The translations under genes were made by a program, and so were the position numbers. A DNA stretch of 64,000 nucleotides, taken from positions 1 to 64,000 of the IMG/VR virus record IMGVR_UViG_3300004369_000643. One strand, 5' to 3'. The stretch comes from a virus. Each line of letters opens with the position of its first letter. Position 1 is the stretch's first letter. The notes beneath the pieces are model-generated. The model was given only the letters and a program-made list of their open reading frames with translations. It was not told where the DNA came from and did not search any database. This document shows positions 1 to 64,000 of the stretch, piece by piece.

Positions 1-108
1 AGCCGTAGCCAAGATTATGTCAACTTCTCCGCCACTCCCGTGAGTGTAGAAATGGATGGCTGTGTCGTTGTTGCTGTGCTTGATTCGGATGGTTGCTCTT
101 GAACCCAT
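1..108 (-). CDS. hypothetical protein (5' part; runs off window edge)
   Basis: ATG at 108 after GAAAGGA SD; MGSRATIRIKHS... open to the edge. Confidence 0.6.
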   Translation of the reverse strand, partial: MGSRATIRIKHSNNDTAIHFYTHGSGGEVDIILATA

Positions 109-225
109 GTTGTGGTTTCCTTTCGGTTGATTGGTTGATGGTATCGATTTTAACACACTTCCGGTGTCCCTGTCAAATCGTAGGGGTAGGGATACCATAG
201 GGACACCATAGAAGTGTTATAGAAA

Positions 226-444
226 TCAGTATTCTCGGAGGGAGTCTCCCCATTCTTCAAAGGTGTTTCCCGATGTTCCGACCAGTCTGGCTCCTCGTTC
301 TGTAGTTGAGTACAGATCGAAGATGATACCTTCACTGGTGATGTTAACGTCTAGTGTTTCGATGGGGTCAGACCATTCTGCCTGAGGCAGTTGAATACTT
401 AGCCTGATGTTTCCGTCCTCGTCTATGTTTACATCTCTGCTCAT
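226..444 (-). CDS. hypothetical protein
   Basis: ORF track; start moved to MSRDV after GGAGG SD. Confidence 0.6.
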   Translation of the reverse strand: MSRDVNIDEDGNIRLSIQLPQAEWSDPIETLDVNITSEGIIFDLYSTTERGARLVGTSGNTFEEWGDSLREY

Positions 445-445
445 G

Positions 446-568
446 TCAGTTGTCCTCCCATTCTGCAATAAACTCTGCCCAGTTCTCCCAGTGCCATTCG
501 TCGGCGGGGTCGTACCCTAGTACCTCACAGTACTCCTCGTATGTAGGTTTGTGATGCCAAATAATCAT
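446..568 (-). CDS. small acidic Trp-rich hypothetical protein (40 aa)
   Basis: manual translation MIIWHHKPTYEEYCEVLGYDPADEWHWENWAEFIAEWEDN; packed between neighbours. Confidence 0.55.
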   Translation of the reverse strand: MIIWHHKPTYEEYCEVLGYDPADEWHWENWAEFIAEWEDN

Positions 569-569
569 C

Positions 570-893
570 TCACTTATCCTCCCATTTGGTTGTCGAATAG
601 AGGCCGGTTACCCACCACTCACGGTCGGCGTTCACTTCAGCCCAATGAGCCGCATCATCCCATGATAGGAAAGGGCCTACGAGTCGAACTCCGTCGAACA
701 CGTTGCCCACGACTACCACATGAAGATTATCTAAAGTTTCATTATTGAACACTGCCGTTTCGACCAGTTCGTGATCTTCAGGCCAGATAGCGGTATCGTC
801 TGTGTTAACTAGAACACACTCGTCGGCCTTCAGGATAGTTCCTGTGCCTCCGTGAACGATGAATGTGGTTTGATCTGCGGGATAGACTTTCAT
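570..893 (-). CDS. hypothetical protein
   Basis: ORF track, AAGGAG SD, TTGACA promoter upstream (~951). Confidence 0.7.
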   Translation of the reverse strand: MKVYPADQTTFIVHGGTGTILKADECVLVNTDDTAIWPEDHELVETAVFNNETLDNLHVVVVGNVFDGVRLVGPFLSWDDAAHWAEVNADREWWVTGLYSTTKWEDK

Positions 894-957
894 ATTTACT
901 CCTTTGGTTGATTGGTTGAGATGAGCAGTTTATCATCATGCTCAGGATGTTGTCAAA

Positions 958-1857
958 TCAGACGCTAGCGAGAAGCATCTGACGTGCCGTCAGGGTGAGA
1001 GCCTGAGCATCCTCGGGGTCGGTGACGACCTTAGTCTGCTTCATCTCCTGTGCCTTGCCCTTGGTTGCCATGTGGAACTCGTAGGACTGCACCGCCTGAT
1101 AGAGCGAGAAGGCGTTGTGACCGAACTTGTCGGCTTCCTCGCCGTAGAAGTACATAATGCCGTCACGGCGCTTCTCAGCGAAGTTTACCGCCTTCTGGTT
1201 GGCATCAGGGTCGGTGATGAGGGGTGCTACCGCATCCAGAATCCGGTTGCGGAGACTGTTGGTCATCTCCAGCCCCTTCAGCATCGTAGCGTCGGTGATA
1301 AAGGCATCGAAACGGTTAGCCGCTTCTGCCATGATCTGAGCCTTGCTGAACAGCATCTCGTCGTGGTTCTTCGAACGCTTCTGAGACATCTGAAGTTCGC
1401 CTAGACCTTCCTGATTGGTGCAGAAGGGTCGGAAGGTGAATCCGATGGCACGGGTGCTGAACGTGCTGTTCATGCTAGCCGTGTACATGATCGAACGGGT
1501 AAGGCTGTCGCCGTCACCGAACGTGTAAGGCTCGTCAATGTCCTGAGTGAATACGAGGATGGAACCGTGGTGCCACGTCTGCATTCCAGTGACGGACTCG
1601 GGGAACATTGCCTCAGCAGTGTTCAGAATCGACTCGTATGAGCCGGTGTAGTAGTTAGCGCCTGCACCAGCCTTTAGAACGGCCTGAGTGCCGTCTGCGT
1701 ACTCACGGTACACAGTGAAGGTGTCCTTATCTTCCGTCTTGTTAGGAAGGATGGTGCCTACCTTCTTGGGTGTGAACAGTGCGTCGGCGTCAAGAGCAGC
1801 GTCGATTGCGCTGATTCCGTCGGCGTACTTCTTGTTAGTTGAGAGCATGTAGCCCAT
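958..1857 (-). CDS. DUF932 / LGT_TIGR03299-like phage protein
   Basis: RPFCTN, H and C-terminal AFSLYQAVQSYEFH resemble DUF932 motifs; AGGAGG SD. Confidence 0.6.
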   Translation of the reverse strand: MGYMLSTNKKYADGISAIDAALDADALFTPKKVGTILPNKTEDKDTFTVYREYADGTQAVLKAGAGANYYTGSYESILNTAEAMFPESVTGMQTWHHGSILVFTQDIDEPYTFGDGDSLTRSIMYTASMNSTFSTRAIGFTFRPFCTNQEGLGELQMSQKRSKNHDEMLFSKAQIMAEAANRFDAFITDATMLKGLEMTNSLRNRILDAVAPLITDPDANQKAVNFAEKRRDGIMYFYGEEADKFGHNAFSLYQAVQSYEFHMATKGKAQEMKQTKVVTDPEDAQALTLTARQMLLASV

Positions 1858-2287
1858 GTTGTGACCTCCTTATGGTCTGTTGGTGTGTTGTGAAACTATT
1901 ATCTCACATTTATGACTGCTTGTCAAGTCTTAGATGAAAGTTCGTTTCGTGTGGTTGGTGTATTGGGTATAACGCACGGAGGCTATCAAAGTGTGACGAC
2001 CCCCGTGCATTGGTTGATACCAGACCTTATCACATCCCTGTGACACCTGTCAAATCGTAGATAAGGTTTCGGTTCAGTGCTGTCACTGTACAGGTGCATT
2101 CAACTAACCACAACCTCGTAACACAACTGTAACAATAGGGACACCATTGAGCATTTATTGAACTGCGGGCGCACGGCGAGCGAGTCCCGAGGGGGAGAAA
2201 GGGTGGGTGAGTCCCGAGGTGGAAAATCAGTGGCTGGACTGTCTAACCCTACCTAAAGTAGCAGTGGCGGGGCTAGCGGGGGTCGGG

Positions 2288-2356
2288 CTACCTGTTCTTG
2301 ATGTACCACAAAAGCATGAACGTGACGAGTGGTGTGATGATGCTTAGAAATAACAT
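2288..2356 (-). CDS. 22 aa hydrophobic membrane peptide
   Basis: MLFLSIITPLVTFMLLWYIKNR just downstream of a TTGACA/CATACT promoter. Confidence 0.4.
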   Translation of the reverse strand: MLFLSIITPLVTFMLLWYIKNR

Positions 2357-2444
2357 AGTGATAGTTTAGTATGAAGTGAGTATTCTGTCAATGTAGAAAG
2401 CCCGCCACCAGAAGTGACGGGCAAACGGATAAGGATAATAGGAC

Positions 2445-2702
2445 TTAGGCTTGTTCTAGTTCCCAAGTATCTTCTAGGATACAGAACATAGTCCAGTTGT
2501 AGTGCGATGCGATGTCGGCAGCAAAGTGCTTCTCATCGGGGTCGTTCCAGTCGTCCGTTAGGACTTGTAGAACGTCGGTAGGTATCTCCGCTAAGGGTTC
2601 CTCAGCCATAATGTCTACCGATTCGGGAAGGGTTTTACGATTACTGTAAAGTACCCATCCGATTTCTCGCACAAAGTCATCTCTTGTTAGTTCCATTTTC
2701 AC
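2445..2702 (-). CDS. hypothetical protein
   Basis: ORF track, AAGGAGG SD, terminator hairpin at ~2398-2424. Confidence 0.65.
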   Translation of the reverse strand: MKMELTRDDFVREIGWVLYSNRKTLPESVDIMAEEPLAEIPTDVLQVLTDDWNDPDEKHFAADIASHYNWTMFCILEDTWELEQA

Positions 2703-2735
2703 CTCCTTTCCTTAGTTGTCCTTGTTCTGCTTGTC

Positions 2736-3095
2736 TCAGGTGGGGAAACTTAGGCTGTATTGGTTGTTTCCGTTCTCGTCAAACCACGCAGGACTCATCC
2801 ATGACAAGTCCTCGCAAATCTTTTTCACGTTGTCCTTACCGTAAATGTTATCCATGATGCGTTCTAAACCGGCGTGGAGAACAACATCGCTTGTACCTAC
2901 GGGCAAAGCCGTACAGTAACTAGCGTCATCCATCATTTCCCATTCGCCGTCTACGAGTGTGTAGCAGTCGAACCGGAGTAAAGGTTCATCGTCGGGGTTG
3001 TTTTCGTCGTACATGCCGTTCCAACCTTCGTCAATAAAGCACCAGTCTACTCGGTAGTTGTCTCGGATTAGGGTCATGTCAGTTGTTTCGTTCAT
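2736..3095 (-). CDS. hypothetical protein
   Basis: ORF track, operon context. Confidence 0.7.
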   Translation of the reverse strand: MNETTDMTLIRDNYRVDWCFIDEGWNGMYDENNPDDEPLLRFDCYTLVDGEWEMMDDASYCTALPVGTSDVVLHAGLERIMDNIYGKDNVKKICEDLSWMSPAWFDENGNNQYSLSFPT

Positions 3096-3097
3096 GT

Positions 3098-3319
3098 TCA
3101 GGTGTCCTCCTCAATGTCGATACTTTGGAATGTGATGATACCCAACTTCTCCGAACGTACAGTCCAGAAACCATCTTCATCATCTGATGCCTCAGGGGTC
3201 ATCCACATAGGCATCACTTCGTTAGGTGCGAAGTAATCTTCTACACCACCTTTCATGCCCCAGATGAACAAGTCATCTGAGGCACGACCGTCGTAGTCTG
3301 TAAATCGTAGTTGTGTCAC
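3098..3319 (-). CDS. hypothetical protein
   Basis: GTG start overlaps upstream stop (GTGA). Confidence 0.6.
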   Translation of the reverse strand: MTQLRFTDYDGRASDDLFIWGMKGGVEDYFAPNEVMPMWMTPEASDDEDGFWTVRSEKLGIITFQSIDIEEDT

Positions 3320-3705
3320 TTTAGGAACTTCCCTTCTGCTTCGTACCACGTTTGGAAACTGTCCAAGATGCGAAGGTCGTGGAAGATGTCTGTGGGGTCG
3401 TCGCCCCAACTCATTCCACCTGTGACAGCCCACACTTCGTCGTAGTTGTCTCGGAATGTACCAAGTTCACGGCTGTCGCCGTAGGCTGTTTCGATAGCGT
3501 CGCTAACACGCTCGGCTACGGCTTGGAAGAACTCGGACTCGTTGTCAAACACCATGTGTTCGTAGTTCTCCGTCCAATACATGAGAGTGTCTGTTTCGTT
3601 GATGTAGGCTTCCATCTTGCCGTCGTGTAGTTCGCCAAGAATGGTGTGCCAATGTTCTTTGGTTTCGGTTATGTTTGCTACTGCGTAGATAAACTCTGCG
3701 CCCAT
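3316..3705 (-). CDS. hypothetical protein
   Basis: ORF track, AAAGGAG SD, TTGACA promoter at ~3761. Confidence 0.7.
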   Translation of the reverse strand: MGAEFIYAVANITETKEHWHTILGELHDGKMEAYINETDTLMYWTENYEHMVFDNESEFFQAVAERVSDAIETAYGDSRELGTFRDNYDEVWAVTGGMSWGDDPTDIFHDLRILDSFQTWYEAEGKFLK

Positions 3706-3789
3706 GTTGGTGCTCCTTTCGGTTGGTTGATGCCTAATGATAGCATAAAGGTGAGGCAGGTGTCAAATCCTACCTCACCTTTGCTATGC

Positions 3790-4152
3790 TCAGACTTCTT
3801 GTTCTAGGCGTGCCTTTTCTTCAGGATACTCTAGTTCATCCCAGATGGCTTGGTTCAGAACCTCAAAGCCTTCTTGTTGCATCCAGTCCTCCATGAACTT
3901 ATTCCAAGTGTAACCATCCATAATCGTGGCTACAGCCTCGTCCATCTGTTCATCGGTGTAAGGCTCTTTGTCGTCTGCGTCACGACGGTCAGCGATAGAC
4001 TCTCTAACATCAGACTCGGTGAACATGATTCCAACCCATCCGAACTCTTCCCTCATAGCGTGGAGAACTCGGAAGGCTTGTGTCTCATCCATGATGATGG
4101 TTTGGTTTCCCACTTCGATGGACTTGTATTGGTTGTTGTCGTCGGTTTTCAT
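3790..4152 (-). CDS. hypothetical protein
   Basis: ORF track; start at MKTDD; promoter at ~4204. Confidence 0.65.
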   Translation of the reverse strand: MKTDDNNQYKSIEVGNQTIIMDETQAFRVLHAMREEFGWVGIMFTESDVRESIADRRDADDKEPYTDEQMDEAVATIMDGYTWNKFMEDWMQQEGFEVLNQAIWDELEYPEEKARLEQEV

Positions 4153-4251
4153 ATTGTTCCTCTCTGTTGGTTGATACTTCATTATCCCACAAAAGGGAAG
4201 GACTGTCAAGTCCTCCCCCTCCGTAGGGACACCATAGGCATCTATTAGAAG

Positions 4252-4971
4252 TCAGACTTCTGCGAGTCCTGCCTCCGCAGAAGCCACGACTTCGTGGTAG
4301 TCGATGAGCCGGTCACGAACGTCGTCGTGGATTTCGTATGCGTCGTCGTTATCCCAGTCGAACCCTTCGGGCAGATGGTCGGAGAAACTTCCGCAACTGT
4401 CGAACAGCCTGCCATCTCGGACGACGAACGCACCGATGAAGTCCATGCCTTCTTCGACGTAGTTACCGGAGATGGTTACCCCAAACTTCTGGCTTACTTT
4501 CTCCCAGAGAGGTAGGGCAGGTGACCATGCCGTGTTGCCTGAGATGTGAATAACACCCTGTTCGGGGTGGTAGTCGTAGCCTGTCACTTCCATGCTCCAC
4601 TTCGTACCCCAGTTGGCGTTAGCCCATGAGTACCAGTCTGAGTAGCCTGTCTCAGCCTTAGCACGGTTAGCGTGTTCGATGAGAACGGCGTGTTCTGCCT
4701 TGTCCTCGGCATACTTCTCGGCATCCCAGTATTCGTTATCGGGGTCGTTCACCCACTCCATGATACGACCGTCGGGGTCGTACTCATCGGAAGGAGCAGG
4801 GGAGCGAGTACCCTGAAGCACCTCGGGCATGGGAACGAGTCGCATAGGCTGACCCCAGTAGTGGGTGTCACCAGCGTGTTCGTGTCCCTCAGACCGCATG
4901 ATGAAGTCGATGTTGTTTAGTGTTCCAACATCACCTTCGATAGTTACAGTATTCCAGCACCAGTTAGGCAT
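4252..4971 (-). CDS. DUF1281 / YubB (Api92-like) ferredoxin-fold protein
   Basis: MPNWC-x-N start, WYSW...NWGTKW and TAWSP motifs. Confidence 0.8.
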   Translation of the reverse strand: MPNWCWNTVTIEGDVGTLNNIDFIMRSEGHEHAGDTHYWGQPMRLVPMPEVLQGTRSPAPSDEYDPDGRIMEWVNDPDNEYWDAEKYAEDKAEHAVLIEHANRAKAETGYSDWYSWANANWGTKWSMEVTGYDYHPEQGVIHISGNTAWSPALPLWEKVSQKFGVTISGNYVEEGMDFIGAFVVRDGRLFDSCGSFSDHLPEGFDWDNDDAYEIHDDVRDRLIDYHEVVASAEAGLAEV

Positions 4972-4984
4972 GATGTGTCTCCTT

Positions 4985-5146
4985 TCAGTCGGCGTAGCCG
5001 TAGTTGTCGTAGTCGTAGCCGTCGTCGTCGGCACGGTATCCGATGCCGTCGGTTTCCCAGAGGAAATCTTCAGCCATCTGTTCCATCACTTCAGCGTCGT
5101 AATCGCTGAAGTCCTCATCTTCGTATGTATCCCATTCGTATTCCAT
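4985..5146 (-). CDS. small very acidic hypothetical protein
   Basis: AGGAGG SD; D/E/Y-rich. Confidence 0.6.
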   Translation of the reverse strand: MEYEWDTYEDEDFSDYDAEVMEQMAEDFLWETDGIGYRADDDGYDYDNYGYAD

Positions 5147-5230
5147 TGTGACCTCCTGTGGTCGGTTGTTTGGTTGATGAGTGAACCGTAACACACTTGT
5201 GCTACGGCTGTCAAATCGTGGGTGCGACCC

Positions 5231-5590
5231 TCACCAGTTGGCAGAGTCGCTAATCCATTCCCACATCTGGTCGGCATTACCCCTAGCGACGCTCTCAGGC
5301 ACGCTGTAGTAGCCTTCCTTGACTCGGATGCCCTTGTCCCTAATGGAACCGATTACATCACGCCAGACGGCTAATGAGGGGGCATAGAACGAGAACCAGA
5401 GTTCCATCTCACCCTGCCACTCGTCGCCGTTGTAGGGCGAGTAGTCAAGATAGTGAGGATGGTAGAGATGAACACCGTCGCCGGTGAGCAAGGGAAGAAC
5501 CTCGTTCAGCAGTTCCCTGCCAGTACGACGGTCGAACCACTCCAGCATCATGATGCCGAAGCCGGTTTCGGTGGCGGTGGTTGCTTCCAT
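5231..5590 (-). CDS. hypothetical protein
   Basis: AGGAGG SD, own promoter. Confidence 0.65.
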   Translation of the reverse strand: MEATTATETGFGIMMLEWFDRRTGRELLNEVLPLLTGDGVHLYHPHYLDYSPYNGDEWQGEMELWFSFYAPSLAVWRDVIGSIRDKGIRVKEGYYSVPESVARGNADQMWEWISDSANW

Positions 5591-5683
5591 GTTGTGACCT
5601 CCTGTGGTCGGTTGGGTTGATGTATTCACCGTATCACAGGGGTGCGACACTTGTCAAATCGTGCCACACCCCTGTGAAGTCGC

Positions 5684-6070
5684 TCAGTTCTTAGGCTGAG
5701 TGACCTTGACTGAGGCAACCTCGGTTGACTTGATGGCAGGGGCGATAGTCGCCTCATCCAACCAGCCAGCCTTGATAGCCTCGTCAATGAGGGCGAGAGT
5801 CGCCTCACGGCGAGTCAGCCTCTGGAACTGTCCCTGAGGAACAATGTCCTTGACGGTGGCGGTGTCCACCGAACGACGAGTCTGACGAACAACGGCGACC
5901 TTAGTGCCGTCGTCCAGTAGAACCGCATCGGTGTCCAGCGCACGGAAGGCATCCTCAGCCTCCTGCGCCTTCGCCTTCGCCTCCGCAAGAATGGCTCGGG
6001 CATCGACCACCGACTTGGCGAGCATCTGCTCAACCTTGCCGGTGTTGATGGTAGTAGTTGCTGTTTCCAT
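5684..6070 (-). CDS. hypothetical coiled-coil protein
   Basis: ORF track, AGGAGG SD, own promoter. Confidence 0.7.
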   Translation of the reverse strand: METATTTINTGKVEQMLAKSVVDARAILAEAKAKAQEAEDAFRALDTDAVLLDDGTKVAVVRQTRRSVDTATVKDIVPQGQFQRLTRREATLALIDEAIKAGWLDEATIAPAIKSTEVASVKVTQPKN

Positions 6071-6288
6071 GTGACCCTCCTTAGGTCTTATCGGTTGATG
6101 GTTCCCATCTTAGTCGATGGGTGTAACACCTGTCAAATCGTAGCGACTTGACCGCTGTGGAGTTACTAACGCAACATTAGCACAAGGGTGTGACGTTCAC
6201 TCCGACTTGACACGGATAGATAAGGTGTGTTATGGTCTTTACAAGTCGCCGGACACGGTAGACTAACCACAACCGAAAGGAGCCAGAA

Positions 6289-6480
6289 ATGGCTAAACGT
6301 AAAGTAAAAATGGAATGGACAGAAGCCGACACTCGCAAGGCGATGGCTCGCATGAACTGGGAACGTAATGTTGCCGAAATGCGAGAAGGTCGCAAGATGC
6401 GTGCCAGCACGTTCACCGACCGTCGCAAGAAGGCTAGCCGTGAGGCTTGTCGTAAGAACCGACGAGGTGAATGGTCATGA
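6289..6480 (+). CDS. small basic hypothetical protein
   Basis: AAAGGAG SD; K/R-rich. Confidence 0.65.
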   Translation: MAKRKVKMEWTEADTRKAMARMNWERNVAEMREGRKMRASTFTDRRKKASREACRKNRRGEWS

Positions 6481-6764
6481 CCGCTAGAGATGACTGCGAA
6501 TACCTAGACATTGGTGAACGGTTCTACCTGACGCTCTCCGCTATCGACATGATAGAGGAAGGGCTATCAGCGTTCACCGACGAAATGCTATCTGAAGTCG
6601 AAGAGGAAGAAATAGACATCGACGTACATGAAGTCTACGATATCGTGGGCGAGATGCGTACAGATGCGTACAGGAACCTACTTCACACGATGGCTAACGA
6701 CCGAGATGAGGCGAAAGCCTTGACACGGATGTTGCGACTTCACCAGAAGGAGCAGAACGGCTGA
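6477..6764 (+). CDS. hypothetical protein
   Basis: ATGA coupling with upstream gene. Confidence 0.65.
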   Translation: MTARDDCEYLDIGERFYLTLSAIDMIEEGLSAFTDEMLSEVEEEEIDIDVHEVYDIVGEMRTDAYRNLLHTMANDRDEAKALTRMLRLHQKEQNG

Positions 6765-6860
6765 CCGTAGGGACACCATTGAGGGTAAATAGGGCTAATG
6801 CCGACCCTCGGTGCGTCCCGCCTGTGCTGGAAGGGTCGAACAGTCCAGCATCAGCCAAAA

Positions 6861-6930
6861 TAATGGCTGGACTGTTTCGGGAATAATGGCTGGACTATTT
6901 CGGGAATAATGGCTGGACTGTTTCGGGGTA
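6861..6930. repeat. 3 tandem copies of 23 bp TAATGGCTGGACTGTTTCGGGAA
   Basis: units start at 6861, 6884, 6907. Confidence 0.9.
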
Positions 6931-6971
6931 CAACAAAGCCCCAACTCCTATTGGAGTCAGGGCTAGTTGTG

Positions 6972-7016
6972 GGGGGATTCTGTTGCCACGTTCCCCGAAC
7001 GCCGAGTCTGGCTCAG
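6972..7016 (-). ncRNA. hairpin + H-type pseudoknot motif, copy A
   Basis: CGUU-loop-AACG UGGCAACAGAA; loop GGGG pairs with downstream CCCC. Confidence 0.6.
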
Positions 7017-7240
7017 TAATCGCTGTCCCAGCGTTCGCCCGCATAGGCGGGGTCAAACCAACTAGGTGCGAAGGGGCTGTCAGGATAGTCCTGACGAATC
7101 CGCTCATCACGCTCCAGTCGGATGTCCCAGTGCCGGTCACACCGAGGGAACGATGTGCCGGAACCGCTGAGTGACATACGGTAAATCGTCTCGCCTGCGC
7201 AAGCGCCGTTACCGTTGTCCAAACAGTCGTCGTGAGTCAT
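7013..7240 (-). CDS. hypothetical protein with Cys/His residues
   Basis: AAGGAGGTGA SD. Confidence 0.65.
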   Translation of the reverse strand: MTHDDCLDNGNGACAGETIYRMSLSGSGTSFPRCDRHWDIRLERDERIRQDYPDSPFAPSWFDPAYAGERWDSDY

Positions 7241-7559
7241 ACTCACCTCCTTTCAGAGTTTGATCGTCGGGAGTCCGATAGACTCTCACTATCGCCTGTC
7301 CTGATGGCGACTCCCGATTGCTTATGGGCACAGTATGGCATAGGGGTGTGACAGCCGTCAAATCGTTCACTCTAAGCCCGCCAGCAGTAGGTTTGGGGGC
7401 AATATGCTGCCCATACGGTAATAGTCGCTTAGAACGGCTCCCAGAGGGGTATAACGGGTATTCTCAGCCCGTCAGTCTGCGCCCTATTCTGCGGTGGCGT
7501 GGGTGACTGTCACACCCGTCTGGCATACTGGCATTATCACCTAGAGGAGAGGAGATAGC

Positions 7560-7700
7560 GTGATTAGTTTGACCGAATATCTACTACCCGATTGGGTGGC
7601 GGTGACCATGATGGTCGGTGCCAACCTAGTTCCCCTCGCACTCACAGTGCGGGTGTCGTGGATCTCACGCCGGTGCCAGTGTAAGCGGTGCCGGTGGTGA
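7560..7700 (+). CDS. 46 aa membrane peptide with C-terminal CxCxxC
   Basis: manual translation; GGAG SD, own promoter at 7508-7529. Confidence 0.55.
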   Translation: MISLTEYLLPDWVAVTMMVGANLVPLALTVRVSWISRRCQCKRCRW

Positions 7701-7857
7701 CCACCACCGTTCGGGCGCACGCCCAGCCAGTCCCGAAAGTGGTGGCAACCTGAGGCAGTCCAGCCGATATTCGCCCGTGGCGGGGCTTTATGACCGTAGA
7801 AATGGTTAGATCCCCGCCAGAGAAGAGGGAGAGGGTTCTGACGGGGATCTAAATAGT

Positions 7858-7893
7858 TGGTTCCGGTAGGGGAGAACATTCCTACCGGAACCT
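7858..7893. terminator. perfect stem-loop, probable terminator
   Basis: GGTTCCGGTAGG...CCTACCGGAACC. Confidence 0.6.
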
Positions 7894-7907
7894 ATGTCAT
7901 GTTAGTT

Positions 7908-7953
7908 GGGGGATTCTGGTGCCACGTTCCCCCGAACGCCGATTCTTAGTCGG
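7908..7953 (-). ncRNA. hairpin + pseudoknot motif, copy B
   Basis: UGGCACCAGAA linker; GGGGG/CCCCC pseudoknot. Confidence 0.6.
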
Positions 7954-7967
7954 TTATGACGCTAGTG

Positions 7968-8129
7968 TCAGAGCCACTCGAAGATATCGCCGTCTGCGAT
8001 TTCTGAGTAGTCCAGACCCTCGGCGTCGGCAAGAGCGTGCCAGAAATCATCTTCTGTCAACATCCCCCGACGCTCTACGGCGTCCCAATTCACGTGATCA
8101 TGCCACGTGTCTCGGTTGGAACTAGTCAT
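7968..8129 (-). CDS. 53 aa acidic hypothetical protein
   Basis: manual translation MTSSNRDTWHDHVNWDAVERRGMLTEDDFW...; GGGGGTGA SD. Confidence 0.6.
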   Translation of the reverse strand: MTSSNRDTWHDHVNWDAVERRGMLTEDDFWHALADAEGLDYSEIADGDIFEWL

Positions 8130-8206
8130 ATTGTCACCCCCTCTCTGGTGTTGGTTGGTTTATCTATCATCATTATGCCATAAGGGTGTAACACCCCCCT
8201 TAGGAG

Positions 8207-8253
8207 CCGGTAGTTCGGTTGCCACGCCTACCGGAGCGCCGATGCTTAGTCGG
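8207..8253 (-). ncRNA. hairpin + pseudoknot motif, copy C
   Basis: loop CCGGUA pairs with UACCGG. Confidence 0.6.
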
Positions 8254-8280
8254 GGATCTGAGTGGTATGTAGCCACTAGG

Positions 8281-8313
8281 CTACGGCGGTACCACAATTA
8301 CGATAATAATCAA
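8281..8313 (-). CDS. minigene MIIIVIVVPP*
   Basis: AGGGGGTGA SD, TTG start; paralogous to 16014-16049. Confidence 0.55.
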   Translation of the reverse strand: MIIIVIVVPP

Positions 8314-8402
8314 GTGGCATCACCCCCTATCCGGTTCTTCGGGTTCATGTATTCATTGTTGCATACGGATGGCCCGCCGGTCAAATCGTAGCCATAGTTC
8401 CT

Positions 8403-8596
8403 AGAGATAGGGGTATCTCTCGGAGAGATAGGTGAATCGAACGTATGTTCGACGAACGTATGTTCGATGTTAGGTGACCTTAACACCGATAATTCCGATC
8501 AGATTAGTCGGGATATTAGGTGCGCCTAACATTGACAATCCCGATCAGATTAGTCGGGATATTAGGTGTCCCTAACATGGCGAACGCATGTTCGAT
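8403..8596. promoter_or_regulatory. operator array 1: CsoR-like site, 3 LexA boxes, 3 IdeR/DtxR-like cores, 2 IscR/Rrf2-like boxes
   Basis: CGAAC-N4-GTTCG at 8438, 8453, 8581; TTAGG-N4-C(C/T)TAA at 8470, 8516, 8562; CCGATCAGATTAGTCGG twice. Confidence 0.75.
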
Positions 8597-8817
8597 TTCT
8601 TCGACGCTGGGGACACCATAGGTTATTTATGGAGGATATGGCGAAAGCGAGTGTGGGGGCGGGTGAGAGAGTCCCGAATGGTGAAGAAAGAAAAGGCTGC
8701 AGGCAGGGTCAAATAGTCCAGCAAATAAAAATACATTGGCTGGACTGTTTCGGGGTGAAACACGGGTGGTTGGGGCATGAAAAAGCCCCCCGACTCGGTT
8801 GAGCCGGAGGGCCTTCG

Positions 8818-8838
8818 CTATGGCGGCGGTACTGCCAT
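8818..8838 (-). CDS. minigene MAVPPP*
   Basis: AAAGGGGTGA SD 6 nt before ATG; intrinsic terminator follows. Confidence 0.5.
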   Translation of the reverse strand: MAVPPP

Positions 8839-9215
8839 GTACCATCACCCCTTTCGTGGTTGGTGCGAATGGTTGGTAGTCTTTCAATCGGCTCCCCCGC
8901 ACTTCCTGTGGCACTACCTGTGCTGGGTTCTGTAGCCGTATCTTTTATGTACCTTCATACTATCGTTGGGGTGTGACAGTACCAACCTGCGGGTAGGGCT
9001 GTAACACGATTGTAACATTCACAAAAATATCCAAAAAAGTTTGCAAAAAAAGGTTGACAAACACGGGCGGGCGGGAAAGTTCGCAAAAAGTGTCGCATTT
9101 ACGAACGATTCGTGCAGCGGCAGCACGGCGAGACAGTCCAGCCGCCAAGCAGCAACTGCTGGACTGTTTCAGGGTAAACAAAAACCCCTCAGGCCGTAGC
9201 CCAAGGGGTAATGTT

Positions 9216-9262
9216 GCTAAGTTTCTGTTGCCACCTACTTAGCGAGGCCGGAACTTATCCGA
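9216..9262 (-). ncRNA. hairpin + pseudoknot motif, copy D
   Basis: CCU-loop-AGG UGGCAACAGAA; GCUAAGU pairs with ACUUAGC. Confidence 0.6.
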
Positions 9263-9265
9263 TAA

Positions 9266-9514
9266 TCACCAGTCCAACTGGAACTCGGCCATGATCTCAG
9301 CCCGAGTCATAGTCTCGTCGGTAGCGTAGTTGACTACTGCGTAGTCATCATCAGCCATATCACCGAAACAAGGCCACAAGTAGCCAGCCACCATACGGTG
9401 CCCGTTGCTACTCCACCGGTCGAACCACTGTGCGGCTGCTTCCATGATAGAATCGCACTCAATGTCGATTCCACCCGAATAGCAATAACCGCCATTCAGC
9501 GTGTAGGTAATCAT
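9266..9514 (-). CDS. hypothetical protein
   Basis: AGGAGGTGA SD, own promoter. Confidence 0.7.
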   Translation of the reverse strand: MITYTLNGGYCYSGGIDIECDSIMEAAAQWFDRWSSNGHRMVAGYLWPCFGDMADDDYAVVNYATDETMTRAEIMAEFQLDW

Positions 9515-9637
9515 CTCACCTCCTCTTCAGTTGTCAATGAACTTCTACTGTCAGGATATCAACGGGGTGTGACAATCAAAACCTGCGTACACTGCTGTAA
9601 CACGATTGTAACATTTAGGGGTTGACAAAAAGTTGAG

Positions 9638-9690
9638 CGCAGCCAACTCGCAGCCAACTCGCAGCCAACTCGCAGCCAACTCGCAGCCAA
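9638..9690. repeat. 11 bp tandem repeat CGCAGCCAACT x ~4.8
   Basis: direct reading. Confidence 0.9.
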
Positions 9691-9791
9691 GCGGCAGCAA
9701 CCTCAGACAGTCCAGCCCCCCAACCGGCAACGGCGGGACTCGCTGGGGCACAAAGAAAACCCCCACCCTCCGAAAAGAGTGGGGGAGTTCT

Positions 9792-10070
9792 TCACCAGCA
9801 GGCGTTTTCGATGTAAGCCCGCAAGTTGTAGGCTCCATCGTCACCGCCGAATGTTTCCTCGCACCATTCACCGAGTACGCTAGCAACCGCCCAGTACGCA
9901 AAAGGAATAGAAGCCTCGCCCTTTTCGTAATCCCAGACGTTGATAACTTCGCTAGGTTCGATACATTCAGGCATCGTTAGTTCGATGTACGCACCGCCGA
10001 AGTATTCGGCTCGCACGACATACGCTCCAACTCGCCATTCTGCGGTTATCACGTTTTCTATTGTTTCCAT
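9792..10070 (-). CDS. hypothetical protein
   Basis: AGGAGGTGA SD; terminator downstream. Confidence 0.7.
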   Translation of the reverse strand: METIENVITAEWRVGAYVVRAEYFGGAYIELTMPECIEPSEVINVWDYEKGEASIPFAYWAVASVLGEWCEETFGGDDGAYNLRAYIENACW

Positions 10071-10188
10071 TGTTCACCTCCTCAGGTGGTCTACCACCAC
10101 GATAGCACATCGGTGTACCAGATGTCAAACTTTAGATAATGTCACACCCATATGCTATAGTGAGGTTATCAGAAGAAATGGGGTGATT

Positions 10189-10323
10189 ATGACAACGTAC
10201 ACAGTTTGGGTTGGGGGTATCCCCGACGTTGAGCGAGTAACCTACGCCAAAGCCGTCGAAGTTTCTGACGGTTGGATTGCTGATGGATACGACGACGTGG
10301 TTATCGAAAAAGAAAGCGAGTAA
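10189..10323 (+). CDS. small hypothetical protein
   Basis: GGGGTGA SD; MTTYTVWVGG...; promoter at 10140-10161. Confidence 0.6.
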   Translation: MTTYTVWVGGIPDVERVTYAKAVEVSDGWIADGYDDVVIEKESE

Positions 10324-10355
10324 CCTACGCCAAAGCCGTCGAAGTTTCTGACGGT
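10232..10355 (+). repeat. 41 bp exact direct repeat (10232-10272 and 10315-10355)
   Basis: AGCGAGTAACCTACGCCAAAGCCGTCGAAGTTTCTGACGGT twice. Confidence 0.9.
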
Positions 10356-10594
10356 GAGTTACGGTGTAGAACCAACAACCACAACTTCAACAAGCACTAC
10401 CGTTTTGGCACGCTCTACGATACCGAAATGGCCACAACAACAACAGTAGAGCCTCATTATGAAGGCGGTCAGGGCTTTTTCGTGCCGTCGCACAGTCCCG
10501 ACATGGGGTTGGGGTCGGCTGGACTGTTTTGGGGTAGAAAGAAACCCCCAGCCCGAAAGAGGGGAGGGGGTGAGACTGAGGGTTTCTTAGATTT

Positions 10595-10780
10595 TTAGTA
10601 TTTCACTTCTACGTCGTAAGTGTTTTCCAGATACTTGACTACTTCGTCAAGTGTCATTGTGGGTAAAACTTCCTCGCTAACGTATGTGTTATTTACGCTG
10701 AGGGTTACTTCTGTAGGGTGTCCGTCGATAGTGTGTACGACGGCGTGCGTTACGTTATTATGTGTTTCTCTTCCTAGCAT
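10595..10780 (-). CDS. hypothetical protein
   Basis: AGGAGA SD before MLGRE. Confidence 0.6.
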   Translation of the reverse strand: MLGRETHNNVTHAVVHTIDGHPTEVTLSVNNTYVSEEVLPTMTLDEVVKYLENTYDVEVKY

Positions 10781-10923
10781 CTTATCTCCTGTTCTGCTAT
10801 CACTTCCTTTCGTGAAGTGTCTCGAAGGATACTTTCCTTCTTTGGTTGCTCCCAGTATACCAGAGTCGGTACATAAAAGCAACCCCTACCGGCGGATACC
10901 AGTAGGGGTTGTGGATAACTTGT

Positions 10924-11103
10924 TTATCGTCGGTCTAGTTGTTTGGCTACTTTGAGTGCCTGCTCCCTTGTGGGGAACGTGGCTCGTACTCCGTTACCGT
11001 TAGCCGTGTCGATTACTTGCCATCTGCTGCCTGTAGGCGAGAGGCGTATGTCGTATCGCTCTTTTTCCACCATACGTTTCCTTTCTGTATTGGTTGCTAT
11101 CAT
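10924..11103 (-). CDS. hypothetical protein
   Basis: ORF track; start uncertain. Confidence 0.5.
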   Translation of the reverse strand: MIATNTERKRMVEKERYDIRLSPTGSRWQVIDTANGNGVRATFPTREQALKVAKQLDRR

Positions 11104-11222
11104 CGTACCACGTCGATTATCTCTTGTCAAGTTATTCGATTGACTTGACAACGGCGAGTGTATCGGGTAAGATAGGTAACGAGATAGAGAAAGGCTCTAT
11201 CCATAAGGAAAGGTATCATCAC

Positions 11223-11453
11223 ATGATGAGAGGACAAGTAAAGTTTATCCAAGTTACCGGCAAGGTTGTCGAAGTTTGGTACGAGTCAATGACTGGCGAC
11301 AGTTCCGACTCTATCATTGACCGGCACGAATGGCACAGCCATCGTCGGGCGATGGAAGTTGCGGCTCATATTGCTGCTCCTCACGGTTGCGTTGTTCATA
11401 ACGCATGGGAAAATCGCCCTATCCTCACGCTGAATAACGACTCACTCGTGTGA
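11223..11453 (+). CDS. hypothetical protein
   Basis: AAGGAAAGG SD; terminator at ~11481-11510. Confidence 0.6.
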   Translation: MMRGQVKFIQVTGKVVEVWYESMTGDSSDSIIDRHEWHSHRRAMEVAAHIAAPHGCVVHNAWENRPILTLNNDSLV

Positions 11454-11619
11454 TGAAACCCCTCTCCGGTTCTCGGTAGCAAAACCCCCAGCCTTCGGGT
11501 TGGGGGTTTTGCTTTACCCCGAAACAGTCCAGCCCTACCCACTTCCCCCTCGGGGCTTGTTTGGGGTACGAAAAAGCCCCCACTCTCAGGACACTTTTTG
11601 AGAGTGGGGGCTTAGACTG

Positions 11620-11907
11620 TCAGCAATCGCAGTCGTAACCGACCGTGCCACAATCGGGACACTTGCTGATACAAGGAACGCACCAGCCCCAGTATTCGGG
11701 GTCAAGTACGTCGGAGAACCGGAACTCGTCGGCGGTAAATGACTCGCCACAGTCGTGGCAACCGAACTTGACGACTAGGTTATTCACCACGCCTGCTCGT
11801 TCGGCTTGCCTAACAGCCACCGCCCATACCGTACGGTAGATGGGGGAGAGACTGCTCCGGTAGGACACCCGATAGTCGGGTGCGTTGTCAATGTTACTGT
11901 AGAACAT
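11620..11907 (-). CDS. Cys-rich putative zinc-finger protein
   Basis: three CxxC pairs; SD present. Confidence 0.6.
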   Translation of the reverse strand: MFYSNIDNAPDYRVSYRSSLSPIYRTVWAVAVRQAERAGVVNNLVVKFGCHDCGESFTADEFRFSDVLDPEYWGWCVPCISKCPDCGTVGYDCDC

Positions 11908-12261
11908 TGTTCCTTCCTTCCTATGTTCGGTGGGGCTTAGCGGACTCTCACCGCTACCGGGCCTTCTGGCAAGCCCCACTTGCTTATGCCTTCATACTAC
12001 CAGCGGGGTGTGCCAATACCAACGTCGGAAACATTCTGTTCACATTCGTTCACATTCTGGAAACAATCGGAAAATGCGAAAGTTTCGCAAAAGTACGGCT
12101 GCGAGAAAAACCAGAACGGCTGCGAAAACCAGAGAAACAAGATAAAATGCGAAACATTTTACCTGTACCAACACCCCGAAACAGTCCAGCCGCAGCAGGC
12201 GGCAGTCGGGACTCATTGAGGTACAAAGAAACCCCCAGCCCGTCTGGACTGAGGGTTCTTC

Positions 12262-12384
12262 TCACTTCTTGTCCCGATACTTCTGCGCTCCTCGCTTGGG
12301 GAAGTGTCTCCCTGATGCAACAAACCGTGATGCTGTTGCGCTGATGGGGCGACGGATAGGCTCGTGACCTTGATTACCTGTCAT
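12262..12384 (-). CDS. small basic hypothetical protein
   Basis: GAAAGGA SD, terminator follows. Confidence 0.5.
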   Translation of the reverse strand: MTGNQGHEPIRRPISATASRFVASGRHFPKRGAQKYRDKK

Positions 12385-12506
12385 ATGTTTTCCTTTCTGT
12401 CTACCACCAGTATAACCCACCGCCTCCGGTTTCGCAACTTGCGTAGCCATACTGTAACCTTGTCTCAAGTATTTACACTGTCACACCCATCTGGTACACT
12501 ACAAGC

Positions 12507-12671
12507 ATGAAAGACAACGGACACAAATGGTACGCAGACGACACCGACGTTTACTGCAAACAATGCGGGTGCTACGCCGGTGGTCGATACGCCTCCGAAA
12601 CATGCGAAGCCGTGTTGTATTCTCACCACGCTAGTGCTATACTGGAAGCAGATAGAAAGGATAGGGTATGA
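12507..12671 (+). CDS. 54 aa leaderless Cys-containing protein
   Basis: ATG 6 nt after TACACT -10; overlaps next start (ATGA). Confidence 0.5.
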   Translation: MKDNGHKWYADDTDVYCKQCGCYAGGRYASETCEAVLYSHHASAILEADRKDRV

Positions 12672-12871
12672 AACAAACCACCCATCGTCCCCAACGGGTA
12701 ACCGAACTTCCTCTCGGCATTTCGGTTTCCTCCGTTCACTACGACTTAGAGTATGACGACATGAAGTCTCGGCTCAACGAGACATGCGTGTTCTTTCCCG
12801 ACGGGAACTCTCAAGTGCGTGGAACTTACGACGACCATGACAAGGTAGTCAACGAACTAATCCACGCTTGA
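12668..12871 (+). CDS. hypothetical protein
   Basis: ORF track; SD; terminator follows. Confidence 0.6.
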   Translation: MKQTTHRPQRVTELPLGISVSSVHYDLEYDDMKSRLNETCVFFPDGNSQVRGTYDDHDKVVNELIHA

Positions 12872-12902
12872 GTTGCTTGGATAGTGGCAAAGCCCTCGGC
12901 AC

Positions 12903-13475
12903 CTACGGGTGTCGGGGGTTTTTTGCTTCCCGCTGGACTGTTTCGGGGTGGATACGAACTTTGTTTCGCAGCATTGCATCGTGGAGATCAACGAATGTTT
13001 CAGATCCTAACACATTATTCACGATTGTCAAGTAGATCCTTGCGAACTCTTTGCCGTGTGCCGAGAAGTGTTGTCCGTTTTCGGCATCGCACCAACAGCA
13101 AATATGAGTTAGTTCGTGGATCAAAGTGAGATGGTTTCTGCTCCAAAGGGGTAAAGTGATGGTTGAGTAGCAACTTTCTGCGTGACGGCGACGATATCCG
13201 GGTCGAAGTTTGAGTCCCCGCCGCCGATCCCCGTGATAAAGGTAGATCAGCCGTTTGTTCGGGCGGTGTTCTTGGGGGTCAGACAGTCCAGCCGCTGCAG
13301 CGGAACCCGTCAAATACGCAGCGGTTCTAGGAAAGTTCGATAAAAACCACGAAGATTTGAGTATTTCTACCAGAAACTTCCAGCATTCGTGCAGCGAAAG
13401 ACGTTCATATTCGTCAATAAGTTCCCACTCCGCCCGGTAAAGCCGGGTTCGCTGATAGTCTCGCTCAAGTTTCAT
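12903..13475 (-). CDS. putative HEXXH metallohydrolase (TIGR04338 / Rv0185-like)
   Basis: RLYRAE N-terminus, ITLPLW, LIHELTH, AHGKEF motifs. Confidence 0.7.
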   Translation of the reverse strand: MKLERDYQRTRLYRAEWELIDEYERLSLHECWKFLVEILKSSWFLSNFPRTAAYLTGSAAAAGLSDPQEHRPNKRLIYLYHGDRRRGLKLRPGYRRRHAESCYSTITLPLWSRNHLTLIHELTHICCWCDAENGQHFSAHGKEFARIYLTIVNNVLGSETFVDLHDAMLRNKVRIHPETVQREAKNPRHP

Positions 13476-13735
13476 CCGAACCAGCGTCTGAATAAGTCAT
13501 ACTTCTTTGGAATCCATCGAAAAAGATGGCTTGTCAAGTAAAACCAGAACAGTATTAGTGATGGTCGTCCCATTTTTGATGAGGAAAACTTGTAAAAAGC
13601 GGTACTCATGGTAGAATGTTTCCCGCTTCTCAACGCTATCAGATCATAAGCAGCAATGTATGCGGCAAGTAGCAGCCACGCCCAACCACCAAAGTCTCTT
13701 GATTTACCGTTAGCACGTCCCGTCGATGGTATCAT
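13472..13735 (-). CDS. membrane protein
   Basis: two hydrophobic segments; leaderless. Confidence 0.6.
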   Translation of the reverse strand: MIPSTGRANGKSRDFGGWAWLLLAAYIAAYDLIALRSGKHSTMSTAFYKFSSSKMGRPSLILFWFYLTSHLFRWIPKKYDLFRRWFG

Positions 13736-13965
13736 AGTAGTATATTACCCCAAACATAGAACGGAGCCTTTCACCCCGTGAGATACAACAACAATACTTC
13801 ATCTGGTTATGTCCGACATCCGAAGAAAGCCTGCCAACATTCGCAGTATGTTGAGGAACGGAAGGAGTATTCGTGGCTTGCTCGCCTCGCTGAATGGGAG
13901 CGAAAGATACCAGATAGCGTGAAAAACCCACCCCGAAGGGTGGGCTAATCACGGGAGGTGAACTC

Positions 13966-14220
13966 TCAGGGGAGAGTGATGGTGTCACCGATGGTGAGGT
14001 TTGCTGTACCGTAGGTGTCCACGATGTCGCTGGTGGCTGAACCTGTATGTCCTGTACAGTACCTAGAGGCTATGCCCCATGCTGTGTCGCCGGGGTGAAC
14101 TCTCACAGTGATTGCTTCACACTCGTAGGCTGTTGCCTTGTCTAGTGCCACATCGGCTAGTCCTGCAAGGGTTAGTGTGCCGAGTGCGGTAGCGGTTATG
14201 GTTGCTATTACTTTCTTCAT
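13966..14220 (-). CDS. secreted LysM-domain protein
   Basis: signal peptide, VHPGDTAWGIA...LTIGDTITLP. Confidence 0.75.
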   Translation of the reverse strand: MKKVIATITATALGTLTLAGLADVALDKATAYECEAITVRVHPGDTAWGIASRYCTGHTGSATSDIVDTYGTANLTIGDTITLP

Positions 14221-14423
14221 GGTGCCAGTATACCCACATCGCATAGTGTTTGTCAAGTATTTTGCTTGATTTAGTGCAGGTGTCTGAATATCTCAGAGAT
14301 TATCAGGGTCGTCCTTGACCTCGATACTTCTTGCCGTAGTTCTTCGACTGCTTCTGGCGTGACGTTCCCGCCTTGGAGTGAACGCCTTTCCGCTTCACTT
14401 TCGATGTCGATGCTTTCTTCGTA

Positions 14424-14618
14424 TCAACCGCTCGTGCCATTCTTCTTTGCCTCTCGTTCTAGTCGGCGCTCTTCCGCCTGTTCGATTTCTGATTTTGTTG
14501 ACATTCTATGACCGTTTTGACACCAGACAGTAGCACCACCCAAAGTTCCAATAGTGTATTCACACTTCAGGCAGTAGTAGTTAGTTAGTCCATCTCTAGT
14601 TTTGTGTGTAAGTTGCAT
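14424..14618 (-). CDS. small zinc-ribbon protein
   Basis: CxxC...CxxxH; leaderless after TTGACA-17-TAGGAT. Confidence 0.55.
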   Translation of the reverse strand: MQLTHKTRDGLTNYYCLKCEYTIGTLGGATVWCQNGHRMSTKSEIEQAEERRLEREAKKNGTSG

Positions 14619-15026
14619 GAGAGTCATCCTATCGAATACGGCGGGACTTGTCAAGAGTGTCAGTAATCGGTATTCTACCACCAAATATGTACGAATAGTG
14701 AAAAGTATTAGTGTAACCTAGTTTTATGACTACGATGCAACGTTTACAAGCAGCAACTTTTGTTGCTTTTTGCTGCGAACCTGATATAGTGTGGCGAGAT
14801 ATTGCCGAACTACTGTGCTTGGGATATGAGCCGGTCGATTTCGATGTGTCCCAACTGGTCAGCGAGTCCCGCAGCGGGATACTCGCCTGACTTCTCGCAG
14901 CCGCTGCCGCAGCCAAACCGTGCTGCTCGCAGCCGAACTCGGTGAAAACTTCCAACTTTTTGATGTTTCTTCGCTGGGGTGTTGGTACAGGTTGCGAAAC
15001 CTGCCCCCTGCTGATATACTGGACTC

Positions 15027-15305
15027 ATGATGAAACACTATTACATAGGCATCCGCATGATGGCTGACCGTATCGGTCTTGACCCTTGGGATGTTCACCT
15101 GCCTACGTTGCGCACGTTCGTTCGTGACGCTGAGGGTGCACCCACTTCACGGTTCTGGTTCGGTTCCCCTTGCCGGTTTATCCGATCGGTGGACATCGCC
15201 GTTCACGTTTGGTTGCCCGATGCACTCATGGAGCGCCACCCTATGCTAGCGTGCTACCTGCGCACCACTAGCCCCCGATGGGGTAAGGCATGGAGGTCGT
15301 GGTAA
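15027..15305 (+). CDS. hypothetical protein
   Basis: leaderless ATG 6 nt after TATACT. Confidence 0.55.
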   Translation: MMKHYYIGIRMMADRIGLDPWDVHLPTLRTFVRDAEGAPTSRFWFGSPCRFIRSVDIAVHVWLPDALMERHPMLACYLRTTSPRWGKAWRSW

Positions 15306-15358
15306 GACGTTGCGTTTTGCCACGACACCTGCTATACTGGAAAGTGAAAGGAGATGCG

Positions 15359-15529
15359 ATGACCGCATACGACAACTGGAAAACTACGAACCCCGACTTG
15401 GAGTACGACGAGTGCCCCTCATGCGGGGAGGGCGTAGTCGAAGGTGACCGCTACGAGTGGTGGTGTTCAGAGTCCTGCGGGTATGGGGGAGACAACTTCC
15501 CTGAGCCTGACGACTACTACTACGAGTGA
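15359..15529 (+). CDS. small acidic zinc-ribbon protein
   Basis: AAAGGAG SD; CPSC...CSESC. Confidence 0.6.
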   Translation: MTAYDNWKTTNPDLEYDECPSCGEGVVEGDRYEWWCSESCGYGGDNFPEPDDYYYE

Positions 15530-15706
15530 GGAACAGCCCCCGATGCCTGATGGTGTCGGGGGTTTCTTCGTGCCCCAGTAAGCCCCGCCCGATGCGACGC
15601 ATTCGCCGCTTCGCCGCTCGCTCCGCCCCGTTTCGGGACTGGTTGATGGTGACTCGCCTGTGTGCGGACAGCAAAGAACCCCGCCCTTTCGGGTCGGGGT
15701 CGATGC

Positions 15707-15841
15707 TCACTCTGCGTTGATCAGAGCGAAGGGATCTGTGCGATTCGCCGTGTCAACGAAGACGATGGTCTCGCACTCGTAGCACTCGCCCTCATCGTTG
15801 AGGTAGTCTTCGAATGCTCCGCAGTTGATGCAGTTGCTCAT
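15707..15841 (-). CDS. 44 aa zinc-ribbon-like protein
   Basis: MSNCINCG...ECYEC; SD and terminator. Confidence 0.55.
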   Translation of the reverse strand: MSNCINCGAFEDYLNDEGECYECETIVFVDTANRTDPFALINAE

Positions 15842-15940
15842 CTGTTCTTTCCTTTCTTCTTGATACTGTCATAGTATCAGCGAGGTGTGTCGATCACAAC
15901 CTGTCTCGGTCGATGTAACACGACTGTAACAAAGTGGGTT

Positions 15941-15986
15941 GACCGGTTCTGTTGCCACGCTCCGGTCAGCGCCGACTCTCAGTCGG
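15941..15986 (-). ncRNA. hairpin + pseudoknot motif, copy E
   Basis: loop GACCGG pairs with CCGGUC. Confidence 0.6.
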
Positions 15987-16013
15987 GGGTGGTGAGGTGC
16001 TGTAGCCTCACGG

Positions 16014-16049
16014 CTACGGCGGCTCCACGATTATGATGATCATCATCAA
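16014..16049 (-). CDS. minigene MMMIIIIVEPP*
   Basis: perfect AGGAGGTGA SD, TTG start. Confidence 0.55.
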   Translation of the reverse strand: MMMIIIIVEPP

Positions 16050-16144
16050 GTGGAATCACCTCCTGTCCGGTTCTCTTTCATGACTTCATCTTACCGTTCC
16101 CCCCACGTTCGACAACCTGTGCCGACCGATTTTGTGTCTCTAGT

Positions 16145-16719
16145 AGAGATACCCCCTATCTCTGATAGATATGGGGCGGCTCACAGCAGGAAGGCACGGC
16201 ACTCGCCGTGCTACTCGCCTGTCGGCGGGCGAACCGACCGAGTGTAGATCGGCACCCCTCATGTCAAGTCGAAGCAATCGAACACATGTTCGATCAGAGC
16301 CGACCTCACCCGACCGAACACATGTTCGATCCGACCGAAACCCGACCGAACTAGTCGGGAATCAAACCCGACCAACCTAGTCAACAATCAAAAGCCGACC
16401 AACTAGGTCAACAATCAAACCCGACTGAACTAGTCGGGAATCGAAACCCGACCAAACCAGTCAACAATCAAAAGCCGACCAACTAGGTCAACAATAAAAG
16501 CCGACCAGAACAGTCGGGAATCAAAGCCGACCAGAACAGTCGGGAATCAAAGCCGACCAAACCGGTCGGGAATCAATCGAACACACGTTCGATCCGAACG
16601 AGAACGTGAACACAATCACAAAGCGAACACATGTTCGATCAACAACACCAACAATCGAACAAACGTTCGATCAACCAAAGCCGACCCCAATGTTACAGTT
16701 TGATGACAAACTTGACAAA
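16145..16719. promoter_or_regulatory. operator array 2: CsoR-like site, 5 LexA boxes, 9 tandem IscR/Rrf2-type boxes, PhoB/OmpR-like direct repeats
   Basis: CGAAC-N4-GTTCG at 16279, 16315, 16578, 16624, 16656; CCGAC-N7-GTC(GG/AA) x9 at 16338-16573. Confidence 0.75.
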
Positions 16720-16822
16720 GGCAAAGCGATGTGCTGCAGGGCCTCGGGACTTTTCGAGGGTGACTTCATAGCGGGGGCGTTGGTGTGACATATTTTTAGG
16801 TGTGGTTGTGGTTTGTGTTATC

Positions 16823-18709
16823 TCATGGTTTGGTGTTGAGTATGTTTTGGATTGCGGTTTGGGTGATGGCTGGTTGTGTTTTTTGGGTTTTGTTTTGTAG
16901 GGTGTTGTAGATGTGTTGGTCTATGGTGTTGGGGTTGATGAGGTTGTGTATTGTGGCGGGTTGTGTTTGTCCGATGCGGTGGATTCGGGCGCAGGTTTGG
17001 TGGTATTTGGCGGGTGTCCATGGGGCTTCGATGAAGAGCATGTTGTTTGATGCGGTTAGGGTGTGTCCGTGTGCTGCTGCGTCTATGGAGATGACGATGT
17101 TTTTGCAGTTTGTGTTATTCATGAATTCGTGTTTTGCGGTTTCGGTCTTTTGGGGGTTTTGGCCTCCGATGATCATTGGGGCGTTTAGTTCGTTGGCTAG
17201 GGTTTGTACTATGTGGCGGTGGTGGGCGGCGATGACTATTTTTTGTCCTGAGTTGTTGGCGTTTTCGATCCATTCTAGGGCGTGGGGGATTTTGGATTGG
17301 GCGGCGATTTTTCTGAGTTCTGTGAGTTGGATGAGGTTTTCGTAGTTTTGTGTTGCGTAGTGTGCTCGGATTCGGGCGGCTGTGGGGTTGGTGCCTTCGT
17401 TGATGGCGAGTTGTTCTTGTTGTTGTGTGTACCATTCTTGGAGGTCGTTGAGGGCGTGGTTGTACATTGTGCGGTGTTTTTTGTCCATTGTGGTGTGGAT
17501 GGTGTTGTATGTGATTGGTGGTAGGTCGGTGAGGACGTGTTGTTTTTCTCTGCGGATGTAGCAGTGGGTTTGTAGTTTGTTGAGTAGTTCTTTGTTGTTG
17601 GTTGATCCGTGTATTTGCCAGTGTCCCCAGTTGTCTCTGTAGGCTCCGCAGTAGCGTTTGTAGAAGTTCCAGCGGCCTCCGAAGTTGTCGATGTGTCCTA
17701 GGATTTCTAGTTGGGGTGCGTATTCGGCGGGCATGTTGGTGATGGGGGTGCCGGTGAGGAGTAGGATGTTGCCGGTGGTTGGGATGTTTTTTGCTATGTT
17801 TTTGGCGGCTTTTGTTCGTTGTGCGTCTGGGTTTTTGCAGTAGTGTGATTCGTCTAGGATGAGTGTGTTGTGGTGTTGGTTGTTGAGGTGTTGTTTTTGG
17901 GCGTGGATGTTGGGGTATCCGATGATGGTGTAGTCGGTTTCGGTCAGTTCGGGGGTTTTGCGGCCTTCGATGATTTGGATGGTGCGGTGGGGGAGTGCTT
18001 CTTGGATTTTTGTTTTCCAGTCTTCTGTGAGGCTGGTGGGGCAGATGATGAGGGCGGGGTATTGGTTTGTGTATTCTGTGGTGGCTAGGGCTTGGAGTGA
18101 TTTGCCTAGTCCCATTTCGTCTGCGATGAAGGTGCGTTGTTTTTCGGCGGCGTATGCTACGCCTGCTTTTTGGTAGGGGTAGAGTTGTAGTTGTAGGTTG
18201 GGGATGGTGATGTTTGCGTCGGTTGCTTGGGTGAGTTCTTGGGCGTGTTGTGCTTTTTTGGTTTCGATTTCTGCTTGTGTTTGGATGTGTTCGGGTATGG
18301 GGTGGTTGTATTTGTTTGCCCATTGGATGAGTTCGTGTACGTTGTTGTATGGTGTTTCCCAGTGGTTGTGGTGGGGGTTCCATTTGATGCCGGGGATGGC
18401 TTTGAGTTCGTGGATTTGTAGTGTGTCGTAGGGGACGCTGATTTTTAGGATGTCTTTTTCGAGTCTTATGGTGGTAGCCCCGATTGGGTGGTCGGGTAGT
18501 TGTAGGCGTATTAGTTCTTCGTCCACGTCGATGTTCCATGAGTTGGCGAAGGATATGGCTCGTTTTAGGGCTGGGAGGGGTATTGTCCAGTGTTTGTTGA
18601 GTTTGTCCCAGCGTGCGTGTGGGAATGATGTTTTGAGGGCTGTTATTTCGTCTTTGTTGTATGGTGTGTCTAGGACGAGTTGTGTGCCGTTTAGGTAGAG
18701 TCGTTTCAT
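16823..18709 (-). CDS. SNF2-family (SMARCAL1/HARP-like) helicase
   Basis: ADEMGLGKS, LDESH, LTGTP, Q-x-x-ARIHRIGQ; N-terminal HARP-like W repeats; start at MKRLY. Confidence 0.9.
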   Translation of the reverse strand: MKRLYLNGTQLVLDTPYNKDEITALKTSFPHARWDKLNKHWTIPLPALKRAISFANSWNIDVDEELIRLQLPDHPIGATTIRLEKDILKISVPYDTLQIHELKAIPGIKWNPHHNHWETPYNNVHELIQWANKYNHPIPEHIQTQAEIETKKAQHAQELTQATDANITIPNLQLQLYPYQKAGVAYAAEKQRTFIADEMGLGKSLQALATTEYTNQYPALIICPTSLTEDWKTKIQEALPHRTIQIIEGRKTPELTETDYTIIGYPNIHAQKQHLNNQHHNTLILDESHYCKNPDAQRTKAAKNIAKNIPTTGNILLLTGTPITNMPAEYAPQLEILGHIDNFGGRWNFYKRYCGAYRDNWGHWQIHGSTNNKELLNKLQTHCYIRREKQHVLTDLPPITYNTIHTTMDKKHRTMYNHALNDLQEWYTQQQEQLAINEGTNPTAARIRAHYATQNYENLIQLTELRKIAAQSKIPHALEWIENANNSGQKIVIAAHHRHIVQTLANELNAPMIIGGQNPQKTETAKHEFMNNTNCKNIVISIDAAAHGHTLTASNNMLFIEAPWTPAKYHQTCARIHRIGQTQPATIHNLINPNTIDQHIYNTLQNKTQKTQPAITQTAIQNILNTKP

Positions 18710-19587
18710 GTTCTGTTTTTGGGGTAGGGGTAGGTTTTGTTGTTTTGTTCGAATTGTTTTTTGAGTTGTTTGGTTTCTTTTTTGTTTTGTCCTAAGATGA
18801 GTGCGTATTTGTGTTTTGCGGGTACTTGTACGGGTGTTGCGTTTGCTTGTACGGTTTTGCTGTGTTGGCGTAGTTGTTGTTCGATGTGGTCGGGTATGTT
18901 GTTCCAGATGATGGTGCTGTCTCTGTTCCAGTTGGGTTGCCATTCGATGTTGAGTTCTTTAGCGTATTTTTTGTATGCTGATCTTGCTCGGAAGAAGCGG
19001 TCTGATACGACTTTGCCTGAGTAGGGGTTGATGTAGCGGGTTGTGCCGCCTGAGTTTTGGCCGAGGTAGTAGAAGTTGCAGGCTTGGTATACGGTGCCTA
19101 GTTCTTTTGCGAGGGGGTCTGAGTAGGCGGTGAATAGGCGGTATTGTGTGTTTTGTACCATCCATTTAATTGACCACATGATGAAGGCGCTTGCAAGGTT
19201 TTTGGGTGACCATGAGATGCAGGCTCCTCGTCCGATGAGGCGTTCTATTTCTTTTGTGTTGTCGCCTAGTAGTTTGCTGAAGGCGTTGGGCATACTGAAT
19301 AGGAGTACGCCTGCGAGTTGGTTGTTGTGGTATGCGCCGAACCAGTGTGTGGTGTAGAGGCTTGTTGTGCCTAACCATTCGTGGCGTTTGATGAATTCTG
19401 TTGCGTCTTTGTGTTCTTGTTCTGTGGTTAGGGGTGTGAATGTGAAGTCGTTGACTGTGAGTAGTTGTGCTTGTTGTAGGGTGATGCCTGCTTGTTGTAG
19501 GTCTTCGTCTAGGTTTTGTAGACGCATTTCGTATTGCCAACAGTGTTCTTTGTTGTATGCCCGTAGTTCGGGGATTGTGGGTGTCAT
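18706..19587 (-). CDS. Mom-like GNAT-fold DNA modification enzyme
   Basis: FIKRHEWLG, PKNLAS, AYSDP...GTVYQACNFYYLG motifs of the Mu Mom family. Confidence 0.7.
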   Translation of the reverse strand: MTPTIPELRAYNKEHCWQYEMRLQNLDEDLQQAGITLQQAQLLTVNDFTFTPLTTEQEHKDATEFIKRHEWLGTTSLYTTHWFGAYHNNQLAGVLLFSMPNAFSKLLGDNTKEIERLIGRGACISWSPKNLASAFIMWSIKWMVQNTQYRLFTAYSDPLAKELGTVYQACNFYYLGQNSGGTTRYINPYSGKVVSDRFFRARSAYKKYAKELNIEWQPNWNRDSTIIWNNIPDHIEQQLRQHSKTVQANATPVQVPAKHKYALILGQNKKETKQLKKQFEQNNKTYPYPKNRT

Positions 19588-19904
19588 AGCCTTACGTGGT
19601 AGCCTTCGTCTAGGAACAGGGGTGTGTTTTGTCCCATGTACGCATTGTAGATGTTGTATTCTGCGTATTCTTCGGCTTCTTCGCCTGTCATACCGTCTCG
19701 CTGTATGAGGATTTTGGTGATTTTTTGTTTACTATAGACTGCGAGCGCTACTCTGTTTACGTTACCGTCGTTGTCTTTTTGATAAACTTCGGTGTGCCCG
19801 ATGCAGGCTTCTTCTAATCCATCTGCGAATAGTGCTTCGGGGTTGACTTCGGTAAGGTAGTCTACCGTGTCTGTGTAAATGGGGATAAATCCGTATGCTT
19901 CCAT
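19584..19904 (-). CDS. conserved phage hypothetical protein
   Basis: ADGLEEACIG...EEAEEYAEYNI...AYMG-x-x-TP. Confidence 0.7.
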   Translation of the reverse strand: MEAYGFIPIYTDTVDYLTEVNPEALFADGLEEACIGHTEVYQKDNDGNVNRVALAVYSKQKITKILIQRDGMTGEEAEEYAEYNIYNAYMGQNTPLFLDEGYHVRL

Positions 19905-19943
19905 ACGTGCTATTTTATCACATACACCGATTGGTGGCAAATT

Positions 19944-20918
19944 TTAGTAGTTGCCGCCGCCGTCTGGTAGCAGAAGTAGTGGGTCTCCGTCGTCGTGGTT
20001 GATGCCGTATGAGGGGAGTTCTTCCCATAGTACTTTGTCGTAGGGGATTTCTGGGTGGTTTCTGCTGAGCCATGTGCGTGTGATTGTGCAGTTGGGGTAG
20101 TAGAATCCGCCGTCGTCTCCCCAGCGCTGGAAGAAGTGTTCGTTGGAGTTTGATCTGTTGGTGAGGAGGTCGTCTGCCATAATTTCGTATGGGACGTGTC
20201 CTCCTGCTTTTTCTACTTCTGATTCGGCTACGAGCCGGTTGCACCAGTGTGCTACGACTGCTGGCCGTTTTACACCACTTTGGGTGGGCTGGGCGGCTCT
20301 GTGTACTGACCGTCCGTGCCATACTTGTAGGTCGCCCCGTCGGGCGTGGAGTTGCACGATTGGGGCGTCGATTTCTTTCCGGTGGTCTTCAAATTCTTGG
20401 CTTGATACGTGCCCTCCGCCGTCTGGGGTGGGCTTTTGTGAAAACCGTTCACGATAGTTTAAATCCCATTTATGTGATCCGGGGATTGCTTCGATTGCAC
20501 CGTTTTCTTCGTTGCAGTCACCTAATGCTACCATTCCTCCAACGTAGTTTTGTGGCCCTACTTCGTGTGGGTGGTTTGCGTCAATGTGCCATCCGGTGTG
20601 TTGTACTGTCATACGTGTTTTGGTGACGTGGAGCGCTACGGCAATGTCGATTTCTTTGAAGAAGTCGTTTACACCTTTGTGGCAGAGCACTTCTTTCAGT
20701 TCGGGGACGTGCATGTACGCTTTGTCGTCTTCCCATCCTATGAAGTGTGGGTTTTCGGGTGTATCGAATTCGGCGTCCCAGCGGTTCCCGTATGAGTCTA
20801 GTGACTCTTCGGGAACTGCGTTGGGGATGATGGCAAAGCCATACTTTTCGTAGAATTCGGCTGTGTCTGTTCTTTCGCCGTTGTATTCGTAATTGTCAAT
20901 AACTGTGATTTCGCTCAT
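19944..20918 (-). CDS. PhyH-family 2OG-Fe(II) dioxygenase
   Basis: WHID, ENGAIEAIPGSH, GDLQVWHGRSVH. Confidence 0.85.
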   Translation of the reverse strand: MSEITVIDNYEYNGERTDTAEFYEKYGFAIIPNAVPEESLDSYGNRWDAEFDTPENPHFIGWEDDKAYMHVPELKEVLCHKGVNDFFKEIDIAVALHVTKTRMTVQHTGWHIDANHPHEVGPQNYVGGMVALGDCNEENGAIEAIPGSHKWDLNYRERFSQKPTPDGGGHVSSQEFEDHRKEIDAPIVQLHARRGDLQVWHGRSVHRAAQPTQSGVKRPAVVAHWCNRLVAESEVEKAGGHVPYEIMADDLLTNRSNSNEHFFQRWGDDGGFYYPNCTITRTWLSRNHPEIPYDKVLWEELPSYGINHDDGDPLLLLPDGGGNY

Positions 20919-21002
20919 GCCCCTATTTTACCACTTTTCTTTCTGCCATCATACAAACTCATCGTTTACCCTGATGAGTCGCTATGCTTTCATGTTGTTA
21001 TT

Positions 21003-21863
21003 TTACACTATTTTTTCTGCGGCGTCTAGGGTGTTGATGTGTGAGTACACTAGGCTGTCCATTGTTTGTGACATGGTGTAGCCTCCGGCGAGTACGTATG
21101 CGATGGGAATGTTGTATTGTTTTGCCCATTGGAATACGATGTTGTCTCGTTCGGCTAGTGTCTGGTGTGTGATTGTGGGGTAGGGGTCTGTTCCTGCATT
21201 ATACAAAATGACTCTTGTGTTGAGTTTAACTTTGTCTAATGTTTCGTTTACGGCGTCGATGTATTCGGTGTCTGATCGTGCGATTTTGATGTTGTGTGTT
21301 TCATCTTGGTCGTATTCGTCAAATCCGTTTGTTGAGATGTCGTATTGTTCTACTCTGTCATCTATGTTGAGGTGCCGTAACATGTTAACTGTTCCTCCTC
21401 CGCAGTGGGCGTCGAAGTCTAGAATGGTGACGTGGTGGTCGAATAGCCAGTTTGCTGTTACTGCTAGTCCGTTTACTGTGCAGAATCCTGAGCCGTGTTT
21501 GTGGTCGGCGTGGTGTAGCCCTGATGAGAGGCTTCCTGCTACAGTGTTGTGGTCTATTGCGTGTGCGGCGGCTGACATTACTCCTGCTGTGGAGTTGAGT
21601 ACCATCTGGTAGATTCCGTAATCCCATTTGAACCCGTTACTTTCGGCTAGGTATAGAGGGTCTCCCTTTTCTAGCGAGTCGAAGTATAGTCCGTCTAGCG
21701 CTGTTTTGATTTCAACGTAGGCGTCTTTGGTCATGTTTGTGGGATCGGTTACGTTTTCTTCACCGATTGTTTTTACGATTTCTTCGCTTTTTCGTGTTGT
21801 ATCAAAGGCGTGCTCTGCGCCAGTGTAATGTTTGTTCCAATAAATGGGGTGGGTGTATGTCAT
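21003..21863 (-). CDS. histone-deacetylase-family hydrolase
   Basis: GLHHA, GSGFC, LDFDAHCGGGT, YNAGTD, GGY. Confidence 0.9.
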   Translation of the reverse strand: MTYTHPIYWNKHYTGAEHAFDTTRKSEEIVKTIGEENVTDPTNMTKDAYVEIKTALDGLYFDSLEKGDPLYLAESNGFKWDYGIYQMVLNSTAGVMSAAAHAIDHNTVAGSLSSGLHHADHKHGSGFCTVNGLAVTANWLFDHHVTILDFDAHCGGGTVNMLRHLNIDDRVEQYDISTNGFDEYDQDETHNIKIARSDTEYIDAVNETLDKVKLNTRVILYNAGTDPYPTITHQTLAERDNIVFQWAKQYNIPIAYVLAGGYTMSQTMDSLVYSHINTLDAAEKIV

Positions 21864-21876
21864 TGTGCTCCTTTCT

Positions 21877-22557
21877 TCAGGGCGCAACTTTGTAGTTTTG
21901 TACAAAGTGTTGATATGTGACGGGCATGTGTGATGATAGGAAATGTTCGACTGCATATGCGTATTGACGGATTTCCCATTGTGCGGTTTCGTCTGCCCGT
22001 AGGTTAATAAAGTTCATTAACGCTCTTGCGTTTGTTGTTGCGTAGAACTCTGTGTATGTTGATACAGGGAGTACCATGCGTGCTACTTCTTTTGCTACTC
22101 CTTGTTCTAGAAGTTTTTGGTATGTTGTGAATGATTCGTCATATGACTTAACCATTACGTCTTTAGAGAACTGAGGGTTTTCTAAAGGTTCGAATGTGTA
22201 GGCTCCGGGTTTACCTACCTGACTGCGTATTTGCTGACTGTCAGGTAGGTAGGCTACGGCGGGTAGTTCACTGTAGCGCCCTGAGTATTCGTTGTATGAC
22301 CAACCTATACGGTGTCTGAACCATTCTCGCACCACAAAGATGGGTGCTTTGATGTGGAAACGAAAGAAGTTGTGTTCGAAAGGGGTTCCGTGCTTTTCTC
22401 TCATGAGGAAGCCGATTAGTCCTTTGTCTCGTTCTGTCATTTCTGTTTGTGTTGCTCCGAAACTAACTCTTGCAGCGTTCACTACTGACAGGTCGTCAGC
22501 ATTTACTGCGTCTAGTCGCACGAAGCCGTGGTCTAACACTGTAAGTTGGTTTGTCAT
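21877..22557 (-). CDS. thyX: flavin-dependent thymidylate synthase
   Basis: HGTPFEH, RHR-x7-SGRY, EVARMVLP, AQWEIR. Confidence 0.95.
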   Translation of the reverse strand: MTNQLTVLDHGFVRLDAVNADDLSVVNAARVSFGATQTEMTERDKGLIGFLMREKHGTPFEHNFFRFHIKAPIFVVREWFRHRIGWSYNEYSGRYSELPAVAYLPDSQQIRSQVGKPGAYTFEPLENPQFSKDVMVKSYDESFTTYQKLLEQGVAKEVARMVLPVSTYTEFYATTNARALMNFINLRADETAQWEIRQYAYAVEHFLSSHMPVTYQHFVQNYKVAP

Positions 22558-23150
22558 CAGACGTTTACTCCGAAGTTACGATTGTAGACATGGAAGTCTG
22601 TCTTCTTGCGGGGTGCCTTCAAGTATATAGGGCCGTCGTATGCGCCGTGCTCAATGATGTGCTCTTGCAATTCATGGGGCAGGTGTTGGGGTAGTAGTAC
22701 TCCTTCGTCATGCATGTCGGTGTCTACGTATGTGAGGTGAGCCTTGTGGCGGAAGTCGGTTCTTCCACCGAAGTCTTCAATCCAATAAACCTTTTGTCCC
22801 TTTTCTTGTAGTTCTTGAGCCAAGGGCAAGCAGGCATCGAACTTCCATCTAACTGATCGTTCGTTGGTTCCGTCAGTAATCACGGGGATGTCTTGAGGGA
22901 TTCCTAGAATGGGCGAGATGTGTTCGTTTGCGTTTTCTCTCCACGTGGTCAACCAGTATAGGTCGGTACTCATGTACAGCCCTTGTATCAGTGCCATCAT
23001 GTATTCGGGCACCCATACGGTGTAACCGTTGGCCTTGTAGGGAAGTGTTTCTGCATCAAAGTTAATGTCACCTCGTGTGTATAGGTGGTTGATGCTGTTG
23101 ATAACACCGTCTACGTCAAGAAAAACTGCGTATTCATTTGTTGCTTCCAT
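22557..23150 (-). CDS. HAD-family phosphatase (Swiss-army-knife RNA repair-like)
   Basis: FLDVDGV, WLTTW, K, WIED. Confidence 0.8.
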   Translation of the reverse strand: MEATNEYAVFLDVDGVINSINHLYTRGDINFDAETLPYKANGYTVWVPEYMMALIQGLYMSTDLYWLTTWRENANEHISPILGIPQDIPVITDGTNERSVRWKFDACLPLAQELQEKGQKVYWIEDFGGRTDFRHKAHLTYVDTDMHDEGVLLPQHLPHELQEHIIEHGAYDGPIYLKAPRKKTDFHVYNRNFGVNV

Positions 23151-23346
23151 ATTAATCTCCTTTTCTTATGGTTACCCAATTTTAACATGTTTTAACATAT
23201 TTGTCAAATTGGGGCTATAAATGCTGTGACCCCAGCCGTTTGGCCGGGGTCACGTCCTCCAAGGAAATACCCAAAGTGCTGTTTGTGTATTATGAGAGGA
23301 ATATCTATATTATACGTTACCGTTTGACATGTGTCAAATGTTACAT

Positions 23347-25149
23347 TTACCAGTTTATCACTTCGTCGTCAAACTCTTCGTTTTCTAACGCTTTGTTTAA
23401 CTCCTCATCGGTTCTTCCACTTTTTACCGTGGAGTTATATTGTGAGAACTCTACAACTTCAAAAGGCCATGTGTCTCCCCGTTTACAAAGAGCAGGCCAT
23501 TCTCTGGCTTCTCGCTGTCCACGATAGTGCTTGAACTCAATTAGTTCAGGGTCTGTGGGGTCAGGCGCTAGGGCGATACCGAACTCTGACCATCGTGACC
23601 ATACTGCTGAACCGAAAGGACGAAGGTCACGTTGACCTCCAGAACCTAAGGGAGCATGATGCTCAATCCATAGCGCACAGTTGTATGTATGTCTGAGGTA
23701 GTCTAAGAATCTTGCAATTTCGATAGATACCGATTCTGCTGTACGACCACCGGGATCAATGAACGCTTTGTAGAGAGGGCCGAAGAATAGGATGTCAGGC
23801 TGGATTGCCGCAACGTGTTCTTCTATCATTGCTCTGTCTGCAGGTAGCAGTAGGTTAACTCCGTCAGGTTTCATAAGTAGATGAGCGTCCATGCTTTCAT
23901 GCTTTTCGAACCATTTTATTTTGTCATAGATGCGCATTGATGTACGCCTAATAATTCGTTCAGGGTTTTCTAAGTCGATCATTAACGTTCGTGCAGGCTT
24001 CATTACATCTCGTCTAAAGGGATGGATGCCTGCGGCAGACATGAGCGCAACCTGTCGTGCAAGAGTGGTTTTACCTGCACCTTCGGCGGCAACAACAATA
24101 ACTCGTTCTTGTCGCTCTAACACATTGGGAATAACCCAGTCGTACGATAGGTCAACGTCTGTTTCTAAGAAGGGAGTCCACTCTACAAGGTTACCGTTGT
24201 CCTTATACTGTCTGTCTTTTTGTGAGATGAATGCATCTAGGCTTGATGCAACACGCCCCATTAGAACACCTGAAGCCAAGTCTTGATCTTTCAGTTCTGA
24301 CAGATCGTAGATAAGTTTGTCTAAGGGTGACTCTAATTCTTCTGTAGCCACATCTTCTTCGATGCTGGTATCAAAAGGAATTAAACTGTCGCTTAGTTCT
24401 TCACCAGCAGCAATTAGATCGGAAACGTCCTTATGCTTTCCGGGCTTGAATACTTTAACTTTACATCCGGCTTCGGTCAGCATCTTGTTTACTGATCGTG
24501 CATGGAGATACCCTGCTTCGTCGTTATCACTAATAATGATAACGTTGGCCTCTGCAAGTGCGTCGGTGTGATGGCTCATCCATTTGTTTTGACCTTCAGC
24601 ACCGGCACCACCGGGATTTGTAGTCGCAGTCTTACCTAGTTCCTCAAGGGAGTGTACGTCTTTCTCACCTTCAACAACATAGATGGGGCGACCCTCTTCT
24701 TTGGCCGCAAGAACCTGAGGAAGCCGATACAGGGGCTTCTCTAAGTCAGATGTTGACCAGTTCCACCCGCCGTTCTGGTCGGGCTGACGTTGGCGGAATG
24801 TTTTCTTACCACGCTCGTCTACGAACCTGAGAACTTCCATCACTAACTCACCCTCAGCATTGTAATAAGGGTAGGTATCTAATAAGTCTAACTTCTGCTT
24901 CTTGGGTGCTTTAGTTTCCTGAGGAAAAAGGTCTGACGTGGAGATATCAATAGATTCACAAATCTCGTTAAGGTCACAGCCTCCACCTCTAAGGCACTTC
25001 ATAAGCACTTGGCCTTGTCGCCCTACGGACACACGGAGTGAGGGGTTATCGTCGTCAACTCGGCAAGGGCATGTGGCATCCCACTGGTTGTCTCCAGACT
25101 TTCGTGTGTTTAGTCGTGCTAATACGTTATCAATGGGTTCCATGTCCAT
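23347..25149 (-). CDS. primase (TOPRIM)-helicase (AAA/RecA-like) fusion
   Basis: N-terminal Zn finger, VEGEKD, DND, GAGKT, RPFGS. Confidence 0.9.
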   Translation of the reverse strand: MDMEPIDNVLARLNTRKSGDNQWDATCPCRVDDDNPSLRVSVGRQGQVLMKCLRGGGCDLNEICESIDISTSDLFPQETKAPKKQKLDLLDTYPYYNAEGELVMEVLRFVDERGKKTFRQRQPDQNGGWNWSTSDLEKPLYRLPQVLAAKEEGRPIYVVEGEKDVHSLEELGKTATTNPGGAGAEGQNKWMSHHTDALAEANVIIISDNDEAGYLHARSVNKMLTEAGCKVKVFKPGKHKDVSDLIAAGEELSDSLIPFDTSIEEDVATEELESPLDKLIYDLSELKDQDLASGVLMGRVASSLDAFISQKDRQYKDNGNLVEWTPFLETDVDLSYDWVIPNVLERQERVIVVAAEGAGKTTLARQVALMSAAGIHPFRRDVMKPARTLMIDLENPERIIRRTSMRIYDKIKWFEKHESMDAHLLMKPDGVNLLLPADRAMIEEHVAAIQPDILFFGPLYKAFIDPGGRTAESVSIEIARFLDYLRHTYNCALWIEHHAPLGSGGQRDLRPFGSAVWSRWSEFGIALAPDPTDPELIEFKHYRGQREAREWPALCKRGDTWPFEVVEFSQYNSTVKSGRTDEELNKALENEEFDDEVINW

Positions 25150-25597
25150 ACCTTTCTAGTATCCATGCTTCTCGTGTCTTTTCGTACAAAGATATAAACA
25201 TAGCACGATCTGCGTTGGTTGTCAAGGCGGTAGCGTTTGTTCCCAATCGTTTGATGGTTTCTGATAAAACTGCATGGGGCTTGCTGTAATCGTACGTACC
25301 GCTATAAATTTTTTGTCCGATTGCTTGAAGTACAGTCCATGCTTCTTCAGGCTCGGGAGGGAGTTCTTCTCCGCTTACTTTTGCTAATACAATGGTGCGG
25401 AGTTCTCCGGGTCGGGGTAACCATTTCTTTCCTGAGATTCCCATCTCTTTGATGGTGTCTCTGACTGCCTCGTACTCTAGATCGTTAATGTATTCCCAGT
25501 AACCTTTCATTCTGATGGTTAGTGAGGCGTTGTCTAGTGACTGGTTCCATGTCACGCTGAGTAGTTCTACTACGTTTTTACATTCATTCTTGTCCAT
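25130..25597 (-). CDS. replicative helicase loader/inhibitor-like (G39P-like) protein
   Basis: W..., P-x-P-x-ELR, PEEAW pattern; adjacent to primase. Confidence 0.55.
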   Translation of the reverse strand: MDKNECKNVVELLSVTWNQSLDNASLTIRMKGYWEYINDLEYEAVRDTIKEMGISGKKWLPRPGELRTIVLAKVSGEELPPEPEEAWTVLQAIGQKIYSGTYDYSKPHAVLSETIKRLGTNATALTTNADRAMFISLYEKTREAWILERYGHGTH

Positions 25598-25688
25598 ACT
25601 TACAGACTACACTCCTTTTGCTCAAATGTCAATACCAAAGAAGAAGCCCCCCTTTCGGGGGGCGTTACTCCTTTCTGCTAGGTGGCTA

Positions 25689-26123
25689 TCAGAAATCCTC
25701 GAAAGGATCGCTGCTAGGAACTGTGGCCTTCTGGCGAGGCGCAGGGCGGTTTGAACCGCCACCTCCACCACCTGCACGGCGGCGCTCAAGGCTTTCAATT
25801 CCGATGGTATTGACAGCAACGGTGTCGGCAACAATTTCGACAGTGGAGCGCTTTTCGCCTTCGGCGTTCTCCCACGAGCGCTGTTCAAGTCTACCCTTAA
25901 TAACTACGGGGGTACCCTTTTCCAGCACGTTAGCGGCCATCTCTGCGATTCCTCGCCATGCCACTACGTTGAAGAAACTTGTCTCTTCCTGCCATTCGCC
26001 GTTGACCTGAAAGCGCTTGTTTGACGCAATTGAAAACGACAAACGTGCGTTGCCGTTGGCGGCAAACTTCAGTTCGGGGTCGGCGGTAACGTTACCGGTT
26101 ACTGTAATATCTGCATTGCTCAT
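25689..26123 (-). CDS. ssb: single-stranded DNA-binding protein
   Basis: ITVTGNVTADPEL, FFNVVAW, Gly linker, acidic tail. Confidence 0.95.
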   Translation of the reverse strand: MSNADITVTGNVTADPELKFAANGNARLSFSIASNKRFQVNGEWQEETSFFNVVAWRGIAEMAANVLEKGTPVVIKGRLEQRSWENAEGEKRSTVEIVADTVAVNTIGIESLERRRAGGGGGGSNRPAPRQKATVPSSDPFEDF

Positions 26124-26181
26124 TATCTTCTCCTATCATGTTTGCTATTTGCAGTTCCCTGTTTTCAGGGACATCTGTATA

Positions 26182-26595
26182 TTACTTTATGTTGTCAGCC
26201 GTGTCAATACCTGTTTCTGTTTCCTCATCATCGGTCGTGGAAAGCAGCGACTCTACCGCTTCTGCATAGGGGGTACCTTGCTTGTAGGATTCGTGTAATT
26301 TTTCCAGATGACTGATGCGCTCCGTAGGGTCGAAGATTGCTGCTAGCAGACGTTGTTGCGCAAATGACTCGGCGTTAGCCTGATATTCGTCTGTCACTTT
26401 TTCAACTTTTGCCCTAAGTTCGTCTAGCATGAACTGTAGTCCTGCCACACGTTTGAATAGTGAGTGAGTGTCGTAGGAGTATTCTTTTCTTGCTAAGTTT
26501 CGGATAGTTTTTTTGTGTGACATGATGGCAAACTCTAAGTCTTCAAATGCTTCTAGCATTGCTTCATGTGCTTTTGTTTGTGTTTTGTAATTCAT
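26182..26595 (-). CDS. hypothetical coiled-coil protein
   Basis: ORF track. Confidence 0.6.
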   Translation of the reverse strand: MNYKTQTKAHEAMLEAFEDLEFAIMSHKKTIRNLARKEYSYDTHSLFKRVAGLQFMLDELRAKVEKVTDEYQANAESFAQQRLLAAIFDPTERISHLEKLHESYKQGTPYAEAVESLLSTTDDEETETGIDTADNIK

Positions 26596-26650
26596 AATTT
26601 TTCCAATCTGTTAGTGTTGTTTACTGTTGTTAATGTTTGTGTTTAAGTAG

Positions 26651-26665
26651 TTACGGGGGTTCCAT
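26651..26665 (-). CDS. minigene MEPP*
   Basis: AAAGGAG-aagat-ATG GAA CCC CCG TAA. Confidence 0.4.
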   Translation of the reverse strand: MEPP

Positions 26666-26703
26666 ATCTTCTCCTTTGTTGTCCTGATCAGGCCCATCTC
26701 TCG

Positions 26704-27075
26704 GTGGTGACCAAATCGGTCAGTTAGTGGTGACCAAATCGGTCAGTTACCTTTATATTTGATCCATCTGTCAATTAGTGCCAAAGTGGTCAGTATCCTT
26801 TCTCATACATAGGTACATCTATCGATGTGACCCTGTATGGTCAGTTAATCCGTCTATAAATGTCTAATTGGTCATATTTCCTCCTTAGCCTTATACTTTC
26901 CCCGACGGGCATAGATTCCTGTACGAAAGTGTTTGGTGCCTCCTATGTCCTGTCCCTTATGACGGGCATTATCTGTGAAAATGAAATACTTACATTAGAT
27001 GAATGGTGCGTATTGTCCCTCCATGAAAGTCGCTTATACTTTTCATGACGGGCAGTAAGTTCTGAAATGAAAGCC
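26704..27075. repeat. non-coding repeat cluster (TGACC-N5/7-GGTCA; GACGGGCA x3), candidate origin or operator array
   Basis: 23 bp tandem pair at 26704-26749 plus degenerate copies. Confidence 0.6.
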
Positions 27076-27178
27076 CATAAACAAAAAAAAATCTTGTTCC
27101 TCATACCAGAACCAACTGGCAGAAGAACAAGAAACGAAAGTACTTGATCGAAAAAATTTATGAGACTACAATAGACTT

Positions 27179-27385
27179 ATGACGATTAGAAACTCAGAAG
27201 AAGCCAGAATGGCTCTATACGATTATTTTGTAGACACGCTTGTTGATTTGTACGACCCTGAAGAGGGTGAGGAAAGAGAAACTCGTGACGATATGATGAA
27301 CGTGGTCAGCGTTTTATTTGAAGGATTGTCTCTTAATGCCGAGCAGTTAGACGATGGTACGATTAGATTTAGCGCTAGCCTTTAA
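27179..27385 (+). CDS. hypothetical protein
   Basis: leaderless after TACAAT. Confidence 0.6.
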   Translation: MTIRNSEEARMALYDYFVDTLVDLYDPEEGEERETRDDMMNVVSVLFEGLSLNAEQLDDGTIRFSASL

Positions 27386-27976
27386 TTGATGGTTTCTGTG
27401 TGAAGTGAAATGCTTCCTACACATAACCTGATACTCAACCACGTCGTCAGCATCAACTACTTCATCTGATCCTTCTATTTGAGGAGTACCCGCAATAAAT
27501 AGAGCGTTGTGCGTTGCTCGTTCACCGCACCAGCACCTCACCCCGTTATCTAGTTGGACGAGTCTGTCGCAAACTTCAATGAGTCTTTTGGTCGCAGAGA
27601 ACAGATTTCCTTTAAAGTTGGTTAACAAACCGTAGGCGTAAACTTCTATGCTTTTAAGGTCTGCCAGTTCAACGAGTTCTTCAACTTGGGAGACAGTCAA
27701 GAACTGTGATTCGTCTATGAATAGATATTTTAGTGATGTTTGGTTGTTATGGTTGTAGTTATCGACTAACGTAACTAATGAGTCATCTGTGTTTATTGAC
27801 ATCGATAATGTCATGCCTCCCATCCTACTAGAGCACACAGATGCTCCCATACGGTCGTTTCTGTTCACTAATAGAACTTGTGTCGGGAATGCCGCTTCAA
27901 TGTTGAAATGTGTTTGCAGTAGGTGCGTCGTTTTACCAGAAGCCATTGTTCCGGTAAGAAAAGTAATTCTAGACAT
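27347..27976 (-). CDS. tdk: thymidine kinase
   Basis: GTMASGKT, IDESQF, YGLLTNF, CWCG, YQVMCRKH. Confidence 0.9.
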   Translation of the reverse strand: MSRITFLTGTMASGKTTHLLQTHFNIEAAFPTQVLLVNRNDRMGASVCSSRMGGMTLSMSINTDDSLVTLVDNYNHNNQTSLKYLFIDESQFLTVSQVEELVELADLKSIEVYAYGLLTNFKGNLFSATKRLIEVCDRLVQLDNGVRCWCGERATHNALFIAGTPQIEGSDEVVDADDVVEYQVMCRKHFTSHRNHQLKASAKSNRTIV

Positions 27977-27977
27977 G

Positions 27978-28196
27978 TTACTGAGCCTGCGCAGAATTCC
28001 AAATTGCTGATCTGTCTGAACGGTAAACAGGAGATGTATCCTTAGGGCCGTTAGGCATACCCACAATACCGGGTGTTGTGAAAATCTTTTTAACAGAACT
28101 TTCGCAGGTTGGGCATTCCGTTAGACCGTCGTCCGTCATCTTTTGAAATATTTCAAACGTGCCACACTTGGGGCAAGAGTAATCATAATTGGGCAT
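27978..28196 (-). CDS. FmdB-family zinc-ribbon protein
   Basis: MPNYDYSCPKC...CPTC. Confidence 0.8.
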   Translation of the reverse strand: MPNYDYSCPKCGTFEIFQKMTDDGLTECPTCESSVKKIFTTPGIVGMPNGPKDTSPVYRSDRSAIWNSAQAQ

Positions 28197-28281
28197 ACTT
28201 CATATTATACCACGTTCCGTAAATCACGCAAGGGCTTTTCGTTGTACAATAAATGATAAGTGCTGTTTTTGTGGAGAAGAT

Positions 28282-30372
28282 ATGGGCAGGGGTAGACATT
28301 TTAAACGTGCGGCTAAAGCAGCACTAGTGGCAATTTTTACATTAGCGTGGTTTGCTCCTACTGTAAATGCATCTTCTTACACGGTCACCGAAGAGTCGGA
28401 ATGGACATTCAGCCTTAACGAAGCAAAAACCGTATACATCTATGGCAACTCCAACCGATCCTGTAACGAGCGTGGAGCCGACCCGTACCTGTGGTTGTAT
28501 GACAATGGGTCAGAATCAGACGGGTCAATAATCGCTGAGGACGATGACGGGAACCACAACTCAACTGATCAGTGTGTTTCCTCAAAAATTGTTGCAAACC
28601 TGAACGCAGGTGATTATTTGATTCGTGCCGGGTATTGCTGTAGTCAGCGAACACTGGGAACTAATCCGAGTGGCTACGACTATGAACTGGTCATTACAGA
28701 CGTTGAGTTGATTGGTGAAACACCACCCACAACGACAACTACAACAACTGTTCCGCAAACAATAGGAACACCAACAAACCTCACCCTGACCGTTGACTAC
28801 TACAACGGAACTGTTAACGCCGACTGGGATTCGCCAACCGATGGAACACTTGATCCCGAACGATACGCAATTGGATTCGGTCTCAACGATGAAGGAAATG
28901 CTGGGCCTTACGGAGTTGCTACCGGCAACGTGGGTGATGAAACCGCTCTAAACACGCAATATACATTTGATGCAGAATACTTAGAATTACTTTTTAACGA
29001 GGCTCATGGTTTATTCAATGTTATGATCAGATCGGACAACGACACGGAGTCTATGTACTCCTCTTGGACGCCTGTTCAGTCAACTACAATTATGAACATG
29101 CCCGACGTTGTTGACAATCAAACGTACGTGGTGGACAGTGCGACTGGGGATTTGACGTTTAGTTGGGACGCTTCTTCCGACGGGTTTGTGTATCCGTCTC
29201 ATTACCAAATCGCTTGGAACGACATCGGAAATATGTGGGAACTGGAAGACCAAGGTGCTATCTCTAGCACTGAGACTTTTTCTGAAACTCCTTACACAGT
29301 CGCATTTGAAGATATTGGTAGTGGTGTTAAATACTTTAATATTCTTGCGTGTGGCGCTGAAGGGAACTGTCATATTGGTGAAACAATGGAAATTCAAGTT
29401 TCAGAAGGCACTCCTCCGACGACAACGACTACAACCACCGTGCCACCTACTACAACTACGACTACAGCCACAACAACAACGACTACAACAACTACGACTA
29501 CCTTGCCACCGACAACGACCACAACCACAACCACTACAATACCTGTAACGACTACAACGGAGGTTACGCCATCAACAACTACTACAACGTCCACCACTTC
29601 TCCTCCAACTACAACCACCACTACATCATTGCCACCGACAACAACGTCATCGTCTACAACAAGCACAACTGCCCCGCCTGTCACAACACTACCCCCAACT
29701 ACAACCACTTCCACGACAACCACCACATCGTCAACTTCAACGACAACTACGACAGTAGCCCCAACTACGACTACAACAACGAGTACGACGATCCCGAGGA
29801 CGCCGCCTACAACAACCACCGTGCCGCCGACGCTAGCAGAAGAACGAGCGGCTGAAACCAAAGTAGAGTTTGATCAATTAGGTATTGAGACGGACGGCGT
29901 TAACTTAATTGAAGTCGATGAAGCAGAAGTTAAAATCGTTGAAGAACTAGACGAGTTAGACGAAGAACTAGCCGAAGAATTCTTGGATGTTGTTGACGGG
30001 GAAATTTCTGTCGAAGAAATTGAAAGTCTCATTACTGACGAAAACTTTGATCAGATTTCTGACGACGCTAAAGTTGTACTTGTTGCTGCTATTAACGAAG
30101 CAGACGATGAAGTAAAGGAAGAGTTTGAAAATGCGGTAGACATTTTCGATGACGAGGCGTATAACGAGTATGTTGCCGAAGGATCTACCGTTGATGTTGA
30201 AACACGTCGTACTGTTGTTGCTGCTGCCGCAGCCGTAACCGTGGCTACTGCTGCGGCGTCTGCTGGCCCTGCTGGTGGTGGCTCTTCGGGCGGTGGTGGC
30301 GGAGGCGGTTCTGGAGGGGACTCTGGCGGTAGTGATAAAAAGGGAAGTTCTAGAAGAAGAAAGTCTAGGTGA
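28282..30372 (+). CDS. secreted or membrane-anchored protein with FN3-like domains and Thr/Pro-rich mucin-like stalk
   Basis: signal peptide, ADPYLWLY...EDDDG, ~140 aa T/P/S tract, acidic region, Ala-rich segment and basic tail. Confidence 0.75.
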   Translation: MGRGRHFKRAAKAALVAIFTLAWFAPTVNASSYTVTEESEWTFSLNEAKTVYIYGNSNRSCNERGADPYLWLYDNGSESDGSIIAEDDDGNHNSTDQCVSSKIVANLNAGDYLIRAGYCCSQRTLGTNPSGYDYELVITDVELIGETPPTTTTTTTVPQTIGTPTNLTLTVDYYNGTVNADWDSPTDGTLDPERYAIGFGLNDEGNAGPYGVATGNVGDETALNTQYTFDAEYLELLFNEAHGLFNVMIRSDNDTESMYSSWTPVQSTTIMNMPDVVDNQTYVVDSATGDLTFSWDASSDGFVYPSHYQIAWNDIGNMWELEDQGAISSTETFSETPYTVAFEDIGSGVKYFNILACGAEGNCHIGETMEIQVSEGTPPTTTTTTTVPPTTTTTTATTTTTTTTTTTLPPTTTTTTTTTIPVTTTTEVTPSTTTTTSTTSPPTTTTTTSLPPTTTSSSTTSTTAPPVTTLPPTTTTSTTTTTSSTSTTTTTVAPTTTTTTSTTIPRTPPTTTTVPPTLAEERAAETKVEFDQLGIETDGVNLIEVDEAEVKIVEELDELDEELAEEFLDVVDGEISVEEIESLITDENFDQISDDAKVVLVAAINEADDEVKEEFENAVDIFDDEAYNEYVAEGSTVDVETRRTVVAAAAAVTVATAAASAGPAGGGSSGGGGGGGSGGDSGGSDKKGSSRRRKSR

Positions 30373-30383
30373 ATGGAGGCACC

Positions 30384-30608
30384 ATGAAAAATAAAATTAA
30401 ACTAGCAGTTGGAGCCGTCCGTCGAATGGGTAGAGAGATGCTTTACCTTGGATGGACATTAGCGGGTACGGGGTTGGTGCTAATCACACTTTCCTCAACC
30501 ACGTTAAAGCAAGGAATATATATTTCCTTCGCCGGTCTTGCACTACACCTGTTTGGTACTGTATTAGACTATGTAGATGATGAGAGAAGCGATGACAGCG
30601 ACGACTAA
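30384..30608 (+). CDS. small two-TM membrane protein
   Basis: hydrophobic segments. Confidence 0.7.
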   Translation: MKNKIKLAVGAVRRMGREMLYLGWTLAGTGLVLITLSSTTLKQGIYISFAGLALHLFGTVLDYVDDERSDDSDD

Positions 30609-30843
30609 ACTTATTTGGAATACTACCGGTAGAATTTTTGCCGTGTTCTTGATGAACGCCATGGCTATTATTGGTAGTTCAAGTCTTATTGGTGGTATTG
30701 AGCCGTGGAAGGCTGCTTTCCTTGCTGGGGCTACGGCGGCGGCAACGGTATTGCAGAAACTTGCAGCGGCTTATGCGGATGACGGTAAGATTACTACCGA
30801 TGAGATTGATTCTGCATTTAGTCTTTCCCAGAAGAAAAGTTAA
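30592..30843 (+). CDS. holin-like membrane protein
   Basis: 2 TM segments plus DDGKITTDEIDSAF tail. Confidence 0.6.
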   Translation: MTATTKLIWNTTGRIFAVFLMNAMAIIGSSSLIGGIEPWKAAFLAGATAAATVLQKLAAAYADDGKITTDEIDSAFSLSQKKS

Positions 30844-30945
30844 CTAAATTTTCTATAAAGGTTCATTCTTGGGTATATGCCCAGTATGGTACAATATTTA
30901 TGAGGCAAATAGCCTTGTAATTGTCCCCTAACAAGGAGAAAACAT

Positions 30946-31143
30946 ATGGATGTTAGCATCTATAAGCAGGTTGGTGAGCGTGCCCTCATGACATTCGCCC
31001 AGACATTTCTGGCTATGTTTGTCGTGGCGGATCTGAGTTCAGCGAAGGGTGCTGCTACTGCGGCACTTGCTTCGGCACTTTCAGTGGTGAAGTCATTTGC
31101 TGCTACAAAGGTTGGCGACAAGTCCACTGCTTCACTCGTCTGA
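30946..31143 (+). CDS. r1t-type holin
   Basis: ERALMTFAQT...A...SVVKS motif. Confidence 0.75.
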   Translation: MDVSIYKQVGERALMTFAQTFLAMFVVADLSSAKGAATAALASALSVVKSFAATKVGDKSTASLV

Positions 31144-31253
31144 GTTTAATATAGTATCGCTTGATTCAACTACAAGTGCTGCTGTAAACTAAGACTGTTG
31201 GGGGATAGCCTTTTGCTCCTTTTGTGACTATCCGCTAACGAGAAAACCCCCGG

Positions 31254-31559
31254 TCACGATTGTGACTGGGGGTTTTTCTGTTCCCTAGAGCGTTTAGCGG
31301 GAATATGCTTAAGTCTATCGGGCGTAATTGACCTCCACTGGCCATGGCCATGTGAGCCGCCCCACAAGTCGATCCACTCGCTTGCGGGATTAAGATTGGT
31401 GTTTACTACATGACGCTTGAACACAAACTTCCCTTGCTCGCCTTTGATTTTACACTCATCATCTTTGTTAAGTGTGATTTGAGCAGAGATTTGATATTCT
31501 TCGCTAATAACCCAGCCTTCAGGGGGGCCGATAGGTTGTGTTTTCCTTTTTCTAGCCAT
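31254..31559 (-). CDS. hypothetical actinophage protein
   Basis: KIKGEQGKFVF...EWID...WRS; SD. Confidence 0.7.
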   Translation of the reverse strand: MARKRKTQPIGPPEGWVISEEYQISAQITLNKDDECKIKGEQGKFVFKRHVVNTNLNPASEWIDLWGGSHGHGQWRSITPDRLKHIPAKRSREQKNPQSQS

Positions 31560-31608
31560 ATGTTGTTCCTCCTTTGTCTAGCAAGGATACTACATATGAT
31601 AGCGCCTG

Positions 31609-32583
31609 TCAAATCGTATCGTAAATCTTAGTCGCAATTTCTTCACGAACATCAACGTTTTCATCCAAATAGGCTTTAGTGTTTACACGGCCTTGACCAA
31701 TGTTTTCACCGTTGTACGCATACCAAGCACCCTTCTTGTCAAGAATACCCAAATTAACAGCGATATCCACGATATCTCCAGTTCGGCTGATTCCTTCACC
31801 GTAGGTAATTTCAAATTCTGCTTGTCGGAAAGGGGGAGCAACTTTGTTCTTTACAACTTTGACACGAGTCTTGTTTCCAGAAGCCTCTCCACCGTCTTTT
31901 AATGTTTCAATACGTCGAATGTCCATACGTACCGAAGCATAAAACTTCAGAGCCTTACCTCCGGTTGTTACTTCAGGCGAACCGAACATTACACCAATCT
32001 TTTCACGCAACTGGTTAATCATAATTAACGTTGTCTTTGAGTGGTTCAGGTTTGCGACAATTTTACGCATCGCCTGTGACATGAGTCGTGCGTGCAGCCC
32101 AACATGACTGTCTCCCATCTCACCTTCAATTTCTGCACGAGGGGTCAAAGCCGCAACTGAGTCAACCACGACAACATCAAGCGCACCTGATTCAATCAAC
32201 TTGTTTGTAATAGTTAGAGCCTGCTCACCTGTGTCGGGCTGTGATATTAACAAGTTGTCGATGTCACAACCAATCGCTTTAGCGTAGATAGGGTCAAGTG
32301 CGTGCTCTGCATCAATGAATGCACACTTACCGCCTTGCTTCTGAGCCGCTGCGATGACATGTAGAGCGATAGTGGTCTTTCCTGACGACTCAGGGCCATA
32401 GATTTCGGTCACTCTTCCACGAGGCAGACCGCCAACGCCCAAAGCGATGTCAAGAGCAATTGAGCCGGTTGAGATTGTTTCTACATTCATTGATGCGTTG
32501 TCCCCAAGGCGCATGATTGAGCCTGTACCAAACTGCTTTTCAATTTGGCTGATTGCGTCTTCTAAGAGTTTTTCTTTATCCAT
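31609..32583 (-). CDS. recA: recombinase A
   Basis: [33 protein letters not shown]. Confidence 0.98.
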
Positions 32584-32639
32584 GTGTGTATTCTACGGTT
32601 TCGGTGGAACTAAGTCAAGTGAGCAGGTAGAATAAAATC

Positions 32640-32996
32640 ATGAGTAAACGTGGGCCTAAGCGTGTTGTGACTAATGCTGTTAAAGTCGGTGACTACGGTA
32701 AAACTGTGTGGCATGTAGAGTTGGAATGTTTTCACACTTTAGAAACTAAGCGAAAACCTAAAGTTAATGAAGATAAACTTTGTTGTAAGGTCTGTGCCGC
32801 TCCTTTGCCCCCTGTAGATAAAGATATGTTTATAGATGCCGGGACTTGGGTTGATTATGACCCTATGGATGAGTTGAAAGTTAGGGCTACACTTGCGTCG
32901 AAGGTTGGCGTACCGTTGGATCAGGTTGAAATTGTTAATGGTACTGCGACCGTGTTTATTGATGCTCAACAACTGCAGCGGCTGACTGGCTCCTGA
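32640..32996 (+). CDS. hypothetical protein
   Basis: leaderless; LECFH...CKVC. Confidence 0.65.
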   Translation: MSKRGPKRVVTNAVKVGDYGKTVWHVELECFHTLETKRKPKVNEDKLCCKVCAAPLPPVDKDMFIDAGTWVDYDPMDELKVRATLASKVGVPLDQVEIVNGTATVFIDAQQLQRLTGS

Positions 32997-33010
32997 TTTT
33001 AGGCATGAAT

Positions 33011-33060
33011 GTCCCTCCCTTTCGTGTGGTAGTTGACGCTAACTCACGAGAGGGAGGGAC
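33011..33060. terminator. long stem-loop
   Basis: GTCCCTCCCT...AGGGAGGGAC. Confidence 0.6.
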
Positions 33061-33541
33061 GAACCCTTAAGCATTATTCAAATCTGTTCACTTCATGAAC
33101 CCCAAACACCGCCTATTTTTTCAGCGATGCCCACTCTCCCTAGATATGGCTCTAGTAGCCCGTGTGCCGGAACCGCATGGGCGTTTGCATGTCCCGAACC
33201 TGTTCCTCAAGGCTTGATGGTCTTCGTGCAGTGACTGGCATCTCGTCAAAGATGTTGTTCCAGTGTATCGTGTGATTCATATCGTTCCTCTGTGGGCAGG
33301 CGTGCCCTAGTGTGTTTTCAAAGTACCAGTTGCGTAACGAGTGTAACCCTCCGGTTCTTCAGTGAACGTTTATGTCATCGGGATTTCCCGGTTTCGGTCT
33401 GTTGGTGGTTTGCTCCTTTGCTAGTAGTTTGCCTGTATGCTACTTGTTTCTGTGCTGTACGTCAAGGGATGTTTTGCCTTGTTTCCTTGACGGTTGACAG
33501 GTAGGATATCACAAGCATGATATTTACACATAAGGAGATTT

Positions 33542-33766
33542 ATGATTAAACTTTCCAGCCCGGAATGGTTCAAAGATGCGCCGTGTCGGGGTAATGACCG
33601 TACTTTCTTTTCCAGTAAGCCGTCAAAGCGGAAGAGCGCTATCGATGTGTGCTCTGGATGTTCTAGTGCATCTAAGTGTTTGGATTACGCAGTATCCAAT
33701 CAGATAACTATTGGTGTTTGGGGCGGAAAGACCGGCCCTGAATTAGACAGGCTAGTTAATTCATGA
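33542..33766 (+). CDS. whiB: WhiB-family transcription factor
   Basis: four Cys (C...CxxC-x5-C) and GVWGG. Confidence 0.9.
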   Translation: MIKLSSPEWFKDAPCRGNDRTFFSSKPSKRKSAIDVCSGCSSASKCLDYAVSNQITIGVWGGKTGPELDRLVNS

Positions 33767-34155
33767 TCTATGATTGGGATAATGAGTTTGAGAAGGATGT
33801 GTTAGCGGTTGTTAAACGTGGTCAGATTGAAGTAACATTTTTGACTGCTCCACGGGCTTCCATTAACGGTGAAGATTATGATTTAGTTATGTGGAAGAAG
33901 AAGGAGATGCAGATTGTGGTTGCTCAAGAGTATTTGGATGATCATGTGGATGAGGAGATTGCATCTGAGGTTGCTGCTGCGGTTAGAGAAAGTTACGATT
34001 CTGATGAGCCAGCAAACGTTCGTGAAACGGCTATACGACTGTTAGCGCACAAACTTGATTATATTATGAACGATGTGATATTTAACCATTCCGATAATCC
34101 TGATGAGTTGAGTTTTGAGTCTGCTTTGGAGCGCTTATTGGATGATGAGGCTTGA
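33763..34155 (+). CDS. hypothetical protein
   Basis: ORF track, ATGA coupling. Confidence 0.7.
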   Translation: MIYDWDNEFEKDVLAVVKRGQIEVTFLTAPRASINGEDYDLVMWKKKEMQIVVAQEYLDDHVDEEIASEVAAAVRESYDSDEPANVRETAIRLLAHKLDYIMNDVIFNHSDNPDELSFESALERLLDDEA

Positions 34156-34210
34156 CCTGTTACGATAACTTAGGTATCATAGAGGTAGTACTATTTATTA
34201 AGGAGATATA

Positions 34211-34729
34211 ATGTCTGTGTTAGAGAACCCTACTGAAGCCTTAAAGTCGGTTTATACTGCGCTTCGGTCGTTTGAGTCTGATCTGCAAGAGATGGACTCT
34301 TCTTCAAATTTGAGTTATGCTTCGGTTGAGGAAACTTTGCAGTTGGCTAGTGATATGCATATGATCAAGTCGTACACTGCTGAACTGTTCAATGAACTTC
34401 AGTCAATGATTACTAACCATTTAAGTCACTTGCCTGCGCCTGTTGCTGTAGATGGTGCTACGGTAGAAATTAAGTCTGGTTCCCCTCGCAAGACGTGGGA
34501 TCATCAGTCTATTATTAATGATGTCAGTAAACGTATTGTTGATAGTAGTGTTGATTTGAATACCGGAGAGGTGGTAAAGACACCTACAGAAATGATTAAA
34601 GAAGCGTTACAGTTCGCCGGTATCTCGTATTGGAAGGTAACCAAGTTGAAGGAACTTCATTTGGATGCTGATGAGTATTGCGAAGTCGGGGAAGCGAAGA
34701 AACAACTAGTTATTAGGAGAGATAAGTGA
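34211..34729 (+). CDS. hypothetical protein in recombination module
   Basis: ORF track, AAGGAG SD. Confidence 0.75.
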   Translation: MSVLENPTEALKSVYTALRSFESDLQEMDSSSNLSYASVEETLQLASDMHMIKSYTAELFNELQSMITNHLSHLPAPVAVDGATVEIKSGSPRKTWDHQSIINDVSKRIVDSSVDLNTGEVVKTPTEMIKEALQFAGISYWKVTKLKELHLDADEYCEVGEAKKQLVIRRDK

Positions 34730-35376
34730 GTAATATTTTGCAAGCGTTGTCAGAGCCTTTTGACCCTTCGGTTGAACGGCAGTTGAAGAAGGGCGGTACT
34801 AGTTTAACGTACATCCCTATCAGCGAGGTTATTACTCGCTTGAATCGTGTATTGGGTGTTGACATGTGGTCGTATGAGATTGTTTCGTGTAATCGTGACG
34901 ATCTTGATCCCGATTTCGTTGTTGCTCATGTTCGGTTGACTGCCACGTTTGTTCCTACCAACGAAGCACCTTCTATTACGGTAGTAAAAGACGGTATTGG
35001 TGGTCAAAAGATTAAGCGTACTAAGAATGGTGATATTGTTGATCTTGGTGACGAAATGAAAGGTGCTGTTTCGGATGCTTTGAAGAAGGCGGCACAGCAC
35101 TTAGGTGTAGGCATTTACTTGGCTCGCTCAGAAGAGGCTATTTACTTAGAGCAGGCTGAGGAAGAGGCAGATCAACCTATTAGTGAAGAGCACTTTTCTA
35201 AGTTGCGAGATATTCTCAATTCCCTTGGTGATGATACTGCATCAGCAAAGGAGCATTGGGATACAATTTCTGATGGTAAAGCATTTGAGCGTGTTAATGT
35301 GACACGTGACCTGCTTCAGCAGATGCTTATTTTTGCTAAGGAATGTCAGAATCCTGAGGAGAGCGATGCAGGATAG
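34726..35376 (+). CDS. Rad52/Rad22-like ssDNA annealing protein
   Basis: LTYI...VITRLNRVLG...W, KGAVSDALKKAA..LGVG.YL. Confidence 0.85.
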   Translation: MSNILQALSEPFDPSVERQLKKGGTSLTYIPISEVITRLNRVLGVDMWSYEIVSCNRDDLDPDFVVAHVRLTATFVPTNEAPSITVVKDGIGGQKIKRTKNGDIVDLGDEMKGAVSDALKKAAQHLGVGIYLARSEEAIYLEQAEEEADQPISEEHFSKLRDILNSLGDDTASAKEHWDTISDGKAFERVNVTRDLLQQMLIFAKECQNPEESDAG

Positions 35377-36157
35377 TCTTGACTTAGGGCCTATGCCTTA
35401 CGACTACCCCAAGTATATGTCTCCTAGTTCTATCGGAACTTTTCAGCAGTGCCCACTAAAGTTTAAGTATTCACGGCTAGACAAACTACCTACCGAGTCT
35501 ACAGAAGCACAGCATCTTGGCTCTTTTGTTCACGAGGTTCTTGAAGAACTATTTGCGTATCCTCGTGAAGATCGTAGCGAGGCTACTGCTCGCAAGTTGG
35601 CTCGTGACTTGTGGAATAATAAATGGTCGGCAGAGTTCCACGCTCTTAAAGAAAAGTGTGATGAGAATGAGTTTCGCTGGAAGGCGTGGTGGTGCATTGA
35701 GAACTACTTCAGTATGGAAGACCCCACATCTTTTGATGCTACAGGTATTGAAGCGAAGATGGACGGCGATATTGATGGTGTACCTATCTTTGGTATTATT
35801 GACCGATATACGGTTGAAGATGGCAAGTTAGTTATCTCTGACTACAAGACAGGCAAGAAGCCTCGCCCCCAGTACGAGTGGGAAAAGAAGATGCAGATTA
35901 CAATTTATAGCATTCTTTTAAAAGAGCAGACCGGTATGGACATTGAACGTGCGGAGTTACTTTACGTCAAGTCTGGTCAGTTTGCGAAATACACTGTTGA
36001 TGAGGAATTAGAAACTGCTGTTCGTGTTGAGGTCAGGAATACGTGGGATGAAGTTAAGTCGATGTGCGACTCTGGCGTGTTTGAAACAAGAACCGGGCCT
36101 TTGTGTAACTGGTGTGACTTCAAGTCTATTTGTCCAGAATTTGGAGCCAATCGATGA
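35366..36157 (+). CDS. RecB-family / Cas4-like PD-(D/E)XK exonuclease with Fe-S cysteines
   Basis: SPSS...QCP, GIIDR, DYKTG, Q..IY, CNWC...CP. Confidence 0.9.
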   Translation: MQDSLDLGPMPYDYPKYMSPSSIGTFQQCPLKFKYSRLDKLPTESTEAQHLGSFVHEVLEELFAYPREDRSEATARKLARDLWNNKWSAEFHALKEKCDENEFRWKAWWCIENYFSMEDPTSFDATGIEAKMDGDIDGVPIFGIIDRYTVEDGKLVISDYKTGKKPRPQYEWEKKMQITIYSILLKEQTGMDIERAELLYVKSGQFAKYTVDEELETAVRVEVRNTWDEVKSMCDSGVFETRTGPLCNWCDFKSICPEFGANR

Positions 36158-36606
36158 ATGAAACATTTGAGTTATTGGTTTCCGAGGATGTTAAAAACAA
36201 ACTTGATCAGCACGATAAAGAGTTATTGCGATTACCTGAAAATAGGCTTCAATGGCGTAATTGTCTGTTGACTATAATTGATACTGTTAACAAAAAAATT
36301 GACAGTCTTCAAGAAGAGATTAGTCGGCTCAGGGAGACATACTCTGGGTTCGTAACCGATCCAGCGGCAGGTTTAGATGAGCAAAAAGATAAGGCTATTC
36401 GTTTCAGGTTTTACGCAGAAAAGCGTTTGGCTGAGGTAGATAGATTGTTGGCATTAGGTGATGAAGTAGACCCATCCATATCATTAGCCACTTTTCTACG
36501 AGATGCTATTATTTCGCATCGAAAGTGGAATGAAGACAATGGTGTTCAGTTATCTGAAGGTGACGAATGTTTGTATGCGGCTCTTGATGGAGAATGGAAG
36601 TTCTAG
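36154..36606 (+). CDS. hypothetical protein
   Basis: ORF track. Confidence 0.7.
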   Translation: MNETFELLVSEDVKNKLDQHDKELLRLPENRLQWRNCLLTIIDTVNKKIDSLQEEISRLRETYSGFVTDPAAGLDEQKDKAIRFRFYAEKRLAEVDRLLALGDEVDPSISLATFLRDAIISHRKWNEDNGVQLSEGDECLYAALDGEWKF

Positions 36607-37700
36607 TGAAAATAGGTTTTGCTTCTAATGATTGGTCTCGTTCTGCGAAAGATGCTTTAGGTCGCCCTGTTATGGGAGGATCGGGTTATATTAGAATCGG
36701 TCAGTATATTAAGCATTATAAGAACACCGGCATTGATGCAGTTGTTGGGATATTAGCACACAATAGTAGGGCTGGTACTTTTGGAGTGCATTCTTGGGAT
36801 GGTAACGACTATTTTGATTGTGACGTTATCGTGATGCAGAGATACATGCACAAACAGGTATTGCCTGATATGAAAAGAGCGCAGGCTACTGGTCAGATAA
36901 TTCTACAAGATGTTGATGACTGGTATTGGGGTTTAAGTGAAAAAAATCATGCCTATTCCGCTAGTGATCCTACTAAGAATCCTGACGAAAACATTAACTG
37001 GTACGAAAACATAATCAAGGAATCAGACGGCGTTATTACTTCTACTCCATTCCTGTACAACAAGATGAAAGAATGGAATGAAAATATCGTTTTACAGACA
37101 AACTATGTTGATACTGGAATGTTTTCCAAAGCCTATCAGCATGAGCCTAGGCTTAAAATTATCGTAGGGTGGATGGGTTCAACAGCGCATAGAAGTGGTG
37201 ACTTAGAAATCTTACGCCCTTATAGTAAGAAAATTTCAGAGTTTGCTTCATGGCATCATACCGGCGATATGAATGTACCTAATTGGCCTAAGTTTCATAA
37301 ACAGGTTGGTATTGAAGCGGGTGCGCTCACTACTTTTCCGTTCGTTGCTCCCCATGAATTAAATACAGGAATCAAGTTTGACGTTGGTATTGTCCCATTG
37401 ACAGATATTCCTTTCAATCATGCTAAGTCATATATTAAGGGCTTAGAGTATGCTGCTGCTGGTTTACCTTTTGTTTGCTCTTGGTCACCTCAATACGAAG
37501 AACTAACTCAGGAGCACGGTATAGGCTCGTTAGTTTCATCTCCGGCAGACTATGTTCAAGAATTAAGTAAATTTAGAGATTTCGGTTATCGTGTTAAGGT
37601 AGCCAACGATAATCGTATCCGTGTCCGCAAATTTGATAGTAAAATAGGTGCAGAGCAGTTATACAAACATATAAAAAAGTTAGTTGATGGTGCGAAATGA
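36606..37700 (+). CDS. GT4/GT-B glycosyltransferase
   Basis: DVDD, GWMGS..H, DVGIVPL...FN..KS.IK.LEYAAAGLP. Confidence 0.85.
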   Translation: MKIGFASNDWSRSAKDALGRPVMGGSGYIRIGQYIKHYKNTGIDAVVGILAHNSRAGTFGVHSWDGNDYFDCDVIVMQRYMHKQVLPDMKRAQATGQIILQDVDDWYWGLSEKNHAYSASDPTKNPDENINWYENIIKESDGVITSTPFLYNKMKEWNENIVLQTNYVDTGMFSKAYQHEPRLKIIVGWMGSTAHRSGDLEILRPYSKKISEFASWHHTGDMNVPNWPKFHKQVGIEAGALTTFPFVAPHELNTGIKFDVGIVPLTDIPFNHAKSYIKGLEYAAAGLPFVCSWSPQYEELTQEHGIGSLVSSPADYVQELSKFRDFGYRVKVANDNRIRVRKFDSKIGAEQLYKHIKKLVDGAK

Positions 37701-38173
37701 AACGTGGCAAACCTCTTAAGCGGACACCACTTAAACGTGGAGATAGTCAGTTAAAACGTACTCCTCTTTCTCATAGGTCTAAGAAAACAGAAGAGTTATA
37801 TGTTGATCGCAGAGCCATTGTGAAAGAAATGCTTAAGACACATACTTATTGTCAAGCATGTAAGATTTGGGTGGCTTTTGATTTATACACTGGAAAGCGA
37901 ACTGCTATTACTTTCAATGTAAATAAGACTCGTGACATACATGAGATAGTAAACAGATCGCAGGGTGGATCAATTACAGAACGTCGTAATCTGTTAGCAG
38001 TTTGTAGACCTTGCCATAATAGAATAACTACAGACCCTAAAAACGCCGAACGCTTAGGTCTTCATTTGGAGAGTTGGTGCAACAATAGTTTAGGTTTTGG
38101 TGAAGCGGAAAGGATTAGAAATGAATGGTCGAAAGGCACTCCTACAGAACCTTCTTGGTTCAGCAGTAAATGA
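37697..38173 (+). CDS. HNH endonuclease-like protein
   Basis: CQAC...HE...RSQGG...NLLAVCRPCH. Confidence 0.75.
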   Translation: MKRGKPLKRTPLKRGDSQLKRTPLSHRSKKTEELYVDRRAIVKEMLKTHTYCQACKIWVAFDLYTGKRTAITFNVNKTRDIHEIVNRSQGGSITERRNLLAVCRPCHNRITTDPKNAERLGLHLESWCNNSLGFGEAERIRNEWSKGTPTEPSWFSSK

Positions 38174-39020
38174 ACATCCAGATTTACTTGATGAGATAAA
38201 CTCGCTTTCAGGTAACTTTAAAGATATTGATCTTCCTCATCTTGATCGTGAGGAAGTAAATACTGAATTTTTGTCTGGCTTACAGCAACAATGGCGCAAT
38301 GATGGTGTTGTCATTTTTGACTCATTTTTTCCTGACGAAATGATTGAAGCATACAGGTCTGATTGGATTCAACATAACAGAGTGAACCACGATAGACCCA
38401 TGGGGTACCCCGGCGAGTGTGCATACTTTCAGGTTGAGAGTTTGATGCGGCTAGCAACATACAAACCTCTCCACGATGTGTTGTCTCACCTAATTGGCGA
38501 CAATATGGGTGTACATTTAAACCTTACAGGGTGGAAATCCACTCAACGTAACTGGCATCAAGACGGATATTTGAATCCTGATTCCAACAAAGACCATTAC
38601 TTGGCTGTATGGATAGCACTAGATGACATCCATGAGGATTCAGGCCCGTTTGAGTTTGTTCGTGGTTCTCATGTTCTTCCTATTATCACACAAGATCAAA
38701 CTTTGTCTAGGCTGGAAGTCGCAGAGCGTACCGATCCTATGTGGCCTAAGTACTCTGAAAGATTTTTGACACCCATGTTTGAAGATTTATTGGATCGTGG
38801 TAATATGAGGACAGAAAAGTTTTTGGCTAAAAAGGGTGACGTACTTGTATGGCACGCTCGTTTAATGCACCGAGGTTCTCTTCCTAACAATCCTGATTTG
38901 TGGAGAGAGACTGCTATCATACATTATTCAGGCATTAATCATAGGCCCGATATGCCGGTTGCTGAGCAGTTTGAAGACGGTGGCTGGTTTTTCCCGATAA
39001 ATCAAAACATTCCACTGTAG
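38097..39020 (+). CDS. PhyH-family 2OG-Fe(II) dioxygenase
   Basis: WHQD, WIALDD...SGPFEFVRGSH, GDVLVWHARLMH; start uncertain. Confidence 0.85.
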   Translation: MVKRKGLEMNGRKALLQNLLGSAVNEHPDLLDEINSLSGNFKDIDLPHLDREEVNTEFLSGLQQQWRNDGVVIFDSFFPDEMIEAYRSDWIQHNRVNHDRPMGYPGECAYFQVESLMRLATYKPLHDVLSHLIGDNMGVHLNLTGWKSTQRNWHQDGYLNPDSNKDHYLAVWIALDDIHEDSGPFEFVRGSHVLPIITQDQTLSRLEVAERTDPMWPKYSERFLTPMFEDLLDRGNMRTEKFLAKKGDVLVWHARLMHRGSLPNNPDLWRETAIIHYSGINHRPDMPVAEQFEDGGWFFPINQNIPL

Positions 39021-39021
39021 T

Positions 39022-39402
39022 ATGCCTGCGAAGTATGGGCATCAAGACAAGGCTAAAGCAACTAAGTTACATAGTTTGCTGGTGCGTACTAGAGATAACT
39101 TTACTTGTCGTTGGTGTGGTGCTTCTAAGAAAGACGGTAAGCAGATCCAGTGTGCGCATATTATTTCTCGTGGTGTTTCTGCGACTAGGACTGATGAGCG
39201 CAATGCGGTTGCATTATGTGCGTCATGCCATTGGAAGCAAAGTAAAAATCCTATAATCTGGGCTAGATGGATAGAGTGCGAGTTAGGTACTGAACATATA
39301 GATGATTTGATTGAAAGAGGGGTACCCGGTGTTTTGGTGGATTGGACATCAGAAGTATCCCGCCTACAATCTGCCCTTGACCGTTTAACTGACATAAGGT
39401 AA
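39022..39402 (+). CDS. NinG/HNH-like endonuclease
   Basis: RD..CRWC, QCAHIISR, N...LCASCH. Confidence 0.75.
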   Translation: MPAKYGHQDKAKATKLHSLLVRTRDNFTCRWCGASKKDGKQIQCAHIISRGVSATRTDERNAVALCASCHWKQSKNPIIWARWIECELGTEHIDDLIERGVPGVLVDWTSEVSRLQSALDRLTDIR

Positions 39403-39411
39403 AATAGAGTA

Positions 39412-39762
39412 ATGACTTATTCTCGTAGCGCACCTATTAGTTCAGTGGAAGTGGAATCTGAGTTAATTCGACTTACGGGTGAAATTGAGTCAGAGACAGA
39501 GGCATTTGAAATGCTGGCAAAAGATCATGCCGTTAAGGAAGCAGAATATAAGAAGCAGTGGTTTAAAGAGTATCTTGCCGCTGAAGGCGCTGTGAAGCAA
39601 AAGGAAAGTTGGGCTGGATATAAGACTAGCGAGTTATATTACGACGCTCAAGTTGCGGATGCGTTAGTTAGGGCAAAGCGAGAGAAGTTACATTCTTTAA
39701 GAACTGCCTGTGACGCATTGAGAACAATTGCCGCAAACGTACGATCACAGGTTAAGTTTTAA
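39412..39762 (+). CDS. hypothetical coiled-coil protein
   Basis: leaderless; ORF track. Confidence 0.7.
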   Translation: MTYSRSAPISSVEVESELIRLTGEIESETEAFEMLAKDHAVKEAEYKKQWFKEYLAAEGAVKQKESWAGYKTSELYYDAQVADALVRAKREKLHSLRTACDALRTIAANVRSQVKF

Positions 39763-39771
39763 GGAGAATAT

Positions 39772-40380
39772 ATGGGTAACTATTTAAATGTTGGGTGCGG
39801 TACGCACTACGCTACAGGTTGGGTTAACACCGATGTATGGGAAGACCATGCTACTAAGCCCGATGTGCTGGTTGAGTCAGGAAAGCCATACCCCTTTGAA
39901 GACAATACTTTTGATGCCATTTTCTTAGGCCACGTTTTAGAGCACATGGATTGGAGCGAGGTTGGTGGATTTTTAGAAGACATGAATAGGATTGCTAAGC
40001 CTAATTCACCAATACTTGCTGTGGGGCCTGATGTCTATCGAACAATTAAACGTTGGCATAAAAATCAAGAGCCGTGGAGTATGGTTGAATCTGTAATGGA
40101 GCATCAAGATGTTTACGGCGGGTATACGTCTTTTATTAACTCTGATGCTTATACTGCTACGCCTCCTGACTGGTGGGATGGTGCGGCTCATCACTGGAAT
40201 TGCCACGAAGACCGCATGTTCAGCATTATGTCATCCGTCTTTACGGACTGTTCTGTTTACACTGACAAGATTACGTGCGATGGTACAATGACTAGTTGGT
40301 TAGACAATGAAAATAATATCACTTGGCCTGTTGTAGGCTACTGGCACTGGCAATGCGCCGTACTGGGGTACTCAACATGA
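39772..40380 (+). CDS. class I SAM-dependent methyltransferase
   Basis: LNVGCG...GWVNTD, PFEDNTFD...HVLEH. Confidence 0.85.
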   Translation: MGNYLNVGCGTHYATGWVNTDVWEDHATKPDVLVESGKPYPFEDNTFDAIFLGHVLEHMDWSEVGGFLEDMNRIAKPNSPILAVGPDVYRTIKRWHKNQEPWSMVESVMEHQDVYGGYTSFINSDAYTATPPDWWDGAAHHWNCHEDRMFSIMSSVFTDCSVYTDKITCDGTMTSWLDNENNITWPVVGYWHWQCAVLGYST

Positions 40381-41165
40381 TTCATAATATTGCAGATAAT
40401 CTTCAAAACCTTGCTGTAGATATTGATCTGTTACGCCCTTTGGAGAATAACGCACGACGAGGTAATGTCGATGCGATTATGGCATCTTACAGTAAGTTTG
40501 GTCAGGTAAAACCTATTGTGGCTATAGCAGATGACGCCGGTGACCTTACAGTTATCGCAGGTAACCACCAGTTAGAAGCGGCTAAAAGGTTAGGGTGGCA
40601 ACAGATCGCAGTTTCTGTAGTTGATTTAGACAACGACGATGCACTTGCGTTTGCCTTGGCAGATAATCGTATTTCTGATCTAGGCACAACAGATAATGAA
40701 ATTCTGTATGAGTTGTTAACTGACGTAATTGGCGACGACGAAAACTTTTTTGAAGTTTTAGGCTGGGACGATTTCTCTGTGGCGGCTATAGAAAACACTG
40801 TGATTACTGCCGAGTTGGCTAATGATAGCAATGCTGGATGGACTGCTCCTGAAATTGTTTTTAACGACGTGGGTGTTGACTCTCCGCCCCCCGCTGTACC
40901 TACTCAGAGTAGCGGCACCAATGAGCAGCCCGCCCGCAATCCACAACCGAATACGTCCACGATTGTAACACAGGGTAGCACAAGCACGGGATCGTCAGGT
41001 ACAAGTAATGCATCTATTCAATTTACTCTAGTTTTTGATAGCGCAGAGCAACAATCTAAATGGTATGCTTTTATTAAGTGGCTTAGAGAAAGTCCTGTCT
41101 ATGATGGCGATACAACTTCAGAGAGGTTGTTTGACTTTATTGCCCAGCATTCAGAAATGGGCTAA
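40377..41165 (+). CDS. ParB/Srx N-terminal domain protein
   Basis: NARR, FGQVKPI, VIAGNH, ALADNR. Confidence 0.85.
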   Translation: MIHNIADNLQNLAVDIDLLRPLENNARRGNVDAIMASYSKFGQVKPIVAIADDAGDLTVIAGNHQLEAAKRLGWQQIAVSVVDLDNDDALAFALADNRISDLGTTDNEILYELLTDVIGDDENFFEVLGWDDFSVAAIENTVITAELANDSNAGWTAPEIVFNDVGVDSPPPAVPTQSSGTNEQPARNPQPNTSTIVTQGSTSTGSSGTSNASIQFTLVFDSAEQQSKWYAFIKWLRESPVYDGDTTSERLFDFIAQHSEMG

Positions 41166-41167
41166 CT

Positions 41168-42340
41168 GTGGCTAGGCGTAGAATGTTTTTAGACATGAAT
41201 TGTGTCGATGCTGCACGTGAGCGTATCCGTCATGTTTATGATACTTTCGATACTGTTTGTGTACAGTTTAGTGGCGGTAAAGACTCAACTGCTTGCTTGT
41301 ACTTAGCGAAAGAAATACATGAGGAACGTGGTTTAGGGCCTGTTAAAGTTATTTTCCGTGATGAAGAGATGCTGTCTCCTGCGGTTGCTGATTACGTTCA
41401 GCGTGTAAGCGAGTATGATTGGGTGGACATGGAGTGGTATTGTCTTCCTATGGGGCAAGAAGTTTGGGTTCTAGGTGCAAGAGAGTATGTTTTGCTATGG
41501 TCTAAGATGCGAGAAAGCGAAGGCCGCTTGTTTAGACCTTTTCCAAAGAACGCTATTAGGGCGGAGCACTTTGGGCTTGATCCGAGTAAGGCGATTCCCC
41601 GGAAGGTCGATGAATACACTATGCAGGGAAAGAAGGGAAGAACAGCATTTATTACCGGTGTACGTGCAAATGAATCGATGATTCGGTATCGTACAGTAAC
41701 TCAAAAGTTACACGAGAATTATATTAATCGACCATTTAAGTTATCTAAGGCAATACCTCTGCGGTTTGCTAAAGTTATTTATGACTGGACATCTGATGAT
41801 GTTTTAAAGTTTATTACTGAAGAGCATGGTGCCGATTATTGTGCATACTATGACTATGCTGCTATGAGTGGAGCAAATCAAAGGGTGGGCATCCCTCTTC
41901 ATGCTGTAGCCTCAAGAAGACTTACTGATGTTCTTAGAACTGAGCCAGAGTTCTATGACGATCTTGTTAGATGTTTTCCTCAGATTGAAGCACAGCGTCA
42001 GTTGTGGTCTGAATTCAACATTGAAAGAGTTATTGATATGTACGAGAGCATGGGGTGGAAGGGCGTTAAGTACTGCGTTGAAGATAATATTTTAACTCCG
42101 GGGCTTCGAAAAGCGGCCATGGTGTACAGTAATGACTTTAAGAAGAAACACGCCAAAGACCCTTATGGGTACCCGTTAGATCACTTGATTCGGACATTGT
42201 TATTAAATTCATTTGTAGGTTCACCAAGTCCTGTAGGCCCTAAGACCAAAGCACACAACAAGCGCAGATCGCTACTAGAGCAAGATGATCAGATTATCAT
42301 GGATGCCAACAGCCTTGACTTGCACGACGATACACGGTAG
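41168..42340 (+). CDS. PAPS-reductase-family protein (IbrA-like)
   Basis: AARERI, FSGGKDS, GVRANES, IYDW. Confidence 0.85.
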   Translation: MARRRMFLDMNCVDAARERIRHVYDTFDTVCVQFSGGKDSTACLYLAKEIHEERGLGPVKVIFRDEEMLSPAVADYVQRVSEYDWVDMEWYCLPMGQEVWVLGAREYVLLWSKMRESEGRLFRPFPKNAIRAEHFGLDPSKAIPRKVDEYTMQGKKGRTAFITGVRANESMIRYRTVTQKLHENYINRPFKLSKAIPLRFAKVIYDWTSDDVLKFITEEHGADYCAYYDYAAMSGANQRVGIPLHAVASRRLTDVLRTEPEFYDDLVRCFPQIEAQRQLWSEFNIERVIDMYESMGWKGVKYCVEDNILTPGLRKAAMVYSNDFKKKHAKDPYGYPLDHLIRTLLLNSFVGSPSPVGPKTKAHNKRRSLLEQDDQIIMDANSLDLHDDTR

Positions 42341-42349
42341 TGTAATCAC

Positions 42350-42871
42350 ATGGATTTAGCAAATATAAAAGATGTGCGTCCCCCTAAATGGACATCTTCG
42401 TGTTATGTTGTTTCTCCTGACTATAAAAAACTTGAGAAGTCAATTAAGAAGTATGGTATTTTAAGTCCTATAGTAATTCAGCCTGACGGAACTATTGTAG
42501 ATGGTTTTCATCGATGGAAGGCTGCAAATGAATTGGGTTTAAGTAAGGTTCCTGTAGTTGTCGTTCAGGTTGACGACATTGAAGCCATGTTATTACACAT
42601 TGACCTAAATAGGTATCGTGGTATAGTTATAGCCAAGTACCTGTCTAATATGATTAGACGTATCCTTCAGTCTGGTAGATACGATCATGAATCGTTGCGA
42701 AGTAAAATGGGACTTACTTCTGAAGAGTTTGACGTTTTAGCAGAAGGCTCTTTGATTAAGATGCGTAAGATTAAGCAGCACACGTATTCACCTGCTTGGG
42801 TTCCCATTGAGTCAGCGACTGGCGAAGATATAAACGTTGAGCGTGTTACTGGACACGCAGAGCAGGTTTAA
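42350..42871 (+). CDS. ParB-like protein (IbrB-like)
   Basis: G..SPIV...IVDGFHR, NRYRG, YS.AW. Confidence 0.8.
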   Translation: MDLANIKDVRPPKWTSSCYVVSPDYKKLEKSIKKYGILSPIVIQPDGTIVDGFHRWKAANELGLSKVPVVVVQVDDIEAMLLHIDLNRYRGIVIAKYLSNMIRRILQSGRYDHESLRSKMGLTSEEFDVLAEGSLIKMRKIKQHTYSPAWVPIESATGEDINVERVTGHAEQV

Positions 42872-42886
42872 GAAAGGAATGTAATC

Positions 42887-43213
42887 ATGAAAATTAATGC
42901 ATATCAAGCCGCCGCAAAGGAAACGGCGGTATTTCCTCCCGACAAAGGTATAGAGTACACGACACTAGGTTTAGTAAGTGAGGCTGGTGAAGTAGCCGAT
43001 AAGGTTAAGAAAGTTATTCGTGATAGCGGCGGAGAATTTTCAGAAGAAGCAAAGCAGGCGATCAAAAAGGAACTAGGGGATGTCTTGTGGTACGTTGCTG
43101 GTTTGGCTTGGGAGTTGGGTTTCACTTTAGAAGACGTTGCTGAAACAAATATTTTAAAGTTGTCTAGCCGCTATGACCGTGGTAAGATTGGTGGATCTGG
43201 AGATGACAGGTAA
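42887..43213 (+). CDS. MazG-like nucleotide pyrophosphohydrolase
   Basis: GLVSEAGEV..K.KK, ELGDVLWY, GSGDDR. Confidence 0.9.
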   Translation: MKINAYQAAAKETAVFPPDKGIEYTTLGLVSEAGEVADKVKKVIRDSGGEFSEEAKQAIKKELGDVLWYVAGLAWELGFTLEDVAETNILKLSSRYDRGKIGGSGDDR

Positions 43214-44159
43214 CTCTTCGTGGCGTTCTCTGTCCACGCCAATCAATAATCTTTCCCCAGATGAAGCATTAATATTTAGTAAGTCTGATTATTCCGTTGT
43301 ACTTAATCCCGTTTACGTTTGGGATACATTTCAGAAGAAGTTTGTAGAAGTTGAAGATCGTTACTGTACTGGTAGGTATGTAACTGACGCATTGGCTGAT
43401 AGTGGTATGCGTCAAGAAAACTGGGAAGTTGTTAAAGATCGTTATGTTATCGTTCCAAACTCAGATATTTTAGAGCGAGCAACTACTATTGCAGATGCGT
43501 TTAATGGCTCGGCTCATTTAGATAGTTGTGGCAGTCTAGATAACGGTAGAAAGTTTTTTGTTGCAATATTTACAGGGACTTTTGAGATTATAGGCTCTGG
43601 GGACAAAGATATGATTGATACTTATGTCATTGCTATGACTTCACATGACGGCTCGGTTCCCGTTTGTTATTACAATTTAGATGTCCGCAGGAGAAACAAT
43701 TCTGTTTACAGGTTCTTTGATGAAAGTGCTGATTTTTGTATACGTAAGCGGCACACCCCTAATCATGCAGATCGGGATAGTGAGGTTACTGAAGTTTTAA
43801 CCATGCGTCAAATGTGGAGTATGTCGTTTAAATCTACTTTAAATAAATTGCTTTCACCTTTATCAGAGTCGCAGTTTGAAACTGTTTTAAATTCTCAGTG
43901 GAACCCTAATACAGCATCTTCTAAAAGCAAACGTGATCACGCAGAAAATGTTATTGATACAATCAATTCGCTGTATAGGTCTGACTACAATTTCGGAATG
44001 TTTGGTCACAGCAAGTGGGCAGCGTTTAATGCTATTTGTGAATACATCGATTTCCACAGGGATATTCCCGGCTTGGAAGCGGCGCAGCATTCTTTAGAGA
44101 TTGATAACTTTAGTCATCGTTTAAAGTTATCTCTGTATAAAGAGTTACGTTCTGTTTAG
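43203..44159 (+). CDS. DUF932-family protein
   Basis: GSLDNGRKFF, TSHDGS, RHT, KWAAFNAICEYID. Confidence 0.75.
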   Translation: MTGNSSWRSLSTPINNLSPDEALIFSKSDYSVVLNPVYVWDTFQKKFVEVEDRYCTGRYVTDALADSGMRQENWEVVKDRYVIVPNSDILERATTIADAFNGSAHLDSCGSLDNGRKFFVAIFTGTFEIIGSGDKDMIDTYVIAMTSHDGSVPVCYYNLDVRRRNNSVYRFFDESADFCIRKRHTPNHADRDSEVTEVLTMRQMWSMSFKSTLNKLLSPLSESQFETVLNSQWNPNTASSKSKRDHAENVIDTINSLYRSDYNFGMFGHSKWAAFNAICEYIDFHRDIPGLEAAQHSLEIDNFSHRLKLSLYKELRSV

Positions 44160-44422
44160 TCTAGTTCGATAAAGATGCACTCTCCGGGGCACTCCTCGGC
44201 TGATTCAATTACATCTTCAAGAATATTTTCTGGAACGTCAGCCATTCCTGTAGACATCTGGTAAACAGGCCCGTCTGCCTCACCGTTAGGCCCCTTTACA
44301 TTAGGCCATGAGACTTCTTTAACGTATGCCAAGCCATCGTCATGCATTTCAAATACACTGGGGCATATTTCTGCGCACAAGCCATCTCCGGTACAGAGGT
44401 CTTGATCAATCCAAACTTTCAT
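44156..44422 (-). CDS. ferredoxin
   Basis: DQDLCTGDGLC..ICP...ECPGECI. Confidence 0.9.
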   Translation of the reverse strand: MKVWIDQDLCTGDGLCAEICPSVFEMHDDGLAYVKEVSWPNVKGPNGEADGPVYQMSTGMADVPENILEDVIESAEECPGECIFIELD

Positions 44423-44430
44423 AATTTCTC

Positions 44431-45774
44431 CTAAATGATAATTTCTATTTTACGTCGCAACCCCATTCCCAGCCCTGCACAAATGTTAAAAGCGTGGGTT
44501 GCTGCGTCAACTTGGTCATCGTGTACTCGGGCTTCGGGAAAGGATGATAGTTCGTCAAGGAAGTCTGTGTTCCAGTCAGCCCTAACCATTCTTACGTTTC
44601 CATTTGCTACTGCCGCCGCAAATGGTTTTGCTCGTGTCACTTTGTCACCTGTGGCTCTCTGACCTTTGAAGTCGTATCCGGGTAAAACGTAACGAGCATA
44701 TTGATCGATTAGGTTTTTACCTGCTGATCCCGGCTCCTGCTCCATCTGTATTGGGATTTCAGGGCCATCTTCAATTGCTGTGTTACGAACAAACTTTTCT
44801 ACACGATCACCTTTTGCTCTAACCCTACGAACATCTATAATGTAAAATACACCATTGTCAAAAGCAGCCAAGCACCCTACTGTCCAGTCTGGATCAGGGT
44901 TGCTGGATGTTGGCTCTGTTCCCGCCAAGTCCCAGAAGCGTACAATCTGAGTGTCTTTACTAAATGATGGAATTTCGGTAAATTCAATTACTTCCAAGTT
45001 GTTTCTATCGAACATTGATCCAAGCGTGGTCGCCCACCAGTCACCAAACTCCAGTCGGTTTCTTTCAATGGGGTCAAGTTCTTGAAGTACTGCACGGTAT
45101 GATTCAGGGTCAATGCCGGGGTTATCAGTAAGCATTGATGGAATGAATATGCGTCCGTTCTTTTCACCCTCCACGAGAAATCGTTGCCGCACCCAGTTAG
45201 GTGCTGGGTTGGTTGCTGCTCTCATTCGTAGCGGTACCTCTGCAAGAGGCCCACTGGCTGGTCGCCTTAAACGTGAGAACATATAGCGATAGTCAGATTC
45301 TCTAATTTCTGTAACCTCATCCATTCCGATGAATTGAAACTCTGAACCTTTGTACCGTAGATAGTCGTTGACGTTATTTAGGTAACCGAATGTTATTCTA
45401 GCGCCAGATGGGAACGTTGCAGTGTATTGGTTGGCGTTCCAATGAACATCGTCGTATTGCATAATCCAGTCTTTGAAACGATCCATTAGGGCACCGGGAA
45501 GCGCAAGGTCGGCATATGTACGACGGAAAAGGATGGCACTGTAACCGGGAACATCTATATACTGTAGTGCCGCCATAATTAATGCTGATGATTTACCACC
45601 GCCTGCAGCACCTCCAAAGAGTACTTCCTGACCCATTGATTTAAGGAATACCTTCTGAGTTATTGATGGCTCTTCAACCCAGTAGTCTGAACGCTTCGGC
45701 TCTAGATACTTCCTAATTTTCTCCCAATCCTGAGTTTGCATCGACATATCTGCTTGTCTCCTAGACAATTTCAC
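44431..45774 (-). CDS. terL: terminase large subunit
   Basis: GGAAGGGKS, IGMDE, ATNP, RFWDLA, HDDQVDA. Confidence 0.92.
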   Translation of the reverse strand: MKLSRRQADMSMQTQDWEKIRKYLEPKRSDYWVEEPSITQKVFLKSMGQEVLFGGAAGGGKSSALIMAALQYIDVPGYSAILFRRTYADLALPGALMDRFKDWIMQYDDVHWNANQYTATFPSGARITFGYLNNVNDYLRYKGSEFQFIGMDEVTEIRESDYRYMFSRLRRPASGPLAEVPLRMRAATNPAPNWVRQRFLVEGEKNGRIFIPSMLTDNPGIDPESYRAVLQELDPIERNRLEFGDWWATTLGSMFDRNNLEVIEFTEIPSFSKDTQIVRFWDLAGTEPTSSNPDPDWTVGCLAAFDNGVFYIIDVRRVRAKGDRVEKFVRNTAIEDGPEIPIQMEQEPGSAGKNLIDQYARYVLPGYDFKGQRATGDKVTRAKPFAAAVANGNVRMVRADWNTDFLDELSSFPEARVHDDQVDAATHAFNICAGLGMGLRRKIEIII

Positions 45775-45788
45775 GGTAAAGTATACCT

Positions 45789-45947
45789 ATGAAGAAATTT
45801 CTGTCCCGTTCTTTCGCTGCTCACGCTTGTATGGGCGCAGGCATCGTTTTTATCGGCCTTGGTATTAGTATACTAAGTTTGGGGTGGGGTTTGGCAAGTG
45901 CTGGTCTTGCTTGTGGAATGTACGGGTATTTATTAGGGGCTGAATAA
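45789..45947 (+). CDS. 52 aa membrane protein upstream of portal
   Basis: manual translation; hydrophobic; TAATG coupling to portal. Confidence 0.6.
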   Translation: MKKFLSRSFAAHACMGAGIVFIGLGISILSLGWGLASAGLACGMYGYLLGAE

Positions 45948-47533
45948 TGGCATGGAACTCTAGTTCAAATAAATCACTTCAATCCGGTATTGAAGAAAAG
46001 CGTGCGCAGGTTTCTGTGGGCGCTCCGGTTGCGTATAGCCCAACTATTCAGGGAAACAATCGTGGTTACCATGATGGTTGGGATATTGTTAAGACCTATA
46101 AAGAGGCCGTTGCTAAGGTAACATGGGTATATCGCTCCATTGATGTTATTGCTTCCAATCAAGCAAGCCTGCCCATGATTCTCCGCAGGGATAACAACCC
46201 TTTTGGTGAAATTGTAACTGAAAATCCTATTCTAAAAATTTTCAATAACACTGCTAATATTGGTGAGAATGCTTGGGCATTCAGGTATCGGCTTAGTTCG
46301 CAGTTACTGATGAGCACTAGAGGTGTATTTGTTGAGATAGTGCGCTCTAGGGATGGTACACCGATTGCAATGCATTTGTTACCGCCTCAGAATACATCAC
46401 CAATTCCCGATGTTAAAAACTTTGTTAAGGGCTTTGAAGTCCAAATTACGGCCATGGAAAAGCGAGTCATCAAGCCTAGTGATGTAATTTGGGTGCGCCG
46501 CCCGCATCCCCTTGATCCGTACTTATCCATGACCCCTATGGAGGCGGCTGGTATTGCCATTGAGCAAGAGACTTTGGCTAAGTTGTACAATAGAAACTTT
46601 TTGATTAACGACGGTAGGCCGGGGGGACTACTAGTCTTGCGAAGTGAAATTTCTGAAGAAGACAAAGATGAACTGCGATCAAGATTTAGAGGCAATATTG
46701 GTAGAGCAGGCGCTGTTGGTGTTATTTCATCAGATGATGGTGCTGATTTTGTAGATACTGCTGCTAGCCCTCGTGATGCTTCGTATCAGCAAATGAGAAC
46801 AATTACTAAGGAAGAAATTTTAGCATCGTTCGGTGTCCCAGAGTCTATTATTGGTAACTCAGCCAACAGAACATTCTCTAATGCTATGGAAGAGGGTAAG
46901 GTTTTCTGGATGGAAACTATGACTCCACATTTGAATCTTATTGCCCGTTCATTTGATGCTATTGATGAATCTTACTTTGTTGACTTTGATACGTCAAACG
47001 TTCCTATTTTGATTTTGTCGAAGCAGGAACGTGAGAAGCATTATTTGTCAGAATTCCAGCAAGGTTTGATTAGCACAAATGAGTATAGAGAATCCTCTGC
47101 TCGTAAGAAAGTTGAGTCTGAGTTGGCTGATTCACTCTTGGCAAATCCAAATCTTACACCTTTGGCTAATACTGAAAAGCCTATGCAGCCTGAAGGCCAA
47201 GAGCAAGGTATGGGTGGTGCTCCCGGTATGGGTGGAATGGATGACATGGCCGGTGGTATGGGGGGTATGGACGGCGGCACTCCTCCGGCTCCTCGTGATG
47301 CGGGCTTTGTTGAAAGTGGTGTACCTCTCCAGCAACAAGCCACCTCAGCATTACAGCAACAAGTCACTGAGTTTAGTCCAGAAGAAGGTGCATTTGTTCC
47401 ACTTGGCAATGTTCAGGGGACACAGAGAATTGAAGCACCTGCTAGCGCAGTTCCTAGTGAATTAGATGTGGAGGGTGAGAAGAGCCTCCCTTTAGAACAA
47501 AGACTTCTATTATTGGAGAACCTCCTCTCGTAG
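45947..47533 (+). CDS. HK97-type portal protein
   Basis: VYRSIDVIA, P..AA, NF..N..RPGG, I...FGVP, TNEYR. Confidence 0.9.
   Translation: MAWNSSSNKSLQSGIEEKRAQVSVGAPVAYSPTIQGNNRGYHDGWDIVKTYKEAVAKVTWVYRSIDVIASNQASLPMILRRDNNPFGEIVTENPILKIFNNTANIGENAWAFRYRLSSQLLMSTRGVFVEIVRSRDGTPIAMHLLPPQNTSPIPDVKNFVKGFEVQITAMEKRVIKPSDVIWVRRPHPLDPYLSMTPMEAAGIAIEQETLAKLYNRNFLINDGRPGGLLVLRSEISEEDKDELRSRFRGNIGRAGAVGVISSDDGADFVDTAASPRDASYQQMRTITKEEILASFGVPESIIGNSANRTFSNAMEEGKVFWMETMTPHLNLIARSFDAIDESYFVDFDTSNVPILILSKQEREKHYLSEFQQGLISTNEYRESSARKKVESELADSLLANPNLTPLANTEKPMQPEGQEQGMGGAPGMGGMDDMAGGMGGMDGGTPPAPRDAGFVESGVPLQQQATSALQQQVTEFSPEEGAFVPLGNVQGTQRIEAPASAVPSELDVEGEKSLPLEQRLLLLENLLS
47488..47494 (+). other. putative -1 ribosomal frameshift site C CCT TTA
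   Basis: in-frame X XXY YYZ heptamer, GGAGG 13 nt upstream; -1 frame open into MuF. Confidence 0.6.
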
Positions 47534-47646
47534 ACGAGTCCGAGTGGAGAACTAAAACACTATACACTGTCAATTCTTTAGAAGAACAATTAAACACCGC
47601 ATTAGACAAAGTTTTTGATGAGCAAGAGCGTGTTGTTCTAGAAGAG

Positions 47647-48309
47647 TTGAATAGTGACGCCGTTAAAGCCGCTATTGCTAGCGGTTCGGTGCCCTTAATT
47701 ATGTCCGCAATTCCCACGACTTTGCTGACTCCCACAACTGTTGGATTAGTTGCTGCTATGCTTGCTTCATATAACAAAGCAGTCACAGATAATGTTGAAG
47801 AGGGATATGGTGCTCCTGTTAGTCAGCAGACGGCAGATGCGGCGGCTTCGGAGCATTTAGCATCAGTAAATAATTTTAATTCAACAACCCAGCAGGAGGT
47901 TGCGTCTGCTTTGGTTGCTGCGTCGCAGTTGTCTGATGAAACTGATGGCGATATTGATATCGCTTTAAAAATTGCTTTGGCTTACTCGCTGATTAAGGCA
48001 GTTTTCAATAAACTCAGAACAAAGCGTAGAAAGTTGATTGTAGATGCTGCCGTACTTGGTACGTATAACCAAGGATTGTATGATTCTGCAACTGCCGAAG
48101 AGCAAAGATCAGGTAGAATTGTTCAGAAGCAGTGGATTTCTTTAATGGATGAGAGAGTTAGGTCTACTCATAGACAGTTACATGGGGATAAAGTTGCTGT
48201 CGGTACGCCTTTTATTGTTGATGGCGTGTCCATTAGATTCCCTAAAGACCCTTTGGCTCCTCCCGGTTTGACTATTAACTGCCGTTGCGTTTTACGCTTC
48301 AGCAGGTAG
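47647..48309 (+). CDS. MuF / SPP1 gp7-like minor head protein domain
   Basis: KQW...DERVRSTH..LHG...F...FP.DP......INCRC; frame open from 47479. Confidence 0.85.
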   Translation: MNSDAVKAAIASGSVPLIMSAIPTTLLTPTTVGLVAAMLASYNKAVTDNVEEGYGAPVSQQTADAAASEHLASVNNFNSTTQQEVASALVAASQLSDETDGDIDIALKIALAYSLIKAVFNKLRTKRRKLIVDAAVLGTYNQGLYDSATAEEQRSGRIVQKQWISLMDERVRSTHRQLHGDKVAVGTPFIVDGVSIRFPKDPLAPPGLTINCRCVLRFSR

Positions 48310-48400
48310 TTTATATATAAGTATTTATATAAAGCAGAGACTGGGTACCCAATAGGGTTTGTACAATATGACATAGGAGACTAGTCCTTAGAGGAGAGTT

Positions 48401-49966
48401 ATGACTGTTGCAGAACTAAATGACACCGAGCAAGATACCAGATTTAAGGCTATTTCAGGTCAGATTGGTATTGACAAGGCTCAGGGGATCGTAGAAGCGT
48501 TTGTTTCTGGTATTGGCAATAAAGATTCTGTCGGAGATATCGTTGTTGCTGGTGCCTTCAATGGTTCGCTCAAGCGTCGCAAACCACGAGTTGTTTGGGG
48601 GCACGACTGGAATCAACCCATTGGTAAAGTTATAGAGATTTATGAAGTCCCAAAGACTGATCCGAGATTGCCTGATAAGATGAAGCAGGCTGGTGTTGGC
48701 GGTTTGTTTGCAAAGGTTCAGTTCAATCTCAATACTGAGCGTGGACGTGAAGCATTTGCTAACGTAGCGTTTTACGGTAATGAGCAAGAGTGGTCAATCG
48801 GTTATAAGACCATTACTGCAGATTTTGATGCAGTTAAGCAGGCTAACGTTCTCAGAGAAGTAGAGTTGTATGAGATTTCTCCTGTCCTGCACGGAGCAAA
48901 CCAGTTAACTGCAACTATCTCAGTAAAGGATGATGAAAAGGGCAAGGAGTCCAAAGGTTGGCAATCAGGTGACGACGACAAAGACGGGCCTGCCAGCAAT
49001 ATGGATGCGATGTCAGAGCGGCTGGGGCGTATGCTATCTCAGGCGCTAGGTAAGCCCGTTCAGATTATTCAAGCAGACGGAAATAATGTTGTATTTCAAA
49101 CAGGCGAAGACATGACATGGAGTGCTACCATTTCAGTAGAAAATGGGCAAGTTCAAGTCGGTCGGCCTACACGTGTAAAGCCCACTACAAGTTATACCCC
49201 TGTTGGGGAGGAAGCGCCACCTTCAATGATGATTAAAGATACTGATGAAAAAAATGCCGAAGAGCCTGCTGGCGTTAGAAACGCTGACAACGAGCAAGGC
49301 TCGTGGGCAACTCCAGATATTGCTTTGGCTTGGTCAAAGACTCTGGGATGCTCAGGTTATCATTCCCACGGTGGAGGCTTTATGCCTTGTGAAACCCACG
49401 AAGAATACTTAGAGGCTATTAAGAAGTTTGATGGTAATGCTAACATCAACTCCCACAATAATTACCTTGCTGGTGTTGAGGTTGAAGAAGCGAAAGACGC
49501 TGGATGTGGTTGCAGTACTTCCGAAAAGGGTCATGGCTACATGCGTAATGAAAAGCCTGAATATTTGAAAGATCCAATGGCGCTGCTGCTTATGGCCTAT
49601 AACGAGATGCTTAAACTACGGGGTGCGGGCGAGTTGCGTGAGGCAACTCTCTCATTAATTGGTGCGGTTGAGAATTTTTTGACCGAAGCACCTATGTCTC
49701 TTCCAAGTGAGCAGGGCGAGAAAGTAACCTCAGGTTTTGTTGTTCATGTTAAGTGTTCAGAACGTGAGGCTTTAAGTGTTAGTGGTGCTATGTCGTCACT
49801 TCCAGTATTCTCATTCAAGTCGGAAGATGGTGTTGATGTTCACTTCACTACCGAACTTGCGGAAGAAGAACTAATGGAAAAAGTTGCTATTTCGCTTGCC
49901 GGATTAGACTTTGATCCTGAGGTAACAGTAACCAGACCGATTGACACCGATGAAGGTGTTCAGTAA
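48401..49966 (+). CDS. HK97-type prohead protease with C-terminal extension
   Basis: DSVGD...GAF, WGHD...PIG, WSIGY, LYEISPV..GAN. Confidence 0.9.
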   Translation: MTVAELNDTEQDTRFKAISGQIGIDKAQGIVEAFVSGIGNKDSVGDIVVAGAFNGSLKRRKPRVVWGHDWNQPIGKVIEIYEVPKTDPRLPDKMKQAGVGGLFAKVQFNLNTERGREAFANVAFYGNEQEWSIGYKTITADFDAVKQANVLREVELYEISPVLHGANQLTATISVKDDEKGKESKGWQSGDDDKDGPASNMDAMSERLGRMLSQALGKPVQIIQADGNNVVFQTGEDMTWSATISVENGQVQVGRPTRVKPTTSYTPVGEEAPPSMMIKDTDEKNAEEPAGVRNADNEQGSWATPDIALAWSKTLGCSGYHSHGGGFMPCETHEEYLEAIKKFDGNANINSHNNYLAGVEVEEAKDAGCGCSTSEKGHGYMRNEKPEYLKDPMALLLMAYNEMLKLRGAGELREATLSLIGAVENFLTEAPMSLPSEQGEKVTSGFVVHVKCSEREALSVSGAMSSLPVFSFKSEDGVDVHFTTELAEEELMEKVAISLAGLDFDPEVTVTRPIDTDEGVQ

Positions 49967-49996
49967 GATATTCTCTATAAGGATACAGGAGTAAAA

Positions 49997-51799
49997 ATGA
50001 GTGATAACCTTAATGAAGACCTTCAGAAGATGGAAGCCCTGAGCGAAGTCATTGATTCTGGGGAAAGCATGTCTGCCGAAGAAAAGGGTATGCATGATAT
50101 GAAGAAGAATGCGCCATCAGTTTTTATGACTGATATTCGTTTCAAGGAGTCCATGGAGGCCGGTGATTTGCTTACCGAAGAAGCCTATATGTCTTTGGAT
50201 GCGGATGATCAGAAGGGCTATGAAATGGTTCAAGTAATGGATGAAAAGACCAAAGAGCCTATGGGTTGGGTTTTCCGCTTTAAGTCTGATGAAGATGATG
50301 GCGAAGAGGCTGTTGAAGAGGCTGTCGAAGAGGCTGTCGAAGAGGCTGTTGAAGAGAAGTCAGAGACTTCAGATATTTCTGAAAAAGCGGCTGCTCTCAT
50401 GGCACAAATGCGTTCAACTGATGATGATAAACCATCAATGTTCTTAACTGATGCTCGGTTTAAGGAAATGATGGAAGACGGAGAACTAGTTTCCTCTGAA
50501 GATTATGACGGTCTTGATGAAGACGCTAAGGGTGCTTACGAGGCTGTTGAAGTTTACGAAGAGGGTACCGGCAAGGGTTATGGTATGCGTTACCGCCGCC
50601 GCAGTCCTCTTGAGTTGACTTCAATGCGTAAGGGTCAGCACATGGACGAGAAGGCTGATGACGGTATGGAAGACATGTTTGATTCAGAAGAAGAAGCACT
50701 TGAGCGTGCGGCTACTCTGGGTTGTGAAGGCGTTCATCGTGCCGGTGAGAAGTTTATGCCTTGTGCATCACACGATGATTGGATGAAGTTGAGCAAGCCT
50801 GCAGAAGAAGAAGCACCCGCTCCTGCTGCCCCTGCTGCTCCTTCTGCTCCTGCTGCTCCTGCAGACGCTGGCATGAAGTCAGAAGAAGAGTTCCTTTGTG
50901 GATTCCAGCGTAAGTCAGTTACGCAATCATGTGAATTTTGCTCAGGTGGTTGCGCACCGCAAGACGGTCTACCCGGATTGGCTGATATTGAGAATCAAGT
51001 TAAGTCAGATTATGAGGGTTCTGAGATCATTAGTTCAGGATACTCTGCAGGTGACGACGTTTTCGTTGTAGACGTTAAGCGTGCTGATGGATCATTCATT
51101 GAAGTGTTCTTGACCGGTGAAGGTGAAGAACTAGGATGGTTGCGTTTAGATGAGAGTGCAATTGAGGGCAAGTCCGCTGAAGCAATTGAAGTTGTTTCTA
51201 AGTCAGACGCTGAATTGACAGCATCAAAAGCCATTAGCGACATGGGAATTAAGGCTGAAGTCATGAGTGTTACCGTTGACATCTTCGCAGACGAAGATGT
51301 TTATGTTGTGGAACTTGATGCGGAAGAGAAGAGTTACGATGTGTTCATTTCAGCAGACGGCAAGGTTCTAGGCTACGATGAATATGAGTACGACACTCCT
51401 GCCTCATATGAACTTTCTGAAGAGGAAGAGATTAAGGCAATTGAAGCCGAACTAGAAATTAAGCGGATGTACTCTCGTGAACAGCGTGAGGCTATGGCTG
51501 AATCTGGTGAGGCTCTTCCCGACGGATCATTCCCCATTGCGGACGAAGCCGACCTTAGTAATGCTATCCAAGCACTCGGACGTGCGTCTGATCCAGAAGC
51601 GGCTAAGGCACACATTATGAAGCGTGCTACAGAACTTAAGTTAGAGGATATGATCCCTTCAGATTGGAGCGATGGTGATTCACCTGCTCCAGCATCTGCA
51701 CCAAAAGAAACAGACGCAGAAGAGAAGGGTTTGGACGAAGATATCCTTAAAGCAATGGAAGAGTTCAATAGCCTTTTGGAAAGTGACGAACTTTCTTGA
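49997..51799 (+). CDS. acidic head-associated protein (Cys/His module, PepSY-like repeats, ALPDGSFPI domain)
   Basis: position in head module; motifs shared with 61243-62757. Confidence 0.75.
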   Translation: MSDNLNEDLQKMEALSEVIDSGESMSAEEKGMHDMKKNAPSVFMTDIRFKESMEAGDLLTEEAYMSLDADDQKGYEMVQVMDEKTKEPMGWVFRFKSDEDDGEEAVEEAVEEAVEEAVEEKSETSDISEKAAALMAQMRSTDDDKPSMFLTDARFKEMMEDGELVSSEDYDGLDEDAKGAYEAVEVYEEGTGKGYGMRYRRRSPLELTSMRKGQHMDEKADDGMEDMFDSEEEALERAATLGCEGVHRAGEKFMPCASHDDWMKLSKPAEEEAPAPAAPAAPSAPAAPADAGMKSEEEFLCGFQRKSVTQSCEFCSGGCAPQDGLPGLADIENQVKSDYEGSEIISSGYSAGDDVFVVDVKRADGSFIEVFLTGEGEELGWLRLDESAIEGKSAEAIEVVSKSDAELTASKAISDMGIKAEVMSVTVDIFADEDVYVVELDAEEKSYDVFISADGKVLGYDEYEYDTPASYELSEEEEIKAIEAELEIKRMYSREQREAMAESGEALPDGSFPIADEADLSNAIQALGRASDPEAAKAHIMKRATELKLEDMIPSDWSDGDSPAPASAPKETDAEEKGLDEDILKAMEEFNSLLESDELS

Positions 51800-51817
51800 T
51801 ACTCTAGGAGGCATAAA

Positions 51818-51997
51818 ATGCAGCCTAGCCAAGTGATACAGAGAATTGCTGCCGCTAACCAAACTTTAGCAGAATTAGGAGCATATGCTGTTCTTGGTGA
51901 CCACGTTAGAGATAACGAGGTAGAATATCTGTATAGAGACGGATTAGAGCATGTCTTTAGTCCCTTAGAAACCACTGGGGATTCGGATGACGATTGA
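51818..51997 (+). CDS. 59 aa hypothetical protein
   Basis: AGGAGG SD; manual translation MQPSQVIQRIAAANQ... Confidence 0.6.
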   Translation: MQPSQVIQRIAAANQTLAELGAYAVLGDHVRDNEVEYLYRDGLEHVFSPLETTGDSDDD

Positions 51998-54900
51998 GTT
52001 TAAAGCGCCCGAAATAGGTCCAAATGCCGATGCGCTGACCAGCCTTACACGAGGCCGAGGGCCACGTAGAGGCAACTTAGAAGACCTACTGAAGTATTGG
52101 CGTCCTATCATGAAGAAGCCGGGTGGATTCCGTAGGTGTGTTGTCATTTTAATGGATAAGCCCCAGTTTGGTGGAAAGCCTCAGCGCATTTGTGCTTGGC
52201 TTCACCACGAACTTACAGGTAAGTGGCCAAATGAAGGTAAGGGCAAGAAGGGTAGCCGCAGTCGTAAGAAGCGCCGTGGGCGTTCAGTTACTCGTAGGGT
52301 AAGGTCTGCGGGTAAGAAGTCTTTGATGGGTATGTCACCTTTGACTGAGGTTACTTCTTTGCGTATGGCTATTCGTGAGTCTCGTGAGTTTGGCGGAATT
52401 TTGGTTCAACCAATTGCGGGTAGGCAGAATGCTGTAGAAATGAAAGCGGCTATGTTCCTGCGCCACTCAGAATCTTTACCTTTGTTTGCTGGAAATGACG
52501 TTAAGCGGGTTGGTACTGTTGGTTCTTCTAGTGGTTTGGGGCAGGCCGCTCAGGCTGCGGGTAGTATTATTCTTCCGGGTGATTTGTCTGACATTCGTAG
52601 TCCTATCCGTTCGCAAATTTATGAAACTTTAACTCCGGGCGGTGGTGGAAGCATTCGCCGTCCTAGTGCTCGTCGCTTATTGAGAGGTACGGGTCGTGGT
52701 GCTCGTAATAAGTTTAGGTGTCCTCCGGGTTTTGAAAAGGGCGGAACTTTTACTAATTCTGAGTTCTCTACTTGTGGTGCGCAGATTTTAGGTATTGCTA
52801 GTTCAGGCCCCGGTTCGCCCACAGCAGAGGCAAACAATAGGCTTTCACGTTTAGCGAACACTGCTGGCTTGGTTAATGAGATTGGTGATCTCCGTAAGAA
52901 TACTAATGCTGTAGATATTATCCGTGCTGCTCAAATTCCTGCTGCCCCCAAGAAGGGTAGCCCAACTCGTGCCCAGACTTCAATTGACTTAGTTCTTTCT
53001 CGTTACACTGAAGAAGATTTCCCAACTAAAGTTGTTAGGCGAGACGGTGTTATTTTGGAGCCTGTTGTTTCGGTTGAAGCGCTTGGACGCTTAAATGAGT
53101 TTGACGACATGGCAGATGGTAGCCTTATTGAAAAGTATGAAGCAGGTCAGATTGGTGCGGCAACTGTTCCTGCATTTAGTGCTGGATTGCGCAATGTGTT
53201 TGTTTCCGTTCCAGATGCTGGTGCTGTTAAGATTAGTCGTGTAGGCGGAGAAATTTCAGATCAGGAACGGGCAGGCTTGTTACGTTCGTTTTCTGCGGGT
53301 ATATCTAGAAGCGCTGATTTACCTGATCCTTCCGCTGCTGTCCGTTCGTGGGCTGACGGCTCTGACGGTAGATTTACTGTTGAGTTTGGTGCGATTACAG
53401 ATAACGGTTTTAGTGTTCAAGATGATAAGAATGAGTTGATCATGGTATCCACTGCTGGTGGCAAATCTCAAACTGTTCCTCGCTGGGTTTATGAAACTTT
53501 CCTGTCTCGTTCTGCACCTCGCCGTGCAAAGGATGCCCCTATTTTTGAAATTGTTTCTGACGAAAGTCCTCTAGAAAAAAGTGTTTCACCATTTTATTTC
53601 TCGAAAAAGTCAGTAACTCCTACTAGTGATTTAAGTGATGTTTTAGATGCGCAGGATTATTACTTATCAATTAATAGTAAAGTTAAAGCATTTTCTTATT
53701 TGACTGAAGTTGAAGTTAAGGCTCCTAGGCGTGGAGGTTTGGGTCGTCGTCTTGGTCGTGGTGGTCGGGCTGTTGGTGGGCGTAGTCGTGCAGTATTCGA
53801 CGGCGCTTCAGGTAGGTATCGTTGTCCTCCGGGCACCCGTTATGGTGGTCGATTCTCAGATCAGTTTGGACGTAATTGCGGCTACTCACTTCCACGAGGT
53901 GTAGTTAATAATCTTGTTGATTTCGGTATGCGGGTTGAGGACGCAATGGAACGTCGGCGTACCCGCCGAGGCGTAGACACTACTCCGGGTGACGGTCGCA
54001 CAAATCTTAAGCCAGAGACTGTTACGCTTTTTGATGATGCCATTGGTAGAGTAGAAGCCGCTACAGGAGATTTAAGTAGAGTCTTTGAGAAGACAGAGGG
54101 CGCTCAAGGTGGTACATTAGGCCGCACTATTGGTGAGGCTCGGCGTGATGTTGATTTAACTCCTGAAGAGCGTGAGTTACTTGAAGGTGAGGCATTGGCC
54201 GATGCGTTAGAGAATCTACGTGATGTTTTAAATAACGAGGATTTAAACAACGCCAATATCGATGAAATCCGTAAGGCGTATAAGGCTGTTGAGAAGGCTG
54301 CTAACATCGAAGCGGGTCGTCTGACTGATAATCCTCCACGCACACCAGATCAACGTACATTGTCTCAAAAGATTTTAGACTTCTTGAAAGAAGTTCTCTT
54401 CCGTCTGTTGGGTATATGGAATGAAGATGATGAGCGTCGGCGCATTGGCGGCGGTGTAGACACTCGTCCCGGTGATGGTGATGCTGATGTGCCGGGAAGT
54501 CGTCCTCGTGTTCCGGGTGGAGGACAGAGCCGTCCTCGTATTCCTGTAGATAATGATCAAGGTCGTCCTCGGATTCCTCTAGATAATGATCAACGGCGTC
54601 CTCGTATTCCTTTAAGTTTGGATGATGCTGTTCGCAGTGATTCAGATGATCGGGATTCTTTAGAGGCGATTTTGAATGAGTTTCGTGATCGTGCTGAAGA
54701 ATACGAGGTTGCTGGCGGTGGAATGACTGCTGATTTTGTTGAGTCATTAGACGACAAAGATTTGGATAGATATACTCAAGCATTTGAAGATGCTGCAAGA
54801 CTGTTAGCGGATGATCCAGCATTTGATGATATTAACGACGCTTTAAATCGTCTGCGTGGTGAGCGAGATCGTCGGGACAGGCAACGCAGTCTAGTTAATG

Positions 54901-57900
54901 CCGATCTTCGTGAACGCTTTGATTTAGATAGCGAAGATGGTCTTGCTGACGCTATTGAACACTTTGAAGACCTTGCCGATGAGTATGAGGCAGCAGATAT
55001 CATGACTGCTGACTTCTTTGAACGTTTGAACGACGATGAAATTGCGTTCTTCCAAGACGTGTTTGATAGGGCTATAGATAACATTGGGGACAATGAAGAC
55101 GGCGCATTTGATGCGATTGCTCGACGTTTAGAAGATGAACGCTCACGCCGTGATCAATTGAATAGAGAAGATTTCAGTAAGGAAGATTACAATTTAGTTC
55201 TTAAAGAAATGAATGCACATATGAAGCGGTTTGAGGTTGCTGGCGGTGGAATGACCGCTGACTTCTTTGATGCCGTTTCAGATGATGACCTGATTAAGTA
55301 TCGTCGTGCTGTTCGTGATGGTTTAGATGCTGATGCTTTTGATGGTGAAAATCGTGAAGCATTACAGGAACTCTTAGGGCGTATGGACGGAGAGTTTGAT
55401 CGTCGCTTTAAAGGCCCCGGCAAGCGTCCTCGTATTGAGTCAGAAGAAAACAAAATTGAAGATAAGTTTACTTTAGATGGTGATGCCGATCTTGCTGCTG
55501 CTATTAAAGAGTGGGAAAGGCGTGCCGCCGACTTTGAAGTTACTGGTGGTGGAATGACTCAAGATTTAGTTGAGTCACTAAGTAATGAAGAACTTATTTT
55601 CTTTGAAGATGCTCACATCCGCTTAAAGGAGCGTATGGGAGAATTTGATTCTTTCGATCCCGCTGATTTAGATGAGATAATTAATCGCCTTCGTGGTGAG
55701 CGTGAGCGTCGTGGATTTAATTCATGGGGGCAAGGATCAGAGCCTGATCAGCGTTCGCTGATAAATGTCAATAACCGCTTCCCACGAAACGGTTTACCTA
55801 ATCGTGCTTATTGGCGGGATGACAATTATGACGGTGATGATGCTGCTGAGTTAGATCGACGGTTTGGTCGTTACTATGATGGTAACAATATGCTGAATGA
55901 TAGGGGTCGCTCTGTTAATCGCCGTTTGGGTCGTGATAGTGATTCTAATGCACCTGACGTTGCGCCTGATGGCGATAGTCCTGACGATCCAGATAATCTT
56001 AGCAGGTTCTCTGATGATGAACTTAGAGCATTACTTGCTGATGATAATGCTGAATTACCTTTCAATATCCAACGCATTTCTGATGATGACTTAAGGCGTA
56101 TAGAGCAAATTGGTGACGAGTTTGGCTCATCAGAAGAGATTACAGCAACAAACGGAATATTTAGGCGTCCATTAAATAATGTCCGAATTGTTGCGGAGGA
56201 AGTAAATAGGGGGCTGAATGGTGAGCGAGATCCGAACCGTTTAGGTGCAGGTACACCTGATGCGTCTCGGCCTGACATTCCTTCACCGCTTTCCGATAAT
56301 AACTTTAATTCTGGCCGTAGGCTACGTCAGCCTATAAGAGCAATTGATGATGCCGATGATAATCAGTTAAATAACTTGCGTGGCGCTATGCAGCGTGAGT
56401 TTGCAAATTCGTATAACGAGTGGGTTGCTGAGTTAGGGATTGCAGGTGTCGCTTCGGAAGATGTATCGTTTACTAGGATTAAAGAATATATTGACGGTAT
56501 TCAAGATGTTGATAGGCGTCGTCTATTAGAGATGAGATTGGCTGACTTACGAGAGTTGAATGAGGGTGTACGTAAGTTAAATCAGGGTGATGATACTCGT
56601 GAAGTTCTTAGAGATCATTTAGGCAGGATATCGGTTGTTCGTAGAGCGAGCGTTATGAATTTGATTGACAACGACGATGCTAACGTTCCTAATGTTCCTG
56701 ATGAACCATTTGTTGAATCTTTGATTCCTAGTGATAATCCTCTTGAGGGTAGAAGACGGGTACGGGATGCTGGATTAAAGTATGATCAAGAAGGTAATTC
56801 TTTCTTAGCGAACATGGATTTTAATGATCTTGGTCAACTATTTGATGATATAAAAGCGGCAGAGATCGATGGCGAGGTTTTAGCGCCTAGGTTCCGTGAT
56901 ACTGTTAGAGCGGAATATAACTTTAGGCTGAGAACAAATGACGGGGATTACGATGCTTTAGTTGCCCGTTTGGAAGGAATGTCTGACGAAAGCCTAGAAG
57001 AAATGGCTACTCGTGACATAGACTTTAGAGTTATTAGACTACGTGGGGGTAATGACAATGGTAGTCCTCCGAGCCGTGCAGCCTTGGCTCAAGCAGATAG
57101 ATTAATTGAGGCCAAAGAGCGACGTGAGAGAAATCTGCGTGAAAGAATTCCTACAGGCACTATAGATGTTCCTGAAGATGGCAGCATCCGTGATCGGGTT
57201 GGTGCAGTTTTGGGTGAGGGTGCTGTTGATATGGATGACAGAGCAGCAGAAGCCTTCTTACGCAGCCTGTCTTTTGAAGAATTTACACGTTTGTTGGAAC
57301 GTAAAATGAATATGATGCCAGCATTTGATGATATAGACGACGAAGATTATATCGTTCTTTCTCAGATTGGGCAGCGTATAACTCGTGAAAAAGATAGGCG
57401 AGAGCACGTTCGAAGGTTCCAGTTAGACGTACCAATAAGCCAGCGTTCAAACGAGGCTTTAGATAAGTATGAAACCTATTTTAATGAGTTGCTTGGTAGG
57501 CTTCCTGACGGTAACGCAAATTTTGAGCGGGTGCGAGACGAGATTCGTCGTGAGAAGCGAGCGAGAATTTTTGCACAGTCACCTAGCGTTATTGATTTAG
57601 AAGATGAGGGTAGTTCATTAGTAGATGCGTTCGTACCTGATGCGCCGGGTTCTGGAGATATCGAAGACCTTGAGAAGTTCTTTGCTAATCGTGCGCTTCA
57701 CGACGTTATGTCTACTCGTGATATGTTGAGAGTAAGAGATAGGATTCAGAATAGCCCTAATCTTACTCAAGATGAGTCTACGGCCTTGTTGCGTACTTGG
57801 GATGATCGTATGCGTAACAGAGGTTTGAATTTTGAAAGAAATCTGCCTATAGATCAGCGGTCGGCTGATGCGCTACAACGGCATATAGACTTTTTGAATA

Positions 57901-60377
57901 CACGAATGGAAATCCGTGATGCAGATGGTAACAGGGATATTGCGGTGGTGCAGGCATATGAAAATGCTATTTCTCTTTTAAGTAAACAGCGTGATATTCG
58001 TATCGCTGCTGATGAGGTAGCGGCTGCTGTCGATGCTAATCCTAGTTTGTCTGATAGGTGGCGTAATGTCGCTAAATGGAATTTCTTGAAGGCTCGTCGT
58101 ATGCGTCAGCAGAAACGTGAACAGAAAATTCGTGAGATTGCAGAAAGACGTTATGCTAATCGGCGTTCACCTTGGAATATAGGCGGATTAGATGGCTTAA
58201 GCAACATGTCTGATTCACAGGTTAGGGCACGGATTAGAGATACATATTTGGTTGGAAGTTCGACTGATACTGGTACGGTAACAATTAATGGTGAAGTTTT
58301 TACAAAGCGTATAACTCCAACTAACTCAAGGATCGAAGTTAATCGTTCGGCTAATGGTAGAATTTACAAAATAGATTTCAGCGCACATATGAAGTTTGAG
58401 TTAGTAGATTCTAACGGGAATGTAGTCAAGAGTGAGACTCACCGATCAGCAGAGGGTTGGACTAGAGGTAGAATAGAGAGAAGCATTACTTATGATAGTA
58501 ACGGTGTTGGCACTGTTGAACACAAGTTTTTAGGTCTTGATAGGGTCATGTCTTATAATGGGCAGGACGTTCCGTTTAAAGGCGGGGGATATACTGACGA
58601 GTTGTTTAATAACAACTTGCTTTTCTACAGAAACATGGGTATAGAAAAGGTTAGCGTTTCTGCTGCTAGCGATGGTAACATTGTTTGGCCTCGTATTGGA
58701 TTTAGAGAATACGACGGGAACAAAATCAAACGACTTAACACTAAAATGCTTGTAGTTTTAGAAGACTATAGGGGTTATAAGAGGGCTAAAGAAACAGGAG
58801 TTCCGCCAACAGCAGAGCAAATTGCGGCTAAAGCCCTCGTTCAAGATGACGTTAGGATGGCAAGATTAGATGCCATGTTGGAGCCACATAGGCTCAACCC
58901 GCAAGACGTTGATGCTCTGCCGGGGTACCACGATTTCTTATTGGCTCTTGACGGTGAAAATCGTAGAAACTCTGTAGCCTTCCAGTTACTTAGAGGAAGT
59001 AACCGAAATTTGCGCCTTGCTAAAGGCGGAGAAGGGATCTCTGGATTAGATGAGGGTATGCTTGATGAGTTGTTTGCAGATGATCCCGATTTGGAGAATA
59101 GAGAAATTGCTAATCCGTTTGGGGGTATGAACTTTAGTAGTGGTGTTTGGGATATTAGCGATATTTTGGGTGATGCTGGTGGTGATCCTCGTCGGGTTAA
59201 CAGTAATTTAATTGATCCATATGATGGCCCTGTTGATTCTGCTGTAAGCGCCCCTCGTCAAACGGTTGGCCCACTTTCACAGAAGATGAATCCAGAAGTT
59301 GGTAGAGACGTTCAACGCCCAGTTAATGGTGTTCCTGTAGGAACAAACAATATTAGCAATTCAAATGATGCTGTAGATTATTTGAATGGTGGTGGAGATG
59401 TTTCTGGGGTTCCTGACGAATTTGTAAATCAGGCGATTATAGGTTTGTCTGATTTACTTTCTGACGCTAATCGTTTAGGCGATATAAGGTTTAGAAACAT
59501 TAAACCTAGCGATGCTAACGGCATTAATGACGGTTTAGATTTTAATGGTGCACAAATTTTAGAAGACACAGTAACTGGTCAAGTTTTTGTAATCAAGTAC
59601 AATCAGGGTCGGGGTTACGGTCATGATGAGGCTGCAAACGAACTTGTTGGTCGTGCCATCATGATTCGTATGGGCTTCGCTCAAGGCCAAGTCAGACTTG
59701 ATGGGCCGGGCGATCCGAATGAAAGCCGACCTGCACGTGGTTTGGTTGGTGAAGCGTTGCATAACTATCTGCCTGAAGGAGTTAACCGTTCAGATATAAG
59801 TATGGGTAATAGTGGGGCGGACATATATCTTAATGATGCTGCCGAGTTGGACGATATGACACACCTTATGCTGGGAGATGCTTTACTTTTCAATACCGAT
59901 AGACATTCCAAAAACTGGCTGCAGTACACTGATCCGAATACTGGTAAAATTAGAATTGTACCAATTGACATGGGTCTAGGTTTACGAGGCAGATCCGCAA
60001 ATGGTGATGATTTAAGGGCTGAAGGGCTAGACGCTCCTAACCAAATTGCCAAGTGGGCATTGTCAGGCAAGGGCGGCAGTCATAGTCTTAATGGTGTTCA
60101 GAAAGCACTTAAGATGCTTGCTACAGATGCGGATAAAAGGCGAGAAATTGCAGCATCGTTTGATCGTGCAATAGCAAGAATGCGTGCTGCTCACCAGCAA
60201 GAAGACATTACTGGTGTATTGGAGACCATTGGGCGTGAACATGGGAATTTGGATAGCGATGGGTGGAAGCGAGCGCAGGCCATGTTTTTAGAAAGATATG
60301 GATGGTTAATGGAATCATCTGTTAATGGGGATCAACTTGTCAGATTGATTATAGACGCAAGGCCACCGAGATCATAA
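51987..60377 (+). CDS. 2796 aa multidomain protein with internal repeats, GNAT-like domain and C-terminal HipA/PI3K-like kinase
   Basis: RCPPG twice, MTxDF/L repeats, G.G.....G..VW...GF, K...NE...DRH..N...IDMG. Confidence 0.8.
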   Translation: MTIEFKAPEIGPNADALTSLTRGRGPRRGNLEDLLKYWRPIMKKPGGFRRCVVILMDKPQFGGKPQRICAWLHHELTGKWPNEGKGKKGSRSRKKRRGRSVTRRVRSAGKKSLMGMSPLTEVTSLRMAIRESREFGGILVQPIAGRQNAVEMKAAMFLRHSESLPLFAGNDVKRVGTVGSSSGLGQAAQAAGSIILPGDLSDIRSPIRSQIYETLTPGGGGSIRRPSARRLLRGTGRGARNKFRCPPGFEKGGTFTNSEFSTCGAQILGIASSGPGSPTAEANNRLSRLANTAGLVNEIGDLRKNTNAVDIIRAAQIPAAPKKGSPTRAQTSIDLVLSRYTEEDFPTKVVRRDGVILEPVVSVEALGRLNEFDDMADGSLIEKYEAGQIGAATVPAFSAGLRNVFVSVPDAGAVKISRVGGEISDQERAGLLRSFSAGISRSADLPDPSAAVRSWADGSDGRFTVEFGAITDNGFSVQDDKNELIMVSTAGGKSQTVPRWVYETFLSRSAPRRAKDAPIFEIVSDESPLEKSVSPFYFSKKSVTPTSDLSDVLDAQDYYLSINSKVKAFSYLTEVEVKAPRRGGLGRRLGRGGRAVGGRSRAVFDGASGRYRCPPGTRYGGRFSDQFGRNCGYSLPRGVVNNLVDFGMRVEDAMERRRTRRGVDTTPGDGRTNLKPETVTLFDDAIGRVEAATGDLSRVFEKTEGAQGGTLGRTIGEARRDVDLTPEERELLEGEALADALENLRDVLNNEDLNNANIDEIRKAYKAVEKAANIEAGRLTDNPPRTPDQRTLSQKILDFLKEVLFRLLGIWNEDDERRRIGGGVDTRPGDGDADVPGSRPRVPGGGQSRPRIPVDNDQGRPRIPLDNDQRRPRIPLSLDDAVRSDSDDRDSLEAILNEFRDRAEEYEVAGGGMTADFVESLDDKDLDRYTQAFEDAARLLADDPAFDDINDALNRLRGERDRRDRQRSLVNADLRERFDLDSEDGLADAIEHFEDLADEYEAADIMTADFFERLNDDEIAFFQDVFDRAIDNIGDNEDGAFDAIARRLEDERSRRDQLNREDFSKEDYNLVLKEMNAHMKRFEVAGGGMTADFFDAVSDDDLIKYRRAVRDGLDADAFDGENREALQELLGRMDGEFDRRFKGPGKRPRIESEENKIEDKFTLDGDADLAAAIKEWERRAADFEVTGGGMTQDLVESLSNEELIFFEDAHIRLKERMGEFDSFDPADLDEIINRLRGERERRGFNSWGQGSEPDQRSLINVNNRFPRNGLPNRAYWRDDNYDGDDAAELDRRFGRYYDGNNMLNDRGRSVNRRLGRDSDSNAPDVAPDGDSPDDPDNLSRFSDDELRALLADDNAELPFNIQRISDDDLRRIEQIGDEFGSSEEITATNGIFRRPLNNVRIVAEEVNRGLNGERDPNRLGAGTPDASRPDIPSPLSDNNFNSGRRLRQPIRAIDDADDNQLNNLRGAMQREFANSYNEWVAELGIAGVASEDVSFTRIKEYIDGIQDVDRRRLLEMRLADLRELNEGVRKLNQGDDTREVLRDHLGRISVVRRASVMNLIDNDDANVPNVPDEPFVESLIPSDNPLEGRRRVRDAGLKYDQEGNSFLANMDFNDLGQLFDDIKAAEIDGEVLAPRFRDTVRAEYNFRLRTNDGDYDALVARLEGMSDESLEEMATRDIDFRVIRLRGGNDNGSPPSRAALAQADRLIEAKERRERNLRERIPTGTIDVPEDGSIRDRVGAVLGEGAVDMDDRAAEAFLRSLSFEEFTRLLERKMNMMPAFDDIDDEDYIVLSQIGQRITREKDRREHVRRFQLDVPISQRSNEALDKYETYFNELLGRLPDGNANFERVRDEIRREKRARIFAQSPSVIDLEDEGSSLVDAFVPDAPGSGDIEDLEKFFANRALHDVMSTRDMLRVRDRIQNSPNLTQDESTALLRTWDDRMRNRGLNFERNLPIDQRSADALQRHIDFLNTRMEIRDADGNRDIAVVQAYENAISLLSKQRDIRIAADEVAAAVDANPSLSDRWRNVAKWNFLKARRMRQQKREQKIREIAERRYANRRSPWNIGGLDGLSNMSDSQVRARIRDTYLVGSSTDTGTVTINGEVFTKRITPTNSRIEVNRSANGRIYKIDFSAHMKFELVDSNGNVVKSETHRSAEGWTRGRIERSITYDSNGVGTVEHKFLGLDRVMSYNGQDVPFKGGGYTDELFNNNLLFYRNMGIEKVSVSAASDGNIVWPRIGFREYDGNKIKRLNTKMLVVLEDYRGYKRAKETGVPPTAEQIAAKALVQDDVRMARLDAMLEPHRLNPQDVDALPGYHDFLLALDGENRRNSVAFQLLRGSNRNLRLAKGGEGISGLDEGMLDELFADDPDLENREIANPFGGMNFSSGVWDISDILGDAGGDPRRVNSNLIDPYDGPVDSAVSAPRQTVGPLSQKMNPEVGRDVQRPVNGVPVGTNNISNSNDAVDYLNGGGDVSGVPDEFVNQAIIGLSDLLSDANRLGDIRFRNIKPSDANGINDGLDFNGAQILEDTVTGQVFVIKYNQGRGYGHDEAANELVGRAIMIRMGFAQGQVRLDGPGDPNESRPARGLVGEALHNYLPEGVNRSDISMGNSGADIYLNDAAELDDMTHLMLGDALLFNTDRHSKNWLQYTDPNTGKIRIVPIDMGLGLRGRSANGDDLRAEGLDAPNQIAKWALSGKGGSHSLNGVQKALKMLATDADKRREIAASFDRAIARMRAAHQQEDITGVLETIGREHGNLDSDGWKRAQAMFLERYGWLMESSVNGDQLVRLIIDARPPRS

Positions 60378-60414
60378 TTTTGCTATTTTTGTAAGATTGG
60401 GGTAGACTAGGGAC

Positions 60415-60648
60415 ATGAAAAAATTTGAATTTTATGACATACAGGGAAAACTTGCAGGTATCGTTACTGAAAACGAAGATGGTTTAGTTGCTGAAAGTGC
60501 TGGTGACCCAGAGTTTAAAGAGTTTATTGAAGGGATGGCTGAGTTAGAGGAGGCCAAAACTGTACGTGAAGTAGTTAAGTCAGGTTTTTCGTACATGAGT
60601 ATTGTGGAAGTACCAGTAACTGATGCGCCCACTGGAGAAGCATTATGA
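60415..60648 (+). CDS. small acidic hypothetical protein
   Basis: leaderless after TAGACT. Confidence 0.65.
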   Translation: MKKFEFYDIQGKLAGIVTENEDGLVAESAGDPEFKEFIEGMAELEEAKTVREVVKSGFSYMSIVEVPVTDAPTGEAL

Positions 60649-61250
60649 AATATTACATTCTGACTAATAATGCTACCATGCTATTGAGGGTTGCTGCCCC
60701 TAACTCTGGAGAGTTCATTGTTAAGCGTGGCTATGAAAAAGATGCAGACGCCGTTAAACTAGAGTTAGATGTTAGGGCTACGAATAATCCTGATGTTGAT
60801 GTGTATGCGCCCACGATGATTAGGAAACGGTTCCCTAACACTATTGAGGTTGATTCAGCAAAGTTTGAAGATGCTATTAAAAAGGTAGAACAGTTTAATG
60901 CCGAGTACGACGATAATGTTGCTGAGTTAGAAGCCATGTCTCTAGAGGATTTAAAAACATATATTTCTACGGCTCCTGCACGAATGCCAAAGTTAATCAA
61001 CTACGCTCAAATAAATAAGTTGTGGCAAGTTTTGTATTCGACTAGTGAGTCAGGCTTTATGTCTATTGAAGAGGGCGAACGTAACGATGATGAGGTTAAG
61101 GAAGATATTCATGCTTTGTACACCATTATTAAAGATGCAGAAATTACAAACGATAATACTATGATTAAGAATGTTTTAAAGTTGGGGGAGAATATCACCC
61201 CGGAGGCTTTAGGTATTAGTTTTGTGGAGGAGCCAACTGATAATGGCTAA
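60645..61250 (+). CDS. hypothetical protein
   Basis: ATGA coupling. Confidence 0.7.
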   Translation: MKYYILTNNATMLLRVAAPNSGEFIVKRGYEKDADAVKLELDVRATNNPDVDVYAPTMIRKRFPNTIEVDSAKFEDAIKKVEQFNAEYDDNVAELEAMSLEDLKTYISTAPARMPKLINYAQINKLWQVLYSTSESGFMSIEEGERNDDEVKEDIHALYTIIKDAEITNDNTMIKNVLKLGENITPEALGISFVEEPTDNG

Positions 61251-62757
61251 AGATCCACTTGCTGACCAGACTGTACCTACAAGAGAAATGGCTGAAAACC
61301 TTTCTAAAATTTTAGGTTGTTCGGGCGCTCACCGTGTTGGTGATGACGCTTGGGGGCCTTGCGAGTCTGCTGAAGATTTGCAGCAACTGATCAAGTTGGG
61401 TAATCCTGCATTCAGGGAGTGGAAAGAACAGCAAGGTAAGAAAAACGGCAGTAGGGAGATGCTTCGCTTGAAGGCGGCTAAAGGTAAAAGTGTTTTTTCT
61501 TCTAGGTCTGAAGCAGAGATGGCGGCTATCCGTTTAGGTTGTTCTGGCGCTCATCAAACTTCTCAGGGTAAGTGGGCACCTTGTGGTACACCTGAAGAGC
61601 ATAATGCTGTTCATGGTAATGGTGCTAATGGTTCGGCTAGGGTTATCCGTGCTCAACGACCTGCCCGTAGAGTAGTGACCAATGAACGTCGATGGGAAAA
61701 TCTCCGTGAACGTGGCCCTCGTGGTATTGAGACACTTCCCGGTGGCGGGCTAGTTTCAGGTAAGGCTGGTGTTTCAGATTCGTTCAAGCCCACTTCCGGT
61801 ATGATTTCGGAAGCCAAAAAGGGTTTAGAGTGGCGTAAAGAGTTTGGGCGTGGCGGTACGATGGTAGGGGTTGCCCGTGCTAGAGATATCGCTAATGGAA
61901 AGAATCTGCCTTACAGAACAGTTAAGAGAGTTAAAGCATTTTTTGATAGGCACCAGAGCGATTCTAAGGCTGAAGGCTACCGTCCGGGTGAAAAAGGTTT
62001 CCCTTCTAATGGTCGAATTGCTTGGGCATTGTGGGGCGGAGATGCTGGATACACTTGGGCGAAGTCAATTGTTCGCCGTGTAGAAGGCGGGGAAAAGGCT
62101 AATTTTGACACTATCGAAGAGAAACGTTTCTATACCGATAAACGTCGCCAAGAGTATGCCAAACGAGGTTGGGCATTACCTGACGGCTCTTACCCAATTA
62201 GAGATGTTGGTGATTTGCGGAATGCAATACAAGCCTATGGTTTAGGTAAAAATAGGGAAGCGGCCAAGCGCCATATCATGAAGCGTGCCCGTGCTCTAGG
62301 TAAGACTGATTTGATTCCAGATAACTGGAAGGTGCGTGGAAAGGCTGCTAGACGTTACGGCCCTAATGATCCTAAAACTCCTGCTAAGCCGTCAGAGCGG
62401 ATAACCGGTTCAAGTAGAAATAAGCCGGGGTCTGCTTCAAATACTCGTGGTAAGATTGAGTTATCGGTGGCAGTAGAGAAGTCTCTAAAAGAGAAGGTCA
62501 AGGAACACAACGAGAAGATGGAGAAACGTAATAAAGATAGCCGTAAGGTTACTTTAGGTATGCTTAAGTCTGTTTGGCGTAGAGGTGCTGGTGCATTCTC
62601 CCAGACGCATCGCCCCAAGATGACTAGACAGCAGTGGGCTATGGGTCGTGTCAATGCTTTCCTTAAGTTAACGTCTAGCGGAAAGCCATCAAATCCTAAG
62701 TACACAACCGATAACGATTTGCTTCCTAAAGGTCATCCACGGTCTACCCGTAAGTAG
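61243..62757 (+). CDS. basic head-associated multidomain protein
   Basis: two LGC.GAH...PC modules, IAWALWGGDAG, ALPDGSYPI, RRGAGAF...W...RVNAFL. Confidence 0.75.
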   Translation: MAKDPLADQTVPTREMAENLSKILGCSGAHRVGDDAWGPCESAEDLQQLIKLGNPAFREWKEQQGKKNGSREMLRLKAAKGKSVFSSRSEAEMAAIRLGCSGAHQTSQGKWAPCGTPEEHNAVHGNGANGSARVIRAQRPARRVVTNERRWENLRERGPRGIETLPGGGLVSGKAGVSDSFKPTSGMISEAKKGLEWRKEFGRGGTMVGVARARDIANGKNLPYRTVKRVKAFFDRHQSDSKAEGYRPGEKGFPSNGRIAWALWGGDAGYTWAKSIVRRVEGGEKANFDTIEEKRFYTDKRRQEYAKRGWALPDGSYPIRDVGDLRNAIQAYGLGKNREAAKRHIMKRARALGKTDLIPDNWKVRGKAARRYGPNDPKTPAKPSERITGSSRNKPGSASNTRGKIELSVAVEKSLKEKVKEHNEKMEKRNKDSRKVTLGMLKSVWRRGAGAFSQTHRPKMTRQQWAMGRVNAFLKLTSSGKPSNPKYTTDNDLLPKGHPRSTRK

Positions 62758-62945
62758 TATCGCTGGATTTGAGTTTAGGCTATACGCTAGAATAGTAGTA
62801 TTGCCTGTTGCAAGAGAATATTGGGAAAGTTCCCGTGAACCCCTTTACGTAGGTGATAGCATAATACTTGACTGGTGTCACCAGATTGTTGGGTCGCCTG
62901 TCATTAAAGTAAACATGTTAAACTCAAACCTTAAGGAGACTAAAC

Positions 62946-64000
62946 ATGAGTTTTGATGAAAGCCGACTCAACGAACTGAAGTCTGCTCTTACCGCTAAGA
63001 TGGATGAGCAGAAGCAGATCGCTGATTCGATGCAATTTGAGGGCACAACCCTCATCGCTGATGACGAGAAGAAGTCAGCATTCCAGAATAACATGACCCA
63101 AATTCGTGAGATTAAGGGTCTTATTGACGACATGAGCACACTTCGTGACGTGGCGGCTTGGTCTTCAGAGGCCGAATACAAGTCAGTTGCTGCCGAGGTT
63201 GCTGCTGGCGTTGAGGCAGAGGTTTCTCGCCACCGTTCAGTCGGTGACGCTTTCCTCGCTTCGGATGAGTTCAAGTCACTTCAGGGCGGCAAGGCTGGCG
63301 TAAACATGCCTTCACCGTTCATGGCGAAGTCACTTCAGCAGAAAGACCTTTACTCAGGTCTTCCTACTGGAACTCCTAGCGCCTTCGGTGCTATTGAGCG
63401 TGACGGTATTGTTCCGATTGCTCAGCGCCGCAGCCGTGTACGTGACCTTTTCCCGGCACGTACCACTAACTCAGCAGTGGTTGAGTACTTCCGTCAGACC
63501 GGCTTCACAAACAACGCTTCAGTTGTTCCTGAGTACTCCTCAGGCAACTTTGGTGCGAAGCCTCAGTCAACAATGACTTTCGTGGGTGAGCAGGCTCCTG
63601 TTCGCACGATTGCTCACTGGGAAGCCGCTCACCGCAACGTTCTCGCTGACGAGCCGCAATTGCGTTCGATCATCGACAACGAACTGTTGTACGGTCTTCG
63701 TCTGACCGAGGATGCTCAGATTCTTTCAGGTGCTGGCACCGGCGAGGATCTCACTGGTATCCTTAACACTTCAGGCATTCAGACCTACTCATGGTCAGCA
63801 GGCGCAACTACGCCTGTTGCTGACACCAAGGCGGACGCTCTCCGTCGTGCGGCCACGTTGGCATACCTCGCCTACTACGAGCCGACCGGCATCATCGTTC
63901 ACCCTGCAGACTGGGAAGACATCGAACTCACCAAGAACTCACAGGGCACGTATCTTCTTGCCATGTCTGTTGCTGGTGGTGCAGAGTCACGTGTCTGGCG
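62946..64000 (+). CDS. HK97-fold major capsid protein (partial, runs off window)
   Basis: AAGGAG SD; open to the edge; coiled N-terminus, VRDLFP, KP.S...F, RTIAHW, GILN, HPADW. Confidence 0.9.
   Translation, partial: MSFDESRLNELKSALTAKMDEQKQIADSMQFEGTTLIADDEKKSAFQNNMTQIREIKGLIDDMSTLRDVAAWSSEAEYKSVAAEVAAGVEAEVSRHRSVGDAFLASDEFKSLQGGKAGVNMPSPFMAKSLQQKDLYSGLPTGTPSAFGAIERDGIVPIAQRRSRVRDLFPARTTNSAVVEYFRQTGFTNNASVVPEYSSGNFGAKPQSTMTFVGEQAPVRTIAHWEAAHRNVLADEPQLRSIIDNELLYGLRLTEDAQILSGAGTGEDLTGILNTSGIQTYSWSAGATTPVADTKADALRRAATLAYLAYYEPTGIIVHPADWEDIELTKNSQGTYLLAMSVAGGAESRVW

Follow-up and report, generated by a model that had tools for sequence, protein, structure and literature searches.

Modules A (8130-8620) and B (15842-16822) of this phage genome are diverged copies of one control region, put together as a mosaic of separable cassettes and not as one machine. 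The window, the whole stretch of DNA analysed here (64,000 nucleotides), comprises positions 1-64,000 of the source record IMGVR_UViG_3300004369_000643, the whole genome being 102.6 kb. From the sequence, we hold with moderate confidence that the two modules are paralogous promoter/operator/leader control regions, each of which would start a minus-strand early transcription unit. Each would comprise a cluster of near-perfect actinobacterial SOS boxes with phage-specific palindromes and iterons; a weak sigma70-like promoter after a module-specific AGAGATA/TATCTCT operator; a conserved leader of ~150 nt (strong Shine-Dalgarno (SD) sequence, 10-11-codon ORF running to Pro-Pro-UAG, stop codon in a GC hairpin, pseudoknot end); and one or two tiny ORFan genes reached by read-through.

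Architecture of the two modules

The phage (~100 kb) is probably of the lytic type and its host probably an actinobacterium, as indicated by a phage WhiB gene and by the best matches of the portal, primase and helicase, which are to Brevibacterium, Gordonia and Arthrobacter phages. It looks lytic in that no integrase or repressor was found in its gene content, and it encodes its own RecA (E = 1e-137); two ParB_N proteins are among its early proteins. Both control regions sit between minus-strand genes, gene calls in 6-19 kb being based on ORFs, SDs and the appearance of the translations. Module B immediately follows an SNF2 helicase gene (minus strand, ending at 16823), with primase-helicase and SSB genes nearby, and the next gene downstream starts at 15841; the gene downstream of module A starts at 8129, also on the minus strand. 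PHROGs gave no function for the genes downstream of either module, and neither module found a match by megablast or blastn among 50,697 phage records. The elements of the modules, read along the minus strand, are listed below.

Module A
8438-8594, strandless: arrays of boxes and, between them, 2.5 copies of a 46-bp repeat that contains TTAGG-N5-CCTAA and CCCGAT-N7-GTCGGG palindromes
8438-8451 and 8453-8466 (abutting pair), and 8581-8594, strandless: SOS-box-like palindromes (motif search)
8403-8430, strandless: three AGAGATA / TATCTCT half-sites, giving two overlapping palindromes
8355-8384, minus: predicted leader promoter TTGACC-18-AACAAT with TG extension (promoter scan)
8281-8327, minus: SD GGGGGUGAU (8327-8319) and mini-ORF UUG...CCG CCG UAG (8313-8281; MIIIVIVVPP*)
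8269-8284, minus: GUAGCC-UAGU-GGCUAC hairpin over the stop codon
8207-8253, minus: P1 hairpin and pseudoknot (S2 CCGGUAG/CUACCGG; 67.6 bits)
7968-8129, minus: 53-aa acidic ORFan gene (ORF, SD)

Module B
16690-16718, minus: predicted sigma70-like promoter TTGTCA-17-TAACAT (9/12), just downstream of the helicase stop and reading into the arrays
16577-16670, strandless: three SOS-box-like palindromes (16655-16670, 16623-16638, 16577-16592; 15-16/16 each)
16338-16576, strandless: 26-bp iterons in 9.1 tandem copies, each made up of a palindrome of the CCCGAC-N7-GTCGGG type and then TTTGATT (TRF score 212)
16278-16329, strandless: two further SOS-box-like palindromes (16314-16329, 16278-16293; motif search)
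16145-16163, strandless: AGAGATA-N5-TATCTCT, ~30 nt upstream of the leader promoter -35
16088-16115, minus: putative leader promoter TTGTCG-16-TAAGAT, positional homologue of that in A (found by eye; 8/12, under the scanner threshold)
16014-16063, minus: SD GGAGGUGAU (16063-16055) and mini-ORF UUG...CCG CCG UAG (16049-16014; MMMIIIIVEPP*)
16002-16017, minus: GUAGCC-GUGA-GGCUAC hairpin with the UAG stop in its 5' arm
15941-15986, minus: P1 hairpin and H-type pseudoknot (S1 CGC/GCG, S2 GACCGG/CCGGUC, loop 3 UGGCAACAGAA; 62.9 bits)
15707-15841, minus: 44-aa Cys-rich ORFan gene (ORF, SD)

A first-pass annotation had described the same elements in the same order at both loci on the plus strand. All of them were found, in one shared order (arrays, AGAGATA palindrome, promoter, AACCGGA, SD, mini-ORF, stop hairpin, P1 and pseudoknot), but this order is read 5' to 3' on the minus strand, ahead of small minus-strand genes. 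Alignment of the two modules, which that annotation had proposed as a check, gave ~150 nt of continuous homology, with identity in 72% of the columns of the entire alignment, and the arrays share motifs without aligning. An AACCGGA word lies between promoter and SD in both modules, and the -10 hexamer of the leader promoter ends 6 nt ahead of a conserved ATGAA in each. The predicted sigma70-like promoters are weak (8-9/12 to consensus), the scanner not having been built for actinobacterial promoters. A conserved transcribed unit of minigene and pseudoknot after a promoter, as originally suggested, is the natural reading of the sequence.

Operator arrays and their candidate regulators

The palindrome CGAAC-N4-GTTCG was matched eight times in the window versus 0.07 expected, a count reached by none of 100 shuffles; three matches lie in module A, five in module B and none elsewhere in the genome. 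At the sequence level, the earlier assignment of the boxes to LexA is a strong one. All eight score 15-16/16 against the 16-bp palindrome TCGAAC-N4-GTTCGA, and they fit the actinobacterial LexA consensus tCGAAC-N4-GNNCGa, to which they are closer than most of the chromosomal SOS boxes listed in the same paper (PMC9380542). The protein recognising CGAAC-N4-GTTCG could also be a phage protein instead of LexA. Six of the eight relatives with sequence at the corresponding position carry 1-7 such boxes directly after the helicase stop.

Placement of the boxes relative to the leader promoters is not the classical repressor geometry. They lie mostly off these promoters, 53-80 nt upstream in module A and, for the nearest one in module B, ~160 nt upstream. 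In module B, one box covers approximately +12 to +27 relative to the promoter at 16718; the box at 16278-16293 is followed after 10 nt by a weak TTGACA-15-TACACT (16267-16241). Host-LexA-controlled phage promoters include those of coliphage 186 tum and CTX-phi. The P1 promoter of Bacillus phage GIL01, with gp7, likewise has host SOS boxes in a phage early control region, sometimes multiple and adjacent (PMC4551915). In contrast to GIL01-type promoters, there are three and five candidate boxes per region here, most of them upstream of the promoter and not over it, and the phage looks lytic and carries its own RecA, the LexA boxes being predictions.

Under our preferred reading, host LexA and at least one further dimeric regulator would occupy the arrays, and their occupancy would couple transcription to the SOS state of the host, as it might the initiation of replication at the array nearest the helicase; the phage RecA could help to switch that state. 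If the sequence reading holds, this uncultured actinophage couples its early units, and possibly an origin, to the SOS repressor of its host while encoding a RecA of its own, which would be unusual for a phage without recognisable lysogeny genes.

The further regulators are less readily named. The AGAGATA-N4/5-TATCTCT palindrome is present in both modules and nowhere else in the 102.6 kb. CCCGAY-N7-GTCGGG palindromes are also common to both, module A having two, within its 46-bp repeat of 2.5 copies; on the minus strand, the module B iterons also score as terminator-like hairpins (8 sites versus 1.6 expected). The first-pass annotation had proposed, as one option, that several host stress regulators are read here. 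Against the general-knowledge IdeR/DtxR consensus, the 19-bp palindrome TTAGGTTAGSCTAACCTAA, the best site matches at 14/19, with 5 nt, not 9, between its outer TTAGG and CCTAA, and an IdeR/DtxR box was rejected. Five iterons match the IscR/Rrf2 type-1 core YYGACTRWWWYAGTCRR at 15-16/17, and 10 of its 12 genome-wide matches lie inside the array, this core being the E. coli consensus. IscR is not known as a typical actinobacterial regulator. The CsoR reading of the arrays found no support; it and the IscR label reflect resemblance alone.

Leader minigene and pseudoknot

The 9-nt SD, GGGGGUGAU in module A and GGAGGUGAU in module B, is the complement of the anti-SD, and the gene at 8129 uses this word too. 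Both mini-ORFs have a UUG start and 10-11 codons and end CCG CCG UAG. A third paralogous minigene lies outside the modules.

8777-8838, minus: SD GGGGUGAUG and AUG GCA GUA CCG CCG CCA UAG, encoding MAVPPP* (8838-8818)

Its stop lies 2 nt ahead of a 15-bp intrinsic terminator (8815-8782 and U-tract; z -4.5), and relative to copy A it carries 3 extra nt, inserted in frame. Where A differs in length from B or from the third copy, it does so by multiples of three within the frame that runs to Pro-Pro-stop. Of 159 mini-ORFs led by an SD, those at five loci end in Pro-Pro. Translation of the Pro-Pro-stop minigene is probable, judging from this conserved frame; the mini-ORF also lies inside a hairpin, whose AU-rich palindrome could alone account for the Ile/Val codons. 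A +2 tag-like frame (AVA-stop in copy A) was rejected, copy B having no stop there and substitutions falling mostly at first codon positions. The 5' part of the leader has just two copies anywhere searched, so the fold and the ORF rest on two or three paralogues. A search with the AACCGGA-SD-CCAC pattern gave 0 matches, the hairpin-over-stop pattern gave three chance matches in IMG/VR, all within coding sequence, the CCACTTGAT...CCGCCGTAGCC pattern gave 37 chance matches in coding sequence in JGI metagenomes, and the 196-nt RNA part, compared with ten related contigs, found no counterpart but the pseudoknot of L005.

C-terminal Pro-Pro ahead of a stop codon slows termination, Pro-Pro-stop being a stalling motif, and mgtP of the Salmonella mgtCBR leader is a polyproline leader-peptide attenuator. 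As in mgtP, successive Pro codons stand in a short ORF led by an SD, at a place where a paused ribosome would overlap a downstream RNA structure; the pause is expected at Pro-Pro-stop in A and B, whereas in mgtP it is at an internal PPP. In the preferred reading, ribosomes would load on the leader and pause at Pro-Pro-stop, and the pause would alter the folding or stability of the downstream RNA. The third paralogue would show this logic best, as its terminator begins 2 nt after the stop, within reach of a paused ribosome, which would have to cover the terminator 5' arm. The structure at the stop in A and B is not a terminator, since it is a 6-bp hairpin without a U-tract, and no alternative anti-terminator fold was identified. 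If true, polyproline-stop leader peptides would join the phage regulatory repertoire.

The pseudoknot occurs in five copies in the genome at 63-75 bits, those of modules A and B and three free-standing ones, and in ~100 copies in unrelated viral contigs.

9217-9262, minus: free-standing pseudoknot after an 82-aa gene (65.7 bits), with an intrinsic terminator 8 nt later (z -4.6)
7908-7953, minus: free-standing pseudoknot in the 3' UTR of the 53-aa gene (75 bits), followed by a 12-bp hairpin
6972-7016, minus: free-standing pseudoknot (65.5 bits) with the stop of a 75-aa gene in P1 and a strong intrinsic terminator after it (z -6.3)

Its form is a P1 hairpin, a 3-bp S1 (C-G, G-C, Y-R), a covarying S2 of 6-7 bp and an invariant 11-nt loop 3. 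Among 49 distinct sequences, 94.4% of cells were paired versus 71.6% in shuffles, with double changes at all six S2 pairs and an S1 pair that is UA in 23, CG in 22 and UG in 4 with 0 mismatches. G-U pairs of the family occur solely on the gene-sense strand, and all five window copies are intergenic and on the same strand as their flanking genes. A plus-strand RNA folds as well or better (z -3.6, -4.0) and was rejected, as the G-U pairs and gene context fit the minus strand alone.

By its sequence, the pseudoknot is identical in motif to the 3' tail of the alpha-type two-piece tmRNA (Rfam RF01849), which likewise has a hairpin and then CGGCG(Y)U, S2a, (R)CG, UGGCAACAGAA and S2b; the RF01849 consensus tail aligns letter for letter with the phage pseudoknot. 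In cellular genomes, the exact pattern with paired S2 is the tail of alphaproteobacterial tmRNA genes, apart from one phage-like contig and a handful of sites that are probably due to chance. In contrast to two-piece tmRNA, the phage motif has neither a tRNA-like domain nor a degradation tag, and sits after protein genes or in a 5' leader. Rfam gave nothing at gathering score on the window, and in E-value mode over 6.8-16.9 kb the sole hit was a sub-threshold alpha_tmRNA (RF01849; 18.5 bits) over the copy at 7908. ARAGORN at default thresholds found no tmRNA in the window or genome, and a tmRNA gene was rejected as there is no tRNA-like domain and the calls at relaxed thresholds are junk. Literature searches with the loop-3 word returned primers alone, and the tmRNA database paper does not describe free-standing tails (PMC11915505).

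Three of the five pseudoknots lie in 3' UTRs without an array, and the arrays of relatives lack the leader, one relative having 12 DnaA boxes at that position. The elements are therefore separable and the pseudoknot an independent cassette, which runs against the first-pass description of one integrated system; in the relatives open to examination, the elements are unlinked, an outcome that this description had itself named as refuting. The same description had called the system non-coding. Terminators follow the other pseudoknots, but in A and B the interval from the pseudoknot to the next gene has no significant structure (z ~0), in module B likewise as far as the SD of the gene. With no terminator in this interval, and with three paralogues whose 3-nt indels leave the minigene in frame, the unit has the look of a translated 5' leader. 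The pseudoknot would act in it as a compact, nuclease-resistant divider, a role that fits as its other copies stand at mRNA 3' ends just ahead of terminators. With these copies, the known range of the tmRNA-tail pseudoknot takes in 5' leaders, here in a phage whose probable host phylum is not known for permuted tmRNA, which argues for a general RNA-level role (stability, insulation) and not one specific to tmRNA.

Other roles for the RNA and the arrays

Identity of the pseudoknot with the tmRNA tail also allows the minigene-pseudoknot to be read as a separate small RNA, a mimic of the tmRNA message half in its short frame, its stop within a hairpin and its tmRNA-type pseudoknot. This RNA would sense or interfere with ribosome rescue, Pro-Pro stalling or EF-P activity and would not act in cis on the next gene. 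Real phage two-piece tmRNAs have the tag stop in a hairpin directly before such a pseudoknot, and the slowing of termination by Pro-Pro, as general knowledge, fits this as well. We consider it unlikely: a tRNA-like domain is lacking, the mini-ORFs carry their own UUG or AUG start behind a 9-nt SD, unlike a tmRNA tag, the peptides end VVPP or VEPP and not in an Ala-rich degron, and the pseudoknot is not followed by a terminator in either module. Since ordinary genes are also followed by this pseudoknot, its presence alone is no sign of tmRNA function. Joining this RNA to the arrays, a variable host-regulator hub (perfect LexA boxes here, DnaA boxes in a relative) would gate small tmRNA-like minigene RNAs; ribosomes would load at the 9-nt SD, jam at the Pro-Pro-stop within its hairpin and stay held on an RNA whose end is capped by the tmRNA-type pseudoknot, so that the phage senses or sabotages ribosome rescue, EF-P or termination in SOS-induced cells; we regard this composite as distinctly improbable. 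Most doubtful of all is that the arrays are decoys titrating host regulators (LexA, or DnaA in the relative) and so triggering SOS or blocking host initiation. Its appeal lies in the density of the sites, most of them off promoters, in their better consensus match than most chromosomal SOS boxes in PMC9380542, in box counts that vary from 1 to 7 among relatives and in a syntenic site in L008 packed with DnaA boxes. Yet eight sites per genome copy are few unless the phage DNA is amplified many-fold, none of the other palindromes corresponds to the site of a known host regulator and the box at +12 to +27 of the 16718 promoter is in a normal operator position; nothing tested supported the decoys that the first-pass annotation had offered.

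The control regions possibly overlap a replication origin. That the arrays, above all those of module B, are themselves an origin or replication-control hub, with the leader promoter adjoining it or supplying activating transcription, is a tentative reading in which the tandem iterons would bind a phage initiator and the flanking sites host proteins. P1 oriR, F and pSC101 are iteron-plus-DnaA-box origins. As in these, tandem direct repeats of ~20-26 bp (9.1 iterons of 26 bp) stand beside replication genes, straight after the SNF2 helicase and near the primase-helicase and SSB genes, and relative L008 has 12 DnaA boxes (TTNTCCACA) in 260 bp at the same position; in contrast to them, no Rep-type initiator was identified and the iterons are themselves palindromes. 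GTCGG/CCGAC words reach 41 per kb in this hub and 27 per kb in that of L004, versus ~2 per kb elsewhere, and 7 of 11 related contigs end ≤450 nt from the end of the helicase match, with L004, L009 and L010 breaking inside repeat arrays. Cumulative GC skew is flat to 17 kb and then rises, but the rise largely tracks gene orientation. There is also no AT-rich unwinding element (at most 62-67% A+T in 40-bp windows), the DnaA-box cluster is absent from this genome, LexA-type boxes would be an unusual origin component and the similar, second array of module A stands far from the replication genes. The exchange of LexA boxes, iterons and DnaA boxes at a syntenic position in close relatives provides a natural experiment in the reading of host DNA-binding proteins by phages. 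An origin at the arrays can coexist with the translated-leader explanation of the RNA part.

Shared anatomy of modules A and B

The two control-region copies compared here, and the order of their elements, are as follows.

8130-8620, minus strand: module A
15842-16822, minus strand: module B

Minus-strand order of the elements shared by modules A and B
1. Repeat arrays
2. AGAGATA-N4/5-TATCTCT palindrome, absent from the rest of the genome
3. Weak sigma70-like promoter: TTGACC-18-AACAAT in module A; TTGTCG-16-TAAGAT, identified by eye, in module B
4. AACCGGA
5. 9-nt Shine-Dalgarno (SD) sequence, GGGGGUGAU or GGAGGUGAU
6. Minigene: ORF of 10 or 11 codons with a UUG start, ending CCG CCG UAG
7. 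GUAGCC-N4-GGCUAC hairpin containing the ORF stop
8. Spacer of ~15 nt
9. Hairpin plus pseudoknot

Alignment of the modules identified clear homology over ~150 nt, with 72% column identity across the entire aligned region, and together with element-by-element reading it bears out the first-pass annotation in that both copies keep the same element order; that annotation had placed the elements on the plus strand, but all are read on the minus strand instead. The distance from the end of the -10 hexamer to a conserved ATGAA is 6 nt in both modules. Both are flanked by minus-strand genes (the SNF2 helicase gene ends at 16823, and the next gene starts at 8129 for module A and at 15841 for module B).

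Repeat arrays, probable host and related contigs

CGAAC-N4-GTTCG palindromes (SOS-box-like sites, here 'boxes') are confined to modules A and B, with eight found against 0.07 expected. Scored against the 16-bp palindrome TCGAAC-N4-GTTCGA, each of the eight agrees at 15-16 positions. ChIP-seq in Streptomyces gave the LexA consensus tCGAAC-N4-GNNCGa (PMC9380542). Module B also contains 9.1 tandem 26-bp palindromic iterons, and module A a 46-bp unit in 2.5 copies. An IdeR box was rejected (best match 14/19, with the wrong spacing), and the resemblance to IscR (15-16/17) is to the E. coli consensus, IscR not being a typical actinobacterial regulator.

The single virus record, of which the window covers the first 64 kb, is 102,594 bp long (45.8% G+C) and has no DNA-level relative in the annotated phage collection. 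Protein matches point to actinobacteriophages: the portal shares ~40% identity with Brevibacterium and Gordonia phages, and the primase-helicase and SNF2 helicase ~30% with Arthrobacter phages. The phage encodes a WhiB-family protein (33542-33763, plus strand), a hallmark of Actinobacteria and their phages, and a full-length RecA (31612-32583, minus strand; Pfam E = 1e-137), as well as SSB, ThyX, thymidine kinase, PolA, RNR, sigma-70-family proteins (Sigma70 r2/r4) and two ParB_N proteins. The genome showed neither an integrase nor a classical repressor. Rad52 and a histone-deacetylase-domain protein are encoded elsewhere than RecA and WhiB, as are the Sigma70 r2/r4 and ParB_N proteins.

Related viral contigs were found via the helicase (77-94% identity). 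Boxes lie directly after the helicase stop in six of them (seven in L004, four in L005, at least three in L009, two in L010, and one each in L007 and L008), with none in L013, and several relatives carry abutting box pairs spaced 15-16 bp apart. In L005 and L007, which extend >1.3 kb beyond the helicase, the boxes are followed by other genes without a minigene-pseudoknot unit; the sole pseudoknot of L005 is ~470 nt away, on the opposite strand and between other genes. In the phage itself, three of five pseudoknots have no array. The elements are unlinked in those relatives that allowed a comparison, which does not support the proposal of one integrated system; the composite is a set of separate cassettes placed side by side, which this genome has duplicated a single time, rather than an integrated machine that has been conserved. 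A conserved 92-aa gene has the orientation of the helicase gene in L005, L007 and L013 but the opposite one in this phage (15027-15302), marking the hub as a rearrangement hot spot. GTCGG/CCGAC word enrichment is common to this phage and L004.

The 17000-23000 region shows extreme strand asymmetry (plus-strand GC skew +0.47, AT skew -0.57), so that G and T are nearly absent from the helicase, Mom-family and PhyH-dioxygenase genes, which lie on the minus strand; the asymmetry in the helicase 3′ end is common to the relatives.

The pseudoknot family and the reading of the modules

The window's five pseudoknot copies, each on the minus strand, lie near 6972, 7908, 8207, 9217 and 15941, and a covariance model built from these and one relative recovers exactly these five in the window (63-75 bits). 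A degenerate pattern of conserved letters matched 110 stretches in IMG/VR, against ~4 by chance (a rough estimate). The fold, a 5′ hairpin (P1) with a 3-bp stem S1 and a 6-7-bp stem S2 in H-type topology, is strongly supported by 49 distinct sequences, in which 94.4% of cells pair versus 71.6% in shuffles, double changes occur at all six S2 pairs, and the variable S1 pair is U-A in 23, C-G in 22 and U-G in 4, with no mismatches. The wobble pairs are compatible with the gene-sense strand only.

Where viral contigs are GC-poor, the motif forms the 3′ end of genuine phage genes for two-piece tmRNA. Their tag is ANESYALAA, with its stop in the hairpin that corresponds to P1. The tail of the Rfam alpha_tmRNA consensus has the same letters as the phage pseudoknot, including UGGCAACAGAA. 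With one genome per bacterial species, cellular matches with a paired S2 lie chiefly at the tmRNA tails of alphaproteobacteria, and one lies in a phage-like contig; the remaining few look like chance, as do all matches with an unpaired S2. Complete permuted tmRNA genes with this tag occur in L016, L024, L025 and many other GC-poor IMG/VR loci (~30% G+C), with a promoter immediately 3′ of the terminal pseudoknot. In this phage, as in GC-rich viral contigs, the motif is free-standing after ordinary genes and is followed by a promoter, SD or terminator; one of these contigs carries a Pistol ribozyme ~400 nt downstream of its pseudoknot (L072:8429-8502; 45.9 bits, above the gathering score). Copies 9217 and 6972 have a strong intrinsic terminator within ~10 nt downstream (z -4.6 and -6.3, respectively), and copy 7908 has a 12-bp hairpin. 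Between copy 7908 and a 75-aa gene, ~650 nt (7250-7900, minus strand) hold a sole ORF with an implausible translation and may be a further non-coding RNA.

Downstream of the module A and B copies the RNA is unstructured as far as the SD of the next gene (z about 0), placing these knots within a 5′ leader and not at an RNA 3′ end. We give roughly an even chance to modules A and B being paralogous promoter, operator and translated-leader regions that serve small early genes and that host LexA probably reads, an explanation whose mechanistic steps we infer, the anatomy, statistics, pseudoknot covariation and family, and box conservation in relatives being observed directly. That the minigene-pseudoknot unit is a trans-acting tmRNA-like RNA, as its family might suggest, is unlikely, and that the arrays act as regulator decoys, also raised in the first-pass annotation, is more improbable still.

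A somewhat stronger competitor, though clearly less probable than the paralogous-leader reading, with which it may well coexist, is that the arrays are an origin or replication hub. Directly after its helicase gene L008 has 12 DnaA boxes (TTNTCCACA) in 260 bp (L008:7984-8330), and 7 of 11 related contigs end within 450 nt of the end of the helicase match, three of these (L004, L009 and L010) inside repeat arrays; this genome has neither an AT-rich unwinding element nor a DnaA-box cluster. In L008, a 105-kb viral contig, a long CT-rich low-complexity run follows the DnaA boxes at the contig end.

Pro-Pro minigenes and early-region repeats

The minigene SD is complementary over 9 nt to the 3′ end of 16S rRNA, its word GGGGGUGA is also the SD of the real gene at 8129, and the A and B minigenes differ by one whole codon. 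Two further mini-ORFs end in Pro-Pro-stop:

8838-8818, minus strand: third paralogue, MAVPPP*, sharing the SD word GGGGUGAUG and the string GUACCGCCG, with one additional in-frame CCA
26665-26651, minus strand: fourth mini-ORF, MEPP*, with SD GGAG, ahead of the replication operon

SD-led mini-ORFs number 159, and at 5 loci among them the frame ends in Pro-Pro; fewer than one is expected by chance (a rough estimate). In the third copy the stem of a 15-bp intrinsic terminator (z -4.5; region 8777-8838, minus strand) begins 2 nt after the stop. A ribosome paused at that stop would have to cover the stem, as in a translational attenuator; judged from its sequence, this copy has the classic layout for a stalled ribosome to attenuate read-through into module A. 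At the A and B stops there is only a 6-bp hairpin, and the start codon lies within an AU-rich hairpin that could by itself account for the Ile/Val codons. Searches found no outside homologue of the leader's 5′ part, and its predicted fold is drawn from two or three paralogues.

The region 26651-26760 (minus strand) holds the MEPP* mini-ORF and, upstream of it, two copies of the palindrome TGACCGATTTGGTCA spaced 23 bp apart; ~55 nt separate the mini-ORF from the first gene (start 26595) in an operon that includes SSB and the primase-helicase. The word CCCCGAAACAGTCCAGCC occurs ~9 times in 6839-12944 on both strands. Its usual place is right behind an intrinsic terminator, and some copies have an inverted partner, GCTGGACTGTT; the word could serve as an operator or as a promoter for the phage sigma factor. 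The tandem word TGTTACA(A/G)T-NG-TGTTACA is present four times in the early region (2134, 9017, 9613 and 15931, minus strand), one doublet falling in the stretch that separates the module B pseudoknot from the next gene, and resembles a binding site or a doubled extended -10 element. Single copies of TGTTACAC lie at 8193 and 6128. A perfect 11-nt tandem repeat, CGCAGCCAACT, in 4.8 copies (9638-9690), adjoins one of these doublets.

Follow-up and report, generated by a model that had tools for sequence, protein, structure and literature searches.

Host LexA sites in phages are already known: the Bacillus thuringiensis phage GIL01 relies on the LexA protein of its host (PMC6182141). Phage genomes of the Alphaproteobacteria are enriched in CtrA boxes, which has been read as 'lytic deferment', a coupling of infection to the state of the host (PMC9437464). 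In phage T5, untranslated repeat regions among the small early genes contain palindromes, nine DRD repeats, and eight DnaA boxes (10.1101/866236), and the DnaA-box repeat regions have been proposed to pause or anchor the entering DNA (Davison, 10.1101/866236). Here we describe a gene-free locus, array 2 (positions 16145-16719), in a window of 64,000 nucleotides that comprises positions 1 to 64,000 of the IMG/VR virus record IMGVR_UViG_3300004369_000643. Array 2 is a dense row of predicted, consensus-grade operators for two host regulators that are absent from the gene set of the phage.

Like GIL01 (PMC6182141), this phage lacks its own repressor, and putative operators for host LexA lie near its early/replication promoters; its LexA box is of the Gram-positive/actinobacterial CGAAC-N4-GTTCG type. 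Unlike GIL01, it has five boxes in this array and eight in the genome, which are clustered in gene-free arrays and flank the sites of another regulator, and no gp7-like partner or lysogeny module was identified. The resemblance to T5 (10.1101/866236) consists in several gene-free regions of palindromes and direct repeats that lie among small early genes and hold sites for host proteins, and in the DnaA boxes that relatives of the phage have at the same locus. In contrast to T5, the genome studied here is without DnaA boxes, and its sites are those predicted for LexA and a metabolic repressor. The phage shares with the CtrA-box phages (PMC9437464) an enrichment in sites of a host global regulator, but the CtrA sites are scattered over promoters and are not placed end to end in tandem. 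Finally, clustered high-affinity sites without a target gene recall chromosomal DnaA titration (PMC12371093) and synthetic tandem decoys (PMC3322331), the effect of which depends on copy number. These precedents are cellular or synthetic, whereas array 2 is virus-borne, involves more than one regulator, and is a possible sink.

Setting of array 2 and its LexA boxes

The record (102,594 bp, estimated to be 69% complete, with a GC content of about 47%) is that of a large uncultured phage of actinobacteria. A search against 50,697 phage records gave no DNA-level matches to cultured phages, and the window contains neither tRNA genes nor Rfam families. The primase-helicase and SNF2 proteins are ~30% identical to their counterparts in Arthrobacter and Gordonia phages. 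The phage encodes a full-length RecA (31609-32583, minus strand; Pfam 1e-137), whose nearest matches are RecA proteins of Acidimicrobiales, Acidimicrobiaceae, Aquihabitans, and Ilumatobacteraceae (67-74% identity), and from this similarity and the operator motif described below we infer that Acidimicrobiia are the candidate host clade. Genes for SSB, a Rad52-like protein, thymidine kinase, and ThyX lie near the phage recA, which has no SOS box ahead of it.

Array 2 is situated within ~980 bp without a credible gene, bounded by the 3′ end of the SNF2 helicase gene (16823-18943, minus strand) and by a small leftward unit starting near 15930. SNF2 is the last gene of a leftward replication/modification module to the right of array 2, which also includes Mom-like, PhyH, HDAC-like, ThyX, primase-helicase, SSB, thymidine kinase, and RecA genes, and array 2 stands just beyond the SNF2 3′ end. 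To the left of array 2 are small genes with recurring promoter- and terminator-like words, and the sole gene within ~1 kb downstream (leftward) is a 44-aa ORF. The SNF2 and Mom-like genes (16823-19587, minus strand) have an extremely A+C-rich coding strand (for SNF2, A 40, C 37, G 12, and T 11%, with a + strand GC skew of 0.49) and are surrounded by genes of ordinary composition. This bias is common to relatives of the phage (L005-L015 and L054, 4900-5213), several of whose contigs break within SNF2.

Five LexA-type palindromes had been claimed for array 2 in a sequence-only reading, and all five proved to be perfect copies of CGAAC-N4-GTTCG. They are located at 16278-16293 (box 1, TCGAACACATGTTCGA; palindrome core from 16279), 16314-16329 (box 2; core from 16315), 16577-16592 (box 3; core from 16578), 16623-16638 (box 4; core from 16624), and 16655-16670 (box 5; core from 16656), the last of which is ~20 nt downstream of a promoter-like -10. 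When up to one mismatch is allowed, the window contains 13 matches to this palindrome compared to 2.07 ± 1.45 in shuffles. Perfect copies number only eight in the 102,594-bp genome, and all are inside two non-coding arrays: three in array 1 (8438, 8453, and 8581) and five in array 2. The phage box matches the actinobacterial LexA consensus tCGAAC-N4-GNNCGa derived from Streptomyces ChIP-seq (PMC9380542). Moreover, of 80 recA loci from the top Acidimicrobiia matches and other Actinomycetota, 47 have GAAC-N4-GTTC in the 400 nt ahead of the gene. The LexA reading was thus supported by the match to the actinobacterial consensus, by the box ahead of recA genes of the candidate host clade, and by the retention of boxes beside SNF2 in relatives (see below).

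We therefore take the five palindromes to be predicted operators of host LexA; a phage protein of equal specificity is the alternative. A LexA DNA-binding domain, an S24 domain, an Rrf2 domain, and DnaA domain IV were not found among the proteins encoded by five phage genomes, and no tyrosine integrase was found in the same five genomes. Because the phage encodes neither of the two regulators, the DNA of the array would work via the host's own proteins.

Nine tandem units and a sulfur regulon in Acidimicrobiia

The nine tandem units of the form AAA(C/G)CCGAC-N7-GTC(GG/AA) that had been read in array 2 are present, each 26-27 bp long, with LexA boxes on both flanks. A tandem-repeat search and a PWM derived from host sites place nine predicted 25-bp Cys/Met-regulon operators end to end at 16338-16573, within a tandem repeat that spans 16338-16576. 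TRF gave a period of 26 and 9.1 copies, and the spacing from unit to unit is 26, 27, 26, 27, 27, 26, 26, and 26. CCGAC-N7-GTC occurs nine times on the + strand of array 2 and 17 times on both strands of the window, compared to 1.64 expected. Five units have a full dyad (GTCGGG; starts at 16338, 16417, 16497, 16523, and 16549), and four are half-dyads with a GTCAAC arm (starts at 16364, 16391, 16444, and 16471). Together, the 14 sites fill 305 of the 394 bp (77%) between the outermost LexA boxes. At a higher order, units 1-3 recur as units 4-6 in an 80-bp repeat (88% identity), and unit 8 is an exact copy of unit 7, which implies that part of array 2 was amplified recently. An exact iteron search of IMG/VR returned single chance matches only. 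A tandem-pair search matched a coding repeat of the collagen-like type and a single AT-rich hairpin pair that is unrelated, and both were rejected.

The units had been labelled IscR-type. They match the E. coli IscR type-1 consensus ATASYYGACTRwwwYAGTCRRSTAT (PMC3899308) at 19-22 of 25 positions, compared to 9.2 ± 2.3 for random 25-mers, and share its GAC-N7-GTC spacing. Thus, the architectural part of that label stood: the units resemble Rrf2-family operators such as IscR type-1 sites (PMC3899308) in their 25-bp dyad, GAC-N7-GTC arms, and A/T flanks. Its implied Fe-S regulon of isc and suf genes did not stand, since the host contexts are sulfur and Cys/Met genes.

These contexts come from Acidimicrobiia genomes. 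Plain CCGAC-N7-GTCGG, counted in five candidate genomes, occurs at only 2-5 times the frequency of the reversed control; these counts are mostly GC-rich coding matches, and a flank-aware pattern was needed for that reason. The presence of the motif in host promoters had been set beforehand as a refutation test, and the motif was indeed found there: the flank-aware pattern, drawn up after phage and host examples had been seen, matched 88 sites, spread over 47 of 151 Acidimicrobiia genomes, compared to 5 sites for the reversed control. The choice of pattern has no bearing on this control, on the additional conservation at positions that the pattern leaves free, or on the gene contexts. The host matches vary far less than the pattern allows, with the consensus A-W-W-C-CCGAC-N7-GTCGG-G-W-W-T, the same as the phage unit. 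As a conserved 25-bp operator, AWWCCCGAC-N7-GTCGGGWWT, the motif occurs in Acidimicrobiia genomes G009-G159 (for example, at loci L182-L211, L150, L151, and L164).

The first A/T-centred host match is directly upstream of a PAPS-reductase gene on an Acidimicrobiales chromosome. The second is between an Rrf2 gene and a luciferase-like monooxygenase gene in Aquihabitans, and the third, a CCGAT variant as in array 1, is between a divergent Rrf2 gene and a gene for an SsuA-like binding protein. In 30 fetched host loci, the operator is 10-150 bp upstream of genes for MetY-like Cys/Met PLP enzymes (10 loci), DUF4395 proteins (4), CysK-like enzymes (3), and, once each, PAPS reductase, SsuA-like, ThiF-rhodanese, FolD, TauD, aminotransferase, AhpC, and RibD_C proteins. 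At least 19 of the 30 loci adjoin genes of the cysK, metY, cysH, ssu, or tau type. Further contexts are cysH and, separately, a siroheme-synthase-like gene in G009, and a CysK-like gene in G007. Unlike IscR sites, the Acidimicrobiia sites were not found ahead of isc or suf genes, none of which is downstream of the operator in ~35 annotated contexts. The gene content (cysK, metY, cysH, ssu, and tau) is instead what a repressor of cysteine metabolism would control, as in the CymR cysteine regulon of Bacillota (PMC2869319). The link to DUF4395 may point to a sulfur-related role for that family.

We conclude that the nine units are predicted operators of an Acidimicrobiia regulon for sulfur assimilation and Cys/Met, and not for Fe-S. 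For the site identities as a whole, five host LexA boxes and nine operators of a Cys/Met repressor that is probably of the Rrf2 family, our confidence in this assignment from motif matches and gene contexts is high. The Acidimicrobiia sulfur regulon with its 25-bp operator was apparently unreported, as far as we found. The GC content of the motif-bearing host loci is 52-74% compared to about 47% in the phage. Naming a host from 16-19-mers common to phage units and single host sites (in G009 and G023) was rejected, as such matches, although suggestive, are not significant given the motif itself. One Acidimicrobiia genome, G057, has seven TTTTCCGAC-N7-GTCGGAAAA sites with GC-rich centres; these look like a different, repeat-type element and not the sulfur operator.

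Scored with the host-derived PWM, the full phage units reach 26-33 bits, within the span of the host sites (20-36 bits), and the half units reach 12.7-15.7 bits. The two Cys/Met operators of array 1 (8491-8515 and 8537-8561) score 27 bits each. In the rest of the 102-kb genome, the best remaining match is 8.5 bits, and the shuffle maximum is 7.3 bits. The nine units differ from each other mainly at the positions that are uninformative in the host sites (Spearman -0.59, p 7e-4). The earlier claim of selection for protein binding is thus upheld insofar as unit variation mirrors the information profile of the host sites, a pattern that fits such selection.

This pattern also bears on a neutral or RNA-level origin of the repeat, in which slippage would have amplified hairpins whose role, if any, would be on the sense strand of SNF2, as a row of weak terminators or as hairpins in the RNA. 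There are eight terminator-like hairpins with T-rich tails on the minus strand compared to 1.4 expected, the GTCAAC variants still pair via G-U on the minus strand only, and the 80-bp higher-order repeat and the two identical units are also in line with slippage. However, the T-rich tails are the A/T flanks that are likewise present in host operators, and by the same wobble argument the CCGAT variant of array 1 points to the other strand. Arms that are conserved around a freely varying centre are in keeping with recognition at the DNA level, the variation tracks the information content of host sites, and the identity to a host regulon operator is beyond chance. We consider a neutral or RNA-level repeat very improbable.

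Our best guess for the regulator of the putative Cys/Met operator is a cysteine-metabolism repressor of the Rrf2 family. An Rrf2 gene adjoins the operator in two host genomes, G006 and G035. An Rrf2 orthogroup (≥56% identity to the sole Rrf2 of G009, encoded at 1804660-1805109) is present in 42 of 47 motif-positive genomes compared to 23 of 104 motif-negative genomes (Fisher p 4e-15, or 6e-9 without tiny genomes, with kinship among the genomes ignored). The 30 best Rrf2 loci show no enrichment of the motif (0.148 vs 0.107 sites per kb). The candidate Rrf2 proteins score below the equivalog cut-offs for CymR and IscR and are generic members of the Rrf2 superfamily by sequence.

Relatives, promoters, and the purpose of the array

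Eleven close relatives (SNF2 77-94% identical) were compared, every contig of which ends 0-2.2 kb beyond SNF2. Where sequence is available, LexA-type boxes are found at the same place in 8 of the 11 (1-7 boxes each); in two close relatives, the sequence past SNF2 runs into simple repeats. One relative (L009, 8000-8300) has LexA-type boxes plus 12 exact DnaA boxes, and in G001 two LexA boxes are immediately followed by DnaA boxes. In the distant relatives G002 and G003 (SNF2 ~40% identical; the G003 genome is 145 kb and 98% complete), 6-7 LexA boxes touch promoter -35 hexamers before SNF2, and there are two DnaA-box arrays of ~25 and ~12 boxes. No Cys/Met operator array was found in the relatives G001-G004 and G160, and no DnaA-box cluster was found in the phage under study. 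The site types vary among the relatives, and the locus is constant.

DnaA-box arrays of 12-25 boxes are located in L051 (G003) at 4540-5150 and 17800-17970, in L052, in L009 at 8000-8300, and in L054 at 5323-5420. One of these arrays has an 11-12 bp period and adjoins an AT-rich stretch, and in two relatives the DnaA boxes directly abut LexA boxes. A conserved 92-aa gene to the left of array 2 (15027-15305) is convergent with SNF2 here and in G003, and is co-directional with SNF2 in the close relatives L006, L008, and L014. The segment beside array 2 has therefore been inverted or rearranged.

The DnaA-box clusters of relatives, which have AT-rich flanks and lie at or close to the position of array 2, speak for a replication origin or a T5-iss-type nucleoprotein site, where a complex would start replication or would pause or anchor entering DNA. 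In favour of this idea, the replication module (primase-helicase, SSB, ThyX, and SNF2) ends at this locus, the cumulative GC skew is flat to 16 kb and climbs from 17 kb on, tandem dyad iterons resemble those of the lambda origin, and the untranslated repeat regions of T5 provide a precedent (10.1101/866236). The origin was the initial lead and was demoted once the iterons had been matched to the operator of a metabolic regulon of the host, which is not the site of a known initiator. In addition, neither a DnaA-box cluster nor an initiator gene was found in this genome, the base composition of array 2 (A 35, C 30, G 21, and T 14%) reveals no AT-rich unwinding element, and the step in skew coincides with the AC-rich SNF2 and Mom-like genes. 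An origin or entry site is thus unlikely.

The vocabulary of array 2 recurs in its sibling, array 1 (8403-8596), which contains an AGAGATA palindrome, 2+1 LexA boxes, two Cys/Met operators, and three TTAGG-N4-CCTAA palindromes. Between 8466 and 8578, the Cys/Met operator alternates with the TTAGG-N4-CCTAA palindrome at a period of 46 bp; a loose search of host genomes for the latter showed no enrichment. In array 2, the palindrome AGAGATA-CCCCC-TATCTCT is at 16145-16163, and its sibling copy is at 8403-8420. The existence of this palindrome was confirmed, but the label 'CsoR-like' that it had been given was not: GAGATA-N4/5-TATCTC is not enriched in the 151 Acidimicrobiia genomes (13 matches vs 12 for the control), and no match has a G/C-run centre. 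The palindrome probably binds a phage-encoded protein.

The TGTCA/TGTAA repeats at 16691-16719 (minus strand) also exist as had been noted, but their 'pho-box-like' label falls away. They correspond to the -35 and -10 hexamers of a promoter-like site, TTGTCA-17-TAACAT (16690-16718, minus strand), that reads leftward into array 2, and are better read as a putative sigma-70-type promoter. The same element is ahead of the LexA boxes in relative L005, and the related words TGTTACA/TTGACA reappear at other leftward promoters of the phage. A weak promoter-like site, TTGACA-15-TACACT (16241-16267, minus strand), is 11 nt downstream (leftward) of LexA box 1; its spacer is suboptimal, and it was read by eye and not called in the promoter scan.

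Downstream (leftward) of array 2 is a module of a promoter-like site, a minigene, and a stem-loop (15941-16110, minus strand). The module is duplicated, with a copy after each array (15941-16100 and 8205-8375, minus strand), and partial copies occur near 7935 and 6990 and in L006 at about 8677. Its order is a promoter-like site, an SD-led Ile/Val-rich minigene ending in Pro-Pro-stop, a hairpin across the stop, and then a stem-loop with the conserved loop GCGUGGCAAC(A/C)GAA and co-varying stems. The module looks like a leader-peptide/RNA control element. Elsewhere, a perfect 11-bp tandem repeat, CGCAGCCAACT (4.8 copies, 9638-9690), lies upstream of promoters, as do looser CGCAGCC runs at 14880-14940 and in L006 at about 9090-9140; CGCAGCC is a phage-specific repeated word.

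These promoters raise the possibility that the array acts in cis as a sensor or roadblock. Bound LexA and sulfur repressor would silence the leftward promoters and stop transcription of the SNF2 operon from reading through, and the downstream early unit would fire only under host SOS and/or thiol or sulfur stress. Consistent with this, LexA box 5 comes ~20 nt after TTGTCA-17-TAACAT, a promoter-like site that L005 has conserved, the 6-7 boxes of G003 and G002 touch -35 hexamers before SNF2, and a promoter, leader minigene, and RNA element come after array 2. Neither an integrase nor a LexA-type phage repressor was found, and GIL01 (PMC6182141) and the CtrA sites in phages (PMC9437464) are precedents. 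On the other hand, nine end-to-end operators are far above the need for repressing one promoter, and the only gene within ~1 kb downstream is the 44-aa ORF. Moreover, the wholesale swaps of site type between relatives, DnaA boxes for Cys/Met operators, leave the locus unchanged, and repression in sulfur-replete hosts would restrain the phage in good hosts. We regard control in cis as a close rival for the chief purpose of the array, somewhat less probable than the reading that follows.

The reading that we prefer, with a probability of roughly 0.4, is that array 2 is a sink for host repressors. As the phage DNA replicates, copies of the array would titrate host LexA and the Cys/Met repressor, and this titration would derepress the SOS regulon of the host and its pathway from sulfur to cysteine and methionine, to the benefit of the phage. 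The gain would lie in an open SOS regulon and in a larger supply of reduced sulfur, cysteine, and methionine. One phage genome equals the host regulon in operator number, and replication would therefore out-titrate the repressors. We favour a sink because the sites are end to end and recently amplified, have no sizeable target gene, and belong to unrelated regulators. The large fraction of the stretch taken up by sites (77%), the 12-25 DnaA boxes that relatives have where the Cys/Met units stand here, the lack of LexA, S24, Rrf2, and DnaA domains in the five phage genomes, and the phage's own RecA point in the same direction.

Several observations weigh against a sink. A limited literature search turned up no phage for which a sponge made of DNA sites had been described, and the prior is low for this reason. 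The LexA boxes that abut -35 hexamers before SNF2 in G003 amount to ordinary cis-regulation, and a promoter-like site reads into array 2 here as well. One arm is damaged in four of the nine units, the host is inferred, and the top-scoring Rrf2 loci are without motif enrichment. Binding to the array probably also gates the adjacent leftward promoters, which is compatible with an effect as a sink.

Meaning for phage and host

Phages often pursue the supply of sulfur, cysteine, and methionine with cysH-type auxiliary genes, and a repressor sink would do by regulation what these genes do by enzyme supply. Extended to the phage family (~100-145 kb, Acidimicrobiia), our tentative view is of a hypervariable gene-free locus that swaps host-operator cassettes as a sponge driven by copy number. 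In most members the swapped cassettes would consist of LexA boxes and in some of DnaA boxes, whereas the phage studied here adds the Cys/Met operator. Such a locus would reprogramme host regulons without a phage protein, as an 'auxiliary regulatory element' instead of an auxiliary metabolic gene.

No tandem metabolic-operator array in a phage was found described in a limited literature search. As far as that search shows, a tandem array of metabolic operators that is packed with SOS boxes and interchangeable with the DnaA-box arrays of relatives was not known before. On either reading, sink or promoter gating, the array yields a prediction of the host clade for an uncultured phage, and it led to an apparently unreported operator of a sulfur regulon in Acidimicrobiia. 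If promoter gating is true, an apparently lytic phage would sense damage to the DNA of its host as well as the host's sulfur or thiol status. If titration is true, phages would rewire sulfur-to-Cys/Met metabolism and the SOS response by plain DNA, and gene-based annotation and surveys of auxiliary metabolic genes would overlook such rewiring entirely.
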